The notes under the pieces: generated by a model
Database searches by the model: none
Told to the model about the DNA's origin: nothing
What the model saw: the letters and a program-made list of their open reading frames with translations, nothing else
Assembly: GCF_037042905.1 (NCBI RefSeq)
Contig: NC_087250.1
Location: 9,364,001 to 9,428,000 of the forward strand
DNA length: 64,000 nucleotides
Source: Lytechinus pictus
Lineage: Eukaryota
Reading direction: 5' to 3'
Position numbers and translations under genes: made by a program
Shown: piece by piece, positions 1 to 64,000 of the stretch
How the letters are laid out: each line of letters begins with the position of its first letter
How positions within the stretch are numbered: the first letter of the stretch is position 1

Positions 1-484
1 ATCTCAAAATGGTAACACTGCGGTGAACGCCTTCCCATTTAGGACTTTTAGAAAATAGGAAAAGGAAACAATTAAACAAGAAAGGCTGGCCTTGAAATTG
101 AATCATTTATACGATGGTGTCAGGATAAATGGGGAACGTGATACAATATGATTACCTATACCTAATTCCATTTTATAAATTGCAAACAAACTAATTAATT
201 TCAAGTTATATTACTTGTATGCTATATAGAATATCACTCTCAACGGCCGAAAGTCCAACAGGTTAAGACGAAAATGTATTTTCGTTGGCTCCGATTCTGC
301 TACTTCACTACGTTATTACTACCATTTCCAGTTCTTTGTATATTAGTCAGCGAATTAATCATCAATCCGAAAAGGCCCATGATGAAATTTATCAATGTAA
401 CGAAGCACATGGAAAAAAAAGTACACGAATACGGGAAGAGGGTTGTGGACCTAAATGTCCAGCAAAAAAAATTAAGGGAATCAA

Positions 485-493
<9 letters not shown>

Positions 494-543
<50 letters not shown>
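494..543. repeat. (CT)n microsatellite
   Basis: Perfect CT run. Confidence 0.95.
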
Positions 544-547
<4 letters not shown>

Positions 548-959
548 CAGTCCTCTAAACCATGTTTTAATGAAAAACTGAGAATATAAAATCATTACGA
601 TTCAAAACTAAATCACAATCGATCTCTACGAACTCCAGACAATTTCTGCTTGATCATTCATCGGGCATTCACGCGTGCCGCCATACAATGAATTCAGAAG
701 ATTATTTGCTGAACAATAACAATGTGGATTTCGCAAATAACGGACAGGTTGGGGGAAACCATACAATATACTTGCCTTATATTTATGAAAATCAAACTTC
801 CTCTTATAGTGCTGTTGCGTGAGCGCTTACAGCGTGCAGCGTATCCTCATTATAAAACACGGAAATTTCTTATACATATTTGAATGTATATTACCGCTTT
901 GCTCTTTATTCGTTGTGTGTTGAGTTGATTGGGAAATCGCTTAATGACTTATTTCGGAT

Positions 960-1835
960 TATGACCTGTTCACACTGCGATATGTTTACAACGTCATTGA
1001 GAGCCGGGGCAGGAATCATTGCTAACATCTGAATGATCTCCGTACCATGTGATCCGGTACGTTAACAACAGTGCATATTACTTTATATTGACCCCTCTTG
1101 ATCAACTTGATTCTCCATCAATGGTTACATCCTTGGGAAACACTGGAAATGCATAACAAAGCAAACTAATCAAAAGATAAAACGGATCAAGACTTGAGTA
1201 CTCTGATATATGTCATAACTTCGTGTGTTCTGGCCTGGAATCGTTGCTCTATACCATATTGGCACCGTTGTCATTTGGTACTTTGACAAAGACAGTGCAT
1301 AATGTATATTGACTCATTTTGCTTAACTTGAATGCTTATCAATCGGCGTTTTGACAAAGACAGTGTATATTACTTCATATTGACTCATCCCGCTCCACTT
1401 GATTCAAGTGCGAACGGTCGATGACGGTACTTTGGCAAAGATATTACTTTATATTAACTCAATCTTGCTTAACTTGATGTATGATCAATCGATGTCGGGC
1501 TGGGGGAATTTCAGAATAGCATAAAACAAGCAAACTAATCTATTGATAATTTGGCTACTTGACTGCAACTTAAGTTCTGCGACATGTTCATGACATGGCA
1601 TCGTATGACCATGCCTGGAATCATTGCTCTACCAGAACGATATCTTCTCTGACCCTCCCATTTGGCAGTTACACAGAACATATCACTTTATATTGACCAG
1701 TCTTGCAAAACCCATGGTTAATCAATGACGGTACTTTGGTAAAGACCGTGCGTAGTACTTTATATTGACTCGTCCTACTCAATTTAATTCATGATCAAGC
1801 GATCAGGCAATGCATATTTAACAGGCAGGCTAATC
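960..1835. repeat. Degenerate tandem repeat array
   Basis: Core cagtgcatattactttatattgactc..cttgcttaacttga recurs about 6 times, and ggaatcattgct recurs at about 1012, 1237 and 1617. Confidence 0.75.
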
Positions 1836-1869
1836 AATGTAGGAAAATAACACGGCTAGGCCTATCTAC

Positions 1870-2006
1870 GATCCTATTGGCTGAACGGATTGCACCGGTT
1901 TACTTTTCCTGAACTTTTCTGGAGCTACAAATTCGAAAGTGATGAAACACATCGCAAGCACCGAATTATCACCTAATCACAATTAGAAGAGAGCAAGAAG
2001 GTAAGT
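1870..2006 (+). promoter_or_regulatory. Candidate promoter and non-coding first exon of the NLR gene
   Basis: Consensus donor AAG|GTAAGT at 2001 and inverted CCAAT (ATTGG) at 1876. The ATG exon at 9695 begins with an acceptor and so implies an upstream exon. Confidence 0.45.
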
Positions 2007-2656
2007 ACATGACTGCATAATTCTTCCCTTTTTTAGGTTTCCTTTCATTTCCTTCTTTTCTTTAATGCTCCATGATCCCTTTTCTGTGATACCGGCGCAT
2101 TAAAAATGTTCATATCATTATTTTCTTATGAAGCCCTTTCTATCTTTAATTATACATGTTCGGTTCGCCTCCTTTGGAATGTGATGGGTAAATATTGGAC
2201 CGTTGTCTTTATGTCATATTTCTTAGTGATAACAGTAACATATCAAAGGGCACAGGTGCCTCGAGTGCAAGTACACACAGGCGCGGTGCCTGAGAAAGGA
2301 GGCAAGGGGCAAATGCCTCTATGATATTTATTTTTTATTATTATTATATAACAATCAGAGGAAGGAAATTATAGGGGGAAGCGTATAAAAAGATATGAAT
2401 GGACCATGCAACTCTAGTACATGTACTCATTTTGTTCAATTAAGAAGGAGCAAATTGTCGCACATGTACAGTATACAAATAATGCACGTAAGCGCGTGCA
2501 TGCATGCATGCCAAATAATGAACGATGTGCGAGAAGAGCCAATGGATATATCGCACCGAGGTCCGCAGGACCAAGTGCGGTATATCCATTCGTCGAGCCG
2601 AGCACAGAGTTCATTATTTAGGTCCTCTATGCACAATAATGCGTGCATTGTTTGAT

Positions 2657-2901
2657 TTATACAACCCCCCATGTTACTGAGTTGCCCCAAATGCTATATT
2701 TTATCTAAATTCTAGATAATTCTAGATAATTCCAGACCTCGCACTATCCTGCACTCTGACGTCAGAGTGCAGGATAGTACTTTTGGTATGACGTCAAAGT
2801 GCAGGATAGTGCGTTTTGGATGCAATAGTGCAATTCGCTGAATATCATGTGATCCGATTTGGACCAATCAGATTACAGAACATACTTGGTAGTTGTATGA
2901 T
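2657..2901. mobile_element. Small MITE-like element with internal palindrome
   Basis: Ends ttatacaac / gttgtatga. Perfect 36-bp palindrome at 2743-2778. Confidence 0.5.
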
Positions 2902-5650
2902 AGCACTCCTTGACCCCCCCCCCCCTCCGCTTAAATATGAATGAAAGCTGGAAGTGTTATTCGTTGAACAATTAAAGAAGAAGCAAGTGTCACAAGCAGT
3001 GGAGGATCAAGCCAGGTAGCCAGGTTGAATGCAATGACATTTCAGGGGCCATATTGTTTTTTTTATAATACTTCTTCTTCCTCCTCCTTTAGCTTCAGAG
3101 ATACCGTGCGTCCAACAAAAAAGGAACCCCTTTTCAGAGATAGGCTTAACAATTATTTAATATGTTTTTACCATAAATTTGATACTCATGGCATGAGTGG
3201 AATCTCATCTCTCATTTGACTCCAACAGATAAGTAAATCGTTCACGCATGTCAGATTACAAACAATAAATATTGAGGCATATCAGAAACGATTTGCACAG
3301 AAACCTACGTGTGTATCTGAATCCACTCTCATTTCAAGGATCAGTGAGGGAAGCTTTAACAAAGAATACAAAAGTAATACTAATGAGCCAATCGTCGAAT
3401 AAGCACGGTTGTCGTATTATGAACCAATCTTGTCCAATTTTTCTGCACAACCTCGTTTTGACACACAAATTTCAAGCTCGTCTTGCTCATTAATGCGTGA
3501 AGTGTTCGTCGCCTAATAGAAATCGAAGTAAGAGGAATAATTGAATTATATGAATATGATCATGAAATATCATAATTCATTTGCTTTTGAATTAAAAAGA
3601 CATGTGAATCCCGGTTCCCTTTTGTTCCGGGACGCACGGTATAACAGTCTCTATAAACTGTTGTGTCTAGATTAGGGCAATATTTCAGCTCTAGTTTCCG
3701 ATTTCAGCACTCGGAATGAGAGCCGATTTTCCAAGGTACGCACATCTACTCCCTTTACCTAACTTGTTGTTTCTCTACCCATTCCTGTCTCTACGCCCCC
3801 ACCCCCCCCCCCTCTCTCTCTCTCTGTCTATTCATTTGTTTATATCTGTGAGTGTTAATTGCAAAAATCTGCGTTTGGTCCTATTCATCATGTCCATGCA
3901 TTATCAAACGATCCAATCTATTTTCGCATTGCAGTTTGCTAGTATACGGGAACAGCTCTAACGCAGTGAGCCAAAAAGAAATGGGTGGCCTACAGTATGT
4001 TTACCGGGATAAAAAGGAGAAAAAACACAAGAAACCATTTATATTCGCAAGAGAGTGAAGCGAACGATAACAAATGCTGACTTTTAAAGGTTCAAATCCA
4101 TTTTTATTTTCATAAACATCGACTCAATATTAAAAGGATATCATGATATTTCGGCAACCCCCATAGTTTTACTTTTACATATCAAAATAAACTCAGGGAA
4201 TTTTATTATTTAATCATAATAATTATGCATTTTCAAATGTAAAATGCGAATCAATAAATCAAATCAAATCCTTTCATTTTCTCCTTTTTAATAATTTTTC
4301 CTTTGCTCGCTGATCCCCATTAAATGGGGGGTACTGCTCCTTGCGCCCCTTACATATACGACCGTTGTTATAACATACAGTCATAGAAATAATACTCAAA
4401 ATATTTTGTAAAAGGTCATTATAAGTACGCTCTCAAAACAAATCAGTCAAAATGTATAATTAATGGGGTCATGTAGGTGGGTGCAACTGTTAATCTAGTT
4501 ACTTTGACTATTTTATATTTGTAGTTTACTAGAACAGAGTCATTTCTGACGAGGATATACCTCAGAAATGTGACTAGACATATCAGTTACACCCAGCTGA
4601 CTACTGATCTAGTCAGTTTGACTAATTAGTTTTATGAATGTAAGGGGAATCTATTTTTCGTAATATGTATCTAAACCGACCTTCTGAATAACGAATGAAA
4701 ACAAAATGCCAACACTAATTTCCCAGACGGTTCTGCTTTGTCACAGTCATACCCAAAGAAATCCTATTCATACCGATCAAATATATCATGATTTCCAATG
4801 ACGTATTATCGGTCGGTTTGTGGTCGTTTCCTTCGGTGTGAATAATGTTAGACGGCAGTGCGTGGGCGCGAACCAACGCACGTCTACACTGCCTTCTATC
4901 AGTCTATAGATAATAAATAAGAGAAAAATGTTCCCAGGGTGTATTCCGTGCTGGTACAAAAATGTTCTTTATGTTTATTCCAAATGACCTTGCTTATACA
5001 AACATTATGTATGAATATTATTTTATTTTGTTATTCTTTCAAAAACAGCAGGAAATCCGCATATTTTTCAGTTGAAAAAAAAATGTTGAGACGATATCCA
5101 TGATTTTTAACAGCACTGGCGTACAGATTAGGGGGGGGGGGCTTGGCTTGGGTGTCATGAACCCCCGAAAATTTTCACGACTAAGTTAAAGGAAGAAAGC
5201 GAAACTAGGGAAGAGGGTGAAATTTGATGATTATACTAAATTTACGAATATCATGGACAAATCTATCACAAAGTTTTATATTGAAGAGGTCAACAATTTT
5301 GGCCCGATTGCTTCACTCTGTCCCAGCTTTTTTTTTTCAATTTCGCAACATACGTCATGTCTGGCCCCCTCGAAAACTGTGGCTTATTACTTAAGCAACA
5401 TGAAAGGTATTGTTTAGATGCATTGGTTAACATTATTTTACCCAAAAAAATCCGAGCGGAAGGTCATGTTTATCACATGTGTCTCTGATATGTTTCACAA
5501 AATTAAACCCCGAAAATTATTATTTAGTGCTCGAAAAATAAAGTGGCCGGAAAAGCCATTCCAAACTTATCCCACATACTATATTCATGTGCTGCAGTTA
5601 CATTCCACATAGTGCAAAAACGCCTTTGTTGATTTAACACCAGCATGGTA

Positions 5651-5892
5651 CACTGCAAAAACCCCGGTGTTGATTTATCACCAGCCCGGAATCTATATAT
5701 GTCCACACCAGAGAAGTGTGAAACAACACCAGTTTGGTTTTGGTCTAACACCAGATAGGTGTTTATACAACACCAATTAGTATTAAAACAGCATTGGTTT
5801 GATTCCAAACTGGTGTTGTTTCAATACATATCTGGTGTGGACATATATAGATTCCGGGCTGGTGTTAAATCAACACCGGAGTTTTTGCAGTG
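5651..5892. mobile_element. MITE family A (CACTGCAAAAA termini), nested inside an older related MITE (~5608-6100)
   Basis: Long TIRs cactgcaaaaaccccggtgttgattt / aaatcaacaccggagtttttgcagtg. Copies at 53220 and 60640. Confidence 0.85.
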
Positions 5893-6443
5893 TTTCTATA
5901 AAGGAAAACACCAGAGAGGTATTGAAACAACACCGGTTTGGCGTTATAGAATAACACCAATTATTTGCATTCGAACAACACCAATTAGTGTTGAAGCAAT
6001 ATCGATTTGATTCTAAACTGTGTTTTTGTTTTCAACACTTCACTGGTGTTTTCCGATTTAGATACCAGGCTGGTGTATAACTAGCACCGTTTTTTTTGCA
6101 GGAGACAAGTTAGACGATGATTTTTATTCATATCTTGAAAGTGTTTGAACGAACAGGGTTTCATCTTCGGTCTTTTCATATGAACAGTATTAGATACAAC
6201 ACATAAGATATCTTAACCTAACACTTTGAAAACGTTGTCTAAAATTCATAGAAGGACATGCAAGCCTGACATTCTAACAATAAATTGTTTTAACATTAAA
6301 CAGTAAATTGTTTGAGTTTTTTTTTAACAACTTTTTCAAGGGGTTTACTTATACAACTTGTTTGAAAATTTAGATATTAGTTAGAGTGACGAGCTTAAAG
6401 AACGTGCTTAACATTCTGAATGGCTTCTTTACAGTGCAGTTAA

Positions 6444-6824
6444 AGTGATTGGTTAACATTGGTTTGACTTTTAGAAAATCTGAGCTAGAAGGTCACACTT
6501 GTCACCTGTGTCTGTGATATGTTACAAAAATGAAGCCCAGAAAAAATTGCGTTCGAAAAAAAATATTTAGTGCTTCAAAAATTGAAATATAAAGTGACCG
6601 AAAACACCATCTTAATTTCATCCCATACACTTATGTGTACTATTTAGGCGTCTATAAGACGCCTATTAAACAAAATCAGGGTTTGCCTTGTAGTATTAGC
6701 TTTTCATTCTCAATAATGGTTGTTTTCAGGGTTTATTTGTTCTAATACATGCACTTCTACACATGTTTCATCTTGGTTTGAGAATTTTTTTTAAATCGGC
6801 TGCTCACAAAGTTAAACAATACCT
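6444..6824. mobile_element. TTAA-flanked MITE (Kolobok-like AG...CT ends)
   Basis: Ends agtgattggttaac / gttaaacaatacct. A diverged copy lies at ~5403-5590. Confidence 0.75.
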
Positions 6825-7334
6825 TTAACATTCTGAATGGCTTCTTTACAGTGCAGTTAACAGGATGTTAACTATTGGCCTGCGATCTAAAACCTTTTGT
6901 GGTACTTGAATATTCTTGGATTTAATTTATGATTTGTAATTGATATGAATGTCAAGTTAGGGCGATTTTATTAAAGCACAAATCATGAAGTGTTAACATG
7001 GTTAATGTGCTTCTTTTTCGAAAATAAGATAATTGCTTTATTTTGTTTTTGTTTGTTTTTATAAATGCGCTATATAGGGGAAATATTATTTCATTTATCT
7101 ATTTCAATCTGTATCATGTCTCAGATATTAATACATCTACGGAAAGTATTATTTCAACCAATGTTCTATCCCAACGAAGTAGGTATCCAAGGGACGGATT
7201 TAAAAACATCGGGGGGGGGGGGGGGGCTTACAAATACTAATGCAATGCATTTGGTCTTGCTTTGACATTTGTGATATGTTTGGAATTGAATAATCTATTC
7301 TCCATGATGAGCAAGTAAGAACGAATGTGCATTT

Positions 7335-7525
7335 AACTTGTTTATTTCCAATTCTTCTAATGCCAATTCGACCAATTGCCAACTCGTGTACTATCATTTG
7401 GTCTACCATCAGTTCGTCCACTATCCACATGTTCTAATTGCCAGTTCGTCCACTATCCACAAGGTCTAATTGCCAATTCGTCCACTCACCATTTCGTCTA
7501 GTAACCAGTTGGTCCATTAGCCATT
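7335..7525. repeat. Short tandem repeats (gccaattcgtccactatccaca-type)
   Basis: Several adjacent imperfect units. Confidence 0.7.
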
Positions 7526-8041
7526 TTATTTTCTTCAAAATATCATATTATTTAACATGGAACTCATGGTTGGTAAACCTCATGTCAAAATAACTTAAGC
7601 GTTGATGTATAATATTATTTTTACGGCAACAAGAAGTGTCACTTCTTGTCCCCATGTCCCTATTTCCCTTCTTCTTCTCGCCTTCATCCCTTTTAGCATC
7701 TATTCCACATTATTCCTCTTGTTCTCTTCTTTTATCCTCTTCTAAACTCTCTTCTAATTATTAGTATTATTATTATTCTCCTTCTTCTTCTCATCATCAT
7801 TCTTCTTCTTCTTCTTCTCCTCCTCCTCCTTTTTCTTCTTCTCCTTCTTCTACTTCGTATTGTTTTCCCTTTCTATTGCACATTGTTCTTCGTCTTCTCT
7901 TCAGAATCTCCCCTTCTGACTTATTATTATCCCGGCTTCTTCACTGTTCTCCATCATCATCATCACCATCACCACTACCACCACCACCACTACCATCATC
8001 ATTTTCATCATATTCGTAGTCTTTGTCTTAAACATGTTTAA

Positions 8042-9650
8042 ATAGACCAGTTCGTAGTTACTTCATGGACAATTTTGGTCAAATGACCTTTCATTTCTTT
8101 CATTATTGTTAAGACAGTGTCAGCATAATTATACCACGTTGTCACAATAACCACAAAGGAGGCGTATTCTAAAGTTAGCTTCCTTTTAATACTTGGAAGT
8201 ATCTCAGTGGTGGTGCTAGCTTGTAGCGTATATTCAACAACTGTGTGTGAATCCTGTAGCAAATAACAAAAATTAAACAACAAAGATTTAGACTCTTGAT
8301 CAAGTACTAATGGTTCCTTTCACATAGTATTACAATGGGTTATAAACTTGGAAATGATGTTAATACTTATTTCACTTGTCAACTGTAACGTGTTATTATT
8401 CATTACACTTTTATGTAAACACTTGTGCTTATCTATATCATTAAAACATAAACTTCTTATTCACTGAAATGTGTTTGAAATGCCATTTGTTTTGTTTCTG
8501 AAAATGACATAAACATCTATTATTATTTATGATCAAACTGCACTATTCAGTTTCTTTTGCAAAGTGTTTAGCAAAGTATTGTAATATTTGTCAAAAAACG
8601 ACTTAATCGAGACTAGATTAAAGCCGAATCACCAAAGAAACATCAGAAAATATTCCTCCGCTTTGAAAACGTGCGCGAAAAATGACCGTACAATTGGGTT
8701 TCAAAGTAATTAGCGTAAGAAAAATAGGTCTCTTATCTCACCTCAAATTTATGAGTTCTTGAACCAAATTAAACAAAATACGTGTTTCCAAATAATTGAC
8801 AAACTATCATAAAACATGTTTGTTTCTCTCATTTGCCTTGAATTACATTAACAACAAATTTGCATGAATAAAACTTTCACTTTCACTCGGTACGCTGTCA
8901 TGTTGAACACGTTTGTATTAACGTTAGTTATGTAATTTTCCATTATCCATCTTTAAAGACAGACCTAAAATTGACCCTAATCACCTTAAATACATTACAG
9001 AAATACATGTAGGAATTAAGCATAAACTACACTGTAATATTAATCGAACAGAATTTAACGTACCTTCAGTTTTGTATTAAATAACGAAGAAAACTCGGGA
9101 TCGACCAAGGTCGATGTACCTTCGAACGATCTTGTTTTAGCTGTGACCTTGCTTTGACCTTGAAGGGTAATAAGTCTAAACTCAAGTACATGCAAATAAC
9201 ACCAAATATTTCAAAAGGCAACAATATCTGAATATCAAACTATGTCATTCTATGACACATTATGATAGGCAGATTTCAAAGCAAGATATTACGTAAGCTT
9301 GCCTAACATAGCATGATGAAGAAATTGAATAGACCAGGTGACTAGAATAGCACACCAATGAACACTTTATCATGTTTATGGAGGTATTTGTTGCATTCCT
9401 ACTTTGAATGCATATCATAGCACGTTGCACAATTTACTTGGCAAACTGTGAAATACCAGTCGTTCGTGGACGCATTGTTGTTTTTGTGGATGTAAATGAA
9501 AACCACAATTCAAAAGAAAATATGAATAATCAACTGGTGCTTATCTCAGTAGATTTTAAACCACCATGTCACTTTAGTACAAATGACCTTCCTCTAATTA
9601 TGCGTAGAATCTTTTGATCATGCGCAGAAAGGAACTACCAACTGGCTTAT
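8042..9650. mobile_element. Non-autonomous DNA transposon, family R (AATAGACCAGTT / AACTGGCTTATT ends)
   Basis: Imperfect ~20-bp TIRs. Internal segments match 47790-48200 (inverted) and 35248-35271. Confidence 0.7.
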
Positions 9651-9701
9651 TGTTCTTGTGTTTTATTTTTGTTATGTTGATTCCTCATCCTCAGAACTAT
9701 C

Positions 9702-9978
9702 ATGGCAGAAGACGGCAGGATGCCACCTCTGTCCAACAGGGACCTCATCAAACTCACCAACGGGCTGGACCAAGACGAGTACTTCAGACTCGGTAGGGCC
9801 TTAGGAGTCGCAGAAGGCATTCTCAGCCATCTGTGGGACCCAACGCAGATGTCGTGTGCTTTGCAGATGGTGCTCCTGTGGAGGGATGATCTTGGGCCTG
9901 AAGATGACCAAAGGGCCATTTTGATCGAGAAACTTTTAGAAGCGGGACTGGAGGACCAACTAGATAAACTATTGAATG
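9702..9978 (+). CDS. NLR coding exon 1: N-terminal Death-fold domain
   Basis: Acceptor tcctcag at 9694, ATG in context atcATGG, donor GTATGT at 9979. Translation ...YFRLGRALGV...ALQMVLLWRD...LIEKLLEAGLEDQLDKL fits the Death-domain pattern. Confidence 0.85.
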
Positions 9979-12900
9979 GTATGTCTTGAAAAATAATTAC
10001 AACTGATTTGGCGATAATTACACACCGTGATTATGAAATGTAGGTTGTACAACTTCATTTCATTTGTAGTGCCAGCAAAATTTCATCTTTTTTTCCAGAG
10101 TGATCTCTAGTTTCCTGAGATTAGTGATCAAACTAAAACATTGTGGTTGGGGTCACCAGGGGTGTTTAATAAAGCTATTCGTAAGTGAAGAGCGACTTTA
10201 AGAACGACTGGTGATCCTTTTTTGTGGTAAATGGTATTCGCTGTTAAATTTTCATTGGTGATTAGTTAGCGCATAAGAAAGGTTCACCAGTCATTCGCTC
10301 TTAACATGCTTAACTTACGAACAACTCAATGAAACGCCGACCAGATTCGGGACCAATCATAAATTACATTGAAGTAATATTCACTCTAGATCTGAGATCT
10401 GAAAAACTGATATTCTCAGTGTAATTCTGGTTCGATCCCTCATTCAATCTGAAACAATTTTTAAATTAAAAGAGTTAACGCTATCTTTTCAAGTAGTCGC
10501 CTAAGGTAATGTGTGATGGCTCAGTATATAAATCAATTCTTATTAAAAAGGAGTAGTTAAAAAAGACCAACGTCGGCGATCTAACGCAAGAAATATGAAT
10601 TTTTCTTCATTATTATGCTTGGTTTTTTAATCAATTTATTGAGGACTTGGGCAATAGTAAAGTTACTAATTTTTTTTATATCATTTCAAGCATCGCCAGG
10701 GCCAACCCCGCCATCTCCAGGACATTCTTACTTCGGAACGACAGACACTACAAGAACAAACGTCCCCGTTTTACCAATGAAACTGAATAGAAAGGACACT
10801 GAGAAGGATAAACTATCCTCTCCTGCAATGGGTCAAAGCTATAGCGAAACTGTTGCTGCTAAGCCCGAACCAGAAAGCCATACTGCTAGGCCAGGACACA
10901 CTGGAGACCGTGGATTTGAACAAGAGTTTGAAGGTCGGTCTAATGATGAAGACGACACTGACGACTCAGACCCGGAAAACTATATCAATGTGTCCAATAG
11001 AGTACTCCACAGAGGATCGAGAACTGTCTCTTTAGCTTTTGGAGGTAAACCAGTTGAGGCATTCCAAGGCTCTCAAGAGAACATGATTCGTGAAGAAGCG
11101 GAGGGTGATGTGGGCGACTCTGAATCGTTCTTACAACCCTCTAACCTTGTCACAGATAGGACAACAGGCGATAACGATGATCTATGCTGCGATCAGGCTG
11201 ATATCCTTCCAGCCACCCTTGAACACACCGATAGCCCAATTAATCCGGATAGCCGTGACAGTGTATCTAGCAGGTTCGACACCAATGAGGCGGTTTATGC
11301 AAAACCATCAGTGTCAATCAAGAACTCCATGGACACCAGAAAACCTGTGGAAATACAAGACTGTACTAAGGTATCTTCAAATCTTGGGTCGGGTAGCAAA
11401 GGACAGGCACGTACTCGTCAGCACGACAATGAGGGTGTATATTGTTTAGAACAAAGCGTTGATTCTCAAGAATCATCTACGGCAGAATGCACGTTACCAG
11501 AATCAAGTACTAGTAAGGTAAGGCCTCCTAAGCCTGCTCGTAAGAAAAAACACCTCTTTCTGCCAGGCAATTCTGAAGTAAATCAGCACGACGAAGAGAC
11601 ACGAAAGGGTGATTTAATATGTAAAGACACACCCCAAACCAGACCAACAGAGCAAAGTATGGCGCCGAATAACACACACATGACTATTGGCAATCAACAA
11701 GAAGAGTCAAAACTGGCAAAGGATCCGAAGCTGATCAGCGATGCGTACGATTCTCCCAGAAAACCAGAAAGGGGAGGGGTTGGAGGAACATCACTGATAC
11801 ACAAAACGGAAAAGACTCCTAATCACACAAATGCAGTCGATACTGATAACTTTACCATAACGCAGCCCATAAACGAAAGATGTTTGATACGAATGGAGGG
11901 CACAGCTGATCAGGAACAGGGAGGTGCCACGATTATTACACCTTCTGAACCAGCTAAACCTTTCCCAGCTAGAGCACCTACCCTTACCAATGGTTCCCAA
12001 GGATCACAGTCGGGTGAAGCAAAGAATATGTTGAGCCCCCATCATGTGAACGGAAATAATAAGAACACAACACCATCGGAGATTTATGATGAACAAGAGC
12101 ACATGTATGCAACAATCCCGGAAGACCAGAATGCAAGGAGACCTGTTGTCCCGTTTAAACCAAAATTACCAGTTGGTTCAGATTTAGCCCCAACTACCCA
12201 GGATCCTTCAAACAGTTTACCGAGCTTAAATGCGCCATCGGGAACAGAAGATAGACCACTGCAGTTAACAAAAACCACACCGGAAGAAGACACTGAACCT
12301 CTTGAACCCGACATCGATAAGACTACGGAATCTTCTCCCCAATTTTCACCAAAACCTCTGTCAGTTGGACATGGGTCATCCAAACCCAGAAGCAAACCAA
12401 CGCAGGTAGCTGGTAATTTGTCTACTCGTTGTAAGACGAAACCACCGCAACAAGCAACGGGCAATGGTTCTCTTCTGAGGAAGACCGCTCCATCGACTCC
12501 TGGATCCACTATGAACAAACTAGGTATGCCCGTGTCTCAATATGTTTGCGTTTTGTACTTGCGTATATGTACCGTGGTGCATTTTATCCCATTCCAGGTT
12601 TGCAAGGGGTAGACTTGCTAGACAGTGCAGAACATACAATAGTTATAGCAGTGCTGCTTATATGCAATCTTGGAATTGGCTTTAAAGCACTACTGTTACA
12701 CAATATATTGTGTATTCAAAACCTCTGAAGCGAGACCAATTAAATTTTTATAGAAGGACATGCAATGAGTTTCCTAGTTACACACAATTAATTGAGAATA
12801 TATATATATATATTTTTTTTTTTTGGGGGGGGGGGCGTGCTGTATGTCCTCAGGTAAGAGAAGAACATGTCAGAGATCAGTCTCACAAATTTCCCCTGTC

Positions 12901-15900
12901 AGGATTAATACCCACCAGCATCCAGCCATATGCGTCTTTTTCTGCTTCCACACATGTTCCGATATGCCTATTTATTACCACAGAACTTCCATCAATTATG
13001 ACTTTTTGGAGGGGTTGTCGAGCTTATGTTTGCTAGTTAAACCATTCAACTACACATTGCACCATGTTTTGATCAACGAAATTCCTCATTACAAACGAAA
13101 GGAAATTGGTCATACCAACGGACAAATGATAACACTCGCAGTAACAGCGTTAATAATGTGTTTAGTAGTAAACCACTTATAACATTAAAGTGGAGGATGA
13201 AAGGCAATTTAAAATCTAGTTATTTTTGTAATTACTATTTCCTCAAAGCATGGAAAGTACAGTAACAAACAAAAACATGTTAATTCTTCCATTGTATTCT
13301 ATTATTTTGGTCGCTACAATGGGGTGCAATACATGTCATAATTATCATATCACAATCAGACTTGGAGGGAAAAAAGCGTGCTCTTTTCTCAGAAAAACAA
13401 AAATATCATTAGATCGCATAATTTCCAATCTATGAATTAAGATTCAAAATTAAGTTTTCAGCTTTTTTTTATTTGCTGGTTTTTGTTACCTTTAATATAA
13501 GGATCCTCGTTCCAGAGTAATAAAGCACTGAGTGAAGACATCCTTCGAGCTTTGGCGGGAGACATCACGGATGGCAAGAAACTCCAGGCACTTGGGCTTG
13601 AACTTGGCTTTAAAGAAGCCGACATGAATGGATTTGAAGCGATGAACCATCGCACAGGCAGCGACCCCGTGGAAGGCACACTTGACATGCTGCAGACATG
13701 GCAATCAAGAGTTTCGCCAGAGGACCAATTGGTAATGTTGAAACACGCCCTCAGGAGGACTGGTCTTACTATGGCTGAAACACATCTGAGATCCACTAAG
13801 AGGCGCAGAGGTGAGATCGAGCATTCATGTATTAACCCGTTGACTCCTGTGTTTCATAAAGCTATTTATAAATTACAAGCGAATTCATGGACGACTGGTG
13901 ACCCTTTCTTATGATCTACATGTTTATCAACTCCATTAGAAATCGTGTGTATCACCTACCACAATAGAGGATCACCAGACGCTCGTAAAGTTGCTCGTTA
14001 CTTACGGACAGCTTTATGAAACACCCACCTGAATTCTTCTTTTCCCATAGGAATACATTTTAGGATCTATCCGTTTCCAGTTCCCCGCTGTGTAGTTTTA
14101 TTTATACACGACAGGAAAAGTAATTCTTAACCATGCTAAAGATTCCATTGACATGCATTTCCCACACAGCCTTAATTCTTGAAATCTCATCCATTATGGC
14201 CGCCATTAAAATTTAAACTGCCTTGGGAATTTAATTTAATTTTAGACATTATATTTCATATTTTTTACATTTGCCCCTCAAACTCTTCCACCAACAATCG
14301 CTCATTCTCTCATCATAAATTGGTTTGGATTTCCGGGGGAAAAGACGCCTTTTTCAATAATTTATCCCGCAACTCTTTGCCTCCTCTCTTATTCAGAAAT
14401 AATATGATTTCCATGATAAACTTTTTCATCTTATCAAAATGATTTTATTTCCTTAATAGATATAACAGGCGTTAGCGTGACAAAGAACTTCACCGTGTCG
14501 GATTGCCGCGAGAAGCTACAATTCCATTACAGGATTGAGACTTGCAAGGGTCTAAAGAAACACGAAAATTTTGCCTCCTATCTCCCAATCGTAGATGTTC
14601 ATCGGGTCGTAAAGCGAGGAAAGAATGTTTATGTGGAGAAGACACCTCTGAAAGATGGGTCTGTCAAAGAAATTTTAAGGACAAGAAAAGATGGTTCATT
14701 GCCGAGCAGGATTGTAATCTTTGGCCCATCAGGAATAGGGAAAAGCACGCTTGTGGCTCAGATGGCGCATGATTGGGCTGAACGAGTTCCTGGATCCCCG
14801 CTGAACGATGTCCTTCTGCTATTCGTCCTCAAGATGAAGTTCATGACTAATCATGGAACCTTGGGGCAGGCGATCGTTAATCAACTCCTAAGCGACGTCA
14901 GAGGATTGACCGCTCAGGGAATCGACCAACTCATCGAGGACAACCAAACGGAATGCATGGTGGTCCTTGATGGTCTGGACGAGTTTAGAGGCGAGGTTTC
15001 TTCTGTCAGGTGTGGTCATGTTCTGCGCGTTCTCCAGAACATCCAACTGCGGACGTGTCGCGTCGTTGTGACTAGCCATACAAGACTCGAAGACTACTTC
15101 AATAAGGAAGACTTGCCAAAGGACTTTCTCAAGTTTGAACTCCGTGGACTTTCCCATGTGCAATCAACATCATTCATACGGTCTTTCTTCGAGGAAAACT
15201 CATTGCACAGAGCCAAAGAGATGATTGTATTTCTAGAGATGAATGACATCATCCGAGAACTGTTGGCCACACCCCTATTTTGTATCATTGCGTGTCACCT
15301 CTGGGAAAGTAATCTTCTTCAGCTTGTCACAACGGAGTCAGAATTCTATGATAGTGTAAATCGTTTCTTACTCAAGCAAAGGGAAGAACAGGCGTCAATG
15401 GTTGCCGGAGACACTGATCTGGAAATAATTGTCCAAGGCATAGGGGAAGTTGCGCTCAATGGTCTCCTTGATGACCCAAACAGACGATTCTTCGGACAAA
15501 ATGACTTTAAGAAGATGCCCTCAGCCCTAGAGAAGGCAACTTCGATTGGTATCCTCAATAAGACATCCCCCAAGAAGCGCGATGAGACTGGAATTGAGTT
15601 CTATCATCGCAACGCGCAGGTGCACTGCGCGGCTAGGTATCTCTCCAAAGACGTGACCTCGAAATCAATCAAGGGAAAGCAGAGTCGTCTGGAGAAGGCC
15701 TTGAAGCAGATGGCAAAGAAGAACCTGGCGGAATTCGGCAGCTTACTACGGTTTACAGCAGGAATAGGAAGCCCTTCAACCAGACTGCAGGTGATTGAAG
15801 CCATCAATTCTGCGGATAATATACCAATAGGTGACAAGACTAGAATGGTACTCGACTGCCTTTCAGAGATTCCTCAACTGGACAAGCCAACAATGTACGT

Positions 15901-18188
15901 GGTCGAACGATGTTTCGAAGGAGGCAACGTTATAATAAACCTTCCAACCCTACACACTACTTTGGGTCTCTACAAACTCCATCCATCTGTAAAAGAAAAG
16001 GTGGGTCCCAATGGTTTATATATAATAACATCTTATTATCTTAATAGTGGGGAATTTTGGCCTTTCTGGGTAAAGCCATCTGAATCCCTTCTTTAGTTGG
16101 ACTTTAACCATTTTAAAATGTCTTCCAGTTGATGGTTTACGTAGTTAACATTTCTTTAGAAGTCCATATCATCCGGGGAATTTTAAAGCTCCATACGGTT
16201 AAATCCTTATCTTGAAAAACATAAATAAGCTATATTAGTACAGGCATTTTTCAACTGTGCATTTTGACTAAAAGTATAACTTAGAATAAAATGATATTAT
16301 CTTTTCTGTCGTTTAGCAAGATTGTGAAATATTTGTTTAGTAATGTTGACCACTTTATCCGTTAAGGGTGCTATAAAGTTTTGATTAAATTTTATTGACA
16401 TCGCTATCGCTGTCTTTATTTCATAACCGCATTTCCTACTATCATGATTAACATTATTACAAACATAATGAAACTATATCAAGAATGAACTCGTTAAACT
16501 TGTTCCAGATAATTTTTTGTAAATTTATTATCGAGGTGTTTGATTTCTATTTCAAAACTCCTCTTTATAGATACGTGGCTTGAAGATCCAGGGTTCTTTC
16601 ATGGCTGACCTTGTAGCCAAGAGGTTATCAACGGCTCTCCAAGGGTGTTGTGACCTACTCAAGCTCGAGTTTGCTGATTTGCAGAATGCAGCATATCCTC
16701 TGATCCTGCTCCTGCTAAACAAGCTCTCACTTCATCTCTTCCCCGATGGCGCCACGTCAATTCTTCCAGACCTCCATCAGACTATATTCAATGGAGTAAG
16801 CCTTCCATTTTTTTCTTGTTCACAAAACCCCATTTCCTAACCATCCTATACTTTTGATAATGATAAAATATAACTAAATATCAATTTGTTTCACTATCAT
16901 CTTTATTTCAACACACACACATAAGTGCACACCTAGTTATTAAGAATGCGTGTAGCATTTCCATTTATTTGAATGCAGGATAAAAAAGCATTGTCGATTA
17001 AATGCCTTGCTCACGGACATAGGTGCCGCGACCGAGGATCGAACCCCGGTCTTTCTATATATAGCCAGGCGCCTTAAACCACTCGACTACGGCACCTCAC
17101 ACGTACCCCCCCCCCCCCCGCCGGTCGCGAAATTATTTTTCCCACCGCAGTTCTGGACCAACATATGAATATTCATGACTTGCGTCTTCGGAATAAGAGT
17201 ACGCATGCGCGTGGACTTCATCTTCATCTTTGCCTCGATCGATTTATATGTTGGTCCAGAACTGCGGTGGGAAAAATAATTTCGCCCCCCGGTCACACAC
17301 ACCCTTACATATTGCTGATATATATTGAAAGTGTTTTTCAATGAAATGCTATATGTCGATACAATTCATAACATGGAACATTTTTATCAGGCCGTGTGCA
17401 TGGAAAACAAGATCTGGAACTGAGTATAGGTAATCCGCACGTTAACCCAAACATAAAACCCAACCTCATTAACTGAATAAAGCCTTATCATTGTCTTTAC
17501 ACTATTTTGAACCAGAATCTCTATTACAATCCTAACTCTAACCCTATGCCCTCTGAGATATCAAGACCGGGGAAAATGTCGCAGGAGCAAATGTCGTGTC
17601 ACCGGTGAGATTGTTCCATGACATTTGCTCAGACACCACTATCATTAAGGATAAATTAAACAGACAGAAAATAATAGCTGTGACTGAGATTTCGTTTCTT
17701 TTTCATCAAGCTGCGGATTGTCGACCTCTCGGATTGCAGTCTATCACCAGCAGTGACCTGTGTCCTGTGGACTGCTCTAGCAAGATGCCCAAAGATTGAG
17801 CTGATGTCTGTAAAGAACTCCACGATCCTCGGCAAAGACCTCCCCAATCTCGGTTGCATCGCGGACCTCCAGGCGAATCTCCGCTCACCCATCCTCCATG
17901 ACGAGGTTGTCTGGCTGGCCAGTGTCCTAGGGGACCCCGAGAGCTCTACGAAGGTGAAACTGACCATCGGCGATGCAGGAGACGGATCCTTACGGCGTGT
18001 AGGACTTGGGAACCAAGAGCACATAGTGATGGCTGGTGACAGAATGGACCTCAATAACGCAACGGAAAATACCATTAAGGTTCTCAGTGTGCTACCCGAC
18101 ACGTACAGAAGAAAGGTATTGTGGACCCCCCTTATATGCGCTTCCAACATCATTATATATGAAACTACTTCTACCTCTACTACTGCTG

Positions 18189-18227
<39 letters not shown>

Positions 18228-21200
18228 TATACATGTAATACACCGCTACTGTTGCTCCTTCTTTTACTATACTGATACTAATACTACTACTTCTACTACT
18301 ACTACTTTACTACTACTAAGAGTGTTATTCCTACCATCTAGAGTAGTAGTAATAGTATTAATCACTTGTAATGTACCGTTCTAGCACATCATTCCGACTC
18401 GCAACAATCGGATCGGTACCTTCCTTCAACTTCGCCCGTATAATGATCATTCTCTCACCTCCTCCTTGGTCATCTTTTGGGAGATTCACTCCGTCCTACT
18501 TAAGCCGGCCAAGTATAGTCCTTCTATGGATTGCAGCCCATCGTAACGTATTACATCAACCTGCCAACGTTTACCAATTGCCTTCACTAAATATGGTAAA
18601 AAATGAAAACAAAGATACCAATTAATACTAATGTTCAATTCCAGGTTAGGAAACTCTGTATCAGTGGAACACGCTTCAGCTATGACCTGACCCATCCACT
18701 TCTTGACTTTGTCCACTCCTTAATAAGACTTGAAGTCATCGCCACGGAGGGAACGAACATCCCTGGGGAACTCCAACAGCTCCAAGTCTTCAAGGGGTCA
18801 TCCCATAGGTACGTCTACACATATATACCTGTAAAGTGACACTGCATCGAAACTCACCCTCGCGTTGGAAAGAATACGGTACCACACAACATGTACAAAG
18901 TGGCCCGTATTCCGAACTCGGTTTTTATTTAAACTCTGGTCTACAGTCGAGGTTTATGTATGGATAGCCAATGGGGACATAAATCTCTTAACAGTAGAAG
19001 TTCAACGTAGCTCATTTGACACTTTAATCATTCTGAACTGTCTGGGAAGGATAAACAAGATATATGACTTCACCACTAACGCAATGGGATGAGCACAGCA
19101 AGCATTAGAAACGTACAAACAAAATTGTAACATTTGTGGCTTCCCTTAATGTTAGCATATAGAAGACCATTGTCTTATATAAGTTTATCTGAGTTCAGAA
19201 TACGGGCCAGTGTGTCCACAGTGCTTTCCCACAGTTAAAATGATCCGATTTAAAAGTGCGAATTAAGATAGTGCTTTCACACTGACGATACAATGACAAC
19301 GCAAGCGTAGAACAGTGTACTTAACATTGCATTCACAACGTCAGATAAAATGCTCAAATTTAACAGAGTAGATATGATTTGATATTGTACTCAGCACTGT
19401 AAACATATTTTAGGATATTGTTTAAGATAAAGCACGGTTAGGATGGATGAGGATGTGTCCGCGTGAGGTTACATGGACCAGCATCCTTATCTTATAATGT
19501 TATAAAGAATATAAGACGTCCAACTTGTACTGAGTATCATTTTGATCATCGGCTGTGTTTATGTAAAAAAAAACATTTTGATTTAACTAAACTTCCCATA
19601 TATGTATATGAAAAAATTATGAAATAAACACTTTGAGATATATATACTTACAAATATAATTATGGTTCGGTGTGGATTGCAAATGGAATTTGAACATGGC
19701 AGTTGGATTGCCAATGGAAGTTATTGGTGGCGCCAGTGGTTCTGAGACTCTTTCATCATTCTCCTGAAGAGGGCACGAACACACTTGTCCAGACGTCGAG
19801 GTTGGGTGGTCCTTTTTTTATGGCCAACACTTGCCCAAGAATGATACATGGTGTACCGTGAAACCTACAACTATATATGTTCCGGTATCCCCATCTTAAT
19901 CTTAAGAATATAAGACGTCCAACTTGTACTGAGTATCCTTCTGATCATCGGTCGTGTTTTCAATACACCGCCACAAATCTGTAAAAAGGGCATCAAACTG
20001 CGCATATTTGTAAATCAAACATTAACTAAATAACACTGCTATATATGTACCGTATATAGTTCGGTGTAGATTGCAAATGGAATTCGAACGTGGCAGTTGG
20101 ATTGTCAATGGAAGTCATTGCATCGTGGCGCCATGCATGATTCTGCCGTTGATCCTGCAACTCTGTAATCATTATGGCCCGTATTCTGAAGTCAGGTTTA
20201 AGTTAAACTCAGGTTTAAAGTTGTGGTTTAAGTATGGACAGCCAAAAGTATCAATTTTTTTTATTAAGTTGTACGTTCTTATGTTTGCTGTGCTCTTTCT
20301 TGATTCATCGATGGTGAAGACATTTTCTATATATACTTCCTAGCCAATTATGAATGATTTGAGAGCCAAATGAGCTGAAATATTATATCCCTACTGTTAG
20401 TGATTTATGTGACAATTGGCTGTCCATACTTAAACCACAACTTTAAACCCGACTTCAGAATACGGGCCTATGTGTTTTCCTTTTTAGAGACATGAACCAA
20501 CTGCCAAGCTTAGATCCAGACGGTGTCCTGACGGGATGCGTATCGTCCCCTCTTCGGGAGGAAGAATTCGAACGGCTCAGTAGTGTGTTCAACTACAGCA
20601 GAACGACGACCCTTAAACAGGTCCATCTCCTGATCGAGCACGACAGTAGCTCTGAGGAGTTTAGGGAGATGCTTGTCATCGACGAAGATAACATAGACCT
20701 CTCAAACGTGTCATCGGCATCCATTGAAATCCTGAAGATGATTCCGCCGTCGTTTAAGCAAAAGGTAATTGAATGATTCACAAGTTGCCGGGTTGCTAAA
20801 TCTACTATCTACCCAACACCCCTACCCACTGTGTCAAGCTACATTCGGGAGTCCTCACACAATGAAGCAGAAACGACACAATACGACAAAGAACAGCCGG
20901 GAGGCCCTTGTCGAAAATTGGTGAACCAGAACAAGAGTTTTGTCCTTAGTTTCGGAGCTGACGAAAAATTGCAAATATGTCGTTTGTTGTACGAAACTGC
21001 TGTCTTTATTTGCCAATTTTCGACAAAGGCTTCTTGGTTGCTCTTTGCCATGGAGGGCGTTTCAGTTTTTTTTCTATGCTTCTGATTCCATTCTGTGCTG
21101 CGATGCGAAGACTCCCTATTTAGGAAATGATCACCTCACACTGCTACACATAATATTGTTATCCCGGAATGCTTTCATCAGCCAAGGGGTAGTATAGGTG

Positions 21201-24200
21201 TCCTAACACATGACCCTTGAATGTATCAAACTAAAGTAGTGTGGCTAGATTCAGGTAAAGCAAGTCAATCTTTGATAAACGCCCTCTTTGTTTTGTGGAC
21301 GTACACACACTCACCCACATACACGACAAACACACTCACGTACACATACATGTATGTATATATATATAGGTGAAAAAATTGTAAAAGTATGTTATTCTTT
21401 GCACTATGTAGATGCATTTCGCTAGAATCAAGAACTGCACACTGACAGACGAGCTTTCGCACCAGTTGTCCCAGGCACTCCAGTCGATGATAGAACTCGA
21501 GATGTGTCTGTCTGAGAACAGGTCAGTGTATGCCGATATTTAGACCCGTATTCTTGACTCGGGTTTAGATTAAACCCTGGTTTAAAGTTGTGGAACAACT
21601 ATGGAGAGCCAATGGGGGCACAGATATTTATAAGTACAGTCCCATGTATAAACTTACACAACACTCAAATCATTCATAACTGCTGAGAATGATAACTGAA
21701 AGTTTTTTTTTATTATTATACAAGCGAATGAAAACAAAATAGTACACGTTAGAAACACACTACATAGACAGAATTGTTGAATTTGTGGCTCACCATTTAG
21801 CACAGAGTTAGACCGTAGTCTAAGTTAAACCCGACTTCAGAAAACGGGTCTTACAGTTTAATATAAAGTTACGCTGGACTCTGCGATCGATTGGAATGCA
21901 CGTGCGGCAAAGAATGCAGCATGTTATAGATTATTGTGTGAAGATGAGAGTCACACTTAAAATACCAAACCTTAGCACTGCGGACCCCTCTTAATACCTG
22001 GTTCTCGCTTTCACGATTCTCGCCTCGATTGAAAAGGTGATCTTAATCGTGTATAAATGATAGAAGTGATCGTAACAGGTCGTACCAGATCAGTCGTGGT
22101 AATCGTATTGATCGCAGGAAAAAAAATGAATGGTTCAAAAATTCTCACGATCAGTTACGGACGGCCGGTCGTGGCATTCGTGGCGGATCACATAGCAGTG
22201 GAAACGAGGCATTTGTGTCAAAGCTCACCGTGATCAAAGTGCCATAGGAGGCTCGATGAACTTATCCTGGGATCCACACTGTTAACTCAAATTAAGCGTG
22301 AAGATGATACGCTGGTGGCATTTCTACAGTGTTTCCACATAGGCCCGTATTCTGAGGTCGGATTTAACGTAGACCACGGTCTGAATCTGTGCTAAAATTA
22401 TGGCAAGCCAAAAATATCAAAAAAAATTTTCTTTTATTTATTTTGCTCACTCCTAATTCTTGAATGGTGAAGACAATTAACTTATTTATCATTCCCGGTC
22501 GGCTTAAGATTGAGTCAAGAGTCAAATGGGCTGATAAATTGGACATCTGCTGTTTTGGATTTCTGTCACAATAGGATATCCATAGTTAAACCATAACTTT
22601 AGAATAATGGCCAAGTGTTAATGTGAAAGTGTGAATACCCTAGTCTATCATTGACCTAGAACGAAAATTAAAATTAAGGTGGTTTCACATTATGATTTGC
22701 ATTGTCACCACACTGTGATGAAGACACTGTATTCCGTCCAGCAGGGGTATATTTACAATGATCCTAAAGGCCACCGCACACCTTACGATTGTCCGATTTT
22801 GGAACAAATCGCATTTTGCTCATTTTCTGAAATTGTGAATGGAACATATCATTTTATTTGAGGTTAAAATTAATTGAAAGAATACTAATACAACCATTTT
22901 GAAAGATTGCAAGCCTTTATTTTGGAGTAAAGGCCAAATTAGTTTCAAATCGTAGCCAATCGTACGACTGCTATGACGTCATTACGACTAGATATTAAAT
23001 TTGCCTTTATTCTAAGAAGGATGATAGCATAGTCACAGATTTGTACATAGGTATTCGTACGATGATTTCGAACATTACGCAGTAAGATATTCCAAGTCTC
23101 AATATTAGCATCAAATTCTACTACGTTTTATTCCAAAATTAGTTGCAGACCAATAGTAAGGTGTGCGGTCGCCTTAAGATTATTCTTCTTGCATTCGACT
23201 TAAAGAAACCATAGAAAAAACCCAGAGAACGACCATACAAGCAAACCAAATCATTTTTAATTTATCATGACACATGCGTCAGTGAAGCCAAGCCCCCAAA
23301 AATTGCTGAATGGTGAAAAGATCATGTGAAATCGCAGCTTCCACTAATGGTTAAAGAGATAGGGTTGCAATAGGGTTTTATGTTAGAATTGGGGTTAGGT
23401 TAGGATAGGTAACACTATTAAATCTAGGTCATTCCATTTATGTGTGGAATTAGCAGCAGAGTAAATGTCACGGAACCCCACAAATCCCGAAGTACAATGC
23501 ATACTATGTTTCTTGAATATATGTGGGTGTTGGATATGGAAATTAAATGAAAAACAAATATCATTCTATTGTTATGATGGAAGCCTTTGAATGGTTCTTG
23601 GTGATTGTGTAATAGATTATTATACATGTAGAAGAAAAAAAATCGGTATAAAAATATGTATTGAGATACAGTGCATAACATGAAATGTGAATAAAATTAT
23701 TTAAAAAGAGCGATCCTGATATCCTGCTAATAATTGATGTATAACGAAACAAATATCAATTATTTCTATCATAGTATCCTTGGTCGAAAAGCCTTCCACT
23801 TGAAATCTGTCACTGTACTTGACGTTGGCCGTTTCTCGTCGCAATGTTTCGACTGGGAGTGGCTTGCCAGTGCAAAGCTGCTCGAAGAACTGCACCTCAC
23901 CTTCGAAGCATCCCCGCCATCCACGCCCACATCCCCTTCCACACCGGCTGCAGCGGACATGGCGACCTCCCCACTGTCTGCAAAGAACCGGATCTACGAA
24001 GAAATCCACGAAAGAAAGGACACTGCTGACGTTGAGGGCGCTTCAGATGAGGACTTCTTTCTGACAACCGGAAGACTGGTAATGAAGAAGATGTCTTCCT
24101 GTAGCTTATCAGTGATGCTGCATCTACCACAACACATGAAAGATGAGGTATGTCTACAAGGCAAAGCCCACTAAACTTATGATAGGGTACTTTCTGCGCA

Positions 24201-25325
24201 TGTCCAGTTCCCCAAAATTAGGACTGACCATGCACTGACCGATTTCGTGTCCCAATCTACCGAGTACCCATTTACTACACATGGGCGGAGAGTGGAAAAT
24301 GTAGATAAACGCCTCGCCAAAGGACGCGAGTGCTGCGGTGGAATTAATTTTTGCCTCGGACATTGTGCTTTAAAGTCCAGAGACTATATATTTCTATATA
24401 ACAAAATATATATGACCTATCAGTCACCCCCAAACCAACAATAAGATTAGCCAAAATAGTTTTCAGAAAATAAAAATGATAGAATTATCTAATATTTGAA
24501 AGAATAGTTATCCTCTTACTGTCAACAATTAAACTTCTAATGTTAAGTTTTAAAAAAACCGAGATAAAAGATATTTGACTATTCTTGTTCCTGACTGCTT
24601 GGAATTTCCAAGGAGATTTGTACATTGTGCACATATCACGCTTTAGTGAACTCCAAGCCTTGTTGTCTCTTTGTAAAGCTCTCACCGAGTTTCTTTTCCA
24701 TTCGATGAAGTAGTTGAAGGGATTATTTTTTGATCAATTTTGAAAATACATAATTTTAAAGAAATATATTATATCAGTTTAAATAAAAATCTTAAAATTC
24801 ATTTTGGGCGACCATTGTGTATTTTGGGGTGTCAGGTCACACACTTTTGTACTCTTTTAAAACTGGATCGCATGAATGAAATGATATGAAAAGTAGTTTG
24901 GTCTGTGGAATAGTACCATCTAAAATAGTATTGTTGTATTTCCGAGTTTACTTATCTCTATCAGGGTTATGTCTCCCCATTTCTCGACTTTTTTTCTCCC
25001 TCTCTCACCACCCCTCCCCCTCTCTCTCTCTTTATCTCTCTCTCTCTAACTATCCTTCTCTCCCTCACTTTCACTCTTATATGCCTCCTCCTTCTTCATG
25101 TTCTTCCTGTAATGTATACATTACCTTCTATTTCATCAGTTGCGTTTCGTGCGGATTCGTTCAACGAAGCTCACCGTGGACGTCCTCAATCGTCTCTCCG
25201 ATGTCCGGAACTCCTTCAAACATCTCAAGCCGCTGTCGCTTCAAAACCTGTATCGTAGGCCAATCAAGCACGGATGCATCATGCAACCAGGTTCATCCGA
25301 CCCCGTACTTGGCCAGTGGGACTGA
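9702..25325 (+). CDS. NLR-family gene (Death - disordered linker - Death - NACHT - atypical LRR-like region), 11 coding exons, 1899 aa
   Basis: Exons 9702-9978, 10691-12523, 13502-13810, 14460-16000, 16571-16795, 17711-18115, 18645-18808, 20488-20764, 21412-21521, 23775-24147, 25140-25325. All introns are GT-AG, phases match (1,1,1,0,0,0,2,0,2,0), total is 5700 nt ending in TGA. Walker A GPSGIGKS and Walker B VVLDGLDE are present. Confidence 0.88.
10159..10338. mobile_element. MITE family C (ggggtgtttcataaagct TIR)
   Basis: Palindromic element with copies at 13847 and 39436. Confidence 0.8.
10691..12523 (+). CDS. NLR coding exon 2: 611-codon low-complexity S/T/P/E/D-rich linker
   Basis: 1.8-kb uninterrupted ORF bounded by tttcaag acceptor and GTATGC donor, phase 1-1. 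Confidence 0.85.
13502..13810 (+). CDS. NLR coding exon 3: second Death-fold domain
   Basis: LSEDILRALAGDI...LQALGLELGF...TLDMLQTWQ...LKHALRRTGL. Donor GTGAGA at 13811, phase 1-1. Confidence 0.85.
13847..14026. mobile_element. MITE family C
   Basis: gtgtttcataaagct ... agctttatgaaacac TIRs. Confidence 0.75.
14460..16000 (+). CDS. NLR coding exon 4: NACHT NTPase with HD1/winged-helix/HD2 region
   Basis: Walker A GPSGIGKS (14723-14746), Walker B DGLDE (14969-14983), TPLFCIIAC and FYHRNAQVHCAARYL motifs. Donor at 16001. An alternative in-phase acceptor would start the exon at 14469. Confidence 0.95.
16571..16795 (+). CDS. NLR coding exon 5 (LRR-like)
   Basis: ctctttatag acceptor, GTAAGC donor, phase 0-0. 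IRGLKIQGS...LLKLEFADL. Confidence 0.75.
16925..17090 (-). mobile_element. tRNA-derived SINE
   Basis: Minus-strand tRNA-like head (A box gagtggtttaagg, B box ggttcgatcc) followed by a non-tRNA body. Confidence 0.65.
17711..18115 (+). CDS. NLR coding exon 6 (LRR-like)
   Basis: LRIVDLSDCSLS and IELMSVKNSTI resemble LxxLxLxxC/NxL. Phase 0-0. Confidence 0.8.
18164..18320. repeat. (TAC)n microsatellite
   Basis: Imperfect trinucleotide run. Confidence 0.9.
18645..18808 (+). CDS. NLR coding exon 7 (LRR-like)
   Basis: ttccag acceptor, GTACGT donor. VRKLCISGTRFS...LEVIATEGTNI, phase 0-2. Confidence 0.75.
18902..19208. mobile_element. MITE family D (GGCCCGTATTCTGAA TIR, 3-bp TSD, PIF/Harbinger-like)
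   Basis: TIRs with AGT duplicated on both sides. Confidence 0.85.
19483..20133. repeat. Local tandem duplication (~250 bp units at 19483-19735 and 19892-20133) separated by a Penelope-like fragment
   Basis: aagaatataagacgtccaacttgtactgagtatc and gattgcaaatggaatt..ggcagttggattg each occur twice. Confidence 0.8.
20176..20468. mobile_element. MITE family D
   Basis: TIRs with TAT TSD. Confidence 0.9.
20488..20764 (+). CDS. NLR coding exon 8
   Basis: ttttcctttttag acceptor, GTAATT donor, phase 2-0. ...IDLSNVSSASIEILKMIPPSFKQK. Confidence 0.78.
21412..21521 (+). CDS. NLR coding exon 9 (not in ORF track)
   Basis: MHFARIKNCTLTDELSHQLSQALQSMIELEMCLSEN. Donor GTCAGT, phase 0-2, needed to keep frame between exons 8 and 10. 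Confidence 0.72.
21543..21850. mobile_element. MITE family D (diverged)
   Basis: gacccgtattct ... agaaaacgggtc. Confidence 0.8.
22342..22612. mobile_element. MITE family D (diverged)
   Basis: ggcccgtattctgag start, body homologous to other copies. Confidence 0.75.
22769..23173. mobile_element. MITE family E (ggccaccgcacaccttacga TIR)
   Basis: TIRs, and a highly similar copy at 43872-44264. Confidence 0.88.
23775..24147 (+). CDS. NLR coding exon 10
   Basis: tttctatcatag acceptor, GTATGT donor, phase 2-0. LEELHLTF followed by a P/S/T-rich insert and RIYEEI. Confidence 0.8.
25140..25325 (+). CDS. NLR terminal coding exon 11
   Basis: tttcatcag acceptor, phase 0. LRFVRIRSTKLTVDVL...GQWD then TGA. 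AATAAA at 25788. Confidence 0.75.
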   Translation: MRFVRIRSTKLTVDVLNRLSDVRNSFKHLKPLSLQNLYRRPIKHGCIMQPGSSDPVLGQWD

Positions 25326-25742
25326 AAAGTACCCAATTTGAAATCGAGAGGAATCTACAAAAGAACACTTCTCTCTGAAGTCCGGAGCTCCTTCAAACAT
25401 CTCAACCTGCTGTCGCTTCCGAACCTGTATCGCAGGCTAATCAAGTACGGATGTATACTGAAACCAGGCTCATGTGACCCTTCACCTGGCCAGTGGGACG
25501 GACCACAGGAATCCCCTCTCAATCCAAAATGAAATTAAGAGGAATCCGCAAAAGACCACTTCTCTCTGAAGTCCGGCGGAACTCCTTCTAACATCTCAAA
25601 GTGCTATCGCTTGAGAACCTGCATCGCAGGCCAATCAAGTAGGGATACTGTTATCAGGCTCGTCCGACCCTATCCTTTGCCAATGGGACCTAAAAAGAAC
25701 CCCCACCCTCTCCATCCATATGAAATTAAGAGAAATCTACAC
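25194..25742 (+). repeat. Three tandem ~180-190 bp copies of the NLR coding 3' end
   Basis: Units start at 25194, 25371 and 25562 (ctctc.ga.gtccgg..ctccttc.aacatctcaa). Confidence 0.9.
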
Positions 25743-25787
25743 TTTGCAGGCTCGTTCGATACGAAACGTAAGAGTCGCAGAGAACAG

Positions 25788-25793
25788 AATAAA
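25788..25793 (+). terminator. Candidate polyadenylation signal of the NLR gene
   Basis: AATAAA about 460 nt after the stop codon. Confidence 0.4.
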
Positions 25794-28567
25794 AAATGAA
25801 CATTGCCTTTCAGACTATTATTATCATTATTTATGGCAGTCTTGGTGAATTTAAGATGGGCTCGTGAAAAATTTCGTTCTCTGTGATAAGGGCGGCAACC
25901 TCCAATTCTTGTTTCGCAAAGTGAAAACACCACATTCGCAGCGTTAGGTTACGCCACCAGTCTGAACACATGAAAGATTAATTTACACGAAAATACCCGG
26001 ATAGCCGGACTCTAACCCCGGATTACAATGTGAGAGACCGAAACCTCGGCCTCTCGGCCATTTCTTTTTTCGCTTTCATTTTATGAGACTTCTATATAAA
26101 TACTTGTACAGTGTTTTTTTTTTTTTTTTTTTTAATATCACTTAATATTTGAAATCGTGGATAAACTTATTATAGAACATAGTCGTGTACATACGGATAT
26201 AGCGAATAGCCGTTTTGGTATCATGGGTTCTGCAGCACGATCGATGGTTTGTAAACTTAATCGGAAATGTATATACACACCAATCAAAATCGTTACTGAT
26301 TTCGAAGTGATCAGAAATATTTGAGTCTCATGGGCGTCTAAATTGGCCAAACTCTGGTTTTCGTATTCATGTATATTATCACATTGTATTGATAACAAAT
26401 GGTTTATATAGGATCGATTTGCCGTTTTGTAACCACGTACAATTTAAATGTAAAATAATTTCATGTAATGATAATTTTGTGGAAGACGCAGTTTCTTTCT
26501 AAAATGGCTGATAAGCACTCGTATTTATCTGAACACGAAACGCTTTTGAATTTAAGACAATGCTATTTGAATATTTAACCCCCCAAAATATTATTTTTAA
26601 CCAAATATTTTACCAAGTAATGAATTAAATTCACCTTGTTGAGTAAATTTACATTTTTTTCGTTTAATTTCCATTCAGGCTATACCCATGTTAGCTTATA
26701 CTAATAGTCTAACAATACTGAGTCGATGTCGATAAGCTGAACTGTTTCTGAACTTGTTTTTATTTGACAAAGAATAAGTTTTTAATTAGACCAGCTGGGC
26801 AATAAAAGGAAAAAATTACACTATTTGACCAAGTGTACTTTAATCAAACGGCAATTGGGCCCATTTTATATTAGATCAAATGGTTTTGCCATGTAACATG
26901 TATGATGGCATAATACAATTTGATAAATACACAATCTTCTTTTCGAAAATGTTAATAAGAAACTATAATTTCTTGTTATAAATTGAATTCGTTTGAAAGT
27001 ATAAGCGTTGCTTCAGCGTTTAAAATGAATTTTATATCCAGAATTCATATATGTTTATTCCATTCATGTAAAATTATTAACGATGAAATAAAATTGTTAA
27101 AAGGCGTAAGGTGTATTCATATTGGATTACCCAGGGTAGTTTATCATAAAACATATTGTGACTGTATAATCAAACAAAATTGTGGATTCGGCCAATCAGA
27201 TACAAGGAATCACCAGTGAATATTATTTCAACAACTATACTGCTTCATAGATCATTATAGAATGGGTATCATGCATGTTATTACCGACGCATGGCCAGTC
27301 ATGCATTCGGTAAATTTGCCATGCGTCCGGTATTTACTGATGCAGGGCAGATTTACCGGATGCTTGGCCCATGCGTCGGTAAACACATGTGCATGGTTGA
27401 AACAAACAAAAAATCACAAGAAATCCACCATTCTATAAAACAAAAGATACACAGGTTGTTAGTGCATCGGTCAAACTAGTGAGAATACAGTGACTATGGA
27501 AACTAATCCAAACCCCCTCGGCTGCGCCTCGTGGTTTTAACAGTTCCATAATTCATACCTTATGCTCACGAAACCTACAGATGCACTCACATCTGTGCAT
27601 CATTTGTATACTGTGTCCCACACTGTATTCACAATTTGTTTTTTTTACAATGGGATCAGCTTGTCATTTCTATATACTCTATGCAGAGGCAAATTTACTC
27701 CAAAAGCAATGTTTGTTGGTAATAAAAACAAAAACGAAACGTGTAATATTGTCTTTGCTTTGTGTTTATTTGTGTTAGTATTTATCTTTCCATATCACAA
27801 TAAGTCAATAATATATGCATGTAAATATCCGTAAAACGATGGTATGTTTAAAGACCGTGAACATCTACTCAGCATAAGTAGAAATCACTTAGTAATGTAA
27901 TTCAATAAGTCATTTGAAAAAAAAAAAACATTTTTTTTTTCCAGCAGAAAGGAAAATAATATCACTCGCTCTTATCAAAGATACAAGCTAAACAGTAACA
28001 TTAATAAAGTTTAGAATAGTACAAGAAATGCTTATAAGGAAAATATCAGAAAATATGTATTCAAGAAGCCTGCTGACAAAAAGAATAGATAATATGTGAA
28101 CGATTCTAACATTAGAGATTGAACAAAAAAGAGCCAAAATGTTAGGGAAAGCCAACAGAGATACGATCAAATCGATATCCATAAAACGGGGGGAAGGGGA
28201 GGGGACTCAATCACCGATTTGAAATACGTTAATATACCATCGATAAAGAAAACGTCAGTATCAAAAATACGTCATCGTATTATTTCATGGTATTATAATG
28301 ATTTGTCCGTTGTGTTATCATCGATGCTTTGAGGGAACACACTAATTGCGATTTAATTTTTCCTACATCAAATCAATGGTTGAAAACGACAAAATTAAAA
28401 CGTTCTTGACCATGTTCAACTAAATTACAATTTGTTTTATATTTAGTGGCGCTAGATGCATCTGTAACCCATCAATACATAGTTTTGTTTTATCCTTTGA
28501 AAATAATTATTCTGATTCGATGTCAAACTCGGATAGAGGTAAATGTCTTCATTCTTTCGGGTCCGTT

Positions 28568-28639
28568 TTAGATCCCTTCCTCGGCGGCCTCCAGGCTTGC
28601 AAGCAACTCTGCAGCTCGACTCAGCAGTTCTGCTTTATC
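28568..28639 (-). CDS. SRCR gene terminal exon
   Basis: Acceptor ttttcttttattcccag. DKAELLSRAAELLASLEAAEEGI then TAA, a GC-rich island in AT-rich DNA, phase 0. Confidence 0.72.
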   Translation of the reverse strand, partial: DKAELLSRAAELLASLEAAEEGI

Positions 28640-31600
28640 CTGGGAATAAAAGAAAATCAGACAGTAAAAGATTAACTTTAAAATTTGTGCAATATACAGA
28701 ATATTATTAAAATATTTTCGCATATATCAAAGCATGTATCCGGTCATTCAGTATTCATAATGACAACACTTGGCTGGATGTCTCTCGAAGAAAGGAGGCG
28801 AAATCACCGAATCATCAACTTATATAAGATCATCCATGGAGAAACTCAACTTGACTTAAATAAATATGCCACAAGAAAAATAACAAGACTAAGAAGATCC
28901 CATGATGAACTGTATGACGTCACTTCAAAGTTCATCACAACTACTCAACTGGCTAATTCCTTCTTCCCTGAAGCAATCTCCCACTGGAATAATCTCACAG
29001 CTGATATGGTATCCTCCAAAAGCACTGACATACTTAAAGCAAAACTAAACACGCAAAACCTGCAACAAAACAAAACAGAGTAATAATACTCCCACTCTCG
29101 TCAGCCCTGAGTTACCCTTCGGCTGGTGGAGGACTTCAGGGATTGAAACTACAAGGTACAAGGTATGAAGTCTGTTCTTTTTTACACCCTGTAAGGTCCA
29201 GAGCGTAATATCGACTATCCTTCATACAACCTTTTGAGTTTACTGTATAGCTGAAATTTAAGATAAGTTATGTATATAAACCCTGGCTTATAAGTTTACA
29301 TAGGTACTGCTTATAACATATTATGTGTTATAATCTTATTTTCTGCCCTTTTTTATTATTTTTTTTTTCTTGTAAATGTGATTATTTGTATTTTTTAATC
29401 TCATTGAATAACTGTAAATATTGTAATTTGATCTGATTATTAATAAAAACATAAATACAAAAAAAATATTTTCGCATAGGGGCATTTTCACCACAGATGG
29501 ACACAGAGGCAAAAAAATCAAGTTGATATTCATGTCAAATGCTTTATGTTTTTTAATAAAACGCGACCTGAAGTTTCTGAGACAAAAATTTTTTCCGACT
29601 CTGGCAGCCATTTTTTATTTCAAAATGGCTGCCAAAGTATGGATACAAATTAGTGTTGAAAATAGTATATTGATACATATTTTGTTTTGACAGATTTTTA
29701 AAGAACAGGTTTGATCATGTTGTTTTCGCCTGTGATTTAGCTTGCTATTATAACACTTTTTAAAATCCCACAGAAAGAAACACCAGTAATTCATTCATCT
29801 GATAAAAAAAATTGATGAAGTATGTGATATGGTATGTAATGTCGGTTACCGAAAACATGAACTTTTTTTCTCATTTCCTGGAAAAGAAGATATATTATAT
29901 GAAACTTGGTAGATTTCCTCTCTAGGTAACACCCCTCCCTTCTACACCAAAATTAAAGATAACCAATTAACAATGAAGCCATAGGGTACCATTAAATATC
30001 TGTAATGTCAGTTACCAAGTAGAAAATGTAATGTCAGTTACCGAGATGTAATGTCAGTTACCATGATAAAACGTTGGTTACCAATATTGAAATGCAAATA
30101 TGTGGTCAATTTTATGGTGAAGAAATATTGTATACTTCTTTCACTTTAAAAGTCACACCAGAAGGAGCTTGCTATTGACTTTTAAAAGGTATAGTTCACA
30201 AGGAATACTATATGAAATTATGAAGGAAGTTGCATTCCCATCATGCAAAAAAAAATTACTATGAAATTGTTTTGTACATGCACTTACCAAGTACCTACAT
30301 GTACAGTAATTGTTTGTAATTTTGTATCAGACAATTTTTTGTTTGGTTTTCGAGGGGGGGGGGGGTAGGGGTACTTTTCCCAACCTATTGCCTAAATCTG
30401 CAACATTTTTTAAGCTTAACATTGTGATGAAGGGGATTTCCAGGGTCCCTTTTTTAGTTTCTAGGATTCTTTTGAGCATTGCCTCGCTAAAAGTGATACA
30501 ATTTTGTTTTTGGTTTACAAGTATAGATGAAAAGTGAAATTTGACAGTTCTGATCAATGTTGCATGGATCTATTAAAACTGTTTTTTTTTCTAATTTACA
30601 AATAGTTTAGTTTCAGTTTAGAAGCTGGAGTTTATTTTTTGTTGACAGCTTAAAAAAGAAATTAGCAAAGAAAATGATTTAAAAAATTATGAAGAGAATT
30701 GAAATCCAACAGATATGAACAAGCATTGCTTGCACTGACCAGAATAGAAATCAATAAAACCAAGCTCCTTGATAAAACTACATGGCTGCATGAGATTCGG
30801 GGGAGGGGTACGTGTAGCATAGGGGAGGAGACCCTTATTCATTTTGCCTTTTTTGAGGGGAGGGGGAGTTTGGAGAAGGATAAGGTTTAAAAAGTCATTA
30901 TAAAACTGATGAATATATTATGGGTGTATAGTCAGAAAAATCCATGTGTACAGTCAATGCAATATTAAATTACTATAGGAAAACATGTAGCTGCTATGAC
31001 CCAACCCCCCCCCCCCCCCAGTAAGTAAAACATACATTTCTTATCTTTTGATAATTAAAAATGTTAAGTATTATGAAACTTTTATGATTTTAAAAAGCCT
31101 TACATATATTTAAGTACCAAGAAAATTATGCCTTTGAAAATCATATAGCACTGGTAAATGTTAATGTGTATTGTCAGTTACCGACAAGTAATGATAAAAA
31201 TGTTCAAATCAAAGAAAGGAATTAAGAAAAAGAAAAAGTTTTTTCATAGAAATGGTCCTAGAAACTCGGGTATACTTCCACATCAAGCTCACTTTCATGT
31301 GAAGCCCTGCACAGAAGATACAATGCAATGATTCCACACATTTGACTTCCATGTGTTATCTCTATGGCAAATTAAGTGTGATGTCAGTTACCGTAATGTC
31401 AGTTACCAGCATGGTTGTGGAAAAATTATCATAGCCCCCAAAATACAAAAACGAATTGTTTGATATTTTGACACATCTTAACCTAGTAACAGAGGTATTT
31501 TCACATATTCAAATTATTACTCTATCTACTCAGGGACATGAGATATTTCAATTTTAATGAACACCCTGAAATTGCATGTCCTTTTGCGTAATGTCAGTTA

Positions 31601-34600
31601 CCGACACATTTTTGCTTGCTGATGCGTAAAAAAATGTGGTTACATAGGAAAACTTAGTATCGGAGTATACTGCAAGGTTCACTTTATTAACTCTATCAAA
31701 AGCAAACTCCCATCATTTGTTGTTTTAGAGATACACACAATGAAAGGTGTGAAAACATTGTGCCGTGTAATGTCAGTTACCGTGAAAATGCCCATAGGGT
31801 TACATTACCAATTTTAAACACTGAATTGTTATAAACACAAATATCAAGAACTTGAAATATATCAAGTTTCATATGTTAGAAATACAAAATACATAGAACA
31901 TTAAGTAGTTACAAGGCATATCATAATCTACATGATAAGCATAATTCAAGCATAGACAATACAGATATACATGTACATACACATTGTTGAGATTTATTAT
32001 CAATTATATTAGATTTATATGGTTACGGAGGGGAAGGGGAAAGAGAGCAAAATGTGTATATTATGTGAAGCTTATCACCATTATTATTATCATTATTCTT
32101 ATTATCACTATTATTATCGTTATGAACACTTAAATTACATCCTAGGAATTGATATCTCTTTTTTATATACAAGTTATAAAAAAAGAGGTTAGCAAGTGCC
32201 ACTTTTATTATAATTATTACTATTATCATTGTTATCATTACTATTTTTATTATTATCATTGTTTTATTCATTCATTTATTTTAGTACACAGCAAAAACTA
32301 CGGTGTTAACCGGTGTACATAGAGGACCACACCGGTTGTTTTACACCGGTGTTAAATTTACAGTGTTAGTTTAACACCTATAGGTGTTATTACAACACCT
32401 TTGGTTGTTACATTTACACTCTATGGTGTTATGTCCAATTCCTAGGGTGTAATTTCAACACCTCAGGGTGTGGTCCTATATTAACACCAACTGGTGTCAG
32501 TTTTAACACCACAGTTTTTACAGTGTAGGCACTTACCATGTCGTCTCCCATGGATAGCTCCTTCTTTGCTGGGCCAGGTGCTAAATAGAAAATAAAATAA
32601 AAGGGAACATCAGTTATTCTTGAATGTGTTGTCGTATTGACCGTTGCTTGCTCATTCGTCATATTAAAAAAAGAAATCACAGGAATTGGCCCTTTATGAC
32701 CCTACCATGTTTGCGAGTAGGGCAATATCTGATGTCGTTTTGATTTGGACTCGATGATGAGCATAATCAAAATAATTTTAAGAATAGAAATAACAAATAA
32801 AATAAATCAACATTAACCCAACATGGCACTCTATTGCAACCCTATCCCTGACCCTACATGTATATCTAAGACGAAATGAAGCCTGGATCAATTGTCGCCG
32901 GAGCAAATGTGTCACAAATTTGATTTGATTTGATTTATTTATTTCGGTTTCACAATTGTACATAATATGATAAACATAACATAACAAGGTCGAAAATACT
33001 ACAAGACAAAATATAATATGTATAACATAATAATATATTTTAGGAACACAATTCAGTATTAAAATAAAGATATCTCAAATGACATTTGTATTTAAAAGTA
33101 AAACGGAGGGACTTGCCGAAAAAAAGCAAAGCTAGTACAAGAGACAAGCCCCTATCTTAGTTACATTACAAAATTACAACAAATAGATATTGGGTCTTAA
33201 TAATAATTTTGTTTAAAAATAAATACAAAGAGGGGGTCACTTCCATTGACGAGTGGATACCATGACCGACCATGGGGTCTCGAAAAGCACCCTAAAGAAG
33301 TACTTTCCATATTCTGAAAATGCACCCCTTAACAAGTATTGGCGTGTGAAACCCTATCCTTAACAAGTATTGGAAACAAAACGATACCCTTGGCAGGTAT
33401 TCCCTGAATTGAACCCCTAAAGAAGTACAGCGATATTTTAGTTATGTCACGGACGTCGGTTTTACCTTTACCTACATCATTGGGTATACGGCGCAACCTC
33501 CCACACCTCGCGCAAATCGGACTCTTAACACGTAGTGTTGACGGGGCAAAAAGTACATCCTTTATTAATCATTTTAGTCTTTTTTATACTCTCGCAAGTT
33601 TGACACGTAGCTTTCCTAGCGAAAATAGATACCCTTTCTTCAATAGTTGTGTTTTTGACACCCTTATTACGTTACGTACGTAACGTGCCCTATCTGGAAA
33701 AAGCCATCCTTTTTACGTGTTTTTTGGTCGCGCATGGTATCCACTCGTCAAAGTAAGTGCCCCCCCCCCCCCCGGTGCTTTCATTGTGCTTATTTTGGAG
33801 TTTTCGCACAGGGTTGCAGAATAAACCATACAACGCAACAATTAAATACACTGAAAATGCAGGTCAAATTACAATAAAGTCTGTGTGGAGGGTTGGTGAA
33901 TCGAAACAGCAGTTTCGTCCGACGTTTCTGGCCTGACGAATATTGCAAACATGTCGTTGTCCAGAGTCATGGACGAAATTGTTGTTTTGATAATAATAAT
34001 AATAATAACTTAGTCTTATATCATGTATATAGCGCTTTTCATGAAATCCATAACAAAGCGCTTTACAACGTAGAAAATACGAAATATATAAACTAAAGTT
34101 AATTAGAAATCATATAACAATATTTTAAAACAATATCAAGGACACTGTAAATAGGGCTATGTTGAATATGCTTTCTTCATGAGATACGCCTTTAAATTGG
34201 ATCGAAACGGATGGAAGCTGGACGAGTATTCCAAAAACGTGGGGCAGAGCTTGGACAGGGACCTACTGGCCCGGGGGGGGGGCACTCGACCAAAAAAGTG
34301 GTAGGGTGTGCCGCGGGCGAGGCAAAAACGGGGGCCTTGGAGCGGGCTTATTGTAAAAAGGAGGGTCCTCGGAACGGGCTTCGGAACTACAAATGTTTGT
34401 GAAAACGGGGGTCCTCGGAACGGATCTCCGTATCTCTGTGAGTGCGTATGCATCCCTATGGAACGGGCAATCGTGCATGACGCAGCTAGCGCGACCTCCC
34501 CCGGGTGCGCTCGCGCTTAGGCGATGGTCGAAAAGCGCTCTACGGCCGCTTTTCACCAAAATTGCAGCTCCTTGTAGCAGATCAATGCGACCGGAACGGC

Positions 34601-37600
34601 GTAACGAAAAATATGCGAAGCTTTGGAACGGATATCTTTCTTATTTTTTCTCGATAAGAAGGAAATGCTATGCCTTGGAGGGCTTTCTTTGTTCTTTTTC
34701 TCAAAAAGACAAAAATGCTATGCCTTGGAACGGAAATTTGAGTGTAAAAATGGGGGTCCCCTCCGCGGCACATACCCACTATGCATTATATACTGAGTGC
34801 CCCCCCCCCCCGGGCCTACTGGGAGTGTATGCCTGGATTAATTCAGAGAGATATTTTGGAGTATATCCATGAAGAGATTTGAACGTAAGGAGTAGAATTT
34901 TGAATTGTATTCGAAATGTAATGGGGAGCCAGTGCAATTATATGGTCATGTTTTTTAGTGAGGGAAACTAGACGGGCTGCAGAGTTTTGAATAAGCCTGT
35001 TCACGGTTGTAAACTGCGCACGAGCAGAAAAAGGTCATTGGAGACAACCATGAAGGTGGCTTTCAAATTCACTGACATAGGCATTTGTGATTTGATGATT
35101 ATTCATGTATTCCTTTCAAAATATTTATCACATCCAAGCTGAAGAGTAATAAATAGAGCCTTCATAACCACTGGTATTTGACAGTAGCCTAAACAATAGT
35201 CAAATGTGCCAAAGGCAGACAATAAAACAGATTTCCAAACTTTATCCCTGATGTACTATTCTAGTCACCTGTACCGACCGCACATAAACGTTGTTGGTGC
35301 TAACAGAGCACTAACAGCACTGTTAGCGAGGTTTTGCCCGCACAGAAGCAAAGTGTTAGCCCAATCACTAGCTAGCGCTGTTAGACTAACATTACAAGGT
35401 CGCACAGAAGCTAACATTAGCGCTAATGTTTGAACTATTCACTAACAGTGCCAAGGGCACCGATAGTGACAATGTTAGTGAATATCTCTTGCGTGTCTTG
35501 CGTAAAACTTGTATATCAAGTGCTTTAAAATAGACCTAGATAGAATTAAAAGGGTACTCCAGTCCAGGGGCGGATCCAGTTTCTTCCAAAAGGGGCCCGG
35601 AAGGGGGGGGGCACATTTTCCCGAGAAAGAGTATGACAAGCAAAAAAAAAGGTTTACATCTAAAATTGAAGGTATTGTTGTCCCAACAAAAACTGACGTG
35701 CAAAAAAAATGGTATTTTATTGCTTCAAAGGGGGGGGGGCTGTCTTGGGTAAAAATGGCTGGCATGTTTACATTAAAAATGTTGATTATTGCTTTGGATC
35801 CGCCAATGCTCCAATCCCCAATACGTGTGGGAGAAAACATAATGAAATTAGATGAGAAGACTGTAATTACAATCAATAACATAATTCTTAAATGGAAAAT
35901 AATGAAGAATAATAAATAAAATATAAATTAAATGAAGAGAATAATGTACAGTATTTTTTAAAACAATGATGCCTATCATGCCACCATGAATATCCTAGAA
36001 TAGAATTACGAAGCCAAGTCCGATTTTCTTATTTCATAATTATTATTACCGTTGTTATTACCTTGTTTCCCCCCATTATGTACATGTTGTGATTATGATT
36101 GTGATTGCAAAACCAATATAAGTCATGAATAGAAAAGGTCCCATACCCCATTCCCCTTTTCCTGATTTTACCGTGAACTGGTAAATATGTTTCAACACTG
36201 CATGTAGGCTTATGTAAATCTTGTCAATGGTCATGATGATCACTGAAGCAGTGGTCATATTTACTTTCCACTGTAAGGACAATTTCAGTTTAAATGAACA
36301 CGATTTCATATACAAACATGGACCTATGAAGAGATGGACATTCATCGCATAGATAATGAATTCACTAACAGGTGACTGTAATTGTCATCTGAATAACATT
36401 CTCTTCATACTATAGTCTTCTTTGGTCATATGATCGTCACCGTGAGACGGGACTGAAGCAGTTCGTGATTGGACATTTATATTTCACAAATTATATGCGC
36501 AGTTGATAACAAATCAATGAAATAATGGAAAATTGATGTGCAGTTTTTGTTAACCTTTGGTAATCTTAGTTCCATGTGTTTTATTTGGGGAAATGTCCGC
36601 ATATTTTAATATAGAGGCAATATTGTGATTGATTGTTTACCATTTAAAATTCAATTTTCCCAAGTTTCTCCACAATATGCCAGATATACGTGGCACATAA
36701 CATTTATAGATCGTGTATTTTTCAGTGTTATTGAGGTCCTTATGTGTGAGCGGTAGTTAGCGGATCGAATAATATCATATTTTATGTCATAAAAATCGTC
36801 TGCTCCTCAAGTTTGCTGCTCCATTATTATGAAGCATGTTGACTGAAAGGCAAATGCTGAAACAAGTGTATCAGCCAACAAAAATCAGGACCGGGAAACT
36901 GTTTCGTATTTGAGTGATCAGATACACTTGGTAGTCATGGTAATTGCTAATGTAACAACACCGTATGTTCTCATTAAGATGCACATAACCAGATGACGGT
37001 GGCTATCATTGGATCAAAGAAATGCTCGCGTTAATCGTCCATCTTTTTCATTGGTCCATGATAAAAATTATGAAGTGGGGAAATGACAAATGACATCTTC
37101 AGCTCGCCTATAGTAAATATAATATATAATATAATTTTTACGTAAGTTATGCAAAACTATATCACATATTTTTAAATGCCTTTTTTATTTGATTAATGTT
37201 CAATTGTTTGTATGACTATACTCCACATCATGCTTCCCTATATACACACCTCCATAGACGGAAGTCATTCTTCCACTCTACGAGCAAACCTATACAGCCC
37301 CCTTCCCCTATCAAACAATTATTGACTTTTACCGTTAATATATCATTTTTTCATCGATGTTAAGGTCTATGTATTATATGTTAAAACATGGACCTACTAT
37401 GGTTAAAATAATCAGAATTCAGTAATTAACACCGCGGTACAATGTCATCACAAAGTAAGAATCAATGGTGCAAATCCGAGCCCCGGTTTAATGAGAATAA
37501 TACATTGAGCCTATGGGATAAAGGCCCTTACATTGTATCAATCCGCACATCATCACATAGATCACTATAGTACGTCATAGATTCTGCCTAACTATAAGGC

Positions 37601-40600
37601 TCAAACACACTAACAACACCTGTGCCTAACAGCGCTTTCTGTGCGTTCATTCTGCTCATGGTGTTAGTGGCTGATTTGTTAGTGACTTGTTAGCACCATG
37701 GACCTATGAAGAGATGGACGATTAACGCGAGCATTTCTTTGACCCAATGATAGTCACCGTCACCTGGTTATGCGCATCTTAATGAGAACATACAGGTGTT
37801 GTAACAATAGCAATTACCATGACTACCAAGGGTATCTGATCACTCAAAGACGGAACAGTTTCCCGGTCTTGACTTTTGTTGGCTGATCCCCTGTTTCAGT
37901 ATGTGCCTTTCAGTCAATTTGCTTCATATATGGATCAGCAAACTTGAGAAGCAGACGATTTTTATGATATAAAATATGATATTATTCGATCCGCTAACTA
38001 CCGCTCACACATAAGGACCTCAATAACATTGAAAGATACACGATCTACACATGTTATGTGCCACGTATATCTGGAATATTATGGAGAAACTTGGGAAAAT
38101 TGAATTTTAAATGGTAAACAATCAATCACAATATTGCCTCTATATCAAAATATGCAGACATTTCCCCAAATAAAACACATGGAACTAAGATTAACAAAGG
38201 TAAACAAAAACTGCACATCGATTATCCATTATTTCATTGATTTTCTATCAACTGCGCATATAATTTGTGAAATATAAATGTCCAATAACGAACTAATTCA
38301 GTCCCTTCTCACGGTGACGATCATAGGACCAAAGAAGACTAGTATGAAGAGAATGTTATTCAGATGACAATTACCGTCACCTGTTAGTTAATTCATTATC
38401 TAAGCGATGAATGTCCATCTCTTCATAGGTCCATGTTAGCACTAACAACACCTTCACTAACAGTGTTTCTGTGCGGTCGCTACTGGTCTATACAATGCCT
38501 TTTGTTCTTAGAATTTGAATACTCTACCGGTAAAGCTTACGCAATATCTACATTTGAAAATGATAGTGCTTATCCTAATGAAAAATCACAAAGGTCATTT
38601 GAGAAAAGTTGATACGAGCTAACCGTGAACTGGCTTATTACCTTCATACCGACCTTCGACAAAGTTGCATGTTATAGGCATTCGCTGAGTTGTATGATTT
38701 CTTCTGCGCCGCTGTGCGAAATCTCCCTATCGACTTCATTTGGTCGCAAGACATGTTTATATACCCTGAACGAAAAAGGTCTGTTTTCGGTCAAGCACTA
38801 AGAACATTTTGTCATTTAGGTGCCATTAGATTTGGCAGACACGAGTTTGTTTTCATTAGAATATATATATTTCATATTAAAAAGCGATACTGTGGTCAGC
38901 TTTCTCCCTATAAATCATAAAATGGCGTTCCATATGGTGTCCAAGTCATAGGCATGCTGGGAGTGACCCCCCCCCCCCCCCTTCCCCTTCTTTTTGGTTG
39001 TCAAAATTTCTTGACCCAAATCAGGAGTGAACTCCCCCCATCCTTTTAGGGGGAGGGGTGTCGATTCCTTTATATTTTTACAGCACCTCTTACCAACTCG
39101 TTCAAAGACAACTTCGACCTACACGCCAAGAGGTGAGCAATAATGCTATCATTCCCCCCTCGTGGGGGCGTCGTGCCCATCGTCGTCTAGTGGTTATGAT
39201 CCCCGTCTCTCTTTCTGAGGGACGTGGATTCAATTCCCAGCCATAGCATGTCTTCCTTCAGCAAGGAATGCATCAACCTTGTGTTAAACTCAACCTAGGT
39301 GTGGGGATCAATAGGTCTGGGTACCAGGTAACCAATTCCTCGAAGGCTCGAGCGCCTAATGGGCAGGGAAGCTAAAAATCGGCATTATAATAGCAGCGCT
39401 GTGTATCCTCAGGCAAAAAGGGATTTAAAAATCTAGGGGTCCGTTTCATAAAGCTGTTCGTAAGTTAAGAGCGACTTTAAGAACGACTGGTAATCCTTTC
39501 TTGTGGTAAATGACATTGACCATTACATGTACATTGGTGATTATTTAGCGTGTAAGAAAGGTTCACCAGTCGTTATTAAAGTCGCTCTTAACTTACGAAC
39601 AGCTTTATGAAACACCCACCTGCTATTATTATTTTTCCCCATACTCACCGGTGTCGCAAGTAAGGGTGGCCGCTGTCCTGAAGTTGCATCGACTATCCCC
39701 TGTTTGACCGTAATTACAGGAGAGGACGCTCTGCTCTTCGCCCTGGCAGTCCAGTCCTTCCATCACAATGGGAATCTGAAAGATTTCTTGCGCGTTCGGG
39801 TACGTGTCATCGCCGTTGGGTCCCGCGTAGCGACCAAAAGACGAAGCGCCGCTGTTGAAGCCGAGGAGCTCGCAGACCCTGTCGCCACCAGCTTGTGTGA
39901 AGCCTTTTACGCACACTCGGCCCCACTGGTTGTTAACAAGCACTTCCAGAACACCCTCGCTGCCGTCCACGCTACCGTCCTCGGCTACAAGACGAAGGCC
40001 TGGGTGAAGTTTTAAAAGGCAATACAGGTCATTGAGATACAATAGGATTAAGCACGAAACACTGTTAGTTCTTGACCTAAATTGCTTACTAACACGCATT
40101 ATTTAACAAGCGTACTAACAAACCAAACGAATATGAGTAAAACGCGGTAGATATATGCTACACCTAGGCGGATCCAGGATTCGTTTATTAAGGGGCGGCA
40201 TTTGTACACGATGGTTATTTACTTAAAACAAGTGAAACGCCTCTGGCACAGAAGAAAACACTCATATGATAAAAAGTATTATGTCCAATGACCCAAAATG
40301 ACCTTTGACCATGATCATGTGACCTAAGACATGCGCAAAACAATCATCCATGCGCAAAACAATCATCCATACTTGATTACCCTATGTCGATGTTTCATGA
40401 GCTGGATCCATAAATATTATAAGTTATGATGCAAATTCAACACATACTCCCAACACGGCCAGAGTTCATTGACCTTTAAATGACCTTTGATCTTGGCCAT
40501 GTTCCTGAAACGCACACAGGGACATACGTAGTTTTGCCTGATAAGAATTTGCAATGCACAAGGACATACGTATTTTTGCCTGATAAAACTTTGCAATGCG

Positions 40601-43600
40601 CAGGACATACGTAGTTTTGCCTGATCAAAAGCTAGGAGTGTAGTCGTCGATTTAATCAGGTAAAAGCTCGTAAGTTTTAAAAACTGAAGAAAATTACAAG
40701 ATTTAATGAGGAAATCAAATATTTTTTTGGCCCGATTCCTTATGTTCCACAGGACAAAGGAAACAAAAAAGTCCGATACACCATTCTCCATTTTTTCAAA
40801 GAAAGCTAAAGAAGCAATTTTGAATTTTTAAGCTCGAATATCTCGGAATCGCGTAAAAGGAGATACGTAGTTCTGCCAGATCACGACCGTATAATCGTAA
40901 ATACTGAGTGACCATGTCGTTTCTATGCGTAAACTTGTCGTGGACCACACTGTCATGGTTTGCGCGATCGAATCATGCCCATGGGGCCACCGAAATCCGC
41001 GAATTGTGCACAAGTGTTGTAGCCAAAGACCTTATAACAGCACGCTTACCTGTTTCACAGATAACGCCAACATCACGGTCGTGATCACATCCGGGTTGCA
41101 CCTCTGGGAACCTGCCACACATGAAAAGATGTCTGTCATTCGGAGAGCAGTCGACCCCGTCCATACTAACAAGACCGGTCCCTTGGCCGTAAAAGGCCGC
41201 GGGTTTGATGGCCATAGCTCCACGCGGATATCCAAGCTGCTTGCACACGACGTCCCCGTCCGTCTTTCCGAATAACCGATCGCAGACCGTGCTCGTTCGA
41301 TACCCTCGCCCTAGCTGGATGCGTCCGCGAGAACTTGTCGGGTTACCGCCTGCGTCAAGCAGAAGAATACCTGGGGGGACAACAATCATGACAATGCTAT
41401 ATCACGGCTCCATCACTGCAATGATCAAGACACAAAGTCACAAACAGCGGCAGTTTGAGATCCCACCCCCCCCCCCCAAAAAAAAATAATAATAATAATA
41501 CAGATAATAGATACACAAATAAAGAAAGAAATAAACAAATATGAAATGAATGCATGAATAAATGGAAAAGAACAAAATAATGAGAAAAATGATAACCCTG
41601 AAAAAAAAACAAATATAAACACAAAAAATTTAAAAAAAATGTTGGTGGACCGAAGGTTTGGACCGAACAAACAATTATTGCAAATACGTCGTTATCCAGA
41701 GTCACACAAAGACCCTGTTGTCCAGGTCCAACAACTTTCGACCAAAGCCTCTCGGCTCTCAATTTTGATTTGACTTGTATTTTCAAAGGAATTGGTGCCT
41801 TGTAGAGAGCGGTCGCGTCGTGTTTGCGAAAAGCTTCTAATAACAAAATATGTACCTGAAACCTCGCATGTTACTCCGACGTCATCTCTATGGCCGCAAC
41901 GCGAATGGACGGTATCTGATCGGGAGCAGCTGAGGACATCCGGGACCGTGTCCGGTGAAAGGTTACCACATGCTAGCCCACTGATGTGGATCGGTCCCGT
42001 TCCCTCACCGAATACGGTAGAACTGTAGAACTGCTTGGCCCTTGCTGTGACACTGAGCACCTGTCACAAGAAATGAATTCGCCATGATCAATTTCATCAC
42101 CGAATCGAATCGATTTTGCGATCAAACTAGATTGTCAAAACTCCTTGGATGGGGCGCATCTGACCGTATCCCCGCCCCTCTCCCTTTTGAGAGCCATGAA
42201 AATATTTGTAGTGGAAAGTGTCGCGCATACGATAGTGATTAGTGAATACCCATTTATTTCATTTTATGTTGTTTTTTCTGAATAACATCCCCTTGGAAAA
42301 TCCTGGAAGAGTTTTTAGTTTGGACCATTATAACTATATTGTTTACACGATAATACTAGAGTCGTGTCATTGGTTTTTTTTTCTCCGTTGATTCTTTCGG
42401 AAATGAAATAACTACGACTTTGAAGGTCTATATAAACGGACGTAAAGGGCATCAACACTTTACAGGGTGTTTACGCCCTCTACGTTCGTTGGTCTATGAT
42501 TTAATTGCAAAATAACATGACGTCAATAAAGCGTCGTTGCGCTCCATTATCAAAATACCTTGGCATCACACATGTTATAATATATAACATTCAGATATGA
42601 ATACAACAATATTTGACTAGAAACAACAGTTCTGTACTACGATTGAAGGCATCCATGATCCTTCAGATCTGTTAGTTTCTCTAACAAATTGGCTATGTTA
42701 AAATTCGAACAATCTTACGCAGAATTATGGAAAATAATAAAATGATATTTGGCAAACCATTATTTTTTTTCAGGAACATTTTCAATTACAAGTTTTATTG
42801 ATAAATATATCTTAGACAAGAAAATGACCATCCGTTTATAGTGTAATCCCGCGTGTTCTTTTATGTGTTAGCTACAAAAGGAAAATCCCGTGGCAATGAA
42901 GTGATTATAACTTCAGACAACCAAGCCTAAATTAATTAAATTGCTTTGTTGTTTAAATTAGCATGACGTATACAATTTTCTTGCAACATTATATTTTCAT
43001 TTCAGGGTTTTTTTATCACAAAGACTAAAGTGTGACTGTGGGGGTGTTGCAATAAACTATTTGCAATCAATTGCACACATTCTTTTGCAATTTTAGAATT
43101 TATAAATCAATTTTAAGTAGAGCATATCAGATAAGACTGTTTCAAGAAGCAGTTTGGCAATGAATCTCAAATTCTCAATTAATTTCAAAACGTATGATTG
43201 ATTTAGCAACCAAAAATAGCCTTGCAACTGATCGCAAGTTTCTTGCGACGCCCCATTCACGCTTAAATTTCCAGTTTTGTGCTGTATAAAAGGCATTGCT
43301 GCATTGGTTAAATCATGGTAAGAGGGTTCGCACGAATGCGTATTAACCAATACGATTGCGCGTTACATATCATGCGCGCATCAGTAGTATGACTCTAATA
43401 CCGTGTTTACACTTGATCGGCTTTTGGTTCAGAACCAAAAGCCGAAGCAGAATCGGCTTTTGGTTTGAGTTTACACGTTGTTACAGCTCGCGGTTCAGAA
43501 CCGCGAGCCGATATGATGCAAAAACCTGAAATGATACGCACACCAACAATATACGTCATAATAAAGACAACGCTGGATCAGTGCGCTTACAATTACGTCA

Positions 43601-44927
43601 CAATGGTAAAGTAAATGAAATGCGCACAAATTGCCGATGCAGAATCGGCTTTCTATTTACACGTAGTAAAAAAGCCGATTCTGCATCAGCTCGCGGTTCT
43701 GAACCTATTACTTTGGTGGTGCAAATTGCCGGTTCTGAACCGCGAGCCGATGGAAGTTACTCGCGTTTGTAACACGCTATGAAAAAGCCGATGCTGCATC
43801 GGCTCGCGGTTCAGAACCGCGAGCCGATTCAAAAGCCGATTAAGTGTAAACACGGTATAAGTCACACTTAAGGCCATCGCACACCTTACGACTGTTCACG
43901 ATCCGATTTTGGAACAAATCGCATTTTGCTCATTTCTGAAAATGTGAATGAAACATATCATTTTATTTGAGGTTAAAATTAATTGAAAGAATACTAATAT
44001 AACCATTTTGAAAGATCGCAAGCCTTTATTTTGGAGTAAAGGCCAAATTAGTTTCAAATCGTAGCCAATCGTACGACTGCTATGACGTCATTACGACTAG
44101 ATATTAAATTCGCTTTTATTCTAAGAAGGATGATAGCATATTCACATATTTAAATATAGGTATTCGTATGATGATTGAGAGCCATATCTCAATATTAGCA
44201 TCAAATTCTACTACGTTTTATTCCAAAATCGGGTCGCAGACCAATCGTAAGGTGTGCGGTCGCCTTAAGGCGCATCCCAGTACTCGAACATAGCTTTCAA
44301 AAGAAATCATAATTTGAGTCTTACTTGGGCACAGACCATGTTAGCATCACGTGAGTCGAATCCAGTAGTACAAATTGTTCCCCATTCCCCATCTTTAAAT
44401 ATCTCCACCCGACCTTCAGTGGTGGCGAGTCCTCCATGCCTTGCAGCAAGTCGAATCGCTATTTGAAAAATAATATGAATATTAGTTGTATTTGTAGCTG
44501 CATGCAGTATTAAAGTATTAGTAGTAGGAGTAGTAGTAGTAGTAGTATATAGTAGTAGTAGCAGCAGCAGTAGTAGTAGTAGTAGTAGGAGCAGCAGTAC
44601 TAGCATTATCAGTAGTAATAGTAGTAGTAGTAGGCCTAGTTGTATAGTAGTAGTAGCAGCAGTTGTCGTAGAAGTAACAGTGGATACGTAGCAGCTAGTA
44701 GTAATTAAGTAGCAGGCTAGCAGCTAGAAGTAAAAGTAGTAGTAGTTGTAGTAGTAGTAGTAGTAGTAGTGGTAGCAGTAGTAGCAGTAGTAGCAGTAGT
44801 AGCAGCAGTAGTAGTAGTAGCAGTGGTAGTAGTGGCAGTAGTAGTGGCAGTAGTAGTAGTAGTAGTAGTAGTAGTAGAAGTAGTAGTGGTAGTATCAGTA
44901 TAGTAGTAGTAGCAGCAGTAGTAGTAA

Positions 44928-44963
<36 letters not shown>

Positions 44964-47610
44964 GCCTAGTAGTAGGAGTGGTAATAGAAGTATAGTAGTA
45001 CCAGTAGTAGTAGAATACATAGCAGCTAGTAGTATTATCTACCTTTACAAGATGCATATCCATCAAACTCATGGCCGCATTGGTAGACATCATCACCGTC
45101 AAAGGCATCACTGCACTCAGCGAAGCTGCTCTCATTTCCCACGCACTTCACCATGTCTTTCCAGATTGGTACGTAATGCGGAACCGCGTCGCCACTTCCG
45201 ACTGAAGCCCCGATGGCCCCGGGGAACCCCAATTCGGTACAGACTTGTTGGGCCTCTGTCATGCCCCACCCTGGGTTGCACGCCGTACCCCATACGCCAT
45301 CGCGTAGGACCTCAACTCGCCCGCTGCTAACCGGCGTGTCACCGTTCTCATCAACCAGGCGTACATCTGTGTAGAAAATAGAAATAATCTTTACAGAGCT
45401 TTAACAGCTAGGATATTGGACTTGTAGCAAGACGTTTCCCCAAACAAAACGAATTAAGGACGTTCGACAGTTAAAGTAAAATCCATGTCATTTTCACCAA
45501 ACTTTGCATATAGATACTTTAGCACCTGAATATTACAAATATGTAAAAATTATGGGTCCATGTGCTTAATTTTTGCTATATAGGGCGATTCCATGCTAGA
45601 ACAATCAGCCATTTTCACAACATTTATCAACCTGCTGTCCAAACGAACGAAGAACTTCAATTTGCTTTGTGGTAATATTAAAGTACTACTGGGTGGACAT
45701 GCAAAAAACTGACAACCAATAAAAATATGTCGTCCATAGGTGAATTAGAGCTTAAAATGTTGCGTGTCGTACGACACACAACATTTTCACCTATAATTTA
45801 ACCATAATCAAATTTTTTGTGTTGCTTATTAGTTTTTCACATGACTACCCACTATAGCTTTATCACTGACAAAACAAATATTTTATTGCTCAAGCATTCG
45901 GCTAAGAAACTAGAAATTGTTGTCAAAATGTCCCGTACGAGTCGGACACGTATGGAATCGCCCTATAGAGCTTCAAAGTTCACCCAAATGGATGTTTTTA
46001 AGAATTGCGCATTCAAAAGAATTTGGCATTTTTAGACCTCACGAGATCACTACAATGAGTTTAAACCTTTATTACTCAGTCGAAATCTATGAAAATTTCA
46101 TAAAATTTCGCAATAAAGTTAATGATTGTATCCTTAAAATGTATATTCTATTTATAGTGCTATTTGTTTGCTCTCTTAAGTCTAAAAGCACTGTCAGTTC
46201 TTAAAAAATGGTGTGAAAGATAACAAATACCCAGTGTCAAAAATGTGAAATTTCAATAACAAACTTGAGAAATACAATAATGCTTCACTTTATTCAAAAC
46301 CCATGTCATTTTCACCAAACTTTGCAAAGTTGTAGAGGAAGGTATACCCAAAAGGTACAAACATTAAAAAATATGGGTTCATGTGCTCGTTTTCAAACTA
46401 TCAGCACTTTTATTAAAGCAAATTTGCTTTTTAAAACATCAAAAACGCGCCAAATGCTTTGCATCTATTTGAGGAAAAATTCCAAACCAATCTACCATTT
46501 ATTCAAATTCGGGGTTATATTCGTCAAACTTTTCAGCAATGCAGAGAAGAATTTTGAAATTGTAGAAGTATTAAAAAATGGTCCATGGAATAATTCCAGT
46601 TTAATGGCTTCATAAAATATCACATTGGATCTGCGGTTAGAGTGCAGATAATGAGAAAAATCAGCTCATACCTACAGCTGATTAATCACCTGTTCATCCA
46701 TTGTGACGTAAGCGCACAGAGTGTAAAATATGGGCAGATCATGATGCGCACAAAGTTACTATGGAACGTCCTTAAGGTATCAAAAATACCATCCACCCTC
46801 AACATAATAATGACCAGGCGCGGATCGAGACTAAAAGTTTTGAGGGACTCTGGGGGCTTGGGAACTTGTCGACGTAGGTTTCTTTAATACCATAGAAAAG
46901 CTTGGTCGCTTTGCTCCCTTGGTTTTGAGTTTCTTCAAATTTGTATCCTTCTTGACCCCATGAAACAGAAATGCGTACGGTCATGCCTAGTAGGGCCACG
47001 TCTAACAAGATCACATGTAATTGGCAGCTTAACGGTTATGGGGGGAGGGGTCAAGCGGTAAATGACACATCTATCCCCCCCCCCCCTCCATACTCATTTG
47101 TGCACTACTTTGCATTAATAATTAGGCCTACTAGTTGCTACCCGAGGGTGAATCGAAGTCACACAGAAGTACTGGTCACTGTAAAAACGCCGCTGGAAAT
47201 ATTTAGCGCGTTCTTTAATTAGACCGGACATTCTTACAAACATCGTGACTATTGTTTTGAGTTTTAAACAAGCTTCTTCAATTTTTTAAGAAAATGTTGA
47301 AGCTTTTATACAGGGTTGTTTAAAAATACTTATTAAGTTTAAAAAATAAAGAAAACAAAAATATTTTTTTTAAGTTTAGTGTTAGAATGACGGGCATAAG
47401 GGAGGGAGGGAGGGAAAGTGGATGAGGATAAAGAAGGAGGCACTTAACCCGAGCCAGGATAGACTAAAAACCGACATGAGATTAGAGAATAATGGATGAA
47501 GAGAGAGTGTGTGTTTGCCAGGAAAGGGGTTAGAGCAAAAAGCACTTACCCTGAGCCAGGGTGGCTGCCGCTAACAAGCTGCCGAGGAGTAGAGACAAAG
47601 TTGTCTGCAT
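28568..47610 (-). CDS. Secreted scavenger receptor cysteine-rich protein: signal peptide, 4 group-A SRCR domains, short acidic tail; 8 exons, 503 aa
   Basis: Exons 47610-47550, 45366-45043, 44458-44325, 42060-41856, 41370-41050, 39999-39649, 32580-32537, 28639-28568. Introns are GT-AG with matching phases (1,1,0,1,1,1,0), total 1512 nt ending in TAA. GRVEV...WGTxC motifs and 6 Cys per domain. Confidence 0.88.
28760..29166 (+). mobile_element. Non-LTR retrotransposon 3' fragment (post-RT C-terminus)
   Basis: LGWMSLEERRRNHRIINLYKIIHG...NSFFPEAISHWNNL, with caaggtacaaggta tail. Confidence 0.8.
29480..31793. mobile_element. 2.3-kb non-autonomous DNA transposon with 4-bp TSD (Sola2-like GGG...CCC ends)
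   Basis: TIR gggcattttcac / gtgaaaatgccc flanked by ATAG on both sides. About 9 internal gtaatgtcagttacc motifs. Confidence 0.8.
32287..32525. mobile_element. TA-flanked MITE related to family A
   Basis: ta-cacagcaaaaact ... agtttttacagtg-ta. Confidence 0.75.
32537..32580 (-). CDS. SRCR gene 44-nt exon 7
   Basis: Strong acceptor ttattttctatttag and donor GTAAGT. APGPAKKELSMGDDM, phase 1-0. Confidence 0.7.
32918..33228 (-). mobile_element. LINE 3'UTR/tail fragment
   Basis: (AAATC)n tail after AATAAA. Near-identical inverted copy at 48604-48908. Confidence 0.7.
33229..33775. mobile_element. MITE with poly-G/poly-C termini
   Basis: TIR ggggtcacttccattgacgagtggataccatg / catggtatccactcgtcaaagtaagtgcccc. 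Confidence 0.8.
34000..34988 (-). mobile_element. Decayed L2/CR1-like LINE 3' end interrupted by a MITE
   Basis: Minus-strand translation ...LHWLP...PKYLSELIQAYTP | ...FRSNLKAYL, followed by an (ATT)n tail. Confidence 0.6.
34270..34814. mobile_element. MITE with CCCGGG ends and 8-bp TSD (hAT-like)
   Basis: cccgggggggggggcactc / gagtgcccccccccccccggg, with CCTACTGG duplicated at 34262 and 34815. Confidence 0.9.
36317..37060 (+). mobile_element. MITE family H (CATGG...CCATG, 7-bp TSD, P-element-like)
   Basis: TIR catggacctatgaagagatggac, flanks ATACAAA / ATAAAAA. Confidence 0.85.
37697..38435 (-). mobile_element. MITE family H, inverted copy
   Basis: Reverse complement of 36317-37060 with perfect TTAGCAC TSD. 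Confidence 0.9.
39163..39435 (+). mobile_element. tRNA-derived SINE
   Basis: tRNA-like head (ggattcaattccc B box) plus a body shared with 49197 and 49804. Confidence 0.7.
39436..39617. mobile_element. MITE family C
   Basis: Near-perfect long TIRs. Confidence 0.88.
39649..39999 (-). CDS. SRCR domain 4 exon
   Basis: LRLVAEDGSVDGSEGVLEVLVNNQWGRVC...VCELLGF...LDCQGEEQSVLSC...TLTCD, phase 1-1. Confidence 0.93.
40517..40625. repeat. Three ~43-bp tandem units
   Basis: ggacatacgta.ttttgcctgat repeated three times. Confidence 0.8.
41050..41370 (-). CDS. SRCR domain 3 exon
   Basis: TVCDRLFGKTDGDVVCKQLGY...YGQGTG...CDHDRDVGVICE, phase 1-1. Confidence 0.93.
41856..42060 (-). CDS. SRCR domain 2, C-terminal half
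   Basis: FGEGTGPIHISGLAC...CGHRDDVGVTCE, phase 0-1. Confidence 0.92.
43399..43857. mobile_element. MITE family F (taccgtgtttacact TIR, TAA TSD, Harbinger-like)
   Basis: TIRs and TAA duplication. Internal palindromes gctcgcggttc(a/t)gaaccgcgagc. Confidence 0.88.
43872..44264. mobile_element. MITE family E
   Basis: TTAA on both sides, similar to 22769-23173. Confidence 0.9.
44325..44458 (-). CDS. SRCR domain 2, N-terminal half
   Basis: IRLAARHGGLATTEGRVEIFKDGEWGTICTTGFDSRDANMVCAQ, phase 1-0. Confidence 0.92.
44515..45034. repeat. (GTA/GCA)n microsatellite filling most of SRCR intron 2
   Basis: About 520 bp imperfect trinucleotide repeat. Confidence 0.95.
45043..45366 (-). CDS. SRCR domain 1 exon
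   Basis: VRLVDENG...SGRVEVLRDGVWGTACNPGWGMTEAQQVCTELGF...CGHEFDGYASCK, phase 1-1. Confidence 0.93.
45458..46771. mobile_element. 1.3-kb TTAA-flanked non-autonomous transposon (Kolobok-like)
   Basis: ttaa-ggacgttc ... gaacgtcc-ttaa. Internal repeats of ccatgtcattttcaccaaactttgca. Confidence 0.75.
47550..47610 (-). CDS. SRCR gene exon 1: signal peptide
   Basis: MQTTLSLLLGSLLAAATLAQG, ATG in accATGC context, donor GTAAGT, phase 1. Confidence 0.82.
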
Positions 47611-47724
47611 GGTGAAGATCAAGCTCGAGTCCAACTCAAATCAGAGCGAAGTCAAAGAAGTTTCTCCTCACTTTCTCCCGTCGAAAAGTGATTTCGAAAT
47701 GCAAATGATACAGGCCGACTCATC

Positions 47725-47732
47725 TATTTATG
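47725..47732 (-). promoter_or_regulatory. TATA-like box of the SRCR gene
   Basis: CATAAATA on the - strand about 115 nt upstream of the ATG. Confidence 0.4.
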
Positions 47733-47774
47733 CACACATGTGACCTTCTCAAGCATTATGGCCTTCATTGCAGC

Positions 47775-48200
47775 TCAGTTCAGAGATCCATTCTGCGCAT
47801 GATCCGAAGATTCTGCGCATGATCAGAAGAAGGTCATTTGTACTCAAGTGACATGGTATATTCAATGAGATAAGCACCAACTCTGATGTCTTGATTATTC
47901 ATAATATTCTTTTGAATTGTGCCTTTCATTCGGTCCTAATAGAAACAAAAATGCGTCCACTGGCGACTGGTATTTCACAGTTGGCCAAATACATTGTTAA
48001 AAAGCAACATACTAATGCAGTGACTACAAAATAATGGAACTAACACCTTCATATAATGTTCACTGATGTGCTATTCTAGTCACCTGGTCTCTGCAATTTC
48101 TGCCTCCTGCTATGTAAGGCATGCTTACACAATATCTGCCTATCATAATGAAAGAAATGAAAGGTCATTCGACAATAACTGGTAACTCCGAACTAGTTTT
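47775..48200 (-). mobile_element. Family R element, internally deleted copy upstream of the SRCR gene
   Basis: Reverse complement aligns with 9259-9632 and with 8042-8108. Confidence 0.75.
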
Positions 48201-48603
48201 TTTTAGGGGGGTGTTACAGATTGATCATAGGGGCCGTGGCTATCTTTTTTTTCTATTAACATACACAAACAAAATCTGGCGACGATTGCTCTGCTGCAAA
48301 TTCCACACACTAATGGAATAACCAACTTCAACCCGTGATTTAACACTATACCCTGTCTTAAACATAGCCCTAACCCTAACATAAAACCATTATATACATA
48401 GTCAGGTATATTATTCGTTTTATTATTTTCTTCTTAAAATTGCAATTAGCCAAAGTACCTGCTCCTGCTGCCCGCCTTATTCTTTCCTCTGTCCCTCCTG
48501 TCTCCCCCCCCCCCTCACCTCCCCCCTCTCTTATAATATTGTAAAACGTAATTTTTCTCACACGATCCATCAGTTACGTTTTTGTCAAGTGCACAAAAAT
48601 TGT

Positions 48604-48908
48604 TTGTATTTATTTTTAAACAAAAATATTATTAAGACCCAATATTTATTTGTTGTAATTTTGTAATGTAATTAAGATAGGGGCTTGTCTCTTGTACAAG
48701 CTTTGCCTTTTTTCGGCAAGTCCCTCAGTTTTACTTTTAAATACAAATGTCATTTGAGATATCTTTATTTACTGAATTGTGTTCCTTAAATCTATGATTA
48801 TGTTATATATATTATATTTTGTCTTGTAGTATTTTCGACCTTGTTATGTTATGTTAATCATATTATGTACAATTGTGAAACGGAAATAAATAAATCAAAT
48901 CAAATCAA
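48604..48908 (+). mobile_element. LINE 3'UTR/tail fragment
   Basis: Inverted near-copy of 32918-33228. Confidence 0.7.
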
Positions 48909-49196
48909 TCATCTTGCAACCCTAACCCTTACCATTATCGTTATATATTTTCTTTGGTTTTTGTTTTTGTTGATTTTTTTTCTTCTAAGTAGATTGTTTT
49001 GTATTTAGACGTCTAGACTGAATTCTTCTCCGGAAATATTATTGTTACGCGCCATTAAAAACGCTTAAATTAATGACAAGCTTGTGAAAGCTTATGAACT
49101 AATCGCTTAAGAGTATTAAGCAATGTCTTTATGACCATCCTGTGGTACGTATCTAGGCCTATAATTATGCGATAATAATAAATGACAGGCCTATTG

Positions 49197-49465
49197 TGGG
49201 CGCGTTGTGGTATAGTGATTCTCACTCTCGTCTTTCAAACAAAGGGTCGTGGGTTCTAATCCTAGCCATGATGTGTTTTCCTTCAGCAATAAATTAAAAG
49301 CCATATTGTGCTGCCCTCGAGCCAAGTGAGGTGGATGGGATCCTAGCAAGATAAATTGATTGAATGCTCTAAGCGCCATTGAAAAAAGTTGTAGCTCGAG
49401 CTAAGCCGGGTTCATAATAGCAGCACTTTGTATTATCAGGCAAAAATCGCTGTAACAGTCCAGCT
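49197..49465 (+). mobile_element. tRNA-derived SINE
   Basis: Homologous to 49804-50088. Confidence 0.7.
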
Positions 49466-49803
49466 ACACTGTAAAGTAAATTTTAACCAGCACGATGGCA
49501 ATAATGTGTCCAACCCATTTGGGGTAGTATTTTACCCAATGCGTGAAGCATACTCTCCAGTAAGGTTAAAAAATAAGCAGTAATTACTTTAGAATGGGCA
49601 AAAAGTTCATCACACTTGAATAATAACGATGCTTAAAACATGTAAAAGAAATTCCCAATGTTGGTTGCAACATAAGAACCCTCATGGAGCATTTTTGCCC
49701 AATAATTTTAGAGTATTATTATCAATATCATTCAACCGATGATGAAAATGTCTCTTTCTTGAGCACCGTATTTGGGTTTTAGCACTTCATCCATCATTGG
49801 ATG

Positions 49804-50088
49804 TGGAGCGTTGTGGCCCAGTGGATTAGTCTTCGGACTTTGAAACAGAGGGTCGTGTGTTCGATTCCCAGCCATGACGTAATTTCCTTCAGCAAGAAAC
49901 TGATCCACAATGTGCTGCACTCAACCCAGGTGAGGCAAATGGGTACCGGTAGGAAGTAATTCCTTAAAAAGCTGTGTGCGCTATGAACGCCTAGATTAGC
50001 CTGGTAATATAGGAGCGCCTTGAGCACCTAACAAGGTGGATATGTGCGCAATATAAATACCCTATATTATATTATTATTATTATTATT
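49804..50088 (+). mobile_element. tRNA-derived SINE (best preserved copy)
   Basis: A box tggcccagtgg, B box gttcgattcc, core ctcaacccaggtg..aatgggtacc, (ATT)n tail. Confidence 0.85.
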
Positions 50089-50319
50089 AGGGAGTATTCC
50101 CCGAAGTCGTTGTATGAAGCACAAACAACATTCGTTTACCCCAACTTTGTAATATTTTTTGTCTAAAATCACCTTCATTTGGGTTTTAAAACCCCCTTGT
50201 TTGCTTATATTTATTTTTATCTTTTGACAGAAATCATCCTTATTCGGATGTGAAGAGCAGCCCTCCTTAAACAAAAATCGTTCCTAGGCCCCTATGCATA
50301 ATTTAATTTCGTCCCTATA

Positions 50320-51729
50320 CAGTGCGTCCCAGAAAAAACGAAACCGAGATTAAGCGATGATTTATCATAACTTAATCACAAATACAATAGACAAATGACC
50401 TACCAATGTAAAGCTTAGAATCTCCTCTTTCATCTGTTAAAGGGGAATTTAGCCTTGGCCATCAAATGTTGTGTTGGGAAGGAGAAAAATAAATTAAACA
50501 GAATGGTGAAGGTTTGAAAGAAATCGGACAAGCAATAAATAAGTTATAGCTGCTTTAAAATTGAGATCACTAATAGTATGCAGATTTTAAATTGGCAACT
50601 TGGTAAGTAAATTATGACAAGGGGCAAGGACAACTTTCCCATAGGCCATGTACTTTATTATCGGGGATTTGTAGTTTTCTCCTAAGTACCCATTCCCCTG
50701 GGGCAGTAGTCTAAATATAACCCAGATAGTATATTGTTTAATGTCATCATGAAAGAAAAATATAATTTGAAATAAAACTTTTGGGAAAAATGACATTTTA
50801 GCCATAATATGTATTGGAGTACATGGAAGAGTAGTCTTTGCCTTACATCACTATGACATCCCATATGCGGCCAATTTGAAGTCTCCATGAGTATAGGGAT
50901 TACCAATATTTACAACTTTTGAAAATTCATAACTTTCTTGTTGTTTGTCCAATATTGTTCAAACTTTCACCTATCAACTTGTCTGATTTTTCTTTTTCTT
51001 ATAAAAACAAGTTTTTATTTGGGTTGGATTCCCCTTTAATTAGATTATTCCTCATTCACGCATGAGTGAGCAAAAACAATTTGAAGAAAGGATACCAAAA
51101 ACTCATTTGGCGGGGGGTATCTGAATTTCAAAAAGAAAATCACATGCCTAAAAAGTTCAATATCTGCTCTTTTATTTGATACCTTAATCACAAAAAATGG
51201 TTAAGAAGTAAAAAAGTTATGTTCCCTCGAAACAATGCTTGTATTTCCATAATTTCATTAAATAAACGTGTTTTCATCCCACAGAAGCTATCGCATGATT
51301 AACAAAAGACTTAATGCATGGCTGATCGTCAACAAAACGGAGTGTCAAGTGAGTTTGAACGTTAGCCTGTAAAACTTCTTCATTTTATGAAATTATTGAA
51401 ATTCAAGCCTTATTTCAAATAACCAGAACTCTGTTATTTCTTGACCATTTTCTGTAATTGAGGTATCAAATTAAAGAGCAGATATTGAACTTTTTAAAAA
51501 TTTGGTTTTCTTTTTTAAACCCAGATACAGCCCGCCAAATGACTTTTTGGTATCCCCTCTTCAAATTGTTTTTGCTCACTCATGCGTAAATGAGAAATAA
51601 TCTAAGTATTTTCAGATGAAAGAGGAGATTCTAAGCTTTACAATGGTAGGTCATTTGTCTATTGTATTTGTAATTAAATTATGATAAATCATCGATAAAT
51701 CTCGGTTTCGTTTTTTGTGGGACGCACTG
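50320..51729. mobile_element. Tc1/mariner-like MITE (CAGTG ends, TA TSD, long TIRs)
   Basis: ta-cagtgcgtcccagaaaaaacgaaaccgagatt / aatctcggtttcgttttttgtgggacgcactg-ta. Confidence 0.88.
50441..51035. mobile_element. Kolobok-like MITE nested in the left TIR of the Tc1-like element
   Basis: ttaa-aggggaat ... attcccct-ttaa. Confidence 0.85.
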
Positions 51730-52269
51730 TAGATACGCTCTTCCAACGGACTTAAACTGTCCCGGTTTTGGCCCTATGTCCAGCATTTCACAGCATAAAA
51801 CTTTTTCATTGAATTAATTCCCACTTACGCCACCTGGGTTGAGAGCAACACAGTGAGGCAAAATCCCAAAGTGGATTAGTCTCCAGATTTTGAAACAGAG
51901 GGTCGCGGGTTCAATTCCCAGCCATGGCGTAGTTTTCTCCAACAAGATATTGCTCCATATTGTGTTGTAGTCGAACCAGCTAGTGAGGTAAATTGGTACC
52001 TGGTAGGAATGAACTCCTTGACTTGTGTGCGCTGTAAATAATTTTGTTTCTGTTGCTGTTTATGGTAAATCCCGTAGGAACTCATCAGGACAACATTTTA
52101 CTGGTAAACGCCAAGCTGGTATATAACCAATTACCTGGGAAACATTTTACGTCTAGCTTAATCAGTCATAATGGCAGACCTTGTAGACGAAATATATTAC
52201 TAACGGGCCTTTTTATCAAAGTGAAAACAATTGCAGAGTGGGGATTCGAACTCATAACCTTGCGATTAT

Positions 52270-52580
52270 GGCCCGTATTCTGAAGTCGGGTTTGACTCAA
52301 ACTCAGGTTTAAAGTTGTGGTTTAAGTATGGATAGCCAATTGTTACATAAATCACAACAGTAGAGATATAATATTTCACCTCATTTGGCTCTCAAATCAT
52401 TCATAATTGTGTAGGAAGTATAAATAGATTATTGTCTACACCATCGATGAATCAGGAAAGAGCACAGTAAACATAAGAAACATACAACTTAATAAAAAAA
52501 ATTGTCACTTTTGGCTTCCCATAATTTTAATACAGAGTTAGACCATGGTCTAAGTTAAACCTGACTTCAGAATACGGACC
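52270..52580. mobile_element. MITE family D inserted in a SINE head
   Basis: TAT TSD. The flanks rejoin into a minus-strand tRNA-like sequence (ggattcgaactc...). Confidence 0.88.
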
Positions 52581-53219
52581 TATGAGTCCAATGCTCACCA
52601 CTGAACCTCACGACTCTCAATTACGAGCGCCAAGCTAAAACCTTTGTGTTACGGGGCCCTAATTGTATTAAATATTATGTTGTGACACAAGGGAATATAT
52701 TAGGACCTCTACTATTCTTCAACATGATATATGACTCATGTAAGATATCGGTATTGTCATACCTGAATATGGACAATTACACATTGTGCAAAGTAGGAAA
52801 TTAAATCAACCATTCACTGTCTCTTAAAGATGTTAGGCAACATACTGTCCACACAACAACTGATTGAAACTGTATCCGATTCTGGGTAGTTTTAAACCAA
52901 TAATGTGTGCTTTGGGTGAAAACTACACAGTATTGGTTGAAAAATATCAAGATCTCAATGATTTTTTTTTTGTTGTGTGGACACAGTATGTTGCCCAACA
53001 TTTTAAGAGTGCCCTTTAGCATGCAAAATTGTCAAAAGCCACCCGACAACCAACACTAAGTCGCCGAAAAATTAACTTCAAGATGGAGAAATCAACGTTT
53101 AAAGTTAATAAGGATCTACTCAAGCATGAGACGTGTAGATTGTTGAATCTCGGTGAAACGCCCAAGCAGTCTGGAAAAATACTATTGTATGTTGTTTTTA
53201 ACAGTTGGAAGTAGATATA

Positions 53220-53461
53220 CACTGCAAAAACTCCGGTGTTGATTTAACACCAGCCCGGAATCTATATATGTCCACACCAGAAAAGTATTGAAACAACACC
53301 AGTTTGGAATCAAACTGATGCTGTTCTAATATTATTTGGTGTTAAAAAAAAAGTTTTCTGGTGTTAGACCAAAACGAAACTGGTGTTGTTTAACACTTTT
53401 CTGGTGTGGACATATATAGATTCCGGGCTGGTGTAATATCAACACCGGAGTTTTTGCAGTG
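53220..53461. mobile_element. MITE family A with TA TSD
   Basis: ta-cactgcaaaaactccgg ... ccggagtttttgcagtg-ta. Confidence 0.92.
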
Positions 53462-54164
53462 TACTCTTTCAGATAAATATTTTTGTTTGCCTTTTTTAAG
53501 AATTAAATTACGATTGGCTATTTACAGACACCATACCCTGGCAACCAGGGCCCTGGGATCGACTTTAAGTAGGGGTGCTGATGTGAATTAAAAAAAAAAA
53601 GGTTTTCACTACATAACGGATTTCAAATTGTTCGAGAGAAATTTGAAAAGCAAGACAAAAATGGGGTTTTACTACACAATGAAACTGAAATTGGTGCCAC
53701 GAAATTTGCAAAGCAAAAGAAGGTATCACTACAAAATGAAAGTCATTTTTGTTACATTTTTCACAACTTCCAGAATACCTGGGGGTGCTGCCTATGGAGA
53801 ATAATACACGCACGCAGCACCCCCAAGCACCTCCGCTTCCCAGGGCCATGTAACCCAGATTTAACAATAAGTCTGGCGACGTATTGTTAGATTCTGGGGT
53901 ACTGGTCATATTATTAATGTACTGAATGATATCCGTGTCTGTTTCATTTAGAATAGCGTGACCTTGATGTCGCTGAATCCATAATAGAAAAAAAATGTTT
54001 TGCCATGACAAGTTACATCAAATCCGAATACTGTCGAATAAATTCGGACCCATTCTGCCCGAATATGGCCTGATTTAGATAATTTCGGTGGATTCGAATG
54101 TTCCTGAGTCCCTCCCGAATTTTCTCGCGTTCGCGGAGGGAGAACAGAATACTCCCGAAACCAC

Positions 54165-54592
54165 CCCGGGGGAGGGGGCAGTCAAATATATTGTTGTACA
54201 CACGCGTGACCAAAAAAATGCGTTTTTCAGTTTGGACGCGGGCCGCACGTGCACTCTTAAAGGATATAAAAAACGCCTATAAAAAAAACGGTAGTTTTGA
54301 AAGACTGGTCAATGGTCAATCGCAGGGTCAAACGTATTTAGGGTATGTTTTTTCCAAAGCTTTTTTTAGACTAGCCAAACGTGTTTAGTGTATGGTTTTC
54401 TTTTCCCCAAGCTTTTTCCCCGGGGTTATATTCTGGCGACAACTTGTTTAGGGGCCAAAAAGCCCGCGAAAAACTTGTGTATGGGGTTATTTTGCACACA
54501 GAGAAAAACTCGTGTAGGGGGTGTTTGGAAATAATTTGGCCACGCGTGTGTACAGCAATACATTTGACTGCAACCACCCCCCCCCCAACCGG
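54165..54592. mobile_element. MITE with 8-bp TSD (GAAACCAC) inserted in a tandem repeat (54020-54835)
   Basis: TIR gcagtcaaatatattgttgtacacacgcgtg / cacgcgtgtgtacagcaatacatttgactgc. Confidence 0.85.
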
Positions 54593-55377
54593 GAAACCAC
54601 CAAAATTCGTGTATTCGGATGAATTCGCAGCTAACCGGCCTTTACACCAAAATCGAATTCTCCCGAATAAATTGGGACCGATTCTTCCCGAATTCGGCAT
54701 AATTCTGTTGGTTCCGTTGGAATCGAATGTTTCCGAATCCTTTCTGAGATTTCTCGCATTCGCGGAGGAGAACAGAATACTCCCAAAACCACCCGAATAC
54801 GTGTATTTGGATGGATTTGCAGCTGATTCGATTCCAGTGTAACTCTAGCTTAACCCTAAAATGACTGGGCTATTTGAGATGTATTGAAGACGGGGGGAGG
54901 GCATGATGCCTCCCCTCCCCCTTCTGATCTCGGCCGCCGTTTGTGCGGTCACGCCGAAATTAGTCACGCCCATTCTTTACCACATAAATTACGAGCCAGT
55001 AAAAATAACTCTGAAAATAATATTTTTTGTTTATTATGAATAAAATATGCAAATTTATTCGTGAAAAACATTATTTGCATATTGAACACCCAATTTCAAT
55101 TCAAATTTTCTCTTTTTTCCCAGATCTCATCTTAGTAAACTAATTAAAAGCTTTCCACAAAGAAAAATTTCGGAAGCCAATTTTTTCCTTATTTCTTTGC
55201 TTTTAGAATTTCTTATCTATCTCATTGTTCTTCTTTTTTTTTATTGTCTTTTCAATGGAAATTATAACAGACCATTTAACAACTAAATTAAACCCTAAAT
55301 TAATTAAGCAGACCAATTAGAATGAAAAATAATCACCCTTTTATAAATTTTATATCCCATAGACTTTGTACATAAGG

Positions 55378-56952
55378 TATTCAAGTTCAAACTTTATTTC
55401 ATTTATCAACTCAATACAAGATAAGGAATAATTACACAGATATAAAATGGTAACCGTACAAATCAATACAAATGAATATACATTGCAAGTAATATGACTA
55501 TACAAGAAAGTAAATAAATGTTTATGGTAAACACTAAATAACGTGATAATCATATCAACCATTAACAATATATACAATGGAAATAGAACAAAATGTATGC
55601 CATTCTCGGAAAAAAAAATATTTAAAAAATGCAAGGCTACCTTTATAACTCTTTTTTTTTTCAATAAGTAAGGTTGAGTAAATGGAGGGATCCACTAAAA
55701 AGCAGGGCTTGTTGAGTGTGGACCCCTCAGAGAATCAAAGATGGTTTAAAGTACAGGTATAAAACGAAAATGAGAATGAGAGAGAGAAAAAAAAAGAATA
55801 AGGTTGATGTGATAGTCGATGAAGAAATACCGAGATAATGGATGAAGAATTATATCAAAAGGATAGGGTGGTGCACATGTGTGGTTGAAAGAAGAAGAGA
55901 AGAAGGAGAAACAAAAAAAAAACAAAAGAGTGAAAGGCATAAGACCGATGAAGGAGAATGAGCGGAAGAGAGCGAGGTAGACAGACGGTCAGGGAGGGGG
56001 GGGGAGAAAGAAGAGGGTAAAAGGGATTGGTTATCGACTGTTCAATTGGAATTTGCTTTATATGATTCAAGAATTTGTTTCTTCAGTTTAATCTTAAAAC
56101 TGTTCAAACTGGCAGCATTTACGATGTCATTGCTGAGTGAGTTCCAGTATTTAGGGCCATAGAAGGTAATTGTTTTTTGTGCGAAGAGAGTACGGGTACG
56201 GGGTAGGTGGAAGCGACGGGATTGTCGGGTTGGATAATTGTGAATAGTGTTGTTTTTTGTAAACATGATCATCAAAATGTTTAGTAATTTATTTGTGTTC
56301 AGTTTGTACATGAATTGTCCTGTATGAAAAAGAAATAAATCCGGAAATTTGAGGAGATTCGACTTGTAGAACAAATCATCAGAGTATGACATCGAAAAGG
56401 AGCATTATGTATAATCCTTATAACCTTCTTTTGTAGAATAAGCATTTTGTCGGTGAGACTCTTGTAGGCGTTACCCCAAGCCAGTATTCCATAATTAAAA
56501 TACGGAAGTATAAGTGATAAATAAAGTGTAAATAGTGTTGGTTTTGGAAAGAAATGTCGAAGTTTGTTCATTATACCAACATTCCGCGATACAGTTTTGG
56601 AAATATTTTGAATATGAATGTTCCATTTTAATTTATCGTCAATTGTGAGGCCTAAGAATTTGGTTGATGTGACCCTATTGAGAGGTGTGTTTTCCAAAAG
56701 GATGTCTCCGGGTAGATTTCGCAAAGTGTTACTAAATAACATAAAATTTGTCTTAACGATGTTTAGAGATAATTTGTTGGCTTTAACCCACTGTACTACA
56801 CGTTCTAGTTCAAGATTTATAGTAGAAAGAAGAGTAATTGGGTTTGCATGAGAATAAAATAAGTTGGAATCGTCTGCAAATAAAATGAAAGATAGAACGT
56901 CTGAAGATTTATAAAAGTCGTTTATGTATATGATAAATAACAAGGGGCCAAG
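55378..56952 (-). mobile_element. 5'-truncated CR1/L2-group LINE: RT C-terminal half and 3'UTR, frameshifted
   Basis: LGPLLFIIYINDF...FADDSNLF...KFLGLTIDDKLKW...YGPKYWNSL across two frames. Tail aataaagtttgaacttgaa. Confidence 0.92.
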
Positions 56953-58256
56953 GTATAAAAATGAGCCCCGGAAAAGTTTTGAAAATGTGTGTGAGGGGGG
57001 GGGGGGGCTGAGGCCTATAGGGGTTGACCTAGCAGAAAATGACAGTAGCGCAAGGAGACAACCATTTTGAAGGATGCAGGCATGGCGTATATGGGACAAA
57101 AAAATATATTTAAAAAAAGCAAGTCAGCACAACTATTGCCCTTTTTAGACAAATTTCAAGTTTTGTGTCAGATTTTAAACGAAAATATTTCAAAAACTAA
57201 TATCACATTTCACCCTCCTCCTTTCCTTTTCTCTCCTTTTCTCATTTTTTTTTCTTGGTGCTGGTGAAAATATTGGGGGCCATTGTCCCAACCCCCCCCC
57301 CCTTCTGTACGCCAGTGCCAAGTAGTAATTTTGACATTTTTGTATACGTTTATCAAACACGAAATAAGAGGGGCTATCCACTACCAGTCCCGCAAGATAG
57401 CTTACTATTCAATTCAATTCAAATCTTTATTTCATTTCCATTCAAACATAATACAAAGTAATATAAATCGGATACCATTTTACAGGTGAACATTCTCATC
57501 TCGTAACAAAAATAAAAGTATAAAATTTGAATTTTGGAATGAGAATACTGATATTTTTTACTTGTTCCGTATAACCCAACTTTTGTAATGCTTTGATAGT
57601 TTTTTTTTTAAATGAAATGTGGAAACAGATAAATCAAGCAATAAGTTGAATGACCCCAATACAAGGACGCCTGACTGTGAGGGCGTAATATCCTTTATAC
57701 AGGTTCAACGTCTGGAAATGTCACAAAACTGGACGCGAATATGTTTTGTAACTTTCGAATTACTTTCTAGGTGAATTAATATACCCAAAAGTAAACTAGG
57801 GCATTGAACAATCATGTGGATAAATACTTTAATTCTAAATAAGTCCACTTTAAAGCGATCAATTAAATCGCTTGGCTAACAATCAGATTCAGTGAAAATC
57901 TTATATCCGGCCTGATCTGTTTTAACAAATGATTCATTAATAAAATTGTGAAATACGTTCAGATATCTATATCGATACTTACTTGTTCTTATTTAACTTG
58001 GGTTTTATAAGGGGAGGGGGGGGGGGCTAGGCGAAAAAAATGCCCGAATCTTAAACAGAATTCACTGTGTTGATTAGACCCCGAATAGAGTCTTTTAAGT
58101 AATTTTTCAAAGTTACTTTAAAAAAAAAGATATTTTTCAAAGTTAGGATTTTGTTTCCTTGCCCGGCGCTTCGTGTGTTGGATTGGCAAGGGTGCTGATG
58201 CTGCTGATTACTCATCATATCGTTATTATTTTGAGTATCAATATAGTTGTTATTAA

Positions 58257-58865
58257 AGGTCAAGTCCACCCCAGGAAAATGCTCATTTGAATAAATAGAG
58301 AAAAATCAAACTAGCATAGTGCTGAAAATTTCATCAAAATCGGATGTAAAATAAAAAAGTTTATGACATTTTAAAGTTTCGCTTTAATATTTTTCACAAA
58401 ACAGTGATATGCACAATTAGGTGAGTGAGTCGATGATGTCCATCACTCACTAATTCTTTGTTTTTTATTGTTTGAATTATACAATATTACATTTTTTACA
58501 GATTTGACAATGAGGACCAACTTGACTGAACCATATAGTATTAAACAATGCTAGTTTTACATGTTCAGGGAGGAATTAATAATTGTATCACTTGACAATG
58601 AGGAGAAAATTAGAATATTTCATATTTTGTATAATCAAATACAAAGGAAATACATGTAGTCCGTGGAATACGTCATAGTCTCATCATTTGCATACAAGCC
58701 AGGATGTGCATATAAATGTTTTGTGAAATTAAGCGAAGCTTTAAAATGTCATAACTTTCTTATTTTACATCCGATTTTCATGAAATTTCAGTGTTATGCT
58801 TGTTGGATTTTTCTCTTTTTATTGATATCAACTTTTTGTTTGGGTGGACAACGTAATAATAATCT
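58257..58865. mobile_element. TTAA-flanked MITE (Kolobok-like)
   Basis: ttaa-aggtcaagtccacccc ... gggtggac, plus subterminal inverted repeats. Confidence 0.75.
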
Positions 58866-60639
58866 TTAAAACAATAAATATGATAATGATGATAATAATA
58901 ATAATACACATTAAAAAAAAATAGCACATTGGTTTAGCCCGTCACAAGAACAAGAGAAGAAGAACAAGAACAAGTTTAAGAACTATTTAACAACAGTATA
59001 AGAACAAGTTGTTTACACTTTTTTTTTTTAACTTAAAAAAAATGTTTAAATAGTTTAAACAGTTGTTTAATCTTTTAAAACGGTTATTTAAAAGTTTAAA
59101 CAATGGTTGTTAAAGTGATGGGCTTAAACAACGTGCTAACAGCGTTTTTACAGTGTAACAACAATAAACACCATCATCATCATCATCATCATAAGACCGC
59201 CATAATCTTGTGTTTAATGACATTAACTGGCAGTTCCTGGTATGATTTGTCTTCATCTTCCACTGATTCTAATGTATTACTCTATTTTTAAGTATTTATA
59301 TTTATTATGCTGGTGTTATTTGTTGTTGTTTTCTGGTTTTATGGTTGTTTTCTTTGTATGGTATATGCATTGTTTTACTCTTTGTATAGTGTATACTATT
59401 GTAATATGTTTGTATTTTAACAGGGCTCTCTCGTAAAGCAGTTTTTTACTGAAGAGACCACCCAGGGTAAATAAAACAAAATAAATAAATAAACCATCAT
59501 CATCATAATTGCTTTTATGTAGCAACAAAATATAACACTACTATGACGAGAAACTCGAATTGCGAAGACCCAGATACGTATATATATCAGTGATATACCA
59601 GACCGATAAGAAAGGCTCTCGGACATTAACAGAGTGAAATTCTTTGTTACACTTGAAATAAGTTTTGTTAGAGCATGGGTCCTACTAGTAGGATCCATGG
59701 TTAGAGCAAAGTAATTCAAGGGAAAATATACGGACTTCATCTTCATGATGATGATGATAATAACATATTTGTGTTATCTACTTTTTGAGGGGCCCACATT
59801 GTACAAGCATTGATTTTTAGTGGGTCCCTCCATTTCCATCTTAATTTAATTTCTATTGAAAAATAGTATACTTATTTAAAACCTACAATGTGTTGCCCAA
59901 ATTGTCTAAGTGGTTTTTTTTTTCACAACATATGTATCATTATTTTCTTTTTTTTTTGCAACCTATACAAATATTTATGTTTATATATGGTATACAATTC
60001 ATGTATGTACAATTGATGGAAGTGAAATAAATAAATTTGAATTTGATAATGATAAAATGATAAATGACATCCCACTGTGCTTTTTCTAACTCATCACAAC
60101 AGTCATAACCTCATATACAGGCAAGGCATTTATATTAAAAAAAAAATAAACAGAAGCATGTTGAAATTAAAGGATGAAAAAATGGGTAAGTCTTCGAAAA
60201 TGGGGAAAAACTAGGATACAAGTTTCGTATTGTAGTTGGAAGTTAAGACTTATCTAGCATAGACATGATAGAGGTGTTTGGAATACATGGTTGAAAAGAA
60301 TTATGACATTATGGAGTTAACTGCCGCATAAATTTATAGTCATAACCGCCCCCCCCCCCCCCGAGATAAAAGGTAGAATATTAACATAACAATAATAACT
60401 GTGATAATAATATTGAAAATAATGATAATGAATAAAAAGATAAAGTAAGGAATAAAATGAAAAATAAAGAAAAAAAAATTAACAATATATAAACGTTCAT
60501 CACAACGCACATAATTCGAACAAAATATGAAGTGAAGTTCAGGCAATGATAAATTTCAGCATGTCTGAAAACCAAAATCAATAAACAAATAAACCTCATA
60601 AAATTTTACATCATGAAGCCTGCAAGATCGTATCGGACA

Positions 60640-60886
60640 CATTGCAAACACTCCGGTGTTTATTTAACACCAGCCCGGAATCTATACAATATATGTCCAC
60701 ACCAGAGAAGTATTGAAACAACACCAGCTTGGAATCAAACCGATGCTGTTTTAATACTAATTGGTGTTGTATAAACACCTATCTGGTGTTGGATCAAAAC
60801 GAAACTGGTGTTATTTAGCACCTCTCTGGTGTGGACATATATAGATTCCGGGCTGGTGTTAAATCAACACCAAAAGTTTTTGCAGT
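60640..60886. mobile_element. MITE family A
   Basis: Homologous to 53220-53461. Confidence 0.88.
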
Positions 60887-61802
60887 ACATGGGGTGAAAA
60901 CCGTGATACCGCCAATCTCTATAACATGGGGGAGGTCAGAAACACATTTGGAGGAAGGATTCGTGTCTGAGTTCATGATTATAAGAAAATAAAATGGCAC
61001 TAGAAGGAAGTGGCGTACAGATAAATTTTTTTTGAGGGGGCTGAATTTGACGTATTGCGTAAAATTTATAAGAAGTTGCGAGCGAGCGAAGCAACCCAGA
61101 ACAAAAATTGGCAGTTTTATTATAAGATTCAAGTTTGTGAGAGATTTTGACACAATATTCAGAAAATAATATCGTATTTCACCGTTATCCCTTTCCTCTT
61201 CTCTCCTTTTTTCTTGGTCGTGAAAAATTTGGAGGGGGCAAGAGCCCCACCACCCCCCCCCCCCCATCTGTACACCAATGTTTAAAGGTCAGAAATACAT
61301 TCGGAGAAATTGAGACAAGGATTCGTGTCTGAGATGAAGATTATAAGATAATAAAATGGCACTAGCTGTAGCAAATCGCTTTAGATTCGGATTTGTCTAG
61401 ATCAGGAAACAATTCGAGATCTTTTTTATTTGTTCTTCTTTGTTTGAAAAGAAAATGAAATTGTTGATTCCCCGAGTTCTTCAGGAAACGTCGAAACGCT
61501 TCGATTCGTGATTATTGTATTTTTGTTCTATTTCACTGGAATCATGAGAGAAGACCTAATGTAAAAACAAAAGAAATTAAAATTGTTGATTCCGCGATTT
61601 CATCGGATAATCCGAAACAGCTCGAGTCATGATTATTGCATTTCGTTATATTTCATTTGACTCAGAATACACCGAACTCAAGTAGTATGATATACATGTA
61701 TCGATGAAGAGGGTTTTACTATAGCTCGTGGAATCGTTTGCGATCATTAAAGGAGAATGAAACTCTTGGAGCAAGTTAGCTTTTGTGAAAGCAGAAAAAT
61801 CA

Positions 61803-62280
61803 AAGAATAAGATCAACAAAAGTTTGAGTAAAATAGGACTAGCAATAGAAGAGCATTTGAGCATTTGAATGTCGAGATCAATAATGCTATGGAGATCCTC
61901 CCATTGGCAATGCGACCACGATCTATGATGTAACAGATGAACAACTCTCCCCTTTTGGACACTGAAAATATACCCCAAAACATCTCTTTTTGCTCATTCT
62001 AATCATATGACAAACGATTTATCAATGATATAATGTTGTGAAACCTCTGTACTTGTCCTCTCATAAAGAGAACACCTCACCTTGTGATAGACTCTATAAA
62101 AATTAGAATATAAGTGAAATAAGTACTAAAGTAATGAGGGAGTTGTACGTGTGTGACATCACAGATCTTGGTCGCATTGCCAATGGGAGGATCTACATGG
62201 CATTATTGATCTCGACATTCAAATGCTCAAATGCTCTTCTATTGCTAGTCCTATTTTACTCAAACTTTTGTTGATCTTAT
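61803..62280. mobile_element. Foldback/MITE-like element truncated at the duplication junction
   Basis: 61808-61925 is the inverted repeat of 62163-62280. Confidence 0.7.
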
Positions 62281-64000
62281 GTATCTAATGTATTACTTTA
62301 TTTTAAGTATTTCTATTTATTATGCTGGTGTTATTTGTTGTTGTTTTCTGGTTTTATAGTTGTTTTATTTGTATGGTATATGCATTGTTTTACTCTTTTT
62401 ATAATGAATTGAATTGAATTGAATTTATTAGAACTTCACTGGCAATTGCCAGTATTTTGTTCATAACAAGAAGTACAAAATGATACAAGACAAATATACA
62501 ATGCAAGGAATATAAGCAAATAAACAAAAACAAAATAGTATTTCGTCAAAAAGAAAAAAAAGAAAAAAGAAACAACTTGTAAATTATATACAAATATACA
62601 CAATAAACATAGGAATCATTCGGATAGATATTTTGACAATGAATATAGAGACTGATATCCAAGAAAAGATAAAGAAAACATAAAGAAAGTGAGAGAGGAA
62701 AGGGAAATAAAGAGGGAAGCAGTTCGAAAATGGAGAGAGCGGGAAAGAGAGGAAGAATGAGAAGAATGGCATTACATGTAAATTCATTGTGTAAAAATAT
62801 TGCGAATATATCACTTCAAAGTGTTTACCGGTTGATATTTTTAGTACTTAGAAATGTATACCATTGTAATATGTTTGTATTTTAACAGGGCTCTCTCGTA
62901 AAACAGTTTTGTACTGAAGAGACCACCCAGGGTTAAAAAAAAATAAAAAAAATAAATAAATCATCATCAGTGATACACCAGACCGATAAGAAAGGCTCTC
63001 GGACATTAACAGAGTGAAATTCTTAGTTACACTTGAAATAAGTTTTGTTTAATAGAGCATGGGTCCTATTAGTAGGATCCATGGTTAGAGCAAAGTAATT
63101 CAAGGGAAAATATACGGACTTCATCTTCATGTGGGTTTTTTGTGGGTTTTTTGCTTTTTAGTGGGTCCCTCCATTTCCATCTTAATTTAATTTCTATTGA
63201 AAAATAGTATACTTATTTAAAACCTACAATGTGTTGCCCAAATTGTCTAAGTGTTTTTTTTTTTTCACAACATATGTATCATTATTTTCTTTTTTTGCAA
63301 CCTATACAAATATTTATGTTTATATATGGTGTACAATTTATGTATGTACAATTGATGGAAGTGAAATAAATAAATTTGAATTTGAATTTGAATTTGATAA
63401 TGATAAAATGATAAATGACATCCCATTGTGCTTTCTCTAACTCATCACAACAGTCATAACCTCATATACAGGCAAGGCATTTTTATAAAAAATAAACAAA
63501 AGCATGATGAAATTAAATGATAAAAAATGAGTAAGTCTTCGAAAATGGGGAAAAACTAGGATACAAGTTTCGTATTGTAGTTGGAAGTTAAGACTTATCT
63601 AGCATAGACATGATAGAGGTGTTTGGAATACATGGTTGAAAAGAATTATGACATTATGGAGTTAACTGCCGCATAAATTTATAGTCATAACCGCCCCCCC
63701 CCCCCCGAGATAAAAGGTAGAATATTAACATAACAATAATAACTGTGATAATAATATTGAAAATAATGATAATGAATAAAAAGATAAAGTAAGGAATACA
63801 ATGAAAAATAAAGAAAAAAAATAACAAAAAAAATTAACAATATATAAACGTTCATCACAACGCACATAATTCGAAAAAAATATGAAGTGAAGTTCAGGCA
63901 ATGATAAATTTAAGCATGTCTGAAAACCAAAATCAATAAACAAATAAACCTCATAAAATGTTACATCATGAAGCCTACAAGATCGTATCGGACACACTGC

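Follow-up and report, generated by a model that had tools for sequence, protein, structure and literature searches.

Sea urchins have one of the largest NLR repertoires known, yet the route by which these proteins signal is almost undescribed. In a 64,000-nucleotide stretch of Lytechinus pictus DNA, referred to here as the window, an initial annotation made from the sequence alone proposed a giant NLR in which two Death domains are separated by a disordered linker of about 610 residues and followed by a NACHT module and a leucine-rich-repeat (LRR)-like tail. The locus thus raises the question of whether these parts belong to one gene and, if so, what a protein with two Death domains on a long tether might do.

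Gene model and its support in RNA

The gene was rebuilt from GT..AG sites as an 11-exon model of 1899 codons, running from the ATG at 9702 to a stop codon that ends at 25325 (Table 1). This frame-consistent, 1899-residue model, as initially proposed, is borne out: the rebuilt protein is identical at 1899 of 1899 residues to XP_063956929.1 (P0016), the RefSeq 'uncharacterized protein LOC129262971' of Lytechinus pictus, and 10 of the 10 introns of the LOC129262971 model have GT..AG ends. RefSeq already lists the protein, so the gene as such is no novelty. Introns 1, 2 and 3 are each in phase 1 and have consensus sites, which would make the linker exon and the Death 2 exon shuffle-ready modules. 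The acceptor of exon 7 at 18645 is the sole acceptor in frame with the best donor and agrees with the orthologue models. The 3' UTR extends to at least 25612, as judged from an RNA contig, and no Rfam family was matched within the window. As a separate observation, the downstream copies of the tandem duplication at 25193..25741 resemble the C-terminal tail in translation (ORF 25326-25532).

Table 1. Positions of exons and other features of LOC129262971 in the window
Feature	Position	Strand	Evidence or remark
Exon 1: start codon and Death domain 1, residues 1-92	9702..9978	+	First ATG past the in-frame stop at 9678-9680
Exon 2: linker, residues 93-704, 611 codons, phase 1-1	10691..12523	+	No Pfam family; X1/X2 RNA contigs over 10690-11910
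Island PVLPMK, residues 118-123, fits PxxPxK	10765..10782	+	Identical in all three species (L. pictus, L. variegatus, S. purpuratus)
Acidic island DDTDDSDPENYINVSN, residues 180-195, holds Y-x-N	10951..10998	+	DDSD and ENYINVSN invariant runs
QEHMYA, residues 561-566, partly conserved	12094..12111	+	Q561, E562, Y565 and A566 invariant
Putative alternative last exon or poison exon within intron 2, translated as ..L/AWKVQ stop	13249..13266	+	AG acceptor and pyrimidine tract; end of P0018 matches
Exon 3: Death domain 2, residues 705-806, phase 1-1	13502..13810	+	Pfam Death
Exon 4: NACHT module with winged-helix part, residues 807-1320	14460..16000	+	Pfam NACHT; covered by RNA contigs
Exon 5: tail	16571..16795	+	225 nt; matches the 227 nt left between the parts of the 2549-nt X2 contig that align to exons 4 and 6
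Exon 6: tail, starts LRIVDLSDCSL	17711..18115	+	RNA contig piece 17711-18093
Exon 7: tail	18645..18808	+	RNA contigs from 18675; joint 18805>20485 GT..AG in X1 and X2
Exon 8: tail	20488..20764	+	RNA contigs; GT..AG joints on both sides
Exon 9: tail	21412..21521	+	RNA contigs
Exon 10: tail, proline/serine-rich insert and conserved IYEEI (23992-24006)	23775..24147	+	X2 RNA contig
Exon 11: last coding exon, stop 25323-25325	25140..25325	+	RNA contig piece 25138-25612
Tandem duplication, period 177-191, 2.1-2.5 copies, from the 3' half of the last exon into the 3' UTR	25193..25741	+	Tandem Repeats Finder

In assembled contigs from two RNA sources (X1 and X2), introns bounded by GT..AG are missing, which marks the contigs as products of spliced RNA. 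Exons 4, 5 and 6 are joined in one X2 contig of 2549 nt, and exons 7-8-9-10(-11) both in an X1 contig of 1367 nt and in an X2 contig of 990 nt. The RNA check called for at the outset thus supports the exon 4-6 and 7-11 joints, whereas junctions 1-2, 2-3, 3-4 and 6-7 rest on orthologue models, the RefSeq predictions for L. variegatus and S. purpuratus having them at the same positions. Ahead of exon 4 the 2549-nt X2 contig has a further 398 nt, some 90 nt beyond the capacity of exon 3 and with no genomic continuation there, which may lend support to the exon 3 junctions.

Two unlike Death domains, a compositionally disordered linker and a NACHT module

Death 1 escapes sequence profiles. The exon-1 frame matched no Pfam family at E ≤ 1, PF00531 included, its orthologous fragments P0002 and P0003 matched none at E ≤ 10, and comparison with PDB sequences, using Death 1 alone or a 4-row profile, gave chance-level rows only. 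An AlphaFold2 model from a 4-row alignment (pLDDT 83.2) has six helices, and 87 of its residues were superposed by VIA-align onto the PIDD death domain 2of5_H with a Z score of 11.8 and an rmsd of 2.0. The first 24 rows were all death domains, with Z from 11.8 to 8.2 and those within Z 1 of the best to be read as tied, and the best of the other death folds reached 7.6 (DED), 7.1 (CARD) and 6.6 (PYD). As helical bundles may score Z 13 by chance, it is the uniform family of matches that carries the assignment. With Foldseek, 17 of the 19 rows listed to rank 20 were likewise death domains, at TM ≤ 0.78 and all with E ≥ 0.12, and a transitive sequence link connects Death 1 to the Pfam-positive protein P0004. 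As modelled, then, Death 1 is a six-helix death domain superposable on solved death domains, and its invisibility to Pfam shows that surveys of domains find too few of the death folds present in echinoderm NLRs.

Death 2 passes Pfam PF00531 (E 9.2e-5) by a narrow margin, 22.9 bits against a cut-off of 22.6, with the L. variegatus orthologue under the cut-off at 16.7 bits. It has 148 matches in its own genome, many of them adjoining NACHT exons, and its best paralogues, also beside NACHT exons, are 38-43% identical. Neither Death 1 nor Death 2 is among the 108 places listed for the Pfam Death model over the same genome at E ≤ 0.01. The two domains share 28% identity (19.6 bits), and the nearest non-orthologues of Death 1 are a tri-death-domain gene on C2 (30%, 36 bits) and P0004/P0032 (E 2e-4 in a search of 1.84 billion proteins). 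Judged by these similarities, Death 1 and Death 2 are of different death-domain lineages, and the presence of two such unlike domains points to two output channels. In three urchin species, 55% of Death 1 and 66% of Death 2 residues are invariant.

The linker, 30% of which is serine, threonine and proline, has a mean hydropathy of 0.385, under its Uversky boundary of 0.426; each of the other four parts of the protein lies above its own boundary. It matched no Pfam family, and residues 93-704 found no usable match in the ESM Atlas. Only 112 of its 612 residues (18%) are invariant across the three urchins, against 55-73% in the domains, and over the whole protein 190 L. pictus residues stand opposite gaps in S. 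purpuratus. Even two L. pictus versions differ at 6.5% of amino acids in residues 1-708 compared with 1.2% in 745-1899. By composition and divergence, the linker of about 610 residues is thus predicted to be intrinsically disordered. A word-index search with it returned the L. variegatus protein only in 'longer' mode and none in 'near' mode; the L. pictus proteins were missed because their cluster representative is without the linker.

Within this fast-changing segment only three invariant runs reach four residues or more, namely PVLPMK, DDSD and ENYINVSN. The pattern PxxPxK is a class II SH3 ligand. According to PMC2888578, pYVNV is a tight ligand of the Grb2 SH2 domain, and pYEEI has high affinity for that of Src. 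Among the motifs in disordered segments, ENYINVSN and PVLPMK are invariant in the three species, and IYE-I is invariant with E or D at +2; in the IYEEI of exon 10, the conserved residues are I1787, Y1788, E1789 and I1791. ENYINV, IYEEI and PVLPMK therefore look like candidate SH2/SH3 docking sites, although some 600 disordered residues may hold motifs by chance, so that for ENYINV and PVLPMK it is conservation alone that speaks.

Exon 4 matches the Pfam NACHT family PF05729 (E 3e-15, 56.9 bits against a cut-off of 26.7), as does the orthologue P0001. The hallmarks of such a module are the lysine of Walker A, the acidic pair of Walker B and the winged-helix F-x-H...Q motif. All three were located, as GPSGIGKST (14723-14749), VVLDGLDE (14960-14983) and FYHRNAQVH (15599-15625), and the Walker A, Walker B and FYH..Q columns are invariant in 10- and 12-row alignments. 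On these motifs the NACHT ATPase module is intact. Among solved structures, a profile of the three orthologous NACHT sequences found NLRC4 first (E 1e-7, chain residues 166-510).

The tail comprises 579 residues (1321-1899) encoded by exons 5-11. No Pfam LRR family was matched at its cut-off, the best being LRR_8 on exon 10 (E 0.041, 14.1 bits against 27); hhalign against the LRR part of P0011 gave a probability of 4%; and hydrophobic autocorrelation found no 28-residue periodicity in the tail (best z 2.3 at lag 34), compared with z 3.5-4.0 at lag 28 for two LRR controls. The tail fragment P0017 matched none of the PDB sequences. In favour of LRRs, LRR-type clusters were matched in the ESM Atlas at 0.84-0.86, leads only, being under 0.9, and a motif of the form hRxhxhxxsxh opens exons 5, 6, 7, 9 and 11. 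Exon 6 gave a weak tblastn match (25%, E 0.003) to a post-NACHT exon of a C6 paralogue. Of the proposed order Death-linker-Death-NACHT-LRR-like, the first four parts hold up by fold, composition and Pfam, whereas the LRR-like nature of the tail remains putative, with neither a Pfam LRR above cut-off nor periodicity; Pfam by itself recovers Death 2 and NACHT in the 1899-residue model and leaves Death 1 without a match. Two divergent Death domains in one reading frame, separated by about 610 residues of disordered composition, are confirmed, in a layout kept in three urchins.

An old echinoid lineage and its possible modes of action

Full-length orthologues with the same N-terminus are present in L. 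variegatus (1924 residues) and S. purpuratus (1735 residues). Profile HMMs placed their Death domains at 1-92 and 730-826, and at 1-93 and 532-628, respectively, so the suggested search for the Death-linker-Death-NACHT layout in other echinoderms found it in both. The three orthologues group together with 100/100 support, separate from the paralogues and on a long stem of their own; the NACHT exon is 74% identical to that of S. purpuratus, and the closest paralogues, at 35-37% identity, lie in young clusters. Among 18 paralogues, the upstream regions of three were examined, the closest C6 ones, and the 10 kb upstream contain one Death exon each. One further locus, C6:21.36 Mb, was rejected as a two-Death protein on account of near-identical, duplicated first exons that each start with Met and of a retroelement before the NACHT.

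The reading that we hold to be probable, if by no means assured, is that LOC129262971 is one gene, an essentially single-copy member of the 'NLRD' NLR/STAND group in an old echinoid lineage, which would signal through both Death domains by way of the tether. A signal sensed by the tail would induce NACHT oligomerisation, as in NLRC4-type receptors, and the oligomerised NACHT would crowd the proximal Death 2 into a helical death-domain assembly with downstream death-domain proteins. Death 2 would be the death-domain type native to this NLR subfamily (41-42% identical to the NACHT-adjacent Deaths of the paralogues), while the distal Death 1, of another lineage and with an adaptor-like tri-death gene as nearest relative, could use the flexible tether to recruit a second kind of partner. 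The tether might also serve as a docking strip through the SH3-ligand-like PVLPMK and the acidic Tyr-x-Asn motif ENYINV. Death 1 and the linker were probably added to a standard Death-NACHT gene before the split of Lytechinus and Strongylocentrotus. Engagement of two different adaptors and action at a distance, both raised by the initial annotation, are what such a protein could be capable of. One-to-one orthology without expansion, unlike that of the fast-duplicating urchin NLRs, means that a role as an immune receptor is not certain.

A competing possibility, unlikely but the most serious, is that the locus makes two products, with a stand-alone Death 1-plus-linker protein of about 713 residues, ending at the 13249 exon and acting as a soluble adaptor or decoy, produced besides or instead of the 1899-residue chain, and Death 2-NACHT-tail forming the receptor. 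The initial annotation had itself allowed that exons 1-2 might belong to a separate gene, and an older RefSeq entry did model such a protein: P0018 (713 residues, 'proteoglycan 4-like') shares 93.5% identity with residues 1-708 and has AWKVQ at its C-terminus, a peptide that the window encodes behind a good acceptor at 13249, and the companion older model P0005, a 1155-residue remainder, begins at Met745. In the raw RNA runs X19 and X20, of which about 6% each was read and in which counts are tiny, a few reads fall on the bins of exon 2, at mean depths of 0.05-0.95, but none on the three exon 4 bins; together with the older split, this suggests that a separate product may exist. However, the current RefSeq and both orthologous species join the parts, and the annotation behind the older models was more fragmented, with a duplicate 313-residue tail fragment among its entries. 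The contigs and runs aligned to the window contained no RNA for the 13249 exon, and neither AATAAA nor ATTAAA occurs in 13241-13520. The X1 depth of bin 12976-13639 is 2.56, and 2.54 is expected from the 138 nt of exon 3 at a contig depth of 12.2, from which we infer that there is no room for the additional exon. Much of the same evidence bears on whether two neighbouring genes were wrongly merged, both by the gene predictor and in the initial annotation, which we consider very improbable. The older annotation kept the two parts separate, and junctions 1-2, 2-3 and 3-4 lie outside the joints seen in RNA, but the merged architecture recurs in the models of three species with junctions at the same residues, the first three introns share phase and consensus sites, an independent Death 2-NACHT start is limited to an internal Met inside the Death 2 fold, and the X2 excess beyond exon 3 may argue in the same direction.

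The other two readings accept a single protein and differ in what it does. Death 1 might fold onto Death 2 or the NACHT and hold the protein inactive; Death 2 would be freed once the tether is phosphorylated or, in the manner of the NLRP1/CARD8 'tripwire', cut by a pathogen protease. The two Deaths belong to the same chain and the tether could span the distance, and the fast evolution of the linker, at 18% invariant residues and with the excess of differences between L. pictus versions noted above, recalls the NLRP1 linker (PMC7857732); fast evolution fits relaxed constraint equally well, however, and activation of the NLRP1 type requires a FIIND/CARD module, for which Pfam gave no match, so we regard self-inhibition as quite unlikely. 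Scarcely more credit, and if anything slightly less, is due to the view that the protein serves not as a pathogen receptor but as a conserved scaffold for housekeeping or cell death, in which a STAND ATPase would assemble death-domain complexes in development or stress with a PIDD- or Apaf-like logic. Its single copy, close S. purpuratus orthologue and long stem, set beside paralogues in young clusters, are compatible with such a role, as are a tail without recognisable LRRs and the PIDD death domain as best structural match to Death 1, tied though it is with the rows within Z 1; on the other hand, its nearest relatives all lie within the urchin NLR expansion and the NACHT profile matches NLRC4 first.

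Returning to the favoured dual-Death receptor, it is tempting to speculate, at long odds, that it is an NLR-type switch wired to phosphotyrosine and adaptor signalling, in which near-optimal sites of the Grb2 (acidic-YINV), Src (IYEEI) and SH3 (PVLPMK) types, the sole points of deep conservation in its two disordered segments, would couple NACHT oligomerisation and two death platforms to tyrosine-kinase pathways, with the fast-evolving remainder of the tether as bait for pathogen proteases and a stand-alone Death 1-linker isoform as regulator. The conserved short docking motifs offer concrete and cheap experiments, and a conserved, single-copy gene permits orthologue comparison and knock-down without redundancy. 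Should the motifs work, NLR oligomerisation would be tied to tyrosine-kinase adaptors, a link to an animal NLR head for which the searched literature offered no precedent; should they fail, the gene would be a well-documented yet ordinary architectural variant.

Relation to known receptors and death-domain proteins

A literature search for the Death-linker-Death-NACHT layout, with the NLR tables of Hibino et al. 2006 outside its reach, found no describing paper; searches by locus and accession names matched nothing, and 'two death domains' with NACHT returned ASC/NLRP3 papers only. The suggestion of an undescribed NLR subtype is thus upheld as regards the layout and tempered by the existing RefSeq entry, by tandem death-fold heads already in print and by a two-Death paralogue on C20 in the L. 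pictus genome. On its domain sequences, LOC129262971 is an annotated, undescribed variant of the Death-NACHT family whose function is predicted only.

The Death-NACHT-LRR layout is described for sea urchin NLRs in PMC2858798 and PMC11508797. Like the 'NLRD' Death-NACHT(-LRR) proteins of sea urchin and amphioxus, and like its nearest paralogues, LOC129262971 has a Death directly ahead of the NACHT exon. Unlike them, it adds an unrelated Death and a disordered exon of about 610 residues in front, is conserved in single copy rather than belonging to a young tandem cluster, and has a tail without detectable LRRs. Its NACHT-winged-helix part has its best solved sequence relative in NLRC4/NAIP (IPAF), and urchin NLRs are reported to cluster with NAIP and IPAF (PMC3879445); NLRC4, in contrast, has one CARD and canonical LRRs, and neither a second death-fold domain nor a long disordered spacer.

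A related layout in the same genome is that of a paralogue, a predicted gene model on C20 (G000:C20:7.096-7.108 Mb, minus strand), which consists of a disordered stretch of about 360 residues, Death, Death, NACHT and tail, all on one strand, and also carries tyrosine motifs (IYIDV, IYIDF) within the disordered part. Its two Deaths, however, are duplicates of the 'native' type, with 39% identity between them and 36% and 41% when compared with Death 2, and its disordered part precedes both and has no similarity to the LOC129262971 linker. Two death-fold modules N-terminal to NACHT are also known further afield: NOD2 has two CARDs. Supplementary Table 9 of PMC8913654, on the sea cucumber Chiridota heheva, has nine 'DED, DED, NACHT' rows, one 'Death, NACHT, Death' row and no 'Death, Death, NACHT' row, and PMC8662601 mentions NLRs with 'juxtaposed death and CARD'. 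In these proteins the modules are adjacent and of DED or CARD type, whereas those of LOC129262971 are of the DD subfamily, of different lineages and 612 residues apart. NLRP1 has a fast-evolving, disordered N-terminal linker that is cut by viral proteases (PMC7857732), and NLRP1/CARD8 thereby share with LOC129262971 such a region between an N-terminal death fold and the NACHT; the urchin linker is about sixfold longer, and no FIIND-CARD output module was found by Pfam.

Nearest to Death 1 outside its orthologues is S. purpuratus LOC105441861 (P0032, 'Death domain-containing protein'; 31%, E 2e-4), which has three Deaths that pass Pfam Death and a L. pictus counterpart at C2:62.31 Mb, the gene on C2 compared above. 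It differs from LOC129262971 in being short, made up of death domains only and without a NACHT, with a 2A-like DVESNPGP before its first domain. On these grounds, the three-death-domain gene is a candidate partner of LOC129262971 rather than a member of its family.

Gene model and transcripts of LOC129262971

From 9.7 to 25.3 kb, the + strand carries a series of open pieces (stop-to-stop frames), for which exon edges were set from RNA contigs where those gave them and otherwise by the best donor and acceptor in each gap. Only one combination leaves an open frame between the ATG at 9702 and a stop whose last base is 25325; its 11 exons comprise 1899 codons and encode Death 1 (exon 1), a linker (exon 2), Death 2 (exon 3), NACHT (exon 4) and a tail (exons 5-11), with GT..AG at all ten introns. 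The 11-exon, 1899-aa model of the initial annotation was thereby rebuilt identically, and it agrees in 1899 of 1899 residues with RefSeq XP_063956929.1 ('uncharacterized protein LOC129262971 [Lytechinus pictus]'), reached via cluster members. The window corresponds to G000:C6:9364001-9428000 in an L. pictus assembly of 811.7 Mb.

Contigs of two sets, X1 and X2, jump introns with GT..AG ends and therefore derive from spliced RNA. One 2549-nt X2 contig joins exon 6 (17711-18093) and exon 4 (14458-15998) across 227 nt, which the 225 nt of exon 5 fit, and continues for 398 nt on its upstream side; as exon 3 has only 309 nt, some 90 nt come from further upstream. The X1 depth in bin 12976-13639 was 2.56 versus 2.54 expected from 138 nt of exon 3 at a contig depth of 12.2, and this arithmetic, rather than a displayed joint, therefore argues against genomic run-on before exon 3. 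Exons 7, 8, 9, 10 and 11 are connected by a 1367-nt X1 contig and a 990-nt X2 contig, RNA contigs show the joints 18805>20485 and 20762>21410, and an 1800-nt X2 contig covers exon 2 positions 10690-11840 plus 649 nt further upstream. The RNA-contig joints listed include none for junctions 1-2, 2-3, 3-4 and 6-7.

Exons 1-2 could alternatively form a separate gene, which was formerly the official annotation. Three older L. pictus models fall in the same protein cluster: XP_054757289.1 ('proteoglycan 4-like', 713 aa) comprises Death 1 and the linker, with 93.5% identity to residues 1-708 and a C-terminal AWKVQ; XP_054756906.1 (1155 aa, 98.8% identity) starts at Met745 within Death 2; and the third is a 313-aa tail fragment. 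Intron 2 contains a good acceptor at 13249 with AWKVQ-stop encoded immediately after it, and no polyadenylation signal lies within 270 nt downstream of it. When about 6 in 100 of each of the raw RNA-seq runs X19 and X20 were read, a few reads fell on exon 2 (bins 10320-12975, mean depth 0.05-0.95), with the first mate mostly on the minus strand, as for + strand RNA in usual stranded libraries, and none on the three exon 4 bins (14304-16295). These read numbers are too small to decide, yet they run counter to a strictly single transcript and, together with the older 713-aa model, hint at a short Death 1-linker transcript. A separate gene as the main form is opposed by the present annotation, by two other species and by the contig arithmetic, while a minor short isoform of LOC129262971 may exist.

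Several repeats accompany the gene. The bins 7000-8327, 8992-10319, 13640-14303, 16960-17623, 19616-20943 and 22272-23599 combine a very high summed depth of contigs with numerous loose ends or joints other than GT..AG, and represent dispersed repeats; they lie in the gene's flank and introns, and one sits immediately upstream of the start codon. An ACT microsatellite could mislead exon calling, and the 3' UTR copies of a last-exon duplication still resemble the conserved C-terminal tail, e.g. ...LSLPNLYRRLIKYGCILKPGSCDPSPGQWD in ORF 25326-25532. Further downstream, scavenger-receptor cysteine-rich (SRCR) frames adjoin long Thr/Leu codon-repeat tracts. A 96-nt tRNA-Thr(tgt) called by ARAGORN at 41647-41742 (-) is probably false or repeat-derived; Rfam gave no family at gathering score across the whole window.

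Features in the window and related loci in L. pictus assembly G000 (C, contigs; L, stretches of them)
Feature	Position	Strand	Description
ACT microsatellite	18164-18318	+	53 copies, just past exon 6 donor; poly-Thr/poly-Leu in open frames
Last-exon duplication	25193-25741	+	3' half of last coding exon in tandem; period 177-191, 2.1-2.5 copies, 77-79% matches
SRCR gene beside NACHT gene	39629-45147	-	several exon-sized frames; Pfam SRCR E 7e-16, 1.5e-18, 1.7e-9
Retroelement remnant	56299-57123	-	274-aa frame; C-terminal part of reverse transcriptase, RVT_1 E 5e-8
C20 paralogue	L024:4571-5971 and L021:2674-6713 = G000:C20:7.096-7.108 Mb	-	disordered stretch, Death exons, NACHT, tail
Paired Death first exons	C6:21.366-21.368 Mb (L025:4255-6034)	-	two near-identical exons, each MATHG..., 1.3 kb apart
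Three-death-domain gene	L002 = G000:C2:62310117-62313371	-	short protein; nearest relative of Death 1

The two death domains and the linker

Of ten exon frames run against Pfam, exon 3 alone matched Death (22.9 bits at a cut-off of 22.6, E 9.2e-5), and exon 1 had no match at E<=1; in the L. variegatus protein taken whole, the score of Death 2 falls to 16.7 bits. Death 1 gave three matches among 1.84 billion representatives. Two of them are fragments from other urchins that correspond to exon 1 (63% and 55% identity), and the third is the protein P0004 (E 2.1e-4), whose two repeats pass Pfam Death (E 3.2e-8) and whose cluster mate is the three-death-domain S. purpuratus protein LOC105441861 ('Death domain-containing protein'). 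AlphaFold2 modelled Death 1 from a 4-row alignment as six helices (pLDDT 83.2). With this model, Foldseek returned death domains in 17 of the 19 rows listed to rank 20 (TM up to 0.78; all E >= 0.12, hence weak), and VIA-align placed the PIDD death domain on top (Z 11.8, rmsd 2.0, 87 residues), the first 24 rows all being death domains with Z down to 8.2, followed by DED (7.6), CARD (7.1) and PYD (6.6). Helical bundles can get such Z by chance; it is by matches drawn uniformly from one family, together with the sequence bridge, that Death 1 is identified as a DD-subfamily death fold invisible to Pfam. The proposed order Death-linker-Death-NACHT is upheld, with Death 2 and NACHT assigned by Pfam and Death 1 by predicted fold and sequence bridge.

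Death 1 is single-copy in its own genome (next match E 0.025). Death 2 matches 148 times and the NACHT exon 91 times; the top NACHT matches, with 35-37% identity, fall in C6 clusters, where Death 2-like exons lie 0.3-9 kb upstream of paralogous NACHT exons. In pairwise comparison, Death 2 is nearest to the domain of a C6 paralogue (42%, 67 bits) and the proximal domain of the C20 paralogue (41%), and Death 1 to the first domain of the three-death-domain gene on C2 (30%, 36 bits) and a C26 NLR-cluster domain (28%); the two score only 19.6 bits against each other and are thus divergent, as had been claimed. Since their relatives differ, Death 2 and NACHT represent the standard module of the family, to which Death 1 and the linker, of another origin, were added. 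Introns 1-3 share phase 1, so that exons 2 and 3 are symmetric and shuffle-ready, and skipping of exon 2 would keep the frame. Immediately ahead of its first death domain, LOC105441861 has residues 33-40 reading DVESNPGP, which is 2A/StopGo-like; LOC129262971 contains no NPGP.

Linker residues 93-704 have a mean hydropathy of 0.385, below the charge-hydropathy boundary of 0.426, with 30% S+T+P and 18% bulky hydrophobics; the other four protein parts lie above their boundaries. Identity between L. pictus and L. variegatus is 80.5% in the linker and 90-98% in the other exons, and residues invariant in three species amount to 112/612 (18%) in the linker, 55% in Death 1, 66% in Death 2, 73% in the NACHT exon and 66% in the tail. 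Composition and divergence point to a disordered spacer of ~610 aa.

Just three invariant runs of at least 4 residues occur in the linker, namely PVLPMK (118-123), DDSD (183-186) and ENYINVSN (188-195), and a proline/serine-rich insert in exon 10 conserves IYEEI (IYEDI in S. purpuratus). PxxPxK is an SH3 ligand class. One source gives pYEEI as the high-affinity ligand of Src's SH2 domain and describes tight binding of pYVNV by that of Grb2 (PMC2888578). Judged by sequence, ENYINVSN, IYEEI and PVLPMK are suggestive as candidate SH2/SH3 docking motifs. Because the linker has 8 tyrosines, a Y-x-N match is not rare in itself, and its conservation alone is notable.

NACHT, tail and orthologues

Exon 4 matches Pfam NACHT (E 3e-15) and contains Walker A (GPSGIGKST), Walker B (VVLDGLDE) and the FYH...Q motif, in columns invariant across alignments; a three-orthologue profile has NLRC4 as first match (E 1e-7, chain residues 166-510). 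For the 579-aa tail, which had been called LRR-like, the evidence is mixed. In favour of LRRs, ESM Atlas gives LRR_6-type clusters at 0.84-0.86, under the trusted level of the tool, exons 5, 6, 7, 9 and 11 open with a hRxhxhxxsxh motif, and the tail weakly matches the post-NACHT exon of a paralogue. Against an LRR nature, no Pfam LRR family was found in the tail at cut-off (best LRR_8, E 0.041) or in the whole L. variegatus protein even at E<=10, no PDB sequence matched, hhalign gave a probability of 4% when the LRR region of a remote NACHT protein was the target, and repeat periodicity was absent (best z 2.3 at lag 34 versus 2.2 for the NACHT control; two LRR proteins as positive controls, z 3.5-4.0 at lag 28).

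Searching with the linker exon retrieved L. variegatus LOC121417364 (1868 aa; 76% identity over the linker), which is 88.6% identical to L. pictus residues 56-1899 with exon joins at identical residues. The cluster further contains L. variegatus LOC121417343 at full length (1924 aa, 88.9% over 1-1899) and two S. purpuratus proteins, LOC100892949 with 1735 aa and LOC115926429 with 1570 aa and a truncated tail. A small HMM made from the death domains matched at 1-92 and 705-801 in L. pictus, 1-92 and 730-826 in L. variegatus, and 1-93 and 532-628 in S. purpuratus. A NACHT tree of 14 rows groups the three orthologues into one clade (100/100) whose stem is long (0.96); six C6 paralogues (99/98) and the C20 paralogue fall outside it. 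The architecture is therefore older than the Lytechinus-Strongylocentrotus split.

Comparison with other NLRs

The usual urchin type is Death-NACHT(-LRR), according to two sources (PMC2858798, PMC11508797), and in each of the three closest C6 paralogues covered, out of 18 paralogues considered, the 10 kb upstream contain just one Death exon. Two MATHG... exons on C6 are first exons in duplicated or alternative form; ~11 kb separate them from a downstream NACHT exon, and a retroelement lies in that interval. Literature searched by locus names and by terms for NLRs with two or tandem death domains held no description of the gene or layout; the tables of Hibino et al. 2006, outside that search, may bear on it. 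LOC129262971 is an annotated yet uncharacterised variant of the Death-NACHT family, undescribed in the literature searched. The two unlike Death domains on a spacer support the earlier interpretation in part, and we infer any mechanism past this domain logic.

Multi-death heads are not unique to it. For the sea cucumber Chiridota heheva, nine 'DED, DED, NACHT', one 'Death, NACHT, Death' and no 'Death, Death, NACHT' are tabulated (PMC8913654, Supplementary Table 9), and another source reports NLRs with 'juxtaposed death and CARD' in echinoderms and amphioxus (PMC8662601). The C20 paralogue encodes on one strand a ~360-aa disordered stretch, two Death exons, NACHT and tail, of which Pfam detects NACHT alone; its disordered stretch includes two repeats with IYIDV/IYIDF. 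Both Death domains of the C20 paralogue are of the same type, whereas those of LOC129262971 are unlike, and their pairing across 612 spacer residues is so far unique to it.

What the first reader, a model, noticed from the sequence alone, without database searches (positions are those of the whole stretch)
10691..12523. NLR linker looks like a phosphotyrosine/SH2-SH3 docking platform
Seen: six of the eight Tyr in this exon sit in kinase-substrate-like contexts: ENYINV (10981), AVYAKP (11296), GVYCLE (11440), DAYDSP (11746), EIYDEQ (12085) and EHMYATI (12106). Proline-basic motifs are also present: RPPKPARK, RPVVPFKPK, PQFSPKP. Established: pY-x-N binds Grb2-type SH2, pY-x-x-P binds Crk/Nck/Abl-type SH2, and PxxPxR/K binds SH3. 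Inference: the NLR may be wired directly into tyrosine-kinase signalling, or carry an integrated decoy for pathogen kinases and phosphatases.
Basis: partly seen in the sequence, partly recalled or inferred. Interest (0 to 1): 0.75.

Follow-up and report, generated by a model that had tools for sequence, protein, structure and literature searches.

The report
Disordered sea-urchin NLR linker, few conserved motifs
The exon is a real, expressed but fast-evolving floppy spacer in a sea-urchin immune-receptor gene, and only two of its six "kinase-like" tyrosines are conserved between species, so it is not a multi-site docking platform, although one tyrosine motif (ENYINVS) is strikingly conserved and worth testing.

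Summary
The exon (10691-12523, + strand) has eight Tyr at the quoted coordinates and the quoted Pro-basic motifs. It is a true coding exon of an echinoid Death-like / linker / Death / NACHT / LRR-like gene. Transcript contigs hold it, and the L. variegatus and S. purpuratus orthologue models include it.

- **Disorder and rate:** AF2 mean pLDDT is 33 and Pfam finds nothing. The linker is 76% identical to L. variegatus, against 95% for NACHT. Within-species pN/pS is about 1.0, against 0.05.
- **Chance:** Tyr-motif counts do not exceed composition-matched shuffles (p 0.10-0.39).
- **Conservation:** three of six flagged Tyr are lost in L. variegatus (Y203→P, Y251→D, Y353→N). Y251 is also a Y/D polymorphism. 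Y466 is Q in Strongylocentrotus.
- **What survives:** only Y98 and Y473 are invariant. ENYINVS, behind an acidic cluster, is the longest invariant run (144 of 20000 shuffles). Its core YINV equals the Grb2-binding tail motif of the IgM Fc receptor.
- **Further support:** PxxPx[RK] sites are enriched in the three full-length linkers tested, with turnover. A C-terminal IYE[ED]I is also conserved.

Best reading: a disordered spacer with a few conserved short motifs. SH2 docking at ENYINVS is plausible but unproven, and an LC3-interacting motif fits equally.

The parts
9702..9978 (+). Exon 1: start codon and N-terminal Death-like domain (DD1)
   Evidence: ATG at 9702. A GT donor follows 9978, and its last base G completes the codon GCA (Ala) with 10691-10692. 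93.5% identical to L. variegatus P0010 residues 1-93. No Pfam hit at E<=0.1. Weak similarity to DD2: BLASTP E 0.004, 28% over 60 aa.
10691..12523 (+). The finding: 1833-nt phase 1-1 exon encoding a 611-residue disordered linker
   Evidence: Splice signals. X1 transcript contig covers 10690-11840 and stops mapping exactly at the acceptor; X2 contig covers 11010-11910. Orthologue models include it. Pfam 0 families. AF2 mean pLDDT 33.4, with 605 of 611 residues below 50. Uversky hydropathy 0.384, below the boundary of 0.426.
10765..10782 (+). PVLPMK: the only PxxPx[RK] site conserved in position in L. variegatus and S. purpuratus
   Evidence: PVL is invariant in all four sequences. The Logan orthologue P0002 lacks the PMK part.
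10951..10995 (+). Island A: acidic cluster DD-x-DDS-x-x plus ENYINVS (residues 88-102). Candidate Grb2-type pYxN / ITT-like site, or LIR.
   Evidence: ENYINVS is the longest invariant run of the linker: 7 residues, reached by 144 of 20000 shuffles. 9 of 11 residues of DSDPENYINVS are invariant, against 5 for the next best window. Highest AF2 pLDDT block, 45.
11296..11298 (+). Tyr203 (AVYAKP): not conserved
   Evidence: P in L. variegatus, H in S. purpuratus and P0002. The neighbouring AKP is invariant.
11440..11442 (+). Tyr251 (GVYCLE): not conserved and polymorphic
   Evidence: D in L. variegatus; the segment is absent in S. purpuratus. The X1 contig has T>G at 11440, TAT>GAT, i.e. Y>D.
11746..11748 (+). 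Tyr353 (DAYDSP): not conserved
   Evidence: N in L. variegatus, D in S. purpuratus and P0002.
12067..12180 (+). Island D: TTPSEIYDE-QEHMYATI...PVVPFKPKLPVGS (residues 460-497)
   Evidence: Y473-A is invariant in four sequences. Y466 is Y only in Lytechinus and Q in Strongylocentrotus-type sequences. V486, P488, P494 and G496 are invariant. L. variegatus has a 16-residue insertion between the two Tyr.
13502..13810 (+). Exon 3: Death domain (DD2)
   Evidence: Pfam PF00531, E 9.2e-5, 22.9 bits against a cut-off of 22.6. Junction codon G+GA = Gly matches the orthologue. 90.3% identical to L. variegatus.
14459..16036 (+). Exon 4: NACHT NTPase module (Walker A GPSGIGKST)
   Evidence: Pfam PF05729, E 3e-15. 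95.1% identical to L. variegatus. X1 contig covers 14458-15998.
16571..25322 (+). Downstream LRR-like and C-terminal exons (about 16571-16831, 17711-18118, 18642-18809, 20486-20762, 21410-21519, 23773-24145, 25137-25322)
   Evidence: tblastn of P0010. GT..AG joints 18805>20485 and 20762>21410 occur in X1 and X2 contigs. No Pfam LRR hit at E<=0.01 on the orthologues.
23992..24006 (+). IYEEI in a second P/S/T-rich insert of the C-terminal region
   Evidence: Conserved as IYEEI in L. variegatus and IYEDI in S. purpuratus P0012. The local pattern IYE-x-I-x-ER is invariant in 3 of 3 species.

Best explanation
The exon is a genuine coding exon of an echinoid NLR with the architecture Death-like domain / ~610-residue linker / Death domain / NACHT / LRR-like C-terminus. 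Every orthologue model seen includes it, so it appears constitutive.

The linker is intrinsically disordered and evolves almost neutrally. Most of it, including four of the six flagged tyrosines, is replaceable spacer. Its main role is probably to tether the N-terminal Death-like domain flexibly to the Death-NACHT core.

A few short linear motifs embedded in it are under constraint:
- (i) An acidic, Ser/Thr-containing cluster followed by ENYINVS.
- (ii) QE-x-x-Y-A-[ST], followed about 12 residues later by P-[FY]-x-x-x-x-P-x-G.
- (iii) PVLPMK near the N-terminal end.
- (iv) A maintained but positionally shifting excess of PxxPx[RK] sites.

The most likely function of (i) is a regulated docking site. 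Its best match is a Grb2-type phospho-Y-x-N SH2 ligand, like the immunoglobulin-tail-tyrosine motif.

Shown here: exon reality, disorder, rate contrast, which residues are conserved, motif statistics. Inferred only: phosphorylation, the identity of any binding partner, and the tether role.
For: **Gene model.**
- Splice sites and phase.
- X1 and X2 contigs carry GT..AG exon joints of this gene. An 1800-nt X1 contig maps to 10690-11840 and ends exactly at the acceptor.
- X1 depth on the exon is 23.5-39.4. The next intron bin is 0.51 and the NACHT bins are 33.4.
- L. variegatus XP_041466952/XP_041466982 and S. purpuratus XP_030846992/XP_011660871 contain the linker between DD1 and DD2.

**Disorder.**
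- 0 Pfam families.
- AF2 mean pLDDT 33.4 with no secondary structure.
- Composition below the Uversky boundary, and no hydrophobic segment.

**Rate.**
- Identity to L. variegatus by exon: 93.5 / 76.4 / 90.3 / 95.1% for DD1 / linker / DD2 / NACHT.
- X1 against the window: linker 7 nonsynonymous to 2 synonymous (pN/pS 1.02); NACHT 1 to 6 (0.05); Fisher p = 0.041.

**Conservation.**
- 88 of 611 residues are invariant in four sequences.
- ENYINVS is the longest invariant run (144 of 20000 shuffles reach it).
- Y98 and Y473 are invariant. Y203, Y251, Y353 and Y466 are not.

**Pro motifs.** PxxPx[RK] observed vs expected: window 5 vs 0.67, L. variegatus 5 vs 0.66, S. purpuratus 3 vs 0.41 (p = 0.009).

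**Chemistry of YINV.**
- The FcmuR ITT-like motif SDDYINVPGQ recruits Grb2 in a Tyr-dependent way (PMC10058298, passages read).
- The peptide EpYINVSQV binds GRB2 with Kd about 4 uM (PMC11391413, passages read).

**Second IDR.** A conserved IYE[ED]I lies in another disordered insert of the same protein.
Against: - **No direct evidence of binding.** Nothing here shows phosphorylation or any partner.
- **Few lineages.** Only two (Lytechinus-type and Strongylocentrotus-type, 4-7 sequences) support the conservation claims. The invariant run could partly reflect shared ancestry in a short tree.
- **The motif is ambiguous.** ENYINVS with its acidic cluster equally fits [W/F/Y]xx[L/I/V] LIR motifs. 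The conserved D-[ST]-D-D-S just upstream could be a caspase or CK2 site.
- **Conservation is wider than an SH2 contact needs.** All seven residues are invariant.
- **The precedent differs.** ITT motifs have D at -1 and sit in membrane-receptor tails. Here -1 is N and the protein has no membrane segment.
- **The PxxPx[RK] excess may be compositional.** It may just follow from a KP dipeptide bias.
- **The pN/pS contrast is thin.** It rests on 16 differences from one contig pair.
- **Some runs do not help.** In X2 the intron bin after the exon has depth 9.38, similar to the exon (6.5-10.6), so X2 does not mark the 3' border. Two raw RNA-seq runs (X21, X22) put depth of at most 0.91 on the exon and 0 on the NACHT bins.
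- **The AF2 alignment was shallow** (7 rows).
Confidence: 0.7

Rival explanations
1. The linker is a multi-site phosphotyrosine/SH2 plus SH3 docking platform, with six pTyr sites (Grb2-, Crk/Nck/Abl-type and others), that wires the NLR into tyrosine-kinase signalling.
For: - All six contexts exist, and 6 of 8 Tyr have D/E at -4..-1.
- PxxPx[RK] is enriched.
- Two Tyr are deeply conserved, and a conserved IYE[ED]I lies in the C-terminal insert.
- Language-model look-alikes include Tyr-phosphorylated adaptors (NYAP2, BANK1), but at 0.76-0.77, below the tool's 0.9 bar, so these are leads only.
Against: - Tyr-motif counts are within shuffle expectation.
- Both YxxP sites and GVYCLE are absent from L. 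variegatus and S. purpuratus, and Y251 is a segregating Y/D polymorphism.
- S. purpuratus has 0 YxxP and only 4 Tyr in its linker.
- Tyr is among the least conserved residue types against L. variegatus: 5 of 8.
Confidence: 0.05
2. The conserved Tyr islands are LC3/Atg8-interacting (LIR/AIM) motifs. An acidic, phosphorylatable cluster followed by Y-I-N-V (and Y-A-T-I, Y-E-E-I) would link the NLR to selective autophagy, with no need for Tyr phosphorylation.
For: - YINV, YATI and YEEI all fit the [W/F/Y]xx[L/I/V] consensus quoted in PMC8634866 (passage read).
- Island A has the upstream acidic/Ser run that I recall as typical of LIRs (DD-x-DDS-x-x-E).
- An NLR (NLRX1) is discussed with a LIR motif in PMC10837482 (search listing and abstract only).
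Against: - In S. purpuratus and P0002 the second island is Y-A-S-T, with no hydrophobic residue at +3.
- The LIR-like regex is not enriched: 2 observed vs 2.7 expected.
- The invariant N at +2 is not required by a LIR.
- IYE[ED]I has no acidic run upstream.
Confidence: 0.15
3. The linker is a bait or tripwire: a fast-evolving disordered segment that pathogen effectors (proteases, kinases, phosphatases) modify, in the manner recalled for the NLRP1 linker.
For: - Linker pN/pS is about 1.0 against 0.05 in NACHT.
- Amino-acid divergence is about five-fold higher than in NACHT.
- Indels occur between species.
- Recent gene duplicates exist in both L. variegatus and S. purpuratus.
Against: - pN/pS near 1 is what relaxed constraint alone gives, and no excess over 1 was shown.
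- No similarity to any host protein that could be mimicked: 1 hit in 1.84 billion representatives, and it is an orthologue; 0 Pfam families.
- No FIIND or other module that would convert cleavage into activation.
Confidence: 0.08
4. Island A is conserved for a reason that does not involve the tyrosine as a phospho-acceptor. Examples are a caspase-type D-x-x-D|S cleavage site that would detach DD1, a CK2-phosphorylated acidic cluster, or an intramolecular contact with a Death or NACHT domain.
For: - D88, D89, D91, D92 and S93 are invariant along with ENYINVS.
- D-[ST]-D-D-S fits DxxD|S, and S93-x-x-E96 fits the CK2 pattern (both consensus patterns are recalled, not from a call).
- Seven consecutive invariant residues exceed a typical SH2 footprint.
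Against:
- AF2 gives no sign of a folded or docked element, though only the linker alone was modelled.
- These roles can coexist with a pTyr role.
Confidence: 0.12

Closest known systems
Echinoid Death-NACHT-LRR NLRs (the expanded sea-urchin NLR family)
   Same: Death domain directly upstream of a NACHT NTPase, with a repeat-like C-terminus. Death-NACHT-LRR is named as the sea-urchin architecture in PMC2858798 (passages read). Orthologues are annotated only as 'uncharacterized protein' in L. variegatus and S. purpuratus.
   Different: An extra N-terminal Death-like domain is separated from the canonical Death domain by a 435-636-residue disordered linker. No Pfam LRR hit at E<=0.01. I found no description of this linker: search searches returned nothing on it, and supplements were not consulted.
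Immunoglobulin-tail-tyrosine (ITT / ITT-like) motif, DYxN, of mIgG/mIgE and FcmuR; EGFR pY1068 Grb2 site
   Same: The core Y-I-N-V is identical to the FcmuR motif DY385INV / SDDYINVPGQ, with acidic residues upstream. That motif recruits Grb2 when phosphorylated (PMC10058298). EpYINVSQV and VPEpYINQSVPK peptides bind GRB2 (PMC11391413).
   Different: Position -1 is N, not D. The motif sits in a cytosolic NLR linker, not in a membrane-receptor tail. Phosphorylation and Grb2 binding are untested. This is a resemblance in how it may work, not homology.
LC3-interacting region (LIR/AIM) motifs
   Same: [W/F/Y]xx[L/I/V] core (PMC8634866), preceded by an acidic/Ser cluster.
   Different: The second island loses the +3 hydrophobic residue in Strongylocentrotus. 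Nothing links this NLR to autophagy.
Multi-site tyrosine-phosphorylated scaffolds (Gab, LAT, BANK1, NYAP; recalled)
   Same: A long disordered P/S/T-rich region with Tyr motifs and PxxP sites. Weak language-model resemblance, 0.76-0.77.
   Different: Only 2 of 8 linker Tyr are conserved. No PH/PTB/TM targeting module. Scores lie below the tool's evidence bar.
NLRP1 disordered linker acting as protease 'tripwire' (recalled, no call)
   Same: A rapidly evolving disordered segment N-terminal to the NACHT of an NLR.
   Different: No FIIND/UPA-CARD module. No evidence of cleavage or of positive selection.

Membership tests
NLR (NACHT-containing STAND receptor), echinoid Death-NACHT-LRR type | NACHT NTPase domain with Walker A | tested here: met
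   PF05729, E 3e-15, 56.9 bits against a cut-off of 26.7. GPSGIGKST is in the ORF 14420-16096.
NLR (NACHT-containing STAND receptor), echinoid Death-NACHT-LRR type | Death-fold effector domain N-terminal to NACHT | tested here: met
   PF00531, E 9.2e-5, 22.9 bits against a cut-off of 22.6, for 13501-13914. The margin is narrow. On the L. variegatus orthologue the same domain scores 20.2 bits, below the cut-off.
NLR (NACHT-containing STAND receptor), echinoid Death-NACHT-LRR type | C-terminal leucine-rich repeats | tested here: inconclusive
   No Pfam LRR family at E<=0.01 on P0010 or P0011. LRR-like strings (LRIVDLSDCSLS...) are seen by eye only.
Grb2-type SH2 ligand / ITT-like motif | Y-x-N core, conserved | tested here: met
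   Y98-I-N100 is invariant in 7 of 7 aligned sequences.
Grb2-type SH2 ligand / ITT-like motif | D at -1 (DYxN) and location in a receptor cytoplasmic tail | tested here: not met
   Position -1 is N. Acidic residues lie at -2 and from -4 to -10. There is no hydrophobic segment in the linker: maximum KD over a 19-residue window is 0.15.
Grb2-type SH2 ligand / ITT-like motif | Tyr is phosphorylated and binds Grb2 SH2 | not testable with these tools
   Needs phosphoproteomics or a peptide pull-down.
Multi-site pTyr docking scaffold | Several Tyr in SH2 consensus contexts, conserved among orthologues | tested here: not met
   2 of 6 flagged Tyr are invariant and 3 of 6 are lost in L. variegatus. 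Counts are not above shuffles.
Class II SH3 ligand cluster | PxxPx[RK] motifs above chance and maintained | tested here: met
   5 vs 0.67, 5 vs 0.66 and 3 vs 0.41 in three species. Only PVLPMK is conserved in position. KP dipeptide bias is a possible trivial cause.
ITAM | YxxL/I - x(6-12) - YxxL/I with conserved spacing | tested here: not met
   Y466 is followed by DEQ, with no L/I at +3. Spacing to Y473 is 7 residues in the window but 23 in L. variegatus. Y466 is Q in S. purpuratus. The consensus is recalled.
LIR/AIM | [W/F/Y]xx[L/I/V] with acidic upstream residues, conserved | tested here: inconclusive
   Met for Y98 in all sequences. For Y473, met in Lytechinus-type sequences but not in Strongylocentrotus-type (YAST). 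Atg8 binding is not testable.

The most novel reading that the evidence does not exclude
An echinoid NLR carries two deeply conserved, textbook-optimal phosphotyrosine ligands in two separate disordered inserts. One is ENYINVS, a Grb2-type pYxN with a core identical to the FcmuR Ig-tail-tyrosine-like motif. The other is IYE[ED]I, a Src-family-type pYEEI. A maintained cluster of PxxPx[RK] SH3 ligands accompanies them. On this reading a cytosolic innate receptor would be directly coupled to Src/Syk-Grb2 signalling. That would be an ITT-like signal amplifier in an NLR, predating the vertebrate antigen-receptor use of the motif.
Probability: 0.2. Interest if true: 0.7.

Novelty: new member of a known kind. 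Interest (0 to 1): 0.3.

Why it matters
Sea urchins have hundreds of NLRs whose signalling is essentially unknown. If the conserved ENYINVS and IYE[ED]I tyrosines are real SH2 docking sites, they would give the first concrete, testable link between an invertebrate NLR and tyrosine-kinase/Grb2 signalling. They would also name two residues to mutate.

As it stands, the main value is negative. Most "kinase-like" Tyr and YxxP motifs in such disordered linkers are chance matches that do not survive comparison even with a closely related urchin. Motif spotting in one sequence therefore overcalls heavily.

Tried and rejected
- **Wrong frame.** Translation at 10691 gave stop codons. It was repeated in frame from 10690.
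- **Protein search, near-length.** P0001 gave no hit at E<=0.01 among 6381 candidates.
- **Exhaustive representative search.** It gave a single hit, P0002. The L. variegatus orthologue was not represented there, so that library under-reports relatives.
- **Sequencing-run search.** No RNA holder listed. 20 rows hold part of the stretch, 4 hold half or more of its words.
- **Alternative donor idea.** I asked whether the ENYINVS codons are conserved because they hide a 5' splice site. The DNA reads AAT|GTGTCC, a poor donor. Rejected.
- **Cassette-exon idea.** The exon is phase 1-1, so it could be skipped in frame. However, no exon-skipping joint was among the 15 joints listed (90 more were not shown). 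The 10296>14000-14008 joints lack GT..AG, carry inserted letters and lie in high-copy repeats. All six full-length orthologue sequences read (P0003, P0010, P0011, P0012, P0015; P0014 was not read) include the linker. Not supported.
- **ESM Atlas.** Best score 0.88, below 0.9. Leads only.
- **PDB sequence search with DD1.** Only a chance hit (E 0.82).
- **Earlier findings of this scan.** Nothing returned.
- **Literature.** The search NACHT + SH2 + docking + tyrosine phosphorylation + invertebrate gave 0 papers. The search for sea-urchin Grb2 and the passages read did not document an echinoid Grb2. Its existence is assumed from general knowledge.
Full report
**1. What is at 10691-12523**

The window is animal DNA (GC 0.29-0.44, split genes). 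On the + strand lies one gene, whose exons I located from ORFs, splice signals and an orthologue:

- **Exon 1 (9702-9978).** It starts with ATG and encodes a Death-like domain.
- **The finding's exon (10691-12523).**
- **Death-domain exon (13502-13810).** Pfam PF00531, E 9.2e-5.
- **NACHT exon (14459-about 16036).** PF05729, E 3e-15, Walker A GPSGIGKST.
- **Seven further exons down to about 25322**.

The finding's exon is bounded by AG (10689-10690) and GT (12524-12525). It is phase 1 at both ends and has 611 codons without a stop. The split codons reproduce the orthologue's junction residues...LLN-A-SPGP... and ...MNK-x-G-SSFQ....

**2. The observation**

Against 5000 composition-preserving shuffles the Tyr motifs are unremarkable:

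| Motif | Observed | Shuffle mean | Fraction of shuffles reaching it |
|---|---|---|---|
| Y.N | 1 | 0.46 | 0.38 |
| Y..P | 2 | 0.80 | 0.19 |
| Y..[ILVMF] | 2 | 1.31 | 0.39 |
| Any of the three | 4 | 2.44 | 0.20 |
| D/E within -4..-1 of Tyr | 6 | 3.72 | 0.10 |

The proline motifs are enriched. P..P is 13 vs 6.0 (0.003). P..P.[RK] is 5 vs 0.67 (0.0006). [RK]..P..P is not enriched (2 vs 0.67; 0.14). The regular expressions are my simplified renderings of recalled consensus motifs.

**3. Is the exon in mRNA?**

The run search listed no holder on record as RNA. I laid two contig sets (X1, X2) and two raw RNA-seq runs (X21, X22) on 8001-28000.

Evidence that X1 and X2 are transcript assemblies of this gene:
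- Their contigs carry GT..AG joints of this gene: 18805>20485, 20762>21410 and further pieces.
- These joints coincide with the orthologue's exon borders.

Evidence on the linker exon:
- An 1800-nt X1 contig maps to 10690-11840 and stops mapping exactly at the acceptor. Its other 649 nt were not among the pieces listed.
- An X2 contig covers 11010-11910.
- X1 depth is 23.5, 26.1 and 39.4 on the exon bins, 0.51 on the following intron bin, and 33.4 on the NACHT bins. This suggests that most transcripts include the exon.

Evidence against, or neutral:
- In X2 the intron bin after the exon has depth 9.38, like the exon (6.5-10.6).
- X21 and X22 give depth of at most 0.91 on the exon and 0 on the NACHT bins. 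The gene is nearly silent in those libraries.

**4. Relatives**

- The exhaustive representative search found one protein, P0002 (422 aa, E 4.5e-8).
- The word-indexed search found nothing of similar length.
- Among longer proteins it found L. variegatus LOC121417364 (P0003, 1868 aa, 76% identity over 98% of the exon). Its near-identical neighbour is LOC121417343 (P0010, 1924 aa).
- With P0002 as query it found S. purpuratus LOC115926429 (P0011). That cluster also holds LOC100892949 (P0012 and P0015, 1735 and 1736 aa).
- All of these have DD1-linker-DD2-NACHT.

The window therefore comes from an echinoid close to, but not identical with, L. variegatus.

**5. Rate and disorder**

Identity to P0010 by exon (tblastn):

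| Exon | Identity (%) |
|---|---|
| DD1 | 93.5 |
| Linker | 76.4 |
| DD2 | 90.3 |
| NACHT | 95.1 |
| Later exons | 81-97 |

MAFFT gives 489 of 611 identical window residues for the linker.

Within the species, X1 differs from the window as follows:
- In 10690-11840: 9 differences, 7 nonsynonymous and 2 synonymous, pN/pS 1.02.
- In 14458-15998: 7 differences, 1 nonsynonymous and 6 synonymous, pN/pS 0.05.
- Fisher p = 0.041. The counts are small.

Evidence for disorder:
- Pfam finds nothing in the linker.
- AF2 on a 7-row alignment gives mean pLDDT 33.4, with 605 of 611 residues below 50 and no secondary structure. The two highest blocks are residues 91-100 (45) and 481-490 (41).
- Hydropathy is 0.384, below the Uversky boundary of 0.426, and there is no hydrophobic segment.

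**6. Which motifs are conserved**

I aligned four sequences: the window, L. variegatus, S. purpuratus and P0002. P0002 was cut at residue 395 to drop its read-through tail.

Overall, 400 window residues align to S. purpuratus and 88 of 611 are invariant.

Fate of each Tyr:

| Tyr | Context | L. variegatus | S. purpuratus / P0002 |
|---|---|---|---|
| Y98 | ENYINV | Y | Y / Y |
| Y473 | HMYATI | Y | Y / Y |
| Y466 | EIYDEQ | Y | Q / Q |
| Y203 | AVYAKP | P | H / H |
| Y251 | GVYCLE | D | segment absent |
| Y353 | DAYDSP | N | D / D |
| Y14, Y51 | not flagged | Y | unalignable |

- Y251 is also Y/D polymorphic: 11440 T>G in X1.
- As a class, the flagged Tyr are invariant in 2 of 6 cases against a background of 14.4% (p = 0.21). 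They are identical in L. variegatus in 3 of 6 cases against 80%.

One island stands out. ENYINVS is the longest invariant run of the linker: 7 residues, reached by 144 of 20000 shuffles of the invariance flags. DSDPENYINVS has 9 of 11 residues invariant, against 5 for the next best window. The upstream D88, D89, D91, D92 and S93 are also invariant in the 7-row alignment.

The second island is QE-x-x-Y-A-[ST], followed by V-x-P-[FY]-x-x-x-x-P-x-G.
- Its +3 residue is I in Lytechinus-type sequences but T in Strongylocentrotus-type sequences.
- L. variegatus has 16 extra residues between Y466 and Y473.
- An ITAM-like pair is therefore excluded.

The PxxPx[RK] excess recurs in L. variegatus (5 vs 0.66) and S. 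purpuratus (3 vs 0.41, p = 0.009). It is weaker in P0002 (2 vs 0.49, 0.08). The sites differ, and only PVLPMK is shared in position. A KP dipeptide bias may underlie the excess.

**7. Outside the exon**

A second P/S/T-rich insert in the C-terminal region holds NRIYEEI (23992-24006). It is conserved as IYEEI in L. variegatus and IYEDI in S. purpuratus.

**8. Interpretation**

The exon encodes a disordered, nearly neutrally evolving spacer that holds a handful of constrained short motifs. A six-site docking platform is not supported.

The ENYINVS island is a credible regulated docking site:
- Its YINV core equals the FcmuR ITT-like motif (DY385INV; SDDYINVPGQ). That motif recruits Grb2 in a Tyr-dependent manner (PMC10058298, passages).
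- An EpYINVSQV peptide binds GRB2 with Kd about 4 uM (PMC11391413, passages).

The same island also fits other readings:
- The LIR consensus [W/F/Y]xx[L/I/V] (PMC8634866, passage).
- Its acidic part fits caspase DxxD|S and CK2 patterns (both recalled).

I put about 0.2-0.3 on genuine SH2 docking at Y98, 0.15 on LIR, and the rest on other or combined roles.

Tyrosine phosphorylation of inflammasome components is known in mammals (PMC7432435 and PMC6186804, listings and abstracts only). The idea is therefore not exotic, but a conserved YxN site in an NLR linker has not been described in the searches I ran. Supplements were not consulted.

**9. Verdict**

- Observation: confirmed.
- Interpretation: partly supported.
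- The gene is a new, uncharacterised member of the echinoid Death-NACHT-LRR family with an unusual DD-IDR-DD N-terminus.
- Interest is modest (0.3). A testable bolder reading is given under the novel case.

Noticed in passing
window 23992-24006 (+), exon about 23773-24145: NRIYEEI lies in a second P/S/T-rich insert of the C-terminal region. The YEEI core matches the Src-family SH2 optimum (recalled). It is conserved as IYEEI in L. variegatus and IYEDI in S. purpuratus, with a conserved EDF-x-L about 20 residues later.
   Followed up: partly
window 12085-12108 vs L. variegatus P0010: L. variegatus has a 16-residue insertion (PRHILNQGGSLRGKVQ) between the two C-terminal linker tyrosines. The window's species lacks it. 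S. purpuratus has a shorter related stretch.
   Followed up: partly
orthologue records: Both L. variegatus (LOC121417364 and LOC121417343, on the same 47.8-Mb contig) and S. purpuratus (LOC115926429 and LOC100892949, on contigs of 42.6 and 52.4 Mb) have two copies of this gene at 90% identity or more. These are recent duplications or assembly duplicates. The window holds only one NACHT ORF.
   Followed up: no
window 10002-10668, 20007-20673, 22675-23341: These intronic bins have summed contig depth from about 5,000 to over 20,000 in X1 and X2, and many non-GT..AG joints. They are probably high-copy, transcribed repeats inside the NLR's introns.
   Followed up: no
window 39629-40102 (-): An ORF with an SRCR domain (PF00530, E 7e-16), probably an exon of a scavenger-receptor gene on the opposite strand.
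   Followed up: no
window 56299-57123 (-): A reverse-transcriptase fragment (PF00078, E 5e-8), probably a non-LTR retrotransposon remnant.
   Followed up: no
window 7697-8041 (+): Low-complexity Leu/Ser/His-rich ORFs just upstream of the gene. Many X21 and X22 reads end loose at 8041, and joints 8100>9258 lack GT..AG. Unexplained; possibly a repeat or a UTR-related element.
   Followed up: no
P0006 (Logan orthologue), aligned to window residue F489: The aromatic residue of the conserved P-[FY]-K-P block is N in one of the four P0002-cluster sequences read (SVAPNKPRSPVG). That position is therefore not strictly constrained.
   Followed up: no
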